From: Candidatus Methanoperedenaceae archaeon
GTDB lineage: Archaea; Halobacteriota; Methanosarcinia; Methanosarcinales; Methanoperedenaceae
DNA length: 37,919 nt
Direction of reading: 5' to 3'
NCBI GenBank assembly: GCA_963753595.1
Contig: CAVWCX010000011.1
Span: 1-37,919 of the forward strand
Below, piece after piece: positions 1 through 37,919 of this stretch. The position numbers and the translations under genes are program-made. A model generated the notes under the pieces. The model saw only the letters and a list, made by a program, of their open reading frames with translations, made no database searches and was not told the origin of the DNA. Positions within the stretch are counted from its first letter, which is position 1. Every line of letters begins with the position of its first letter.

Positions 1-370
1 CTATGTCCAGTTCATTGAAGAACTCGAAAAGCTCAACTTCAACAGGTATTTCATTTCTCTGGATCCACCTGTCCACAATTTCTGCAAATGATGTAGTATT
101 TACGACCATAACTGCAAGCAGGATATTTGAAGCATTATCTTCAATATAATGAACAATATTATCCTTTATCGCTTCCTGGCCTTTCCTTGTTACTTTGCTC
201 ATGTAGCCGAATCCCGGCATATCTGTAATTTGAATATTCTGATAAGGTAAGTGAAGGGGTTTTCTTGTTACGCCAGGAAGTTTTCCTACCGGAACTTTCT
301 TTCCCGTAAGCGCCCTGATCAGCGTGGATTTTCCAACATTTGATCTTCCGACAAAAATTATCTCTTTCAT
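1..370 (-). CDS. engB: GTP-binding protein EngB/YihA family (3' end runs off the window)
   Basis: Absent from the ORF track. Manual translation from ATG at 370 gives MKEIIFVGRSNVGKSTLIRALTGKKVPVGKLPGVTRKP...ITDMPGFGYM, with G1 GRSNVGKS, G2 PGVT and G3 DMPG; the frame is open to the window edge. Confidence 0.9.
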   Translation of the reverse strand, partial: MKEIIFVGRSNVGKSTLIRALTGKKVPVGKLPGVTRKPLHLPYQNIQITDMPGFGYMSKVTRKGQEAIKDNIVHYIEDNASNILLAVMVVNTTSFAEIVDRWIQRNEIPVEVELFEFFNELDI

Positions 371-394
371 GTAGCAACTGCATTTATCAAAGTC

Positions 395-410
395 ATATAA
401 AAATGCTTCC
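395..410 (-). promoter_or_regulatory. Probable BRE/TATA box of engB (likely leaderless mRNA)
   Basis: Minus strand GGAAGCATTTTTATAT lies about 25 nt upstream of the ATG, with no obvious SD sequence. Confidence 0.45.
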
Positions 411-446
411 AGCTGGTTCCAGCGCGCCACCTGTAATAAGATGAAC

Positions 447-2120
447 CTACGCCTTTGGTCTGTGCCTGAAAACTGCTGCGAATATCAATACAATGATCCC
501 AAACATGATATTGAACCCTGGAGTGATGGGGGTGGGAGTTGGTTCCGGGGGGATTGCTTGTGATGATTTTATATTTGACAGGGTCGTTTCTTGGGATTGC
601 ATTTCCTGGACATTTGGAGTTAAAGTTGGAATTGCTGGATTTATCGATCTGTTCATCGTTGGGTCGATCACTGTGATTACGGGACGTTCCGATTTTACCG
701 ATGAGCGTGTCATTCCCCTGTACTCCACGCCAGTGTAGTTAGCTATTGCCGCAGGCAGTTCAATATTTTCTCCTGTATTTATTCTTATGATATAGCTAAA
801 TCCTAATGAAGTATTTAACTCTAAAAATGTCGACTCAAGAGAAGTTGAACCGCTTACCAGGCTTAGATTCTCCGGAATGAAATCTTTAACTTCTATCCGC
901 GTCGGAATATTTCCTGTATTCTGAATTTTCACCGTCACTGTTACATCGTCACTGATGTTTGCAATTTGTTTATCTGTGGTTTTGTTAATTATTATTTTGG
1001 GTCCATTTACAATAACTGTAGATGAATTCGAAGAAATATTGTATTGTTTGTTATTGACTTTGAATTGGGCATTACTTTCCGGAAACGTAAATCCATTGAT
1101 GTTTGTTTCCAGGGGTTTGATAGAATATCCTATATCCTTCCACTCACCGGGCTTCAGGACAGGGATATTCCAGGTCAATGATGTATTAGATTTTAATTCA
1201 AAATTGGGGTTTATGCTATCAGTTAAGATAATATCGGTCATATCCATTGCGCCATTATTTGCAACATTTAATCTGACCATTATAATGTCACTGAGATATA
1301 TCCGGTTCTTGCTGACGGCTTTGCTTACTGAAAAATAATTGTTTTTCGGGGAAACTGTAATGGAAACCGATCCAGTTGATCTGTATTCCAGGTCTTTAAC
1401 ATCGAAACACTTTGTATCTGCACTTAAATTATATGTTTTCTGAGAGGCTACTTCAGGAACTAAGAATGCGACTTCATAACTTTTACTTTCACCTTTTTTC
1501 AACTCAAGATATACTTGATGGAGTTGCCCGGGATTGCCTCCCCTGAGAGCCAGTCCATCTGAATTAAGGATAACATCTACATTCTCAGCAATAGCATCAC
1601 CATTGTTTTTTATATCGACTTTGGCTGTTATGACCTGGTCGCTGCTTGAAGTGTATGATGCTTTTTCTGTCGTAACAGTTACATTAAGTTTAGGCTTTCC
1701 TCTTAATGAGATCGCAACTTTTGCCCATGGCTTATAGTATTCCATTACCCATTCTTTTGAATTTCCCGAAAGAAAACCCGTTGCCGAAATCTTGAACTCG
1801 TAATCAGGGTCTAATTCTGCTTCACTTTGCGTACTTAACAGGACTTCTTTAAGGAAGTTGCCATTCTTATATACTTCAAGATATACCATCGGATTAACTG
1901 CAGTTTCCGGGATTATTTCTCCTTTAAAGTTCTTAAATCCTCTAACGGGAGATGGAAATTGCACTGCTTTTACCGTATATGGTAAATTCGTGATATTATT
2001 TCCCTTGTAAAGAGTACCTTCAACCGCAGGTGCCCACTCTATTTCATCGGTTGTGAAAGCTGCCACCGTGAAAGAGCTGGCAAACCACAGGATTATTAAT
2101 AGAACGACGAATCTCTTCAT
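447..2120 (-). CDS. Secreted cell-surface protein with DUF11/BatD-like Ig-fold repeats and PGF-CTERM archaeosortase signal
   Basis: N-terminal signal peptide; repeated beta-rich units (VxVxIxNxG); Pro/Thr linker followed by TPGF, a TM helix and a basic tail (RHRPKA); many N-x-S/T sequons. Confidence 0.8.
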   Translation of the reverse strand: MKRFVVLLIILWFASSFTVAAFTTDEIEWAPAVEGTLYKGNNITNLPYTVKAVQFPSPVRGFKNFKGEIIPETAVNPMVYLEVYKNGNFLKEVLLSTQSEAELDPDYEFKISATGFLSGNSKEWVMEYYKPWAKVAISLRGKPKLNVTVTTEKASYTSSSDQVITAKVDIKNNGDAIAENVDVILNSDGLALRGGNPGQLHQVYLELKKGESKSYEVAFLVPEVASQKTYNLSADTKCFDVKDLEYRSTGSVSITVSPKNNYFSVSKAVSKNRIYLSDIIMVRLNVANNGAMDMTDIILTDSINPNFELKSNTSLTWNIPVLKPGEWKDIGYSIKPLETNINGFTFPESNAQFKVNNKQYNISSNSSTVIVNGPKIIINKTTDKQIANISDDVTVTVKIQNTGNIPTRIEVKDFIPENLSLVSGSTSLESTFLELNTSLGFSYIIRINTGENIELPAAIANYTGVEYRGMTRSSVKSERPVITVIDPTMNRSINPAIPTLTPNVQEMQSQETTLSNIKSSQAIPPEPTPTPITPGFNIMFGIIVLIFAAVFRHRPKA

Positions 2121-2321
2121 ATTATAATTATGATAATGATTTTGAAATAAATAGTTTACTATATCAAATTATAACAATTTTATGATGCAAAGATATATAT
2201 CTATGAATAACCAAACCAGAGTTAATCGGTTGGCTTATATATGGCAACTATTAGATGAGAATAATTATCTATGGCTGTTTTTTTTAGGTTAATTGGTTTA
2301 AAATATAAAGGAAAGAAATAA

Positions 2322-2513
2322 ATGGACAATGATAGAAGAGGCGGTTCACGCGGCGGGGGAGGCAGAGGCTTCAGACCCAGCGGACCAAGAGAAATGCATA
2401 AAGCAACATGTGCAGACTGCAAACAGGAAACTGAAGTACCCTTTGTGCCATCGGGCGACAGACCGGTATATTGCAGAGAATGCTACCAGAAACATAAGCC
2501 AGCGAGATATTAA
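2322..2513 (+). CDS. Small CxxC-x17-CxxC zinc-ribbon protein with Arg/Gly-rich N-terminus, copy 1
   Basis: CADC, exactly 17 aa, then CREC; PFVPSGDRPVYC motif typical of the family. Confidence 0.9.
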   Translation: MDNDRRGGSRGGGGRGFRPSGPREMHKATCADCKQETEVPFVPSGDRPVYCRECYQKHKPARY

Positions 2514-2553
2514 ACTATTTTTCTTATAATAGTTATATAAAAAGGTGAATTAA

Positions 2554-2745
2554 ATGGACAATGATAGAAGAGGCGGTCCACGCGGCGGGGGAGGCAGAGG
2601 CTTCAGACCCAGCGGACCAAGAGAAATGCATAAAGCAACATGTGCAGACTGCAAACAGGAAACTGAAGTACCCTTTGTGCCATCGGGCGACAGACCGGTA
2701 TATTGCAGAGAATGCTACCAGAAGCACAAGCCAGCGAGATATTAA
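2554..2745 (+). CDS. Small CxxC-x17-CxxC zinc-ribbon protein, copy 2
   Basis: Same protein as copy 1 except S9P; SD-like GGTGA upstream. Confidence 0.9.
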   Translation: MDNDRRGGPRGGGGRGFRPSGPREMHKATCADCKQETEVPFVPSGDRPVYCRECYQKHKPARY

Positions 2746-2785
2746 ACTATTTTTCTTATAATAGTTATATAAAAAGGTGAATTAA

Positions 2786-2977
2786 ATGGACAATGATAGA
2801 AGAGGCGGTCCACGCGGCGGGGGAGGCAGAGGCTTCAGACCCAGCGGACCAAGAGAAATGCATAAAGCAACATGTGCAGACTGCAAACAGGAAACTGAAG
2901 TACCCTTTGTGCCATCAGGCGACAGACCGGTATATTGCAGAGAATGCTACCAGAAGCACAAGCCAGCAAGATATTAA
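2786..2977 (+). CDS. Small CxxC-x17-CxxC zinc-ribbon protein, copy 3
   Basis: Protein identical to copy 2; SD-like GGTGA upstream. Confidence 0.9.
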   Translation: MDNDRRGGPRGGGGRGFRPSGPREMHKATCADCKQETEVPFVPSGDRPVYCRECYQKHKPARY

Positions 2978-2987
2978 GTATAAATAA

Positions 2988-3028
2988 CTTTTTTAGTTGG
3001 AGGGTTTTTTTAATAACCCTCATTTTTT
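2988..3028 (+). terminator. Probable terminator of the zinc-ribbon array
   Basis: T-tracts plus hairpin GAGGGTT (3000-3006) / AACCCTC (3015-3021), followed by ATTTTTT. Confidence 0.55.
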
Positions 3029-3049
3029 CAATTGTATCGGAATACCTTA

Positions 3050-3197
3050 GAGCTCTGCCGGGATTCATCGGTAAAGGAGGTTGACTGGATCGATATGTGC
3101 CATTCAAAGAGCCTGCGTTTGGGACAAAACATCGTTAATTCAACCCCAGTCGCCTTAGCAATGAGACACCCCACAAATCTACTGTGGGGAGCTTCAC
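3050..3197 (+). mobile_element. Orphan IS200/IS605-like right end or structured non-coding relic (no tnpA/tnpB)
   Basis: Subterminal hairpin CCCCACA (3169-3175) / TGTGGGG (3183-3189) followed by AGCTTCAC; the TCAC terminus is typical of IS605/IS1341 right ends. A long imperfect stem GGTTGA...TCAACC lies upstream, and the segment is more GC-rich than its flanks. Confidence 0.4.
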
Positions 3198-3240
3198 TCT
3201 AAAATCCAAAATATATATCTATGCTGCACTAAATCAATAT

Positions 3241-5784
3241 TCAGACAAGGTCAATGGTTAAAGTACCTCCATCAAGTACATCCTTTTCACCAACAGCAAC
3301 CTGCTTTGAGACATTACCTGCTGTCACGGAATAAGGACCCACAGGTCCTGTGTCAAACCGTGTCTCACCCAGGATCGGACCAAGAGTTGAATAAGGAACA
3401 ATAAATACATAAGTGCCATTTGAAGATGTCACCTGTTTGTATTGGATCGTTCTTCCAATATTCGTTTTTATCGTATTGGTCAGCGTGACGATCGTACCAG
3501 GTGGAGCACTTCCAGTGATTCTCGCACCTTTTACATATTCGAATATCTTCGCATATCCTGATTCTTCAACAGGCAGCGAATTTTCTCTATTTAAAATATT
3601 ATATATGGATTTATACACTTTTTCTTCATTGCCCCCTGTTACATATGGATTGGGAGTTGATTCATGCACAAGCCTGTAATTGCGCAGACCATTTGTATCA
3701 AAAATGTGGAGTTTTGATTCCATGGTATTATAATATTTCATAGATGGCCAGTATTGATCTCCCTTTGAGGTTCGTACCAATTCATAATATCCTGCGTCGG
3801 TAGTATCCCATTTTGCGATCGTTGGCTGTATCGCATATGCCATGTATGCATTGCTTACAACATACCTTGCCCCAGGCTTACCGTTGATGCCAAGATCATC
3901 AAGTACTTTATTGGCTTCATCTTCAGTTTGTGCGACGAGGAACGTGGAAGCTCCAGGCGCATGATTGTCACCTCCGCCAATTCCTGCCTGGAATGGGTTA
4001 GCGTTTGGAATTCGGTGTCCCCAGTATGTGATAATATGACCATAATCCCACCAGCTCATAACACCATAATCATTCCTGGAATAATTATATGGTTGGCCAG
4101 GTTCTGGTTTTTCGTAAATAGAATAATATGGTAAATCAGGCGCTGGGGTATTATCTCTCATCCATGTAAGCGCATCATGCCATTCATAAAATCCTGATGA
4201 AAGAGCACCCCACGGCGCCTGGTCCATGGTTATTTTATATGGAGATGCGCCAGATGGTAAAAATCCGGTCACAGCGATCACAAGGATAAAAGACAGGATA
4301 TGCTGGACACGTATCTTTTTCAGACATTTGAGAATATCGTTTGAATTGAACTTATTCCAATCCGCAAAGCCTAAAAATTTAGAGCCAAGAAATCCTGACA
4401 GGATGGCTACGTTTACCGCGTAATAATATGCGAACCGGTTCTGGGCTAGCATTATGCCAAGTACGCATACACTCCAGATGACAAGTAATGTGTATTCTGC
4501 ATTGGATTTTTTTATGGCATAATAACAAAGAAGAAGAATTGCAATATAAGACAGGATATAGTTATAACCAAAGTTTCCAACTGCGGACTCGTAAGTGATT
4601 GGAGAGGCTTCGCCTATTGTCTCTCCTCCCCCTGTAAAAGGCTTAAATACAGAAAACCATGTTCCAAATATGCTGTTATATAATTCGGGAATAAATATTT
4701 TCAATAAAAACAAAATTATTAATATTGCTCCAATCACGAATGACAGAAAATGATACACTTTATATTCACGTTTATTCATCTCTCTTGACACGAAACTTAA
4801 TAATAGGAAAAATAACGCTGCTCCCCCGGTTACTGTCAAATGTAAAAGAGAATATCGAGAAGGACCAAATCCATTATTAATTTCAATGTATGGTAATACC
4901 ATTATCATTGCGATCGTATAACTGATAATACCAATAATACCGAGATATTCAGTTGATTTTTTTCTGAAATGATCAATAATATATTGGACTACAATAAAAA
5001 TACTAAAGACCACAGCGAAAAAAACTCCGTAAGTCCAGAATAAAAGATATGCTCCAAAGGAAATACCTGCAAGAATAGAATATGCTATTGGTGATCTTAA
5101 AACAGCCCAATCTTTATTCTGCCAGTGCTCAAAAGTAATATTTTCAGATCTCTTGATCGCCATTATGAAAAATGCCATCATGAGAGTTGTAAAAAAAACC
5201 TCTGCAACATGGTGATCAGTAAATCCAAGAAGAGATCTCGAGAGAAACTGGCCGGGCAGTATTGCTATTAAGAAAGCACCCAGGAGGCCTGCTTTATTAT
5301 CCAGTAGTTCTTTTCCGATAAAGTAAACCGGAAATACTATAAGAGCCCCGATAACTGCAGGAAAAAATGCGCCAACGGTGTCAATCGTGGATTGTGAAGG
5401 CATTCCACCATTTAGAATTAAACCTGCTACTAATGCCAGGAAGGCGATCGCCTGGTCAAATAATGGCCCCCAGTGAATCGAGTTTCCTAAGGGATATAGT
5501 GTAAATGCGTCAAAAAATATCCTGTGAGGGAAAAACTGGATAGTGTTTTCAACCAACCTCATATGAAAAACAGAGTCATCCATTGCAAAACCAACGACCC
5601 CATTTCTAAAAACATTGTCTATTGGGGTAATTCCCCTGATATAAAATGAGAAAAGGAATATTGTAAATAATATAATATATGAAAGGTATGAGATACCAAA
5701 AAATGCTCCTTTTCCAGTCTCAATATTATTTTTCTTATTATCAGGTTTCTCCTTATATTGCTTCATGGATTTTACTTTAGCCAA
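3241..5784 (-). CDS. aglB: Oligosaccharyltransferase AglB (STT3 family)
   Basis: Multi-TM N-terminal domain with DSVFHMR, DHHVAE and ETIGE motifs; SWWDYGH and ANPFQ in the C-terminal domain. Start placed at TTG 5784 after GAGGTG (ORF open from 5823). Confidence 0.95.
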   Translation of the reverse strand: MAKVKSMKQYKEKPDNKKNNIETGKGAFFGISYLSYIILFTIFLFSFYIRGITPIDNVFRNGVVGFAMDDSVFHMRLVENTIQFFPHRIFFDAFTLYPLGNSIHWGPLFDQAIAFLALVAGLILNGGMPSQSTIDTVGAFFPAVIGALIVFPVYFIGKELLDNKAGLLGAFLIAILPGQFLSRSLLGFTDHHVAEVFFTTLMMAFFIMAIKRSENITFEHWQNKDWAVLRSPIAYSILAGISFGAYLLFWTYGVFFAVVFSIFIVVQYIIDHFRKKSTEYLGIIGIISYTIAMIMVLPYIEINNGFGPSRYSLLHLTVTGGAALFFLLLSFVSREMNKREYKVYHFLSFVIGAILIILFLLKIFIPELYNSIFGTWFSVFKPFTGGGETIGEASPITYESAVGNFGYNYILSYIAILLLCYYAIKKSNAEYTLLVIWSVCVLGIMLAQNRFAYYYAVNVAILSGFLGSKFLGFADWNKFNSNDILKCLKKIRVQHILSFILVIAVTGFLPSGASPYKITMDQAPWGALSSGFYEWHDALTWMRDNTPAPDLPYYSIYEKPEPGQPYNYSRNDYGVMSWWDYGHIITYWGHRIPNANPFQAGIGGGDNHAPGASTFLVAQTEDEANKVLDDLGINGKPGARYVVSNAYMAYAIQPTIAKWDTTDAGYYELVRTSKGDQYWPSMKYYNTMESKLHIFDTNGLRNYRLVHESTPNPYVTGGNEEKVYKSIYNILNRENSLPVEESGYAKIFEYVKGARITGSAPPGTIVTLTNTIKTNIGRTIQYKQVTSSNGTYVFIVPYSTLGPILGETRFDTGPVGPYSVTAGNVSKQVAVGEKDVLDGGTLTIDLV

Positions 5785-5874
5785 TGTACACCTCTGTAGA
5801 TTGGTAATAAGTGAAGTCACCACTAATAAAGATTATGGAAATTAGAGCTTTATATTATGTATTTTCAAATCGAT

Positions 5875-6774
5875 TCATTGATCATTCCTGGGTTCAAAAA
5901 TAACCTTCTTCTTGTAAGAAAGATTCATCACAAGGCGTTTTCCAGAGTTAACTAAAGACCTGACATTACTATCTCCAATTATATAGTTTAAAAATGGAGA
6001 GCAAATAGCCCAGGCATAAGATATGAGCCAGGGTATGGTAATAACCTTCAATCGATTGTTTTTTCGCGCTTTTGCATTCTCCTTAACCATCTTTATACAA
6101 TTGGAAGTAATTCCTCCTATCTGCATTCCTGTTACGATCAATCCATCTACAAAGATGGCATTTCCGCCATCTTTAAACGCCCTGATCAGCAGTTCATAAT
6201 CTCCTGCTATTTTGAATGATTCATCAAACATTCCATAGAGTTCAAAGATACTGCGATGGTGAAACATCCCTTGATGCGTAAAAGTGCCTATCCCATCTAT
6301 TATGATGCTCCTCCAGGTTTTCTCCCACGAATAACCATCAACACAACTTATCTTATTATCTCCTGTTACTCGTGCAACCTGTCCATATACCATCAATATG
6401 CCCTGGGATTCAGCCTTGATCATATGCGGCATTATCTCTTCAAATACACTACTTTTCCAGAGATAGTCGTCAGATCCCAGGAAGATTATCCATTCTCCTT
6501 TTGAGTGACCAAGTGCCTTATTCCATGCATGATATATACCGTTATCAGGTTCGGATTTCCAGTAAGTGATTTTATCCTGATTAGATTTTATGACATCTAT
6601 CGTGCCGTCTGTAGAACCCCCATCAATAATAATAAGCTCGTTATTGAGATAAGTCTGAGAAGATACACTATCAATACAGCGCTGTAAAGTCCTAGCACCA
6701 TTATACACTGCAACAATAACAGAAATTAAGGGTTTTGAAGTCATCTTATTTATTACTGGAATTTTTGTAGTCAT
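5875..6774 (-). CDS. GT2 glycosyltransferase (WcaE/WfgS-like, possible fucosyltransferase)
   Basis: [38 protein letters not shown] and AGDYE motifs; ATGA overlap with fcl. Confidence 0.85.
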
Positions 6775-7709
6775 GCTTTTTTGCTTGTGTACCATTCATA
6801 TGCTTGCTTAATTCCATCTCTTAATGAAATCCTCGCATCCCACCCCAGCTTCCGCAACTTGCTGACATCCAGCAGCTTCTGCGGAGTTCCGTCAGGTTTT
6901 GTGGTGTCGTACACGATCTCACCATTGTATCCCACGATATCCCCTATTAATTCAGCCAGCTCCCTGATCGTAACGTCCTCTCCGAGTCCTATATTGACAA
7001 ACTCCCCGATATCCGGGGCATTAAAGTTTTCCATCAGGTACACGCATGCATCCGCCATATCATCCACATGCAGAAACTCCCTCCTGGGCGCTCCAGTTCC
7101 CCACACAACGACCTGCTGTGCATTGTTCAATTTTGCCTCATGGAACTTACGTATGAGCGCAGCCATGACATGGGATTTTTCAAGGTCGTAGTTGTCATTG
7201 GGTCCATAGAGGTTTGTTGGCATAACCGAGATGAAGTTCGTCGCATACTGCTGGTTGTAATGCTTGCACATCCGTATCCCTGCGATTTTTGCCACTGCAT
7301 ATGCCTCGTTGGTAATTTCGAGTTCACCTGTGAGCAGGTATTCTTCTTTGAGCGGCTGGCGCGCAAGTCTGGGATATATGCATGATGAGCCGAGGAATAG
7401 CAATTTTTTCACGCCAGTGGTGTATGAGGCATGGATGACATTGGCTTCTATCATGAGGTTTTCGTAGATGAACTCAGCTGGATATGTGCTGTTTGCAAGG
7501 ATTCCGCCAACCTTTGCTGCTGCTAAGAAGACATATTCCGGTCTCTGGGTTTCGAAGAAATTGTTTACTGCCTGCTGGTTGGTGAGGTCAAGCTCTGTGC
7601 GGGTGCAGGTTATGATGTTAAGGTAACCTCTGGATTTTAGGTTTCTTATTATGGCTGAACCTGCCATGCCGCGATGGCCGGCGATGTAGATTTTATCATT
7701 TTTTTTCAT
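6771..7709 (-). CDS. fcl: GDP-L-fucose synthase
   Basis: [44 protein letters not shown]...SHV and RREFLHVDD motifs. Confidence 0.95.
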
Positions 7710-7733
7710 CAAATATCCTCTAAAATTCAAATT

Positions 7734-8963
7734 TTACATTTGGGAGTATAAATCAATATACTTTTTGGCAATATACTTTAGTTCAAAATTCTTTTCTACA
7801 TATTTTCGCGAATTTTCACATAATACTTTTTTTCTTTGATCCTCCTTAACAATCCATTCAATGCCTTTTGCAAGATCGTCTGCATTAAATGGTTTGGCCA
7901 GATATCCATTTTCTTTATGGACGATCATATCTGACATCCCACCAATATTAAATGCAACTGATGGAGTACCACATGCTAAAGATTCCATGATAGTATTTGG
8001 CAAATTATCCTGTACAGAGGGTGCTACAAAGACATCGGCTGCAGAATATAATTTTGTCAACATATTATCTGGAAAATTTCCCATATAATTTATAGGAATA
8101 TTTACTTGACTATTTTTGCCCGAATTTCCAAATACTACAGCTTCAAAAGATGAATCTTCAGAAAGGACATTTATTGCGGATCTTAAATATTGAAATCCCT
8201 TTCTTTTATCCTTTATAGAATTCATCGCCCCAAATAGAATCAGATTTTTATCAACAGGTAAATTTAAATCTTCTCTCGCTTTTGATTTATCAATTGGTTT
8301 GAATTTTTGAAGATCAAGTCCGTTTGGGATCACTTCAATTTTTTTATCTCCAAACAAAGAACTTGAACGTGCGCATTTTGCCAGCCAGCGGCTTGGTGTG
8401 ACAACGGTAAAATCAATATTCGCCCAAAATTTCTTTTTTCGGCTCCAGACCCAATGACTTAAATCATTTTCTTTATCTGAACCAAGTTGTGGACATTTAC
8501 CACACTCGTACATGTATCTATCACATTTCCAATTATAATGGCATCCACCTGTAAATGGCCACATGTCATGGAGAGTCCAGATAATAGGCTGCTTTATTTT
8601 AGCAAGTTCCTCTATGGGAATAAAACCGTCACATATCCAGTGAAAATGTACAATGTCCGGATTTAATCGATTAATTTTCTTATGGATCTTGTTTGGAAGC
8701 CACTGAGGACTCCATACGGTTTTTTGAAATTTTGGATATAACAGTAAAGGCAACTGATCGACTATATAGCGAAAAATATAGTTAACACCTATCCCTTTCC
8801 ACCCTATCAGTTTTGGCCCGATCACAGAAATATCTGTACTGCGTTTATCCTGTACCAGCATTTTAGAATCGATTCCAGCCTGCTCCAACCCCTGGTGCAA
8901 TCTATAAGATGCCCTTGCAGCTCCGCCCCGAACATCTGATGTGTTGATTAGTAGAGTTTTCAT
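7734..8963 (-). CDS. GT4 glycosyltransferase (WcaC-like)
   Basis: GGAARA, WTLHDMWPFTGGCHY, IPNG and DNLPNTIMESLACGTP motifs. Confidence 0.9.
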   Translation of the reverse strand: MKTLLINTSDVRGGAARASYRLHQGLEQAGIDSKMLVQDKRSTDISVIGPKLIGWKGIGVNYIFRYIVDQLPLLLYPKFQKTVWSPQWLPNKIHKKINRLNPDIVHFHWICDGFIPIEELAKIKQPIIWTLHDMWPFTGGCHYNWKCDRYMYECGKCPQLGSDKENDLSHWVWSRKKKFWANIDFTVVTPSRWLAKCARSSSLFGDKKIEVIPNGLDLQKFKPIDKSKAREDLNLPVDKNLILFGAMNSIKDKRKGFQYLRSAINVLSEDSSFEAVVFGNSGKNSQVNIPINYMGNFPDNMLTKLYSAADVFVAPSVQDNLPNTIMESLACGTPSVAFNIGGMSDMIVHKENGYLAKPFNADDLAKGIEWIVKEDQRKKVLCENSRKYVEKNFELKYIAKKYIDLYSQM

Positions 8964-9778
8964 CTTACAATACTCTTAAATCTTGTATAAATCATATATG
9001 GTATATTCAAAACCGGGAATATCATCCGTGAAATTCGTTCATATCTGTTAATTTTTTGCCAATCTACGATAATATCTTTCTTTTTTTGATAGATTGTTGC
9101 ATGGCTGCCAATACATGGTCCTATCCTGTGAAGTCCCATGATATGAGTAAATATTCTAAATGTGTATCTAAGGTGAAATGTGCAAGGTAAATGACATTTG
9201 ATCACAGGCGAAAAATTATTTGCTATTATCAGATATCCGCCAATTTTTACATGCCCAACCATTTCAGAAAACAATTTTAACGGGTCTGGGACATGTTCAA
9301 GAACATCGGTACTCACAAGGCAGTCATATTTTTGATCAATGCTGTTTATAAAGTGAATATTGGAATAATCCATTGCCCTTAATAAGGCGTATTCACCTGG
9401 ATATGGTTCATAGATATCAACTGAAATGTTTGAATTCTTTCCAGCAATGAGGCGTGCCAGGGTTCCGAATCCACCGCCGTAATCTAAAACATTGTTGAAG
9501 TTCCTTTCAACAATCCAATCCGATATTGCATTGCGATGTTGCATAGAAAGTTCATGTTGTTCTATGAACATACCATTAAGCAGCCATACCGGGTGGGCAT
9601 AAAACTCGCTAACTTTATCCCAATCAGGATCTTCATTATTGCATCCAGTCTTATCCCACACATTGTCCATCAATTGCCACATATCTTCCAGTTGTGGGGG
9701 AGAGTGAGGGGATTGTGAAAGCATTGAATCAATTACTTCCAGGTCTTTTCTGGATAATCCTTTTCTATTAAATTTCAT
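8960..9778 (-). CDS. Class I SAM-dependent methyltransferase
   Basis: VLDYGGGFG motif I; YDCLVSTDVLEHV. Confidence 0.85.
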   Translation of the reverse strand: MKFNRKGLSRKDLEVIDSMLSQSPHSPPQLEDMWQLMDNVWDKTGCNNEDPDWDKVSEFYAHPVWLLNGMFIEQHELSMQHRNAISDWIVERNFNNVLDYGGGFGTLARLIAGKNSNISVDIYEPYPGEYALLRAMDYSNIHFINSIDQKYDCLVSTDVLEHVPDPLKLFSEMVGHVKIGGYLIIANNFSPVIKCHLPCTFHLRYTFRIFTHIMGLHRIGPCIGSHATIYQKKKDIIVDWQKINRYERISRMIFPVLNIPYMIYTRFKSIVR

Positions 9779-9825
9779 GAGTAATATATCTCACCAATCT
9801 ATTTCTATTTGAAATATCTGCCTCA

Positions 9826-10551
9826 TCATTGTTTTCTCGCTAAAATAACATTGTCCAGATATAGATTTTTATTTTTTGGCAGGATTTTGGACAATATTAG
9901 TCCGCATATCAAAATCGGAGAACATAGAAATATTGAAATCAAAACATTGAGATATCGATTTTTTGTCAAAAATATTGTATATATATATGAAGAAAACATT
10001 TGTACTAAAGTCTCTACATAATTACCACTTTTATATTGTTCAATTATCTCAAAACCCTTTTTTGAAAAAAAATAATTCGAACCAAATGAAGTATAACGCC
10101 AGTAGTCATACGGTGCTTCATGTTCATCCCACACAAAAGGAACTGTCATAAGAAGTAAACCATCTGGTTTTAGAACACGATATATCTCTTCCATTAATTG
10201 TTCCTGGTCAAGAACATGCTCTAATACTTGATTTGAGATTACATAATCAAAAAAAGAATCGGTAAACGGAAAAACTTTTCCGTCATAGAATACATCTGCA
10301 GATTTTGCATCATCATCGTGCCCACCCCCGGCAATGTCTAAACCAATATACGAAGTTACATTGAACAATGATTCGTATGGTTTCCTTCCGCAACCTACAT
10401 CTAATAAATAACCACCATCAAAATAGTGAATAATTTTTTCAATGTTTTGTAATAAATTTATTCGTGATATATAAAAAGGATTTATAAAAATACCAGGTAG
10501 CGTAGGAAAAAAGGCTTGTTTTTTGATATAATTCTCTATTCTGGTTAACAT
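9826..10551 (-). CDS. Class I SAM-dependent methyltransferase (type 11, sugar-locus type)
   Basis: LLDVGCGRKPY, FDYVISNQVLEHV, LKPDG and HEAPYDYWRYT motifs. Confidence 0.9.
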   Translation of the reverse strand: MLTRIENYIKKQAFFPTLPGIFINPFYISRINLLQNIEKIIHYFDGGYLLDVGCGRKPYESLFNVTSYIGLDIAGGGHDDDAKSADVFYDGKVFPFTDSFFDYVISNQVLEHVLDQEQLMEEIYRVLKPDGLLLMTVPFVWDEHEAPYDYWRYTSFGSNYFFSKKGFEIIEQYKSGNYVETLVQMFSSYIYTIFLTKNRYLNVLISIFLCSPILICGLILSKILPKNKNLYLDNVILARKQ

Positions 10552-10627
10552 ATTTCATTTCCTTTGGGTCTGTAATATCAATATCTTCATAGGTAAATTC
10601 AAGCCCAACAAAACTGATAGTAAATGT

Positions 10628-11557
10628 TCATTTAAAGGCTCCTCTGAGGATATGTTTGATTTTATTTACTCCTTTTTGCAATAATGGACGACCTGAAAAA
10701 ATAATCTTTTCGGTTGTTGAATCTGCCACTGAATCACGCAAAATATAAGGAGGATGTGATAGAGGAAAAATCATATTTCCAGTTTTCATCTCTGCTAACT
10801 TATTTATTTCTATTGTATGAACCGCATCTGTAGCAAATCCTATATTAGACACTAGATTAACAGCTGGTAAAATCGTCAATGCACTTTGTATCCAGCATGA
10901 AAAAGTCCACTGGTAATCCCATGTATCTATCTTCCCTTTATACACATTTTCAAATCTATTTTTCCAATACCAAACGCTTATTTTAGCCCCAAGCAAATCC
11001 TGCAACCATCCCCCATCGCGAATCTCTGGCCACAGTTTCATATCAACGTCATAATTCTCCCAGGCTCTTTGCCAGGATGCCCAGCCCCATATATGAGGAT
11101 AACGAGAGAAGTAATAACTATATTCAGTCCTTTTTCGACCAAACTGGAAATTATCCCCACTGATCATGGCAATCCGTTTATCATCCCGGTACTTATTGAG
11201 CATTTCCTCGCAAAACCGGAAGAATGTCGGATGCGGCAGGCAGTCATCTTCAAGAATAATTGCTTCTTCAACTGTATCGAACACCCAGTCCAGGCCACTC
11301 GACACCCGGCGTTTACAGCCCATATTCACATCAGAATAATTGGTCAAAACCTTGCAGTCCCAATCCACACCGTCGATGATAGCACGAACAGCAGCGCATT
11401 TTTCCACATCACCGGGATGGTCTGTGCGCGGACCATCCGCAACGACCAGAAGTTTTGGTGGTCTGGCTTTGGCTATTTCTGCAAACACTCTCCTGGTGGT
11501 GTCAGGGCGGTTGAATATTAAGAAAGCGACCGGGGTTTTTAATTGGTAATTGGACAT
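10628..11557 (-). CDS. GT-A fold nucleotide-diphospho-sugar transferase (HlpA-like/GT2-related)
   Basis: FNRPD, ADGPR, IILEDDCLP, HIWGWASW, TWDYQW and NLVSNIGF motifs. Confidence 0.85.
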   Translation of the reverse strand: MSNYQLKTPVAFLIFNRPDTTRRVFAEIAKARPPKLLVVADGPRTDHPGDVEKCAAVRAIIDGVDWDCKVLTNYSDVNMGCKRRVSSGLDWVFDTVEEAIILEDDCLPHPTFFRFCEEMLNKYRDDKRIAMISGDNFQFGRKRTEYSYYFSRYPHIWGWASWQRAWENYDVDMKLWPEIRDGGWLQDLLGAKISVWYWKNRFENVYKGKIDTWDYQWTFSCWIQSALTILPAVNLVSNIGFATDAVHTIEINKLAEMKTGNMIFPLSHPPYILRDSVADSTTEKIIFSGRPLLQKGVNKIKHILRGAFK

Positions 11558-11586
11558 TTTGTATTTTTTATAATTTAAATAAATCT

Positions 11587-13023
11587 TCAAGTTTTTCTAT
11601 GGCTAAGACAATTATTAAGAATTTCACTGATATATTTTATAATAATTTTCATTTTAGTATTTACTGAATAACTTAAATCTATACCCTTGAATTTTCCCTT
11701 AAACAGAGAATCAGGATCGTAGTATTTATATGGTATTCCTGCAAGTGATTGGAAATATCCATATTTCATAGCACCGAGATTTGAAAGAGGCTTTAAGTGG
11801 TCATTGATCAAATTAATAAGTTCTTCATGATCTTTTGGAATATAACAACTCTCCAGGTCTTCATATGATGATCTGCCTGCGAGTATCGATGGCTTTCCCC
11901 AATAAACACTCTCAATACCAACTGTTGACCCGAAAGTAATCACTTTCTCACATGCATCCATCAGTTCATATGAGTCGATCTTTGAATCTGCAGGAATGAC
12001 AATTAAATTTTTACCTTTTAACTCAGATAGTTCTCTCGTTTGGGTATTGTCCAATCCTTTCAGATTCGGATGGATTCTTAAATAGAATCTTATATTCTCA
12101 TCTATCTCGGAATTTAAAATTGCATTAATCGCATCGGTCTGGTTTTTGTATATTGGATTCTCCCAACCCTCAATTGCTGCAAATTCATCTTCAGATGAAA
12201 TGTATATTGAAACATTTCTCTTTGATGCGTCAAAACCATCCGGCATTTTCCTCTTGTTTTGGGATTTTGTATATGAATACCACCCCTGGTCCTTTCCGCC
12301 TCTACGATCTATAAACCATTGCTTTGCGATATCTTCTTTTTCATTGTCAGGCCAGTCATTATCCCAAAAATTATTAATTATATTTTTTTGATATTCAATG
12401 TCATGTGGGTAAGTATCTTCAGAAAGTGCGTATTTTTTTGAAACACCAGCACGTTCATGGACAAAAGTTTTAATACCAAGATCCTGAGCCGCTCTCAGAG
12501 CAGGTCTTATTGCTGCGAATCTCCCATTAAATAGATAAAATATATCAGGTTCGATTTGTTGTATATGGTACTTTATAGCATTATAAACTGAGTTTGACAT
12601 TAATATATTTTCATAAATATAATTTTTAAAATTGCTTACGTTTGGATTGGGATCACGGGTCTTACTAATCAATGTGGAAGCAACCGCCATTCCAATATCA
12701 ACATTGTTAATTTTAAACGAGTTTAACTCTTCGATGGAATGAAAATCAGGCAGGTCTAAACATTTATAAAAATTATTTAAAGCAAGTTCATGTCGATTCT
12801 GATCTGGCAGGTTTATTATAGATAATCCTCTGTCACACTGATATCTGCATGCAATACAACGAAATTTTGTGTGAGATGGATTTGGTTCACATGATGGCAG
12901 ATCACCTGAACACTGGATGATATGGACTTCATCTCCTGCATCGAGATGTCTGGCTGCAATTTCCAGGTCGGTTCCGAGATGAGGGATCCATGCTGCATAT
13001 GACATGTATATTAGGATTTTCAT
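11587..13023 (-). CDS. Capsule-synthesis/KpsS-like protein, candidate nonulosonic acid transferase
   Basis: FNGRF, RIHPN and ITFGSTVGIES..GKP motifs resemble KpsS/Capsule_synth proteins; Cys-rich N-terminal segment. Confidence 0.65.
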   Translation of the reverse strand: MKILIYMSYAAWIPHLGTDLEIAARHLDAGDEVHIIQCSGDLPSCEPNPSHTKFRCIACRYQCDRGLSIINLPDQNRHELALNNFYKCLDLPDFHSIEELNSFKINNVDIGMAVASTLISKTRDPNPNVSNFKNYIYENILMSNSVYNAIKYHIQQIEPDIFYLFNGRFAAIRPALRAAQDLGIKTFVHERAGVSKKYALSEDTYPHDIEYQKNIINNFWDNDWPDNEKEDIAKQWFIDRRGGKDQGWYSYTKSQNKRKMPDGFDASKRNVSIYISSEDEFAAIEGWENPIYKNQTDAINAILNSEIDENIRFYLRIHPNLKGLDNTQTRELSELKGKNLIVIPADSKIDSYELMDACEKVITFGSTVGIESVYWGKPSILAGRSSYEDLESCYIPKDHEELINLINDHLKPLSNLGAMKYGYFQSLAGIPYKYYDPDSLFKGKFKGIDLSYSVNTKMKIIIKYISEILNNCLSHRKT

Positions 13024-13184
13024 GTTTGCCTCATGTTAATAAAACCTCTATGAGGGGTACATTCTGGCGCATCTCCCACCCACATTTTAATATCAATAAT
13101 ATTTTTTTCTTTGAGAGAATTTATGGCAATTCTAGCGTTTATAGAATCAAAACCCCAAATTATTGTATTTTTCATTTTCACCAT
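13020..13184 (-). pseudogene. 54-aa ORF, probable N-terminal remnant of a replaced gene
   Basis: MVKMKNTIIWGFDSINARIAINSLKEKNIIDIKMWVGDAPECTPHRGFINMRQT*; starts just after the upstream stop, and its stop overlaps the next ATG (ATGA). Confidence 0.4.
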
Positions 13185-13195
13185 ACGTCAATTCA

Positions 13196-13948
13196 CTAAT
13201 GTTTATTCGAACCAAACACATTTAATTTACCAGCATTGTATATATCTTCATTCAATGATTTGGTATTCATCCTTGGAGTTTCTATAGTCACAAACCCAAA
13301 TGGATTATCCAATATACACTGTTTAAAATATGCAAAATCATACTCACCATCTCCAATATTTAAATGCTCATCCCTTTCCACGCCCAGTGTTCCATCGCTT
13401 ACATGAAAGACTTTTGGCTCAAATGGTAAAAATCCATTAATATACTCCTTATAATCAACCCCAAGACTCACCGCAGCTTTTACTGCATGCCCGAAATCCA
13501 GGCACAGCCCCAAATCACTATCCCCGATCAGCTCTTCGATCTGGTCAGGTGAATACCCGATCATCGCCTCATCATCCAGCCCAACCTTCGGCATGTTTTC
13601 GATGAGGAGCCTGTTGTCTGATAGCTTGCGCAGCAGGTCTATAGCATGTTGCATGGAACCGTGACCTGCATGAAGTATCAAATATTTTGCGTTTAGCTGG
13701 TCAGCCCAGTTGATAGATTCGTTGATTTTTTGCAGGTTATATTCTTTTATGCTGTCTTCTCCGATATTCACACCAAATCTGTGGTGAGGGATGTGAATGA
13801 TAAAAGGCATATCGATAATAAATGGTTCTATTTGAGTACCGGGAATTACAAACAATTCAATGTAATCGAATATTTTTTCATCGATAAGCTGGATTGCCTG
13901 ATCAATTAAGTTTGTATTTATAGACCACAATTTTAATCCGAATTTCAA
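13196..13948 (-). CDS. TIM-barrel protein, xylose isomerase/AP endonuclease 2-like
   Basis: Metal-ligand pattern ILHAG, LIENMP, CLDFGHA, FHVSD, DEHL, TIETP; TTG start after GAGGA. Confidence 0.8.
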   Translation of the reverse strand: MKFGLKLWSINTNLIDQAIQLIDEKIFDYIELFVIPGTQIEPFIIDMPFIIHIPHHRFGVNIGEDSIKEYNLQKINESINWADQLNAKYLILHAGHGSMQHAIDLLRKLSDNRLLIENMPKVGLDDEAMIGYSPDQIEELIGDSDLGLCLDFGHAVKAAVSLGVDYKEYINGFLPFEPKVFHVSDGTLGVERDEHLNIGDGEYDFAYFKQCILDNPFGFVTIETPRMNTKSLNEDIYNAGKLNVFGSNKH

Positions 13949-13999
13949 GAATATCCTCTACCATACTTTAATGATAACATATATATTAGCTACTTCACC

Positions 14000-14418
14000 T
14001 CATGGTATTGATACAACAATAATTGATGATTGATTTGGGATGAGCTGGATTTTTAATGGTTCTATACGACTAATATTATATTTAAGGTCTTCAATGTTTT
14101 AAATAAAATTCTATTATGATCCGAATTGTAAAGATAAAGTCTCTGTGAAGGACTACCTAATTCAAAAACAGGCTCAATCATGATTATTTTCTTGCTAGCT
14201 AATCTATGCATCTCTTTCAAAGCAAGTTCTCCAGAATATGATATCTGTTCCAAACAATGCATACTGAATACAACATCAAAATGTTTGTCATCCCGTATCG
14301 TTTTACTTGTGATTGATTGTTGGGATAATTCAATATCATTGAGTCTTTTTCCATAAAATTTCTGTGCATCATATATTGATTTACTATCGAGATTGGTTTT
14401 TAGCCAAGGTGTTTCATA
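14000..14418 (-). pseudogene. Degraded class I methyltransferase (C-terminal part only, frameshifted)
   Basis: Frame reads ...DDKHFDVVFSMHCLEQI...ALKEMHRLASKKIIMIEP; no start codon or SAM motif I; an apparent frameshift near 14080 continues ...IEPLKIQLIPNQSSIIVVSIP*. Confidence 0.65.
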
Positions 14419-14489
14419 TTAATTAAGATAACGATGACGAACTCTCAATTATATATCCAAATTTTGATATAAATACAATGTTGAACTTT

Positions 14490-15536
14490 TCATTCTATCA
14501 AATCCCAGCTTAAAGGTGTTCCTCTTTTAACATCCTTTTTCGTTTTTCTTCCAAGAATATCCTTAATGTATTTGGGAGCAAGTCCAAATCCTGGCCTTAT
14601 GGATCTTACATTCGCATCCGTAAATACGGCTCCTGCTTTCGTATCTTCCACCACGAACAGTGAACGTGAGAATTCCCTGCTTTTCTTACTTTTTTCTGTC
14701 AGATCATAATTGACAGTACCCAATGCCTTTTCCACGTCTCTAACTGCTTTAACCATTGCTCTGAATTCATTTGGTTCCATTGAGAATGCGGCATCCGGTC
14801 CACCCATTTTCCTATCCAATATAAAGTGTTTCTCTATTATCTTTGCTCCGAGTGCCACCGCCGCTATAGGGACCGAAATACCCAACGTGTGGTCCGACAG
14901 GCCCACAATTGTGTTGAAGGTATCTGCCAGATTTGGGATGGTTCTTAAATTAACCTCTTCAAGTGGTGCAGGGTATGCTGATGTGCATTTCAAGAGCAAA
15001 ATCTGGTCATTCCCCATTCTCTTGCAGGCATTTACGGCTTCTTCAATGTCTGCAAGCCTGGCTATACCGGTAGAGATGATCACAGGCTTTCCTTTTGATG
15101 CAATATATTCGATGAGGGGTATGTCTGTTATCTCAAAGGATGCAACCTTATAGGCTGGGACCTTCATCTCTTCAAGGAAATCTACGGACGTCCTGTCAAA
15201 AGGAGATGAGAAACAAACAAGATCTAATTCCTCTGCGATTTCTTTGAGTTTTGGTTGCCATTCCCATGGGGTGTATGCTTCCTGATAGAGTTGATATAAT
15301 GTTTTACCATCCCATAATGTACCTTGATTTATCTGGAAATGTTCGGTATCTGAATCTATTGTTATTGTGTCTGGAGTATAGGTCTGGAGTTTGACTGCAT
15401 CTGCACCAGATTCTTTTATGGCTCTTATTGTATCTACCGCAAGGTCAAAATTTTGAAGATGATTTGCCGAGAGTTCTGCTATTATAAACACAGGATTGCC
15501 ATCTCCTATTGGACTATTTTTTAAAACTATCATCAT
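14490..15536 (-). CDS. pseI: Pseudaminic acid synthase (NeuB family)
   Basis: IAELSANH, KLQTYTPDT, LYQEAYTPWEW, KVASFEI, KCTSAYPA, SDHTLG and IEKHF motifs; C-terminal SAF domain. Confidence 0.9.
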   Translation of the reverse strand: MMIVLKNSPIGDGNPVFIIAELSANHLQNFDLAVDTIRAIKESGADAVKLQTYTPDTITIDSDTEHFQINQGTLWDGKTLYQLYQEAYTPWEWQPKLKEIAEELDLVCFSSPFDRTSVDFLEEMKVPAYKVASFEITDIPLIEYIASKGKPVIISTGIARLADIEEAVNACKRMGNDQILLLKCTSAYPAPLEEVNLRTIPNLADTFNTIVGLSDHTLGISVPIAAVALGAKIIEKHFILDRKMGGPDAAFSMEPNEFRAMVKAVRDVEKALGTVNYDLTEKSKKSREFSRSLFVVEDTKAGAVFTDANVRSIRPGFGLAPKYIKDILGRKTKKDVKRGTPLSWDLIE

Positions 15537-16206
15537 CTTTAGAACTCCTTTCTTTGTATATTTTTACAATATATTTGCAACCATTATATTCAAAAAAAGC
15601 GGGATATTCATCATTATTTACAATTCTCAACAGGTCAAATTGTTCTTTGATACTTTTATTAATATCTAATTCACTATCTTTTGGTGTTCTTTTCCTGTAA
15701 TGAGTAATTGTTCCACTTTGTTTAATAGGCATCAGATTATTATAATCATTTAAAAATTTAAGACACAACTCAAATGTTTTTTTGGCTTGTTTCTCTCTTA
15801 TTTCATCATTAAGCTCATGACCTTCAAGTAAAATATAATCTTTAATATAGAAGTCTCCATCATCAGCATTTTCATTTGCTTCAAATAATGTAATAGGAAT
15901 CTTATTCTTTTTTTCTAATATTTGCCAGAATAATGGTGCCCAGCCTCTGCCATTTGGTAAATCACTCGCATGAATTACAATGTTATGTTTATGTTTTCTT
16001 AAAAAATTGTTTCCAATTATTTTGAAATAGCTCAGAATGAAGACAATTTCAAAATCACGATTAATTTCGTCATGATCTAAAAACAAATTTGTATCATAGC
16101 CAATTGCATTTAAAATATTCATTAATTTTTGAGCATAAGGCACAAACCAACTATCCGATGTGAGTACAGCTATTTTTTTAAATTTCATTTTAAATCTCTC
16201 ACACAT
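15514..16206 (-). CDS. Sugar N-formyltransferase (Fmt-like)
   Basis: NIVIHASDLPNGRGWAP (HxSxLPxxRG) followed by ADDGD; LRIVNNDEYPAFF tail. Confidence 0.8.
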   Translation of the reverse strand: MCERFKMKFKKIAVLTSDSWFVPYAQKLMNILNAIGYDTNLFLDHDEINRDFEIVFILSYFKIIGNNFLRKHKHNIVIHASDLPNGRGWAPLFWQILEKKNKIPITLFEANENADDGDFYIKDYILLEGHELNDEIREKQAKKTFELCLKFLNDYNNLMPIKQSGTITHYRKRTPKDSELDINKSIKEQFDLLRIVNNDEYPAFFEYNGCKYIVKIYKERSSKDDDSFKK

Positions 16207-16278
16207 TCAAATGCTTCAGTGCATTTTAAACCAATATATAATTCTTCTCTTCATTATACAACCGCTCAAAGGTACTTT

Positions 16279-17589
16279 TCATGTCAATCTCTTGAATCCA
16301 GAATGGCAAACCGGACCCTTTAAATATTTATCTGGATTTCCATCCTTAATTGCTATGGAAATTAAAGTAAATGTTGAGTCCACTGCGTCAGAATATTTTT
16401 CAATGAATTCATCTTGGTGAGCATATGACGCATAAAATCCATTCGAAGCCAAGAAACCTTTTTCCAGCATCAATTGTGTGAAAAGCGTTTTTATAACCAG
16501 AGGTTTTTCATATTTGAAATCAAAATGTCCCAAGGGATCAATCCCCGAAATCTCAATATCAATATCATATTTAGAAGCAATAGTTTTCCACAAGTCTTTA
16601 ACTTTCTTTCCAGCCCCTATCAAATGTTCAGTGACGTTATTATCCTTTATCTTATTTATTGTTGCAAGAGCTGCTGTTGGTCCAATTCTATCTGTCCAAT
16701 ATGTGCTGCTTATGAAGGTATCCTGTGCAACTTCCATCACATCGTTCTTACCTATTATCGCAGCCATGGGAAACCCATTGCTCATCCCCTTTGCGAAAAC
16801 CGCTATATCCGGTTCCAGATCAAAAAGCAGATGCGCTCCCCCATTATTCAATCTAAAACCTGCTGTGATTTCATCTACGATCAAGACTATTCCCAGATCA
16901 TTTGTTACCTGCCTTATGGTTTTAATAAAATCCTTATCAGGCACAAAATTCCTTATAGGTTCCATGACCACAACCCCGATATTGTCTTTATGTTCTTCGA
17001 CAAGTCTCAGGAAACCTTCCGTATCATTATAAATAAATGGATATGCCAAACCTTTCAATGCCTGCGGCACACCAAGAGGATTCAATCCAGGCAGCAAATG
17101 CCCATCCAGCGATTTCTCATCAGCAAGATTCGAAGAGAGATACCAGTCATGCCAGCCATGGTAGCCACAGAAGAGCACAGTATCTTTTCCGGATTTTGCC
17201 CTTGCGATCCTCACTGCGATCATCATAGATTCTCCCCCTGTTCTTGCATATCTCACCATTTCTGCCCAGGGATGAAGTTTGATCAAAAGCTCGGCAAGTT
17301 CCACTTCTTCAGGAGCATTCAGGGTGCACATATTTCCTTTATCAACAGCCGATTTGACAGCTTTATTTACATCATCATCAGCATATCCAAGGATGCAGGA
17401 GCCAACTCCCATGGTGCTCATATCTATGTATTTTTTCCCATCAAGATCCCACACCTCACATCCTTTTGCCCTATCGTAATATGCTGGCCAGAGTTCAGGA
17501 AGGAACATTTCTGGCCTCTTTGATAATAACTGCGTTCCACCCGGGATTAATTCCGTGGCTCGTTTGTAAAGTTCCTGTGATTTACCCAT
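16279..17589 (-). CDS. Class III PLP aminotransferase (glutamate-1-semialdehyde aminomutase-like)
   Basis: WDLDGKKYID, RTGGE, GYHGWHDW, DEITAGFR and FAKGMSNGFP (PLP lysine); glycan-locus context argues against a true hemL. Confidence 0.85.
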   Translation of the reverse strand: MGKSQELYKRATELIPGGTQLLSKRPEMFLPELWPAYYDRAKGCEVWDLDGKKYIDMSTMGVGSCILGYADDDVNKAVKSAVDKGNMCTLNAPEEVELAELLIKLHPWAEMVRYARTGGESMMIAVRIARAKSGKDTVLFCGYHGWHDWYLSSNLADEKSLDGHLLPGLNPLGVPQALKGLAYPFIYNDTEGFLRLVEEHKDNIGVVVMEPIRNFVPDKDFIKTIRQVTNDLGIVLIVDEITAGFRLNNGGAHLLFDLEPDIAVFAKGMSNGFPMAAIIGKNDVMEVAQDTFISSTYWTDRIGPTAALATINKIKDNNVTEHLIGAGKKVKDLWKTIASKYDIDIEISGIDPLGHFDFKYEKPLVIKTLFTQLMLEKGFLASNGFYASYAHQDEFIEKYSDAVDSTFTLISIAIKDGNPDKYLKGPVCHSGFKRLT

Positions 17590-18370
17590 TTTGACGCTCT
17601 TCAATGCCCTCTGAACTTAAAATCTTATCTTCTTTCAATGATTTCAGATATCCTTCGTTTCTGCTGAGTGAGTTATTTATTTTTTCTATCTCCGGATTTT
17701 CATTTGTGAATTTAAGTATTTCCTTCATACCAAAAAACGGATTGTTCTTATAAAGGTTCTCGTATATTAATTTTATGAACTCATAATCTTCCGGATTATC
17801 CAGAGTCCACCTCTTTTGGGATAGGTCTTCATTATATTCTAAATTCACATGTTTGAAGGATGGATTTTTCCTTATATAAGGAGTCACATGTTCCCGTTCT
17901 GAAGCTAGATTTGCATTTTTCCATGCTTCTTTTAATGCATTAAATGTGAATATCTCAGTATCCTGTCCATCTGGAAATGTTTCTTTTAGGGTATTTGATG
18001 TATAATCCGCTTTTTCGGACAAATGCAATGCAACAACATCATCTATTGTTTTTGGATCTATCAACGGACAATCTGATGTTATTCTTACAATATGGTCTGC
18101 TTTGAAAAGCCTTGCTGTCTGATAATATCGGTCAAGAACGTCATCAACTGAGCCGCAGTAAACACTTATTCCAAGAGAGGCACAGAGCTTCACGATTTCA
18201 AGATCTTCTTTATTGATTGTTGTCGCAACTATAACATCATTGGCAAGTTTGCTTGATCTTACTCGTCCAATAACATGCTCCAGCACAGTTCTGCCTTCAA
18301 GACCAAGCAGGACTTTTCCAGGTAATCTCGTTGACCCAAGTCTTGCCTGGATTATTGTGATGATATTCAT
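17582..18370 (-). CDS. SpsF-like sugar cytidylyltransferase
   Basis: IIQARLGSTRLPGKV, GSVDDVLDRY, RITSDCPLID, REHVTPYI and RWTLDNPED motifs. Confidence 0.85.
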   Translation of the reverse strand: MNIITIIQARLGSTRLPGKVLLGLEGRTVLEHVIGRVRSSKLANDVIVATTINKEDLEIVKLCASLGISVYCGSVDDVLDRYYQTARLFKADHIVRITSDCPLIDPKTIDDVVALHLSEKADYTSNTLKETFPDGQDTEIFTFNALKEAWKNANLASEREHVTPYIRKNPSFKHVNLEYNEDLSQKRWTLDNPEDYEFIKLIYENLYKNNPFFGMKEILKFTNENPEIEKINNSLSRNEGYLKSLKEDKILSSEGIEERQNG

Positions 18371-19239
18371 TGTGATCTTACCTTCCAATTAACAGGCAGT
18401 ATAATTTTCTCATCATCTTCTTTAAATTGAGAAAGTTCATTGAGTATATTTCTAACATTTGTAAGATAATCTAATGATGAGATATTTTCTTTCAAATTCT
18501 CAATACTATCAACACCAACAACAACCTTATCCACAGAATCATTAAGTATTGCGAAATTCAGACACAAGGCCCCCATGGGAATATCATATTTCATTGACAA
18601 CGAGTTGAGGGCTAATATTTTTTCTTTTATTTTGGCAAAATGCCCGACTAACTCTTCAGGATTTTTAAAGACCAGACCCTGGAGGAAAACAGACCTCACA
18701 TGAATTTCTACATTCCTATTTTTAAGTTCGTTAAAAAATGGTTCAAATCTTCTGTCGAATATACTATACGGTACTTGTATAATATCTATTTCTAATTTTT
18801 TCTTGAGAATATATTCCAGTTCAGAGGGATAATATAGTGAAAAGCCGATTTTTTGAATCTTTTTTCCTGTTTTCAATTTCTCAAGGATATCCCATATTTC
18901 CGGATTTTCTTTATAATGTTGAAAGTTGTGAATAAGGTATCCATATATTCTGTCGATGTTCAGTTTTTTGAGAGAAATATCAAACAAGTCTTCTATTTGC
19001 TCAATTTTGCAGTCAGGCGATTTAGTTACTAACCTGAATTGTTTTTTATATTTTTTTATAAAATCCCCTATAACAGTTTCACTTTCACCATATAAATAAG
19101 CTGTATCAAGGGTATCTATTCCAGATTTAATTGCCTCATTAAGGATTTCAAACACTTCATCCCTTGGTATTTTCCCTCTTTTATTGCTGACACCGTAATC
19201 CATGCCGAACTGAACAGTCCCAAGTGCTATCTTATTCAT
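18367..19239 (-). CDS. Aldo/keto reductase
   Basis: LGTVQFG, DTAYLYG, TK, LIH, IGFSLY, IQVPYS and RSVFLQG motifs. Confidence 0.85.
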   Translation of the reverse strand: MNKIALGTVQFGMDYGVSNKRGKIPRDEVFEILNEAIKSGIDTLDTAYLYGESETVIGDFIKKYKKQFRLVTKSPDCKIEQIEDLFDISLKKLNIDRIYGYLIHNFQHYKENPEIWDILEKLKTGKKIQKIGFSLYYPSELEYILKKKLEIDIIQVPYSIFDRRFEPFFNELKNRNVEIHVRSVFLQGLVFKNPEELVGHFAKIKEKILALNSLSMKYDIPMGALCLNFAILNDSVDKVVVGVDSIENLKENISSLDYLTNVRNILNELSQFKEDDEKIILPVNWKVRSQ

Positions 19240-20375
19240 ATTGAATTCTTATAATCTTTGATTTTTTCTGCAATATATTCCAGGCTGTCGTCTTCCATTT
19301 TAGGGAACAGGGGCAATGTTATTATACGTTTGAATGTATTTTCTGTTACTGGAAAATCATTTTTATCAAAATTAAAATTTTCTATATAATAACTATGTCT
19401 ATATGCTGGAATGTAATGCACATTCACACCAATATTTGCATTCTTCATATACTTAAAAAAATTATCACGGCTTATTGATTCATCCAGCAGGATCGTATAT
19501 ATATGCCAGGCATGTCTGATATTATCTTTAAGGATTGGCAATCGGACAAAATCAATATCCTTCAGAAGTTCATTATACTTCATGGCAAGCTCATTTCGCC
19601 TTTCAATAAATTTATCCAACTTTTTAAGTTGGGATCTCCCTAATGCGGCCTGAAAATCCGTTATCCTGTAATTCCTTCCAAGATATTTCATATCATATGC
19701 CCATGAAGCGTCTTTTCCATATCGATCCATGGTATTTCTATCGATTCCATGCGTTCTTAGAAGTGATATTTTTTCATACAACTCTTTATTATTAGTAGCT
19801 ACAGCACCACCTTCTCCTGTAGTTATATGCTTTACAGGATGGAAACTGAAGATCGTAAGGTTTGCAAAATTTCCAACCTTGGTATGTTTATATTCTGCAC
19901 CTATCGCATGACAGGCATCCTCTATCAAAAAGAGGTCATATTCATCAGCGACCTCTCTTATTTCTTTAATATCACATGGATGCCCTGCATAATCCACATA
20001 AATAATAGCCTTTGTTTTCTTAGTAATTTTTTTTCGAATATCTTCTGGATCAATGTTGAAGGTATCGCGGCTTATATCTGCAAAAACGGGTACCAAATTA
20101 TTGTATATTATTGCATTTGATGTAGCTACAAATGTAAAAGGAGTCGTAATGACCTCGCTACCTTTGGGAAGATCCAATGACTGGACAGCAATATCAAGTG
20201 CGCTTGTTCCGCTATTGACGGCAACACAATATTTACACTCTATATATGCACACAATGCATCTTCGAATTCCTTTATCCTTGGGCCGGTTGTAATCCAGTC
20301 ACTCTGTAAAACGTTTATTACCTCATCAATATCTTCTTGTTCGATCCATTGCAAACCATAAGGTATGAATTTCAT
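19236..20375 (-). CDS. pseC: UDP-4-amino-4,6-dideoxy-N-acetyl-beta-L-altrosamine transaminase (DegT family)
   Basis: IPYGLQ, EDACHAIG, FSFHPVKHITTGEGG, NYRITDFQAALG and NVHYIP motifs; ATG after GAGGTG. Confidence 0.85.
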   Translation of the reverse strand: MKFIPYGLQWIEQEDIDEVINVLQSDWITTGPRIKEFEDALCAYIECKYCVAVNSGTSALDIAVQSLDLPKGSEVITTPFTFVATSNAIIYNNLVPVFADISRDTFNIDPEDIRKKITKKTKAIIYVDYAGHPCDIKEIREVADEYDLFLIEDACHAIGAEYKHTKVGNFANLTIFSFHPVKHITTGEGGAVATNNKELYEKISLLRTHGIDRNTMDRYGKDASWAYDMKYLGRNYRITDFQAALGRSQLKKLDKFIERRNELAMKYNELLKDIDFVRLPILKDNIRHAWHIYTILLDESISRDNFFKYMKNANIGVNVHYIPAYRHSYYIENFNFDKNDFPVTENTFKRIITLPLFPKMEDDSLEYIAEKIKDYKNSI

Positions 20376-20385
20376 GGCACCTCTA

Positions 20386-21066
20386 TTATTTTTCAATTTT
20401 AAACTTCATTTCAGGATATAAATCATAATTCTTCCTCAGCAAGGAAACTGATATCCGGCTCATGTTATCAACATCTGGATCAAATTCCTTTGTTTCATGG
20501 TGACCGGTCATGAAACCCACGAGAGTATAAAGGTTAGAACTTGTGAATAATTTGGTATAATCTTGTTTAAATGTCCACATTTGTTCATCTTTGACATGAT
20601 GATAATTTACTTTTACAGGGGAGTCCGGCATGAAATCCCCAATGACCAAGATACCTTTATCTGAAAGAACTCTATCAATCTCAAATATTGACTTAAATAA
20701 TTTTTCGCGACTAATCCAGTGAAAAACAAAATTTATAATTATCATATCGAATTTTATAGTATTATCAAATGGTAATTCACTGGCAAGACTTTTGTGGAAT
20801 TCGATGTGGGGATATCTTTCTTTTCCATCTTTGATGGCATGTTCTGAAGGCTCAACAGCAGTACATTTAGAACCATATAAATTTTTGAGCTCGTTTAATC
20901 GAAAACCGTTGCTTGCACCAATTTCCAGCACATTTTTTGGAACAATTTTATATAGACGGATAATATCCAAAATAAAGTCATGTTTTGATATTTTAACAAT
21001 ACTGTCAACATTCCTTTTAAACCAATTGTCTCCTTCATAATTCAAAAAAATGTTATCCTGATTCAT
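20386..21066 (-). CDS. Class I SAM-dependent methyltransferase (nonulosonate-cluster associated)
   Basis: EGDNWFKRN, VLEIGASNG, FDMII and EIDRVL motifs. Confidence 0.8.
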   Translation of the reverse strand: MNQDNIFLNYEGDNWFKRNVDSIVKISKHDFILDIIRLYKIVPKNVLEIGASNGFRLNELKNLYGSKCTAVEPSEHAIKDGKERYPHIEFHKSLASELPFDNTIKFDMIIINFVFHWISREKLFKSIFEIDRVLSDKGILVIGDFMPDSPVKVNYHHVKDEQMWTFKQDYTKLFTSSNLYTLVGFMTGHHETKEFDPDVDNMSRISVSLLRKNYDLYPEMKFKIEK

Positions 21067-21100
21067 TATCTCAGCCTTTTATGCTATCCTTTATTTATTT

Positions 21101-22033
21101 TCATTGACTTTCCATCCATTTTTTTACAGAGTCAACACCTTTTTTAAGGTTAGTTCTCGGTTCCCAACCCAGCATCTCTTTAGCTTTTGAATAATTGCAT
21201 AACAATTTCGGTATCTCACTCTGCGGATGTATATGTTTTACATGTTTAATTCGCATTGGGTCTTTGCATATCATAGCTGCAAGATCGTTTATTGTGATAT
21301 CCTCACCTGAACCCGCATTTAGTACTTCACCATTAACATAATTAGAACATGCTGCCATAACCACGAATTCCGCACAATCTTCTACATACATCAAATCTCG
21401 CGTTTGGTTTCCATCACCATATATGTTGGAAACGTCCTTATTAATCTCTTTTTGAATAAATACAGAAACTACCCCCCCCTCGCCTGTGGATTTTTGAAAA
21501 GGTCCATATGTATTAAAAGGGCGAAGGATAACAGTGGGCAATCCGTATGCATGATAGTATGATTGTACCATATTCTCTCCAGCGAGCTTTGCGCCAGCAT
21601 ATGGAGACGTTGCCTTTGTGGGGTGGATTTCTGATATGGCACCGCCCGCGGACGCAGTGTCATATACCATGCATGTACTCATGAAAACGAACTTTGTGTT
21701 TGTCTTTTTTGCTTCTTCAAGAACATTGAACGTTCCCACAACATCATTCTCAAAAGTCCTCCTTGGATGATCGATACTGTCCTGTACCACGATGCTGGCC
21801 GCCAGATGGATGCAAATATCAAAATTGTTCCGGAATAATCTGGATAACAATGTTGTATCCTTGATGTCGCCAATCGTTATATCGAGATCGGGATTATCCC
21901 TGAATTCATCAAGATTCTCGGCGCGCCCGTTGGACAGGTCGTCCAATACCCATACGTGATTATTATCCTCAAGCAATCGTTTGACAACCCATCGTCCTAT
22001 AAAACCAGAACCTCCTGTTACCAAAACATTCAT
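21101..22033 (-). CDS. NAD-dependent nucleotide-sugar epimerase/dehydratase (extended SDR)
   Basis: TGGSGFIG, HLAA, SPYAGAK, LRPFNTYGP and GDGNQTRD motifs. Confidence 0.9.
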   Translation of the reverse strand: MNVLVTGGSGFIGRWVVKRLLEDNNHVWVLDDLSNGRAENLDEFRDNPDLDITIGDIKDTTLLSRLFRNNFDICIHLAASIVVQDSIDHPRRTFENDVVGTFNVLEEAKKTNTKFVFMSTCMVYDTASAGGAISEIHPTKATSPYAGAKLAGENMVQSYYHAYGLPTVILRPFNTYGPFQKSTGEGGVVSVFIQKEINKDVSNIYGDGNQTRDLMYVEDCAEFVVMAACSNYVNGEVLNAGSGEDITINDLAAMICKDPMRIKHVKHIHPQSEIPKLLCNYSKAKEMLGWEPRTNLKKGVDSVKKWMESQ

Positions 22034-22062
22034 TTTTGTACCTTCGCAGTTACATATGCCAT

Positions 22063-23097
22063 CTAATATATAATCCTCTCCTTCATTAGAATTTTTTTTA
22101 TCTCATCCTTTGTGATCGGAATTACATCCTTTGATACATAATCCTTCGATTTGATCGGAACTGCATTATACGCAGATACATCTATTTTTGTCAATTCATC
22201 TTCGATCTGAGGCAATATTACGAACATATCATCGCCTTCAAGTGACCGACTTGCCTCATCCTCTGTCATCAGTTCTTCGTACATCTTCTCACCAGGTTTT
22301 GTTCCGATGATCTCTATCTTGAGATCCTCAGGCCGGTGACCATAACGCGGTGCCAGTTCAGCTATAAGCACTTCAGCCAGATCGAAAATGTTTATAGTGG
22401 GCATCTTAAATATAAATACTTCTCCTCCCTGCGACATCTGTGCAGATTTAAATACAAGTTCGACCGCTTGTGACATAGACATCATAAAGCGTGTCATTGT
22501 CGGGTCAGTGATCGTTACAGGACCTCCATCTTTAATTTGCCTCTTGAATAATGGGATCACAGAACCGCGAGATCCCATTACATTGCCGAATCTGACACTG
22601 GAAAACACGCAGTCGCGTGCGCCCTTATAATAATTTGCAGAAGTCATCAGTTTTTCTGCCAGAAGCTTAGTAGTTCCCATTGTGTTGGATGGATTCACGG
22701 CTTTATCGCTGCTTGTAAAAATGATTTTGCCTACATTGTTATTTATGGCGGCTTCGATGACATTCTGCATACCAATTACATTTGTCTTTACCGCTTCAAA
22801 GGGATTATATTCACATGCCATCACATGTTTCAGTGCTGCAGTATGGAAGATTACGTCAATGCCTTCCGTCGCACGATTAAGCCGCTCTTTATCCCGCACA
22901 TCGCCAAGAAGATATCTGACAACGTCTTCATGTTCCTTTAGTTCTTGCTGGAGATCGAACTGTTCTGTCTCATCCACATCAAAAATTCTAATAACTTTAG
23001 GATTATTTTGCAGGATCTTGTGCACAAGTTCGCGACCAAGGGAACCTGTGCCGCCGGTTATGAGGATATTTTTATTTTGCAGGAAATTGTATTTCAT
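22063..23097 (-). CDS. UDP-GlcNAc 4,6-dehydratase (PseB/CapD/CapE-like)
   Basis: TGGTGSLG, AALKHV, SSDKAVNP, MGTTK, RFGNVMGSRGSVIPLF, MTRF and PGEK motifs. Confidence 0.9.
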   Translation of the reverse strand: MKYNFLQNKNILITGGTGSLGRELVHKILQNNPKVIRIFDVDETEQFDLQQELKEHEDVVRYLLGDVRDKERLNRATEGIDVIFHTAALKHVMACEYNPFEAVKTNVIGMQNVIEAAINNNVGKIIFTSSDKAVNPSNTMGTTKLLAEKLMTSANYYKGARDCVFSSVRFGNVMGSRGSVIPLFKRQIKDGGPVTITDPTMTRFMMSMSQAVELVFKSAQMSQGGEVFIFKMPTINIFDLAEVLIAELAPRYGHRPEDLKIEIIGTKPGEKMYEELMTEDEASRSLEGDDMFVILPQIEDELTKIDVSAYNAVPIKSKDYVSKDVIPITKDEIKKILMKERIIY

Positions 23098-23154
23098 ATA
23101 ACAGTCCACTACATTGTATTTTTGGTTTTCATTCTCATAATCCCCTTCAATTAA

Positions 23155-24444
23155 TTATAAATCTTCCCATGTAAAACTATCTCTTAATTGATTTAATGAA
23201 TTTTCTATCGCGCACTCATCGCGCAACTTTAAAATGTTTTTCCTGAATGTCTGGAATTCATGAATGTATTTCTCATAATTTTCAATAATATCTTCTATTT
23301 TACTCACAAATTCCTCAAGGCTGTTGCAACAAATTCCGATTGGATTTTCACGTTTATTAAAGGTATTAATACAATCATTATTAAAATGTAGAATCGGTTT
23401 AGTGTAAGACAAAGATTCGAGAATTGAACCACTACAACTAAGCCGGTAACGACTTATGTCATATAATATGAGAAACACATCAATATCTCTGGCATATTTT
23501 TCCATATCACTTCTATCCAGCACCTTTCCAGGGCTTGGACATATAATATTCGGGAAACCTACAGTTCCTCTATTATCCATCCCGATAATACGGATTTCAT
23601 ACGGTTTTTTTAACTCTTTTTGCGAAAGTTGATAAAGCACATTGTGTAGCATCAATGAATTCCCATAACCGAAAGTTGCAAATTTGGCATATTCATTATT
23701 TGGCGCAGGGGTTGGTCCTGCAAAAATAGTAGGAAGTATAACAGTATACAGATTCAATTCTTTTACATCTATATACTTCTGTGCATTTATAATAACATGA
23801 GGTGATAAACAAATATATTTAAAGTCAGAAGAATGTTTCCAGAGCAACATTTCCCTTTCTTTAAACAATTTTGTGGATATCGATTGCCAGGGCATATTAA
23901 TTAATTGTGTGATAACCCCCGCAGCTTTGCGGAGAAAGTCTTTGAATTTCGTTTGTATGATAGTTTTAATAATATATTTATTTGTTAATTGTTTGATGGG
24001 CAACGATAATCCACCCGGCTTATCGTATCCATTCGCAATATTTTCAAAGCTTCCATGAAGCACGAGAGTGAATTTCAGGTTCAAAAAATTGCGTTGTTGC
24101 TTTAATTTTTTAATCACATAGAGAATCGAAGGACTAAATGACAAAAAGAAGATTTTATTAGTTCCTGCCCCAAGTACGTCAGAAAATATTTTTTTGAAAA
24201 GTGAGTAGTATGTGATCATACCCCATATACTATAAATGTCCCGGAATTTAATCGGAATATATTCAATAGTATTAATTAAGACTTTATCATGAATTAAAAT
24301 TTTCTTAATTGCCTCAATGTGTGTAATGTCTGCATAAAATCTTATTGCTTCCTGCGGATAAGCTAAACTTAGTCCATAAATAAAGCCACTGTTAACTTTT
24401 TCGTGACTTATTCCTTTGTTTATCGGATCACAGATTATTATCAT
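23155..24444 (-). CDS. Divergent GT-B glycosyltransferase-like protein
   Basis: HEKVN near the N-terminus; C-terminal Y...Y.LSCSGSILESLSYTKPI resembles the GT4 donor-binding region; operon context. Confidence 0.55.
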   Translation of the reverse strand: MIIICDPINKGISHEKVNSGFIYGLSLAYPQEAIRFYADITHIEAIKKILIHDKVLINTIEYIPIKFRDIYSIWGMITYYSLFKKIFSDVLGAGTNKIFFLSFSPSILYVIKKLKQQRNFLNLKFTLVLHGSFENIANGYDKPGGLSLPIKQLTNKYIIKTIIQTKFKDFLRKAAGVITQLINMPWQSISTKLFKEREMLLWKHSSDFKYICLSPHVIINAQKYIDVKELNLYTVILPTIFAGPTPAPNNEYAKFATFGYGNSLMLHNVLYQLSQKELKKPYEIRIIGMDNRGTVGFPNIICPSPGKVLDRSDMEKYARDIDVFLILYDISRYRLSCSGSILESLSYTKPILHFNNDCINTFNKRENPIGICCNSLEEFVSKIEDIIENYEKYIHEFQTFRKNILKLRDECAIENSLNQLRDSFTWEDL

Positions 24445-25315
24445 TATATTCCATCATTATATCTGCCAGCTTATAAAAATCTACTTTTGGCTGCCATCCA
24501 ATACTTCGTATCAATTCAGGATTGCTAACTAAAATTTTGTAATCAGGTGTAAAATCATGATATATGATTACATAATCTTCCCAATTCCTGTTGATTTTTT
24601 TGAAGCAGTATTCTACCCATTCCTTAATACTGTGAGCTTCGCCACTGCCAATTATTGCCTCGAATACAGTCTCCTGGTTTATCAATGTCCAAACCGCTTC
24701 AACCACATCACCTGCATAATTAAATTCCTTTTTTACATCGATATTTCCTAATTCCAACTTTTCAGTACTGCCATTAGCAATCCTTTTTACTGAGCTTACT
24801 ATTTTTTGGTTTACATGCTTCTCGGATCTCAATGGACTGTCATGATTAAAAAAATAGCCTACATACACTTTTAAACCAAAAGCAGAACGATAATATCTGC
24901 CTGCGTAAACCGATTGAATACGAGCCACAGAATAAGGACTACTTGCCTCAAAAGGAGTTTGTTCATCGATAGGTATCCCTTCGTTCTTAAACTGCATAGC
25001 ACTGCCGGATAAAAACACTCTCACTGTTGGACAATGCAGCCGGACGCACTCCAGGATATTGAGCGTTCCGGTGCTTATTGCTTTGTGATTATCAAACAAT
25101 GCAGAATGGTGCGTGGTGGAATTAGCTGCGAAATGAAAAATGTAGTTTGGTCGATGATGCTTTATTATTGATTCGACAAAAGAATAATCAGCCACATCAC
25201 CCTTTGAATCGCCATGAGAGCGGGAGACTCCAATAACTTCTATGTTTTTATTTCGAAGTAACTCCGAAAGATAATGTCCATCTTGACCGCTAATACCAAA
25301 TATAAGTGCTTTCAT
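24428..25315 (-). CDS. GMD-like short SDR, probable GDP-4-keto-6-deoxysugar reductase
   Basis: GISGQDGHYL, HFAA, SPYSVAR, FNHDSPLR and LGNID motifs; lacks the GMD TSE catalytic motif. Confidence 0.75.
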   Translation of the reverse strand: MKALIFGISGQDGHYLSELLRNKNIEVIGVSRSHGDSKGDVADYSFVESIIKHHRPNYIFHFAANSTTHHSALFDNHKAISTGTLNILECVRLHCPTVRVFLSGSAMQFKNEGIPIDEQTPFEASSPYSVARIQSVYAGRYYRSAFGLKVYVGYFFNHDSPLRSEKHVNQKIVSSVKRIANGSTEKLELGNIDVKKEFNYAGDVVEAVWTLINQETVFEAIIGSGEAHSIKEWVEYCFKKINRNWEDYVIIYHDFTPDYKILVSNPELIRSIGWQPKVDFYKLADIMMEYNDNNL

Positions 25316-25339
25316 GAAATATTATCTTCTAGAAAATTA

Positions 25340-25792
25340 TCATCCGTTATCAGATGCTCTTCTTTCTATCAATTTGACAAAAAAATCATCAATAGCATCA
25401 ATACATCTTGTCCTTTCAAGATTAAGAATTGCCAACTGTTTAATCACTTTATCTTTTTCATTAATGGGTATTTTTTCAAATTCATACACTTTTTCCTGCT
25501 CATGCCAAAGAAGACAATTAGTTTCAGCAAGTTTGCCAAAAACAACCCCAATAGTACTATTTGTTACCTGTATCTCATTTAGCTCCCCTTTGAATACTTT
25601 ATTAGATTTAAAGGTTAGTTTGCCTATAGGGATCACGCCATTTATTGCATCCGCTATAAACTCATCAATTTCATCTATAAGTTGTTGTTGCTGCTTTTGT
25701 AGACTATGTAACTTAACTTGATCATCGGAATGGTAAAGTTTGAGTTTTACAATTGTAAATTTATCACAAAGAGATCCCAATGTTTCTGCCAT
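25340..25792 (-). CDS. Small helical protein, DUF4254/DUF6165-like
   Basis: ETLGSLCDKFTIVKLKLYH and NCLLWHEQE...NLERTRCIDAID motifs; GGAGG SD sequence. Confidence 0.55.
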   Translation of the reverse strand: MAETLGSLCDKFTIVKLKLYHSDDQVKLHSLQKQQQQLIDEIDEFIADAINGVIPIGKLTFKSNKVFKGELNEIQVTNSTIGVVFGKLAETNCLLWHEQEKVYEFEKIPINEKDKVIKQLAILNLERTRCIDAIDDFFVKLIERRASDNG

Positions 25793-25902
25793 ATTAAAAG
25801 CCTCCTATCATATCTGCGTATTTGATTGTTACCTCAATAGTCTTGTCAAATAATGACTGTCTAAACCATTCACATTAAAAGTGAGGGTATTTACTACTGC
25901 GT

Positions 25903-27663
25903 CTAGTTCCATATAATTTTATTTATAATATTTCTATTATTAGTCGTTTTATCAACAAACAATGCATTGACACTGTTACTAAAAATATATAAATACTTTT
26001 GTTTATCCATAAATAATATAATATCTCTAGTTTCAAGATTGGATTCTACCATTACCAAGGTTGGTCGATACTTATCCCAATTATTACTTTTTAAAATAGC
26101 TAAATCGTGACCTTCTGCATCTACTGACATAAAGTCTATATGCTTATTATCCAAGTAGGTATCAAGTACTTCGGACAAACGCATAACCTTTACAGATATA
26201 GAAGTTATTTCCAAATTCAACATTTTGGCCATTCTGATTGCTTGAGGATAATCTAATGTAGAGATAGAAGAATCATTGCCAATTAAATAAAAGATGATAT
26301 CTCCGGTATTTTCAGAAACAGCTATATTTAAGTTGACATCACATGGTCTATTTTCATTAATTCTTTTGTATCCCTCAAGATTTGGCTCAATATTTATACC
26401 TCGCCATCCTCTTGAATAAAAACGTTGGGTATTGCTACCACAAAATGGGTCGTTGGCACCCACATCTACATAAAAGCCAGTTTGCTGATTATTTAGCATC
26501 ATATCTATCAATAAATCTTCCTGGAATTGGCTATAAGAATTTAATGCTGAGTGGACGAAAGGCTTCAACGATATATCTTCTTGGTTATTGAATGCCATTA
26601 ATTTGCGTCGTATTTTTAGTGCTATCGGTGGTATAAAATCTGAAAGTTGTAGATTTCTAAATATTTTATCCATAATATTTACAGATGGCAATTTGATTTT
26701 TTTTTTGGTATGTATTTTGAGAGGTTTTACATTGTTTTTTTGCAATACATCTTCAAATTTCAATGCAAAGTTTAAGGGTTTCCAATCTTCTTGAATTTTA
26801 TGAACCAAAGGAGCAGTTAGTTCAATAGAATCTTTTAGACTAAAATATGGATAAGGTTTGATATAACTATGAATATGTCTAAAAGTAGGATTTGTTGAAA
26901 TGGCAAGTGGTCTACCACTTGCAATCGCTTGATCGGTGGTAGCCGACAAACCATTCCCAACGCGTCGGTTATATAAAAACACATTCAACGTATTTTGGGC
27001 ACACCAATTTATCAACTCTTGCTTGTCAAAATAATTGCGAGTTATTTCAATCCTTATTTGTTTTTTAGTGGGACAGTTTGCCAATTGATTTGTAAAATTA
27101 TCGAAATCTTTAGAAGGTGTGTAATCAGCTTTGGGAATATTAATTCTTATTAAAGCTTCATCAAACTCTTCATTAACAGCCTTAATTACTTCGTCAAAAC
27201 CTTTATCAGAAGAGCTTAAACCAAAAGTTCCTATTATTGGTATCTTTTTAGCTTGATACGGTGCGATAGAATGATGAGGAATATCTAACGGACGGGGGAA
27301 AGCATACACATTATGTTGAACATGCTTACAAGTAGGATCTAGAACAATATAAGCATCGAAATCATCTTTAGAAACACATGCAAAGGGATCATTTGGAGAA
27401 ACCTCCAAAACAATAGCTGCTTTAAACCCTGGCAGTTGATTTATGAATTTTGTGTCCAACCATCCCATTGTGACCCAGTGATAATTGAATATATAAAAAT
27501 CATATTCGGTGCTTATATATCTATTTGTTTTACTCAATTCCAGATAATCTAACTGGTACATTTTAGACAAAATAAGACATTCATATGCCATTTTGCCTGA
27601 TTCATATATGCTACAAACTGCTTTTTCGGTATTTAAAAAAAGCCCTCTAAGTTGGTTAGTCAT
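25903..27663 (-). CDS. Fusion of a glycosyltransferase-like domain and an FkbM-family methyltransferase
   Basis: N-terminal half has IGTFG...KGF and SATTDQAIASGRP; C-terminal half has YSQFQED, YVDVGANDP, GINIEPN and IDFMSVDAEGHD. ATG 27663 follows GGAGA. Confidence 0.8.
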   Translation of the reverse strand: MTNQLRGLFLNTEKAVCSIYESGKMAYECLILSKMYQLDYLELSKTNRYISTEYDFYIFNYHWVTMGWLDTKFINQLPGFKAAIVLEVSPNDPFACVSKDDFDAYIVLDPTCKHVQHNVYAFPRPLDIPHHSIAPYQAKKIPIIGTFGLSSSDKGFDEVIKAVNEEFDEALIRINIPKADYTPSKDFDNFTNQLANCPTKKQIRIEITRNYFDKQELINWCAQNTLNVFLYNRRVGNGLSATTDQAIASGRPLAISTNPTFRHIHSYIKPYPYFSLKDSIELTAPLVHKIQEDWKPLNFALKFEDVLQKNNVKPLKIHTKKKIKLPSVNIMDKIFRNLQLSDFIPPIALKIRRKLMAFNNQEDISLKPFVHSALNSYSQFQEDLLIDMMLNNQQTGFYVDVGANDPFCGSNTQRFYSRGWRGINIEPNLEGYKRINENRPCDVNLNIAVSENTGDIIFYLIGNDSSISTLDYPQAIRMAKMLNLEITSISVKVMRLSEVLDTYLDNKHIDFMSVDAEGHDLAILKSNNWDKYRPTLVMVESNLETRDIILFMDKQKYLYIFSNSVNALFVDKTTNNRNIINKIIWN

Positions 27664-27745
27664 TTGTTCTCCTATATAAATATTAACTTGCGTTGGGCAC
27701 ACTTTAATATCACTTCGCCGAATTGACCCAAATATCTCTCAAACC

Positions 27746-28105
27746 TCACCTTATTCCCCCTGTCCAGGCACCATCGCCGATTACATTGTCTTGACCTTTC
27801 TGTGGAATACCTCTCATTCGGTCTCTGCCAAGAGAATAATCATGGGTTTCAGTATTTATGGAAACGTTCTGGTCACACAACATGTATTCACTTATTGTAA
27901 TTGTTCCCGAGTTCGTGTTTAAAAGTGCATTAGACATAGTTGCTGTCTTCTCAATTCGCACACGTTTAGGGTCTACAAAAATGCGAACGTAGTTAAGCAT
28001 GATATCCATTACGAATGGACATAGCAATCCTCGAATAATGCGGTAAATGCAACTTCGTCCTCTAGTCCGTTTCCCAAATAATTCCTTTGGAATATTTCGA
28101 ATCAT
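27746..28105 (-). pseudogene. Truncated hexapeptide-repeat (LbH) acyltransferase
   Basis: SGTITISEYMLCDQNVSINTETHDY...NVIGDGAWTGG then a premature stop; the usual C-terminal coils and GxPA motif are missing. Confidence 0.65.
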
Positions 28106-28213
28106 TCCTTATTATCCACTACCTGATTCGGGTATTAGTTATAATTTTATTTATTGATTGGGTACAATACGAGAGGAAAGTTAAATTTCGAATCCCTTGG
28201 TGTCTAGTCTGGA

Positions 28214-29443
28214 TCATATAATTTCAATTTCAGGCAACGGGAAAATAAACTTCCCTCCTTGTGCCATAAACTCTTTTTCTCGTTCCAAAATTCCAGTCTT
28301 AAAATGCCAGGGGAGCACCAGGAAGTAATCGGGTTTCATCGCCCGAGCTTCTTTTTCTGAAATAATCGGAATATTAGTACCTGGAGTAAAAGACCCGAAC
28401 TTATCTTCGTTTACCTCTGCGATAAAAGGGATATGCTTTGTAGTCAATCCACAGAATTGTAAGAGCACATTTCCCTTTGTACTGGCTCCGTAACCAATTA
28501 TTTTCTTTCCATCAGCTACCAGTGCCTCTATTAGCTCTTTTAAGTTTTTACGATGACGGAAGACCCTCTCTTCAAAGTCTCGATATGGCTTAGGTGTGTC
28601 TAAACCCATATCATCTTCTTGCTTGAGCGTCCAATTAATTATAGGAATATTTGATTTGTACTTTGCATTCTTTTTACATGCGGTTATTGCAAAACTGCCA
28701 CCATTGATAGAATTCATTTGCACATCAATTACTCTAAGCCCACAGCTTTCCAGCATATTTTTTACTACTTTAAATGAATAAAATTCCAAATGTTCGTGAC
28801 AAACCGTGTCATAAGAATTTGTACGGAGCATACTGGGCATATAGCTCTGTTCAAAATGCCATACACCATCATCGGAAAGAACTGCTTCAATGTCCTTTAC
28901 AAATGCCATCGGGTTTTCCAAATCGTAAAACATGGCAATAGATGTAATAATCTTTGCTTTGTTGTCAGGAAAATTAGCCTTGAATGTTGTCGCAGAAAAA
29001 AAGTCTGGGATCAAAGTAATATCATCTGTATAGTATTGTTTAAACTTTTTTCCCGTCGGATCAATTCCCACTTTTTGGAACTTGCCTATATACGCCTTAA
29101 GCGAGGTGGCATCGTTACTGCCAATGTCAATCACTAAATCGGCATCTTTCGGTTTCACCATCTGCTCTAAGGTGTGGATTTTTTGCTGTAGATGTCTTAC
29201 CATAGAGCTGTTTAGACCCGAGCGGTACCCGTAATTATCCCCATACATTTCATCCAAACTGTATGATTGTTTCATCTGCAACAAACCGCTATCGGGACAC
29301 CAAACAAGATCGAGTGATCCTTTTGTGATCACTTCATTTGGTGATTTTGGAAATACACCGGTAAGATATTGTTCACCAAGCGATAATACCGTAATTAAGT
29401 TGGTACTTCCACTTATACGGCACTTTTTAATTTCTGTGTACAT
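28214..29443 (-). CDS. NDP-hexose C-methyltransferase family protein
   Basis: IDIGSNDA, GIDP, YDTVCHEHLEFY, NGGS, GYGASTKGNVLL, PGTNIPI and LVLPWHF, typical of TylC3/TcaB9-like C-methyltransferases. Confidence 0.85.
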   Translation of the reverse strand: MYTEIKKCRISGSTNLITVLSLGEQYLTGVFPKSPNEVITKGSLDLVWCPDSGLLQMKQSYSLDEMYGDNYGYRSGLNSSMVRHLQQKIHTLEQMVKPKDADLVIDIGSNDATSLKAYIGKFQKVGIDPTGKKFKQYYTDDITLIPDFFSATTFKANFPDNKAKIITSIAMFYDLENPMAFVKDIEAVLSDDGVWHFEQSYMPSMLRTNSYDTVCHEHLEFYSFKVVKNMLESCGLRVIDVQMNSINGGSFAITACKKNAKYKSNIPIINWTLKQEDDMGLDTPKPYRDFEERVFRHRKNLKELIEALVADGKKIIGYGASTKGNVLLQFCGLTTKHIPFIAEVNEDKFGSFTPGTNIPIISEKEARAMKPDYFLVLPWHFKTGILEREKEFMAQGGKFIFPLPEIEII

Positions 29444-29530
29444 ATTTTTAATCCGTTTGTTATAATTTGTTATATTAAATACTTTGTTATTATTTCAATC
29501 TAATGTAGATGCGTTACTTATATATTTATA

Positions 29531-31006
29531 TCATAACCATTCCGGCCATGTCACATTCATCAGCATTAGAATTCCTTTCAATTCTTCATAAATCTTCCTA
29601 TCCAATTTCAATATCAACACCCCATAAACTACCCCCCCAAGCACAACCGGCACCAGCGCCAGCCACACATTCGAGATCGGCACTACCAAACGGTACACAC
29701 CCACAACCGCCCCCATCGCAAAAGAAGCTTTTAAAAAATTGAGCAAACTGCTGCGTTCCATCCGAAAGGTGATATTCCGTGCCAGGACACGCCGTGCCAG
29801 AACAGCATTCAATGCCATTGTCACAAGGGTTGCAACCGCCGCCCCTGAAATACCCATTACAGGAATTAACGCTGCATTCAATGCAATATTAGCAACAACT
29901 GTCACAACTGTGATCTTGAACACATCCTTTAACTGGTTCATCGCGCTTAGATATGTGGTAAAAAAATACTGGAAAATGTTCACAATTTGTACTGCAAACA
30001 ACAACATAAGTGTCTTATAATTCACAAAATCTGCGCCATAGAAATAATACAGCAACTTATCGCCCAGCAATGCCCCACCAACAAAAACTGGCAATGCCAA
30101 GATGAGTGAAAAAGTTAATGCGCGAGAGAGCGACTCTTCGATTAGCCCTGTTTCACCAATCTGATTCCACCGGCTGACCCTTGGCCATAATGCTCCATGA
30201 AGTGCACTTGTTATAAATGCTGCTAGCGAGGTAAACTGGAATATTACCCGATATATGCCAACACTAGCATTATTCAGGAAATAACCGATCATCACCGAAT
30301 CGGAATACATGAACACTAAGCTCCCGCCTGAGACCAGAAACGACCAGAACGAAAATGAAGATAGGCTTTTCAGATGACTCCACCCAAAACGCACAAGATA
30401 CAGATCAAAAAAACGCAGTTGTATTATAGAACTAACAACCACCCCCCCAACAAAGCCTCCAGCCAGTCCTCCAACACCATAACCCAAAAAAATCGCGACG
30501 ACCTGAATAAGAATACGTGAGACATTATCAAGAAAACCTGCCGTTGCAGATATCCCCATTTTTCCACATCCTCCTATACCGCTTGAAACCGCCCCATGCA
30601 AAATTGTGACGACCAACGCAACCAACAACCAGATGAATGTTCCCGCAGTATTCAGGTCTACAAAATAACTGCGGAATGCGATCAGCACAACCACAACTAA
30701 AGTCACGAACACAGAGCGCAACACAACAAATGCACTGAAATATGCATCGGGTTCTTCTCCCTCACTGATGCGCTTTATTGCCGCACTGCCAAAACCGCCG
30801 TCTGTCATAAGGCTGATGATGCCGAAATATGCTAAAAACAGGAAATATGCACCCAGAATACCTGCACCCACTGCATGCGCAAAATACATTGTACTCAAAA
30901 ACCCAATTAATGTAAATGCAATCTGCCAGATAAGCGACACTATACTCTGCCGCCGTATTGGCTCGATGGACATGATGCGTGAGAAGAGGGTATTTAGTTT
31001 GAGCAT
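29531..31006 (-). CDS. Oligosaccharide flippase (Wzx/AglR, MOP superfamily)
   Basis: Highly hydrophobic multi-TM protein; DGGFGSAAIKRISEG, DSVMIGYF...VGIY and NAALIPVMGISGAAVAT motifs. Confidence 0.9.
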   Translation of the reverse strand: MLKLNTLFSRIMSIEPIRRQSIVSLIWQIAFTLIGFLSTMYFAHAVGAGILGAYFLFLAYFGIISLMTDGGFGSAAIKRISEGEEPDAYFSAFVVLRSVFVTLVVVVLIAFRSYFVDLNTAGTFIWLLVALVVTILHGAVSSGIGGCGKMGISATAGFLDNVSRILIQVVAIFLGYGVGGLAGGFVGGVVVSSIIQLRFFDLYLVRFGWSHLKSLSSFSFWSFLVSGGSLVFMYSDSVMIGYFLNNASVGIYRVIFQFTSLAAFITSALHGALWPRVSRWNQIGETGLIEESLSRALTFSLILALPVFVGGALLGDKLLYYFYGADFVNYKTLMLLFAVQIVNIFQYFFTTYLSAMNQLKDVFKITVVTVVANIALNAALIPVMGISGAAVATLVTMALNAVLARRVLARNITFRMERSSLLNFLKASFAMGAVVGVYRLVVPISNVWLALVPVVLGGVVYGVLILKLDRKIYEELKGILMLMNVTWPEWL

Positions 31007-31128
31007 GTTTTTATCAATAAACTTGATTTTAGGTTTTTTATCTGTGGAATCCGTTTTTCACACCTACTGAATTAAAGCTTATAACAATAAATTTCATTGA
31101 TATTTGCCGAAATATGAGTAAATCCACC

Positions 31129-32163
31129 TCACACCTTCCCCATATCCCCTTCCACCATCATCTTCACCAGTTCCTCAAATCCAACTTTAGCCTCCCACCC
31201 CAGCTTCTCTTTAGCTTTTGAAGGATCCCCCATCAATATATCCACCTCTGTCGGTCTGAAGTACCTCTCATCGATCTCGATCAAAACATCCCTGTTCGCA
31301 GCATTAACCCCTTTTTCATTTACACCTGTTCCCTGCCATCCTATTTCAATCCCGATCCCCCTAAACGCAAGCTCGACAAACTCCCGCACGGAATGCGTCT
31401 TACCCGTTGCGATCACAAAATCATCCGGCTCATCCTGCTGGAGCATCAGCCACATGGCTTCTACATAATCCCTGGCAAACCCCCAATCTCTTTTTGCATC
31501 CAGATTTCCAAGATATATTTTTTTCTGTAGTCCTTTTTTTATTCTGGCTATGGCCATCGTGATTTTCCTGGTAACGAATGTCTCGCCGCGGATCGGGGAT
31601 TCATGGTTGAAAAGGATTCCATTGCATGCGAACATGCCATATGCTTCCCTGTAGTTCCTGGTTATCCAGTATGCATATAACTTAGCGGCAGCATACGGGC
31701 TTCTTGGGTAGAAGGGTGTTGTCTCTTTTTGCGGGATTTCCTGGACTTTTCCATAAAGTTCGCTGGTTGAAGCCTGATAGAATCTTGTTTTCTTTTCCAA
31801 TCCAAGTATCCTTATAGCTTCAAGGAGCCTCAATGTTCCGACTGCATCCGAATTTGCAGTGTATTCCGGAGTTTCGAATGAGACCTGCACATGGCTCTGG
31901 GCAGCAAGGTTGTATATTTCATCTGGCCGGGTTTCCTGGACAATCCTGATCAGGTTCGTGGAATCAGTCAAATCCCCGTAATGCATGAAGAAATTCACGT
32001 TTCTCTCATGCGGATCTTTGTATAAATGGTCTATCCGTTCTGTATTAAATGATGATGATCTTCTTTTGATCCCGTGAACGATATACCCCTTGTTCAGCAG
32101 GAACTCTGCAAGATATGCGCCATCCTGTCCTGTAATGCCAGTTATTAAAGCTGTTTTATTCAT
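31129..32163 (-). CDS. gmd: GDP-mannose 4,6-dehydratase
   Basis: [53 protein letters not shown] and RDWG motifs. Confidence 0.97.
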
Positions 32164-32308
32164 GTTCAGTCCCTTAAAAAGCTCCTTAAATCTTAAAACT
32201 AATATACTTTAATTCATTAAGAATTTTTCGTTTATTTTTTTTGATGTTTACCAATTACATTGGAAACAATTATTATTCCACCCGCTTTTACAGGGGGGAG
32301 GAATCTTA

Positions 32309-33070
32309 TTGAATGCAGCAGTATTTGCCGTAGAAAATATTCCGCTCATCAAGAAAGGCGATGATATAGCACGTATTTTGACACAAAGGGCCAAACTCAG
32401 TGAACACGATATCATAGCCATTTCTTCTACAGTAGTTTCCAAATCCGAAGGAAGAGTAATTTCCCTGAAAAACGTGAATCCAACAGAAAGGGCAAAGCTT
32501 ATAGCTATAAATAATAAAACCGACCCGCGGTTTGTCCAGGCTGTGCTTGATGAAAGCATTGAAATATTGCTTGAGTTCCCTTTTCTTCTTGTTCGTATGA
32601 AGAATGGCAGTATATGCGTCAATGCAGGAATTGACCATTCAAATGTAGAAGGCAGCGACAATATACTTCTGCTGCCAGAGGATCCTGATAAGAGCGCATT
32701 GGCTCTAAAAAGAACATTATTTAATTACACGGGTAAGAATGTCAGTGTGATCATCACTGATACCAACGGCAGGGCTTTCCGTATAGGACAGACCGGTGCA
32801 GCCATCGGATGCGCCGGGATTAAACCGACACGGGACTGGCGCGGTACAAAAGACCTGTTCGGCAGGGTACTTGAAGTAAAGAATGAAGGCATCGTGGATG
32901 AAATAGCAGGTTTCACCAATATATTGATGGGTGAAGGTGATGGCGGTATGCCCATCGTCGTTATACGGGGTATCCACCTGTATGATGAATCAAATGGAAT
33001 AAAAGAATTATATAGGCCTGAAAATGAAGATGTGATACGTAAGGTAATAATTAAATCCCGGTCAGTTTGA
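32309..33070 (+). CDS. cofE: Coenzyme F420-0:L-glutamate ligase
   Basis: IPLIKKGDD, VSKSEGR, NAGIDHSN, LPEDPDKSA, ITDTNGRAFRIG, DLFG and MGEG motifs. Confidence 0.93.
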   Translation: MNAAVFAVENIPLIKKGDDIARILTQRAKLSEHDIIAISSTVVSKSEGRVISLKNVNPTERAKLIAINNKTDPRFVQAVLDESIEILLEFPFLLVRMKNGSICVNAGIDHSNVEGSDNILLLPEDPDKSALALKRTLFNYTGKNVSVIITDTNGRAFRIGQTGAAIGCAGIKPTRDWRGTKDLFGRVLEVKNEGIVDEIAGFTNILMGEGDGGMPIVVIRGIHLYDESNGIKELYRPENEDVIRKVIIKSRSV

Positions 33071-34235
33071 ACTGTTTCGTCTCTTTTTTGACTTCAAATA
33101 ATTCCCTTGCAATATTACCCACTTTTTCCCTATATTGCTTTGGTGTGAAAACACCGAGGCGCCAGTTGTCAAGCTGCGCTTTTTCAAGTGATGCCACAAG
33201 ATTTGAGGCTTTATCAATGCCAATCATTTTACCATTAATGATAACCTGGGCTTTCATTTCAGCGATCGCGGGTTTTTCAGGAATGTCCACCAGCACATAT
33301 CCAGGATCAATGCCTGCGATTTGCGCTATTTCGTTTTCGATCCTCTTCGTGTTTTTTTGAATATTTGTGACATCAATATTCACAGAATGAAAATCAGTAT
33401 ATAGCGCCCGCTTAAAAAGCTTTCTTTCATCCAGCCTGTTTGCTATCTCGGATGCGTAGCCTCCTGCTTTTTTCATTTCCATCATGAAAGTGCAATCATC
33501 CATTCTCCTGAGTAACTTCGGGTCAAGTCCATTCTCTATCATATATTGCGCCGCATGATGGCACATGGATTCTGCGATCCTGCTGACATGATGAAAATAT
33601 ACTGTAGGATGCATAAGGAATCTTGATACAAGCAGGGATTCTGCTGCCTGTAACCCTCCGATATTCAGTACAAGTTTATTTTCATTGAACTTCAATTCAT
33701 GGATCAACCTTACATGGTCAATGAGGCCAAAAGCCACACCCGTATAATGGGCATCCCGCACAAGATAATCCATCCTGTCCACATCAATTTCGCTGTGTAT
33801 TATCTGTCCCGGATTTGTTTCTCCCCTGATATGACGGGCAATTGCGGATGGAGATAAAGAATAACCTTTGAATATATCGGAAATTTCTCCTTTTCTTAAT
33901 AATTCTTCTATATCTTCATGGCTTTTTCTCGTATAACGTGAGATCACTTCTTCGGTCGCATGTGAAAAAGGCCCATGTCCAATGTCGTGGAGAAGTGCCG
34001 CTGCCAGAAGTTCATTACGCTGCTGCTCATCCACCTGTTTTATAAGTTTTTTTGCAAGATGATAAACACCGAGTGAATGCTCAAAACGCGTATGATTTGC
34101 ACCGGGGTAAACCAGATTAGAGAAGCCCAGCTGCCTTATCCTGCGAAGCCTCTGTACCTGCGGCGTTTCGATCAAAGAAAGCGCAAGTTCGTCAAGTTCA
34201 ATATAATCATGTATCGGGTCGCGAATTACTTTCAT
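33051..34235 (-). CDS. HD-domain phosphohydrolase (dNTP triphosphohydrolase/SAMHD1-like)
   Basis: IRDPIH, QRLRRIRQLG, HTRFEHSLG, LHDIGHGPFSH and DVDRMDYLVRD motifs. Confidence 0.9.
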   Translation of the reverse strand: MKVIRDPIHDYIELDELALSLIETPQVQRLRRIRQLGFSNLVYPGANHTRFEHSLGVYHLAKKLIKQVDEQQRNELLAAALLHDIGHGPFSHATEEVISRYTRKSHEDIEELLRKGEISDIFKGYSLSPSAIARHIRGETNPGQIIHSEIDVDRMDYLVRDAHYTGVAFGLIDHVRLIHELKFNENKLVLNIGGLQAAESLLVSRFLMHPTVYFHHVSRIAESMCHHAAQYMIENGLDPKLLRRMDDCTFMMEMKKAGGYASEIANRLDERKLFKRALYTDFHSVNIDVTNIQKNTKRIENEIAQIAGIDPGYVLVDIPEKPAIAEMKAQVIINGKMIGIDKASNLVASLEKAQLDNWRLGVFTPKQYREKVGNIARELFEVKKETKQFKLTGI

Positions 34236-34252
34236 AGGTTATTTTCACCTGA

Positions 34253-34570
34253 TCAGGTAAGTTCATAAATTATTTTTCCTTCCGTTGATGCGTATCTTCC
34301 AATAGTGCCGGGAATCTTTTGGTCTCTTTCATATTCTTCTCTTGTGAGGATGATTATATCAAATGCATATTTTAATTCAGTCAGAACCCGAAGCATTTCA
34401 ATCATTAATTTTCTGCGTTTTTCTTTTATGGGAGATATTACTAAGAGATCAATGTCGCTTTTGTTGTCGGCTGTCCCGCACGCTTGAGAGCCGAAAAGGA
34501 TTATCTTCTCCGGGTGGAATTTTTCCACGAGGCGGCGCGCGGCTTCGTTGAGAACTTCCTGACTTACCAT
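34253..34570 (-). CDS. Minimal nucleotidyltransferase (MNT), orphan
   Basis: IILFGSQACG...SDIDLLVI, FDII and EGKIIY motifs; GAGGTG SD; no HEPN partner downstream. Confidence 0.85.
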   Translation of the reverse strand: MVSQEVLNEAARRLVEKFHPEKIILFGSQACGTADNKSDIDLLVISPIKEKRRKLMIEMLRVLTELKYAFDIIILTREEYERDQKIPGTIGRYASTEGKIIYELT

Positions 34571-34728
34571 TACAGCACCTCTTCATAAATGATTCTTGAG
34601 GTTTCAATTATAGAATTCAACTGCAGATTAACGTAGATTAACCCGACCGGCGGATTGTTGCACCGCTCTTTTCCCTTGTGGTCGTATTGCTCGATGGATT
34701 TCTTCTCGGTTCTGGTGGTTTTGGACAT
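34570..34728 (-). pseudogene. N-terminal relic of a probable Type III R-M DNA methyltransferase (Mod)
   Basis: MSKTTRTEKKSIEQYDHKGKERCNNPPVGL matches my recollection of the Y-x-H...R-x-NNPPVGL start of a Mod subfamily; similarity ends at codon 30. Confidence 0.55.
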
Positions 34729-34803
34729 TCTGAATATATCTATAATTGTAGATGTGTGTTAAATATATTCTCTTTTATTCATATCCACACGCATCTTTAA
34801 GCG

Positions 34804-34847
34804 CCGGGGCAAGCCCCGGACCCCACGGCTGCGCCGCCTGGCGGTGG
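34804..34847. repeat. GC-rich REP-like palindromic element
   Basis: Perfect inverted repeat CCGGGGC-AA-GCCCCGG followed by a second CCGC/GCGG stem, in an AT-rich intergenic region. Confidence 0.5.
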
Positions 34848-34877
34848 AGCTTTCGAGTTCAATCAAATCTACTAATT

Positions 34878-35285
34878 TTATTTAAGTTTCAATGCAGTTT
34901 TCAGGTCAATTGGTTTTATAAGATTCTTTATAGAATCAAAATGGTCATCATCTGTCAATATATGTTTGACATTCTCAACTATTCCGGTTGCTGCGATGAG
35001 AGAATTCGCTGTGGGAATATCATATTTCAGGCGCAATTCTCCAGCTCGTGTAGCGATAGTTCTGTTCACATCCACAAAAATAAGGGTGGAGGTAATCAAT
35101 TTGCCAAGGTCGCTACGCATACTTTCTTTATCTTTCATGCCGCGTATCTTGATAAGTTCCGTTATAGTGATCACTGAAGCAAGTCCGGTTATTTTTTTAT
35201 TATGTATCGATTCTGCAAGTTCAAAATATGAATCATCCATGAGCAAGTCCGCAACATGCATCGTATCGATCAAGATCGTGTTCAT
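34878..35285 (-). CDS. vapC: PIN-domain (VapC-like) toxin
   Basis: ILIDT, ITITEL, AGELR, A(N)SLIAAT and ILTDDDHF motifs; directly downstream of an AbrB-type gene. Confidence 0.85.
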   Translation of the reverse strand: MNTILIDTMHVADLLMDDSYFELAESIHNKKITGLASVITITELIKIRGMKDKESMRSDLGKLITSTLIFVDVNRTIATRAGELRLKYDIPTANSLIAATGIVENVKHILTDDDHFDSIKNLIKPIDLKTALKLK

Positions 35286-35513
35286 CTAATACCTGTCTTC
35301 TTTACGCATATCTTCGATTTGCTTTCTCACAGCTTTAGGATCAAGATCAGACCACGATCCGCAAAGCGTTCGAAGATCCGTCGGGGGCAGGATTTTAAGA
35401 TAACCATCCTCCTCTATAATGACGAGCTTTTCACCTTTCTCAAGCCTGTACTTCTTCCTGATATTCGCAGGTATCACTATCTGCCCCTTTGCACTCATGG
35501 TTATAGTTTCCAC
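35286..35513 (-). CDS. AbrB/MazE-family antitoxin (VapB-like)
   Basis: MSAKGQIVIPANIRKKYRLEKGEKL swapped-hairpin motif. Confidence 0.9.
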   Translation of the reverse strand: METITMSAKGQIVIPANIRKKYRLEKGEKLVIIEEDGYLKILPPTDLRTLCGSWSDLDPKAVRKQIEDMRKEDRY

Positions 35514-35546
35514 ATCTTACTGGTAAGACGGCATGGAATTTATGTG

Positions 35547-36074
35547 TTACCATGTTGCACAGCATTTTTTATATTTTTTTCCGCTTCCGCATGGGCAGGG
35601 TTCATTTCTTCCAATCTTATTTCCCTTTTCTCTTGTATTGCCTTTATTTACCATCTCTTTAAAAAGAACATAGTGGCGGGAAAGCCGCTCTACGTAGCTC
35701 TTATCTTTTATCATTCCTTGAAATAATTCCAAAAAATCATTTGCATATTTTGATTGCACACATCCAATTTCAAGATGAGGCTGCGTCATCATGTTTATCA
35801 GGTTTGGATCTGCTCTTCCCATCCACTTTTTATAAAATTCAGGCGTTTCCCAGCCATAACTGATGGTAGCAAGAATATCCCCTGGTGAATCCCTTGAAAC
35901 CACATTGATAAAAATCCGTCTGCAATCACAATTCAATTCGTCACAATAAGATTCCAAAAGACTATAAATTCCATTGGGGATTTTACTATTATTTGAAATG
36001 ATTATTGTTCTTGTTTCAACGGCTGCAATTTCTGGCAACTTCTCGAATAATGGAACCATTGGCATAAAGTTCAC
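35547..36074 (-). CDS. SEC-C motif protein
   Basis: C-terminal [20 protein letters not shown]; internal ESYC...CDCRR cluster. Confidence 0.85.
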
Positions 36075-36148
36075 TTCTTCTTAGACTTTGTTTTATTTTT
36101 TGTGCTACTTTTGGACTTACTTTTCTTTTTGATGGTTTTCAGTATCAT
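36071..36148 (-). CDS. Putative 25-aa Lys-rich micro-protein
   Basis: [25 protein letters not shown]; AGGAGA just upstream; its stop overlaps the SEC-C GTG (GTGA). Confidence 0.4.
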
Positions 36149-36250
36149 GTTCTCCTGAATCCGTTTACCATTCCGTTAAATTAACCAACTGAAAACCATA
36201 TCGTTAAATGGATTGAAATAATTTGTGTTTTGGTCGTTTGATATCAAATT

Positions 36251-36268
36251 AGAAAAAGCCTTTATACA
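36251..36268 (+). promoter_or_regulatory. Probable BRE/TATA box of leuA
   Basis: AGAAAAAGCC followed by TTTATACA, about 35-40 nt upstream of the ATG. Confidence 0.5.
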
Positions 36269-36302
36269 ATAAAACGATATTTAGGCTTGATAACCATGAT
36301 AA

Positions 36303-37832
36303 ATGCGAGGGATCGTCTTTTACACTATTGAATCGCTAAGGAACAAGAAAATAAGCATTTTTGACACTACGCTGCGTGACGGGGAACAGACCCCTGGCGT
36401 ATCGCTTACGTTTGATGAAAAACTTGTCATAGCCCGGCAGCTTGATAAACTCGGCGTTGATATTATTGAGGCGGGTTTTCCTATGTCATCAGATGGGGAA
36501 AAAGCATCAGTAAAGAAAATAGTGGATGCCGGATTGAACCTCAAGATATGCGGACTGGCAAGGGTCATAAAATCCGATATAGATACCTGCCTTGACTGTG
36601 GCGTAGACATGGTACATACTTTTGTTTCTACTTCCGATGTCCAGAGGATATCAACGATCAAGAAAAGCAGGGATGAAGTTTACAGTATGGCAATTGATGC
36701 AGTGGAATATATAAAAGACCATGGAGCAAAATGCATGTTCTCTGCCATGGATGCCACCCGTACAGATGTTGATTATCTGATAAATATTTATAAAGGCGTG
36801 GAGTCTGCCCATTGTGACATAATAAACGTTCCTGATACTGTGGGCGTGATAGTGCCATCTGCTATGTATAAATTGATCGATGAGATCGCGAAGAACGTCA
36901 AAATCCCTATCGATGTACACTGCCATAATGATTTCGGGCTTGCAGTTGCAAACAGCCTTGCTGCTGTGGAAGCAGGAGCAAGCCAGGTACAGGTTACCAT
37001 AAACGGGCTTGGTGAGAGGGCAGGAAATGCAGACCTTGCTGAGACCGTCATGGGATTGCATTCATTGTATGGTGCAAAGACCAATATCAAAACCCAGTAT
37101 ATCGTGGAAACATCACACCTTGTGGAAAGACTGACCGAGGTGAGGATGCCTCCGACTATGCCTATTGTCGGGGATAATGCTTTTGCCCATGAATCGGGCA
37201 TACATACGCATGGTGTTCTCGTACGGACAGATACTTTTGAGCCAGGGGTCATGACACCGGAAATGGTGGGGCACAGAAGGCGCATCGTACTCGGGAAGCA
37301 TGCAGGAAAACATGCCGTAAAACAATCGCTTGAATTTGCCGGCCTCTCTCCCAATGATGAGCAGCTAAATGAGGTAATGAAGCGGATAAAGGATATAGGG
37401 GACAAGGGCAAACGCGTTACGGATGCCGATCTTTATTCAATTACAGAATCCATAATGGGTAATGTGTCAAAGGCCGAACAGGCTATCATCCTGAAAGAAG
37501 TATCAGTCATGACAGGTAATATTATTACTCCGACAGCGACTGTAAAAGCTATCGTGAACGGCCAGGAGCGTCTTGGCGCTCATATCGGTGTCGGGCCTGT
37601 TGATGCGGCGCTAAATACAGTAACAAGCATCCTTGGTGAGTATAAATTCAAATTGCGCGATTTCAGGATAGAAGCCATTTCAGGAGGATCTGACGCACTT
37701 GCAGAAGTTCTCATCGGGGTTGAGGATGAGAAAGGCAGGATAGTTTCAGCACGCTCGACCAATGAGGATATTGTAATGGCATCTGTTGAAGCATTGGTGG
37801 CTGCAATTAACCAGTTGATGAAAAAGAGATGA
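36303..37832 (+). CDS. leuA: 2-isopropylmalate synthase (LeuA; CimA paralogue not fully excluded)
   Basis: DTTLRDGEQTPG, IEAGFP, INVPDTVG, HCHNDFGLA, GERAGN, FAHESGIH and GVGPVDA motifs; C-terminal regulatory domain present. Confidence 0.85.
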   Translation: MRGIVFYTIESLRNKKISIFDTTLRDGEQTPGVSLTFDEKLVIARQLDKLGVDIIEAGFPMSSDGEKASVKKIVDAGLNLKICGLARVIKSDIDTCLDCGVDMVHTFVSTSDVQRISTIKKSRDEVYSMAIDAVEYIKDHGAKCMFSAMDATRTDVDYLINIYKGVESAHCDIINVPDTVGVIVPSAMYKLIDEIAKNVKIPIDVHCHNDFGLAVANSLAAVEAGASQVQVTINGLGERAGNADLAETVMGLHSLYGAKTNIKTQYIVETSHLVERLTEVRMPPTMPIVGDNAFAHESGIHTHGVLVRTDTFEPGVMTPEMVGHRRRIVLGKHAGKHAVKQSLEFAGLSPNDEQLNEVMKRIKDIGDKGKRVTDADLYSITESIMGNVSKAEQAIILKEVSVMTGNIITPTATVKAIVNGQERLGAHIGVGPVDAALNTVTSILGEYKFKLRDFRIEAISGGSDALAEVLIGVEDEKGRIVSARSTNEDIVMASVEALVAAINQLMKKR

Positions 37833-37869
37833 GTCCCTGATCCGGAGTTGAACCAGGGGTATTGTTAAT

Positions 37870-37919
37870 ATGAAAGATACAAAGTTAGTGCTGATTACCT
37901 ATTCTTTTTTGTTTTTGTT
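37870..37919 (+). CDS. Start of a probable secreted or membrane protein (truncated by the window)
   Basis: MKDTKLVLITYSFLFL..., preceded by AGGGGT. Confidence 0.35.
   Translation, partial: MKDTKLVLITYSFLFL

Follow-up and report, generated by a model that had tools for sequence, protein, structure and literature searches.

A variant pseudaminic acid gene block in a Methanoperedenaceae archaeon with a TIM-barrel protein as putative replacement for PseG

Eleven genes in a 37,919-nucleotide stretch of DNA from Candidatus Methanoperedenaceae archaeon (contig CAVWCX010000011.1; the whole stretch is referred to as the window) may well encode a variant route from UDP-GlcNAc to CMP-activated pseudaminic acid (Pse) for the N-glycan of an aglB island. 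The new part of this block is the gene of a TIM-barrel protein, which is probably a non-orthologous replacement for the UDP-sugar hydrolase PseG, a putative role suggested by its sequence and gene context. Our literature search found no paper describing a swap of PseG by a TIM-barrel protein.

Gene content of the block

The sequence-only reading of the window had described a same-strand block of eleven families. All eleven ORFs were found on the minus strand with family assignments far beyond chance, and the longest dehydratase ORF starts with GTG at 23109, which places the previously given end of 23097 12 bases inside it. The block sits in an aglB island together with glycosyltransferases and a flippase, and AglB itself (3241..5823, minus strand) carries STT3, AglB_core-like and AglB_L1 domains. 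The proposed pseudaminic acid route was borne out by the aminotransferase PseC (19236..20396; TIGR03588, 455.5 bits, cut-off 423.5) and the synthase PseI (14490..15536; TIGR03586, 521.6 bits, cut-off 340.25), which both exceed their curated cut-offs. On the latter the NeuB model gave 314 bits, below its own cut-off of 399.65.

The same reading had noted the lack of PseG, PseH and PseF in the window and named a genome-wide search for them as the test that could refute it; none scored over its cut-off in the whole assembly either, an outcome in favour of that reading. Profile models were searched against all 37 contigs of this genome (G000, completeness 92.33%), where no match to the PseG model appeared at E ≤ 0.01, no PseH was found over the cut-off of 93.1, with three weak GNAT matches of 20.5-23.9 bits on other contigs, and no PseF over its cut-off, the sole match being the SpsF-like gene of the block (23.6 bits). 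Absence of the three enzymes from the genome is not proven by this, because about 8% of it is unassembled.

The first step appears to be divided between two genes. The Pen-like UDP-GlcNAc dehydratase of the PseB family (22063..23109; Polysacc_synt_2) scored 345 bits on the PseB model, under the cut-off of 407.75, and its best solved relative was 6bwc_A with 355 bits, compared with 261 bits for H. pylori PseB (2gn4). The adjoining extended SDR (21101..22033) matched PDB 6bwl_A 'Pal' over residues 1-309 of 310 (E=1.8e-123, 414.7 bits). Its sequence contains STC in place of the presumed T-D-E dehydratase triad, and YxxxK is present. In loci L007 and L028 a Pen-like dehydratase is always followed by a Pal-like SDR, and, as judged by its closest solved relatives, the pair is the already described two-enzyme first step and not novel. 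Between this pair and pseC lies a class I SAM methyltransferase gene, a candidate for a tailoring step (20386..21066; Methyltransf_11/25), with a weak match to the Pse-associated methylase model TIGR03587 (40.9 bits, cut-off 112). True TIGR03587 genes are found immediately upstream of pseC in L009, L013 and L021.

The TIM-barrel protein as a candidate for the PseG step

The TIM-barrel gene (13196..13948) encodes an endonuclease-IV-like protein of 250 aa, a predicted UDP-sugar hydrolase, which matched AP_endonuc_2 with 59 bits and reached 24.7-39.9 bits on four endonuclease IV and CbiR models with cut-offs of 105-333. Nine residues are the same in all of 30 sequences (H52, H93, E117, D151, H154, H182, D193, H195 and E223), and in an alignment with endonuclease IV and MJ1311 they fall on the columns H, H, E, D, H, H, D, H and E. 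The predicted model (pLDDT 94.5) is a barrel of the endonuclease IV / MJ1311 type; its best Foldseek match was 3wqo, a 'D-tagatose 3-epimerase-like protein', and ketose 3-epimerases were also matched. The superfamily of this protein is rich in sugar isomerases.

The gene is linked to pseI over a wide range of organisms. In 12 of the 17 genome loci found with it, from archaea and four bacterial phyla, pseI lies at most 1.3 kb from it, and in the remaining five a contig end falls within about 1.6 kb of the TIM-barrel gene, on the pseI side in four; the two genes are linked in L027 and L028 too. Six minimal clusters (L011-L014, L020 and L021) hold genes for PseB, PseC, PseI, a GNAT and the TIM-barrel protein as well as a cytidylyltransferase gene of the PseF type (160-177 bits), with no PseG-like ORF. 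The GNAT scored 161-170 bits on the PseH model, over the cut-off, in five of them and 45 bits in L021; a small cupin gene adjoins PseB in five of the six, and additional tailoring genes, one to three per locus, are present in L012, L013 and L021.

Among 301 sampled genomes of the phylum, the TIM-barrel protein (E ≤ 1e-20) was found in 6, a PseG-model match (E ≤ 1e-5) in 14 and both in none, the compared genomes being related, so that these counts overstate independence. PseG over its cut-off was not found in 12 of the 13 genomes behind the TIM loci. The thirteenth carries a PseG fusion with a second pseI directly beside it, and therefore each cluster has one hydrolase candidate. A full-scoring PseI is present in four genomes, all from one related genus (G079, G170, G193 and G258), in which neither PseG nor a TIM orthologue was found; therefore the step can be covered otherwise, or by an unlinked enzyme.

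The family also includes domain fusions. Of the best 150 family representatives, 28 are at least 396 aa long, and 26 of these carry a GNAT part matching the PseH model, in both domain orders, while one carries a formyltransferase domain. All of the GNAT parts score under the curated PseH cut-off (25.9-81.3 vs 93.1 bits), and three score higher on another GNAT model. These proteins mirror PseG-PseH(-formyltransferase) fusions such as that of L030, and one fusion of the TIM-barrel protein with an SpsF-like domain exists. The aldo/keto reductase (AKR), the class-III aminotransferase (AT3) and the SpsF-like protein of the block were also considered for the PseG step; all three co-occur with PseG in L029 and, according to the available text of PMC3694923, in Legionella, and therefore none of them is the PseG substitute. 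The TIM-barrel protein had been listed in the sequence-only reading, which missed its likely role.

Cytidylyltransferase, formyltransferase-like and transferase genes

The SpsF-type cytidylyltransferase, a predicted CMP-Pse synthetase (17582..18388; PF02348 CTP_transf_3, 126 bits), scored only about 24 bits on the PseF model (cut-off 205.7) and 143.5 bits against PDB 6oew 'Cytidylyltransferase'. It is flanked by the AKR (18367..19239; PF00248, 135.7 bits), for which no solved relative was found at E ≤ 1e-15, and by AT3 (16279..17604; PF00202, 150 bits), a GSA-aminomutase-like protein whose solved relatives are GSA aminomutases, an aminopentol aminotransferase and aminoglycoside C-6' aminotransferases. 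This gene order is repeated in L007, and several loci have the AKR gene next to the SpsF-like one. Besides the window, AT3 was detected by tblastn in L007, L016, L019, L026, L028 and L029, with an NAD(P) oxidoreductase gene in each cluster. The loci hold either an SpsF-type or a PseF-type cytidylyltransferase; six PseF-type loci gave no tblastn match to the SpsF-like, AKR or AT3 proteins of the window, and the SpsF-like gene was the sole PseF-model match in G000 and G002. We infer that the SpsF-type protein makes the CMP-sugar in place of PseF. An SpsF-type enzyme as nonulosonate activator instead of PseF/NeuA has been proposed earlier in the available text of PMC7371886 and PMC7439481. The former describes an AKR fused with an SpsF-like domain in a Vibrio Pse cluster, and the latter states that B. 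subtilis spsF is required for legionaminic acid transfer, not synthesis, which as we read it fits an activating enzyme. The description of the enzymes as unusual stands for the lack of PseG, PseH and PseF, but not for the dehydratase and its partner SDR (closest to the solved 6bwc and 6bwl 'Pal'), the SpsF-type enzyme already suggested in print, or the AKR, SpsF-like and class-III aminotransferase genes, which also occur together in a PseG-containing Legionella LPS cluster (available text of PMC3694923).

The formyltransferase-like gene (15514..16206; PF00551 Formyl_trans_N, 32.4 bits, over the cut-off of 26.1) lies in the PseH slot, and its product would perform 4-N-formylation. At this place the locus L007, otherwise collinear with the window, has PseH (167 bits). 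The best solved relative was 1zgh, and next came VioF and ArnA, which are sugar formyltransferases. In alignments to Fmt and VioF the protein lacks the Asn that stands two positions ahead of the catalytic His. The closest relative in these loci, with 44% identity, is the C-terminal domain of the L030 PseG-GNAT-formyltransferase fusion, which is no PseH replacement there because it is fused to both PseG and GNAT. Folates are generally scarce in methanogens, which counts against formyl transfer. We infer that the formyltransferase-like protein stands in for PseH. Between pseI and the TIM-barrel gene lies a spacer of 540 bp (13949..14489), which is ORF-free, its largest frame of 66 aa having no family match, and tblastn detected no GNAT, formyltransferase or methyltransferase remnant in it.

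The last gene encodes a candidate CMP-Pse-dependent glycosyltransferase of 478 aa (11587..13023), a KpsS-like protein with 24.9 bits on Capsule_synth (cut-off 20), whose residues 291-410 matched the BFO_1060 family (E=1.4e-9, 37.6 bits, far under the cut-off of 200). In that family, the named member is orthologous to Tanf_01245, a Pse/Leg transferase of T. forsythia (PMC5420450), and the HP dipeptide motif highlighted in that paper is present here as IHPN. In L015, L024, L025 and L027 the pse genes are followed by an orthologue of 59-65% identity, which in L024, L025 and L027 is two genes away from aglB.

Proposed pathway and alternative explanations

In the proposed pathway, the Pen-like dehydratase and Pal-like SDR would form UDP-4-keto-6-deoxy-L-AltNAc, as their similarity to solved proteins suggests, and PseC, by its family membership, would aminate C4. 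The formyltransferase-like protein would acylate the new amine in place of PseH, the predicted product being Pse5Ac7Fo, and the TIM-barrel protein would free the sugar from UDP in place of PseG; it has nine metal ligands of the endonuclease IV type and would probably attack phosphorus and not the anomeric carbon. PseI, again by family membership, would condense the sugar with PEP, the SpsF-type enzyme would replace PseF in forming the CMP-sugar, and the KpsS/BFO_1060-like protein may move it onto the lipid-linked glycan. The methyltransferase, AKR and AT3 stand outside these steps, with tailoring among their possible roles. The sequence-only interpretation is partly supported, and a 'further aminated or methylated' sugar and the 'feeding' of AglB are suggestions from gene context.

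The TIM-barrel protein might instead be a tailoring enzyme, a metal-dependent isomerase or epimerase of sugars acting on the hexose intermediate or on the finished nonulosonate and giving for example a Pse stereoisomer, with UDP removed by an unlinked or promiscuous hydrolase. The top Foldseek match to 3wqo and the ketose 3-epimerases among the matches are consistent with this, and the four related genomes whose pseI clusters lack both PseG and the TIM-barrel protein indicate that another activity can serve. However, ketose 3-epimerases have a four-residue single-metal site, whereas all nine endonuclease-IV ligand positions are invariant here; the mutual exclusion with PseG in the 301 genomes and the PseH-like domains of 26 of 28 long forms also argue against it, and the six smallest clusters would then hold no hydrolase candidate. 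We consider an isomerase or epimerase unlikely and prefer the PseG replacement.

The acyl group and the activation step allow other explanations as well. There is a small chance that the pathway makes ordinary Pse5Ac7Ac, with an unlinked GNAT acetylating the 4-amine and the formyltransferase-like protein being an inactive or accessory domain, as the missing canonical Asn, the homologous domain fused to GNAT and PseG in L030 and the three weak GNAT matches elsewhere in the genome would allow. Those GNATs, however, are far below the PseH cut-off and on other contigs, the formyltransferase-like gene occupies the exact PseH slot of the collinear L007, and the fusion of a TIM-barrel protein with a formyltransferase exists. 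It is quite improbable that the SpsF-like protein, with the AKR and AT3, makes or modifies a separate cytidylylated moiety while the unassembled 8% holds the true PseF and perhaps also PseG and PseH. The AKR adjoins the SpsF-like gene in several loci and is fused to it in the Vibrio cluster (available text of PMC7371886), the PseF-model score is only 24 bits, and a second CTP_transf_3 gene (76.8 bits) lies just outside the G182 and G079 clusters. Against this, the cluster of G002 (99% complete), with PseB, PseC, SpsF-like, PseG-GNAT-formyltransferase and PseI genes, holds the sole PseF-model match of that genome, G193 has no PseF-model match at E ≤ 0.001, the six PseF-type loci lack matches to all three proteins, and the B. 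subtilis spsF phenotype (PMC7439481, available text) concerns transfer. Activation by the SpsF-type enzyme and formylation of the amine remain our preferred readings of these two steps.

Comparison with known systems

The Bacillus thuringiensis enzymes for CMP-pseudaminic acid are reportedly Pen, Pal, Pam, Pdi, Phy, Ppa and a cytidylyltransferase, with an acetyltransferase of the GNAT family, a UDP hydrolase of the PseG type and a cytidylyltransferase of the PseF type said to be among them. The block resembles this seven-enzyme pathway (Li et al. 2015, as described in the available text of PMC7439481) in a first step split over two SDR enzymes, the best matches of the window pair being 6bwc and 6bwl 'Pal', and in the PseC-type and PseI-type steps that come next. 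It differs in having formyltransferase-like, TIM-barrel and SpsF-type proteins for GNAT, PseG and PseF.

PseG (TIGR03590; Campylobacter, Helicobacter) is a metal-independent GT-B UDP-sugar hydrolase reported to cleave the C1-O bond. The TIM-barrel protein would share its pathway position, and resembles it in pseI linkage, in fusion to PseH-like domains in some organisms and in that one or the other is present per Pse cluster, but is unrelated in fold and presumably in chemistry, being a TIM barrel that carries nine metal ligands of the endonuclease IV type. It has the barrel and the nine ligand columns in common with endonuclease IV (Nfo) and MJ1311 (PDB 3wqo; Pfam AP_endonuc_2), the latter having to our knowledge no assigned function. 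Compared with endonuclease IV, the protein has 250 residues vs 252-300 in the chains compared, and its gene lies among genes of sugar biosynthesis rather than of DNA repair.

The Legionella pneumophila serogroup 6/12 LPS and Vibrio sp. B9-25K2 Pse clusters, in the available text of PMC3694923 and PMC7371886, likewise combine an AKR and an SpsF-like protein with PseB, PseC and NeuB/PseI homologues, and in the Legionella cluster they are joined by a class-III aminotransferase and by a capsule-synthesis-like protein. Unlike the window, both keep PseG and GNAT, and the available text of the two papers gives the AKR and aminotransferase no function. The T. forsythia transferase Tanf_01245 / BFO_1060 is matched by the C-terminal region of the 478-aa protein, which shares the HP dipeptide but scores well below the family cut-off (37.6 vs 200 bits), and which would here use a lipid-linked N-glycan of an archaeon as acceptor, not a bacterial O-glycan.

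The block encodes a pseudaminic acid-type pathway within a glycosylation island

A family search of the window, which is the entire contig C11 of the 2.89 Mb, 92.33% complete assembly (genome G000), placed almost all genes between about 3.2 and 32.2 kb on the minus strand, forming a glycosylation island. This island encodes AglB (3241-5823, minus strand), a Wzx-like flippase (29531-31006, minus strand) and a GDP-mannose 4,6-dehydratase (31129-32163, minus strand), together with GT2 and GT4 glycosyltransferases and several methyltransferases; an Rfam search of the window gave no match. All ORFs of the eleven-ORF block described in the sequence-only reading were recovered at 11587-23109. PseC (TIGR03588, 455.5 bits against a curated cut-off of 423.5) and PseI (TIGR03586, 521.6 bits against an NCBIfam curated cut-off of 340.25) both exceeded their cut-offs, and PseI scored only 314.1 bits on the NeuB model, below its cut-off of 399.65, indicating that the product is of the pseudaminic (Pse) and not the neuraminic type. 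The proposal that the block represents an undescribed, partly non-orthologous route to a modified nonulosonic acid held in part: unusual enzymes do stand where canonical ones would be expected, but the locus is a variant of a known pathway, and its main interest is the likely replacement of PseG.

That reading had recognised no PseG, PseH or PseF in the window and suggested a search of the whole genome, in which none of the three exceeded its cut-off. PseG (TIGR03590) had no matches at E ≤ 0.01 across the assembly. The PseH model (TIGR03585, cut-off 93.1) gave three GNAT matches of 20.5-23.9 bits on other contigs, and the sole match to PseF (TIGR03584) was the SpsF-like gene of the block, at 23.6-24 bits against a cut-off of 205.7. 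With about 8% of the genome unassembled, the three enzymes are to be regarded as not found rather than proven absent.

For the first step of the pathway, the PseB-like dehydratase scored 345 bits on TIGR03589, under the curated cut-off of 407.75, and was nearer to PDB 6bwc (355 bits), deposited under the name 'CapD' and which we take to be Pen, than to Helicobacter pylori PseB (2gn4, 261 bits). The SDR at 21101-22033 matched PDB 6bwl, 'Pal', over its full length (residues 1-309 against 1-311, E=1.8e-123, 414.7 bits), the second-best match being a GalE with 157 bits. According to PMC7439481, Pen and Pal split the first step of the Bacillus thuringiensis Pse pathway between them.

A TIM-barrel protein carries the ligand set of endonuclease IV

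The TIM-barrel protein of the block (250 aa, 13196-13948, minus strand) had 465 relatives at E ≤ 1e-5 in a word-index search. The best 120 of these 465 were 67-97% identical, and the named ones among them were called 'TIM barrel protein', 'endonuclease IV', 'deoxyribonuclease-4' or 'sugar phosphate isomerase/epimerase'. A profile search against 1.84 billion representatives returned 359 clusters at E ≤ 1e-30. The protein exceeded the gathering score of PF01261 (xylose isomerase-like TIM barrel, 59 against 31.1 bits) and remained under the cut-offs of both endonuclease IV models (TIGR00587, 39.9 against 333 bits; NF002196, 24.7 against 129.65). It also weakly matched the model of the cobamide phosphodiesterase CbiR, indicating that the superfamily also includes small-molecule phosphodiesterases. 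Its AlphaFold model (pLDDT 94.5, pTM 0.92) retrieved 3wqo, endonuclease IV structures, TTHB071, MbnB and ketose 3-epimerases in Foldseek, with a probability of 1.00 to PF01261 family members; as modelled, the fold by itself leaves both hydrolase and isomerase as options.

The residues H52, H93, E117, D151, H154, H182, D193, H195 and E223 were invariant in an alignment of 30 family members. The best solved relatives of the family profile were MJ1311 (3wqo, E=1.3e-10) and endonuclease IV (E=1.5e-9), and the nine residues fall in the columns occupied in these proteins by H, H, E, D, H, H, D, H and E, eight aligning directly to Staphylococcus aureus endonuclease IV and H52 via MJ1311. We take these columns to be the ligands of the trinuclear metal site of endonuclease IV, and the complete ligand set, as aligned, argues for phosphoester chemistry in the TIM-barrel protein.

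Linkage, distribution and fusions point to a substitute for PseG

Scanning one genome per species with the TIM-barrel protein yielded 17 loci. The archaeal ones lie in Methanoperedenaceae, Methanosarcina, Methanolobus, Methanohalophilus, Methanococcoides, Methanocalculus, Methanofastidiosum and Altiarchaeales, and the bacterial ones in Vulcanimicrobiota, Leptospirales, Atribacterota and Patescibacteria. When neighbouring genes were assigned by tblastn with the window proteins (matches covering at least 50% of the query), pseI was found within 1.3 kb of the TIM-barrel gene in 12 of the 17 loci; in the remaining five the contig ended about 1.6 kb or less from the TIM-barrel gene, and four of these five ends are on the pseI side. 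In loci L011 and L012 the two ORFs share four bases. In sister loci the two genes are adjacent or overlapping, or have a GNAT or formyltransferase gene between them. In the window they are separated by a 540 bp spacer (13949-14489) with no ORF longer than 66 aa. A decayed PseH, formyltransferase or methyltransferase gene in this spacer was rejected, as none of nine neighbour proteins used as tblastn queries matched it at an E-value below 1.3; the 66-aa ORF had no NCBIfam match.

ORF calling in ten loci gave 97 ORFs; 26 of these, and three more, were scanned to resolve gene content. Six minimal loci (L011-L014, L020 and L021) carried PseB, PseC, a PseF-type gene, a GNAT on the PseH model, PseI and the TIM-barrel gene, and PseG was not among the ORFs scanned in them. 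Their PseF-type genes scored 160-177 bits, the top match though under the cut-off, and the GNAT exceeded the PseH cut-off in five of the six (161-170 bits) and scored 45 bits in L021. A small cupin gene adjoins PseB in five of these clusters, and L012, L013 and L021 hold one to three extra tailoring genes each. The minimal clusters thus cover five canonical functions out of six, PseG being the exception, and add the TIM-barrel protein.

Among 301 genomes of the same phylum, PseI exceeded its cut-off in 14, six of which had PseG over its cut-off (G002, G046, G056, G229, G234 and G249), three a TIM-barrel orthologue (G000, G182 and G288) and five neither. The TIM-barrel protein occurred at E ≤ 1e-20 in six of the 301 genomes, a PseG-model match at E ≤ 1e-5 in 14, and both in none, counts that are not independent because the sampled genomes are related. 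PseG was also searched in 13 of the 17 genomes behind the TIM-barrel loci (all except those of L006, L010, L015 and L017), and none exceeded the cut-off in 12 of the 13, genomes that are likewise related and give no independent counts. The thirteenth, G308 (locus L018), encodes a 733-aa PseG fusion directly adjoining a second pseI on a different contig, which indicates two clusters with one hydrolase candidate each. This genome is a Methanocalculus MAG, and its two pseI genes (contigs C333 and C107) mean that it has two Pse clusters or that the bin is mixed.

Domain fusions gave a further association. Among the best 150 TIM-barrel representatives, 28 were at least 396 aa long, and 26 of these contained a GNAT part matching the PseH model (E 7.9e-23 to 8.7e-6), placed before the TIM barrel in four and after it in 22. 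All 26 GNAT parts stayed under the PseH cut-off (25.9-81.3 bits), with a different GNAT model scoring higher in three. The other two long forms carried a formyltransferase domain and DUF559, respectively, and one protein of 501 aa joined the TIM barrel to an SpsF-like domain. In L030, PseG is itself fused to GNAT and formyltransferase domains (736 aa); the two hydrolase candidates therefore have fusion partners in common.

Other candidates for the missing step were weighed against these data. The aldo/keto reductase (AKR) and the class-III aminotransferase (AT3) of the block were ruled out as PseG substitutes, since both occur alongside PseG in Legionella (PMC3694923); AT3 is also ruled out by L029, where it is found together with PseG. 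A different situation is presented by L022-L025 (G193, G170, G079 and G258, from one related genus), in which a full-scoring pseI lies beside aglB and neither PseG nor the TIM-barrel protein was found in the genome; a family profile search for divergent orthologues in these four genomes gave weak generic matches of 19.9-31.9 bits. In these loci, genes for an SDR, an ATP-grasp protein, a HAD hydrolase and a methyltransferase form a cassette. The HAD hydrolase cassette was not upheld as a clean alternative to the TIM-barrel protein, as L028 has both, and the PseG step may be solved in yet a third way. Taken together, an endonuclease IV-type TIM barrel is likely a non-orthologous replacement of PseG, and it is widespread across archaea and bacteria. 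Among the matches listed in our literature search, no paper tied pseudaminic acid to a TIM barrel, a xylose isomerase-like protein or endonuclease IV. A 2013 survey of archaeal nonulosonate genes by Kandiba and Eichler may already have remarked on absent PseG genes.

In the mechanism we propose, a metal-activated water in the TIM-barrel protein would attack the beta-phosphate of the UDP-sugar, with the anomeric oxygen of the sugar as the leaving group. This would release UDP and the free 6-deoxy-altrose derivative, which would serve as the substrate required by PseI.

Two side observations concern the history of the pair. In L005, from a Vulcanimicrobiota MAG, the pseI-TIM pair is 82% and 73% identical to the window proteins (L017, L019 and L021 were also noted), and the L005 identities suggest a recent transfer of the pair between domains. 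At G132:C26:270739-271421, a TIM-family gene adjoining a NeuB-family gene is in two pieces (query residues 1-121 and 142-227), possibly a decaying copy.

Formyltransferase-like and SpsF-like genes as candidates for the PseH and PseF steps

Locus L007, also from Methanoperedenaceae, is collinear with the window (order Pen-like, Pal-like, PseC, AKR, SpsF-like, AT3, PseH, PseI, TIM barrel), with 58-84% identity to the window proteins. The slot between AT3 and PseI holds PseH (167 bits) in L007 and the formyltransferase-like gene in the window; on this positional ground, 4-N-formylation and a Pse5Ac7Fo-type product are predicted for the block. The protein scored 32.4 bits on PF00551 (gathering score 26.1), covering profile positions 81-172, half of the domain. 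PurN, Fmt and ArnA have a catalytic Asn-x-His and Asp. Here the His is present (IHASDLPNGRG), as is an Asp-rich DDGD segment. When aligned to Fmt and VioF, the protein has no Asn at the position two residues ahead of this His, and the best match, 1zgh, lacks it too. Its closest relative in these loci is the domain fused to PseG and GNAT in L030. The formyl donor in methanogens is uncertain.

The SpsF-like protein exceeded the gathering score of PF02348 (CTP_transf_3, 126.1 against 22.6 bits) and matched PDB 6oew, 'Cytidylyltransferase', with 143.5 bits. For the CYTIDYLYLTRANSFERASE, a PseF-type gene was found in six loci and an SpsF-type gene in others (the window, L007, L009, L016-L019, L022-L025 and L027-L030), one type or the other per locus. 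The 99% complete genome G002 has a single PseF-model match, the SpsF-type gene that belongs to a compact cluster (PseB, PseC, SpsF-like, PseG-GNAT-formyltransferase and PseI), and in L029 the SpsF-like domain is fused to a PseH-like GNAT. PMC7439481 describes Bacillus subtilis SpsF as a putative CMP-legionaminic acid synthetase, whose deletion blocked sugar transfer and not synthesis. A fusion of an SpsF-like domain with an aldo/keto reductase in a Vibrio Pse cluster was suggested as a NeuA replacement (PMC7371886).

The Legionella pneumophila serogroup 6/12 LPS cluster, as given in PMC3694923, combines PseG, a class-III aminotransferase, a cytidylyltransferase and an aldo/keto reductase with DegT, CapD, a capsule-synthesis protein and NeuB. 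From the Legionella and Vibrio clusters, AKR, SpsF-like and AT3 form a recurring set that is not specific to archaea. By tblastn, AT3 was found in six other loci (L007, L016, L019, L026, L028 and L029), and the cluster of each scanned AT3 locus contains an NAD(P) oxidoreductase gene: AKR in L007, GFO/IDH/MocA in L016, L028 and L029, and a short-chain dehydrogenase in L026, that of L019 being assigned by collinearity with L016. The solved relatives of AT3 include aminoglycoside C-6' aminotransferases, and tailoring by oxidation and then amination through the oxidoreductase and AT3 is possible. The unit of oxidoreductase, SpsF-like and AT3 genes recurs in many of the compared clusters. It is improbable, in our estimate, that it forms a new tailoring module that converts a hydroxyl group of the (CMP-)nonulosonate to an amine, by oxidation and then transamination, yielding a tri-amino nonulosonic acid, perhaps then modified by the neighbouring methyltransferase; in the literature searched, no publication joined 'nonulosonic' with 'triamino'.

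Gene context suggests a link of the sugar to AglB-transferred glycans

The 478-aa KpsS/BFO_1060-like protein matched NF046086 with 37.6 bits, far under the curated cut-off of 200 and over residues 291-410 only. The named member of the BFO_1060 family is an orthologue of the Tannerella forsythia Pse/Leg transferase Tanf_01245 (PMC5420450). Orthologues of the 478-aa protein lie between the pse genes and aglB in L024, L025 and L027, all from related genomes (63-65% identity), and one follows the TIM-barrel gene in L015 (59% identity). From this gene context, we infer that the Pse sugar ends on AglB-transferred glycans.

Further genes of the island were noted. At 24428-32163 (minus strand), a second sugar module comprises the GDP-mannose 4,6-dehydratase, a further GDP-sugar SDR, a C-methyltransferase, a 599-aa FkbM-type methyltransferase, a DUF4254 fragment and the Wzx-like flippase, and suggests a methylated 6-deoxyhexose in the same glycan. 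Soluble proteins of 429 aa (23155-24444, minus strand) and 320 aa (10628-11590, minus strand) had no Pfam match and no predicted membrane segments; in L022 and L025, conserved counterparts of the former (63-66% identity) lie immediately upstream of the Pse genes. A 63-aa ORF occurs in three tandem copies (2322-2977, plus strand) between aglB and the gene of a DUF11/CARDB surface protein; it encodes an N-terminus rich in RGG and, after this, a zinc-ribbon-like CxxC...CxxC motif. The 232 bp repeat units are identical at 229/232, 201/232 and 204/232 positions, and Rfam gave no match there.

Comparison with known pathways

The usual markers of Pse pathways in genomes are six genes: pseB, pseC, pseH, pseG, pseI and pseF. 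In the window locus and its relatives, three of these six are replaceable by unrelated proteins, and the UDP-removal step appears to be taken over by a metal-dependent endonuclease IV-type TIM barrel. If confirmed, this would account for Pse clusters that seem incomplete and would extend the endonuclease IV superfamily by a reaction type new to it. It would also correct the present annotations of these proteins as 'endonuclease IV', 'deoxyribonuclease-4' and 'sugar phosphate isomerase'. Finally, it would provide a second, mechanistically different enzyme for the enzymatic synthesis of Pse derivatives. Were the tailoring module real as well, the module and the endonuclease IV-type hydrolase together would leave just PseC and PseI shared with the textbook route.

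The Pen/Pal pair is already described, and an SpsF-type activating enzyme has already been proposed; a Pal-type enzyme is known from B. thuringiensis, and the window SDR resembles Pal over its full length. The part of the system that we consider new is the TIM-barrel protein. PseG is reported to cleave the C1-O bond, whereas the TIM-barrel protein, by the mechanism proposed here, would attack the phosphate instead.
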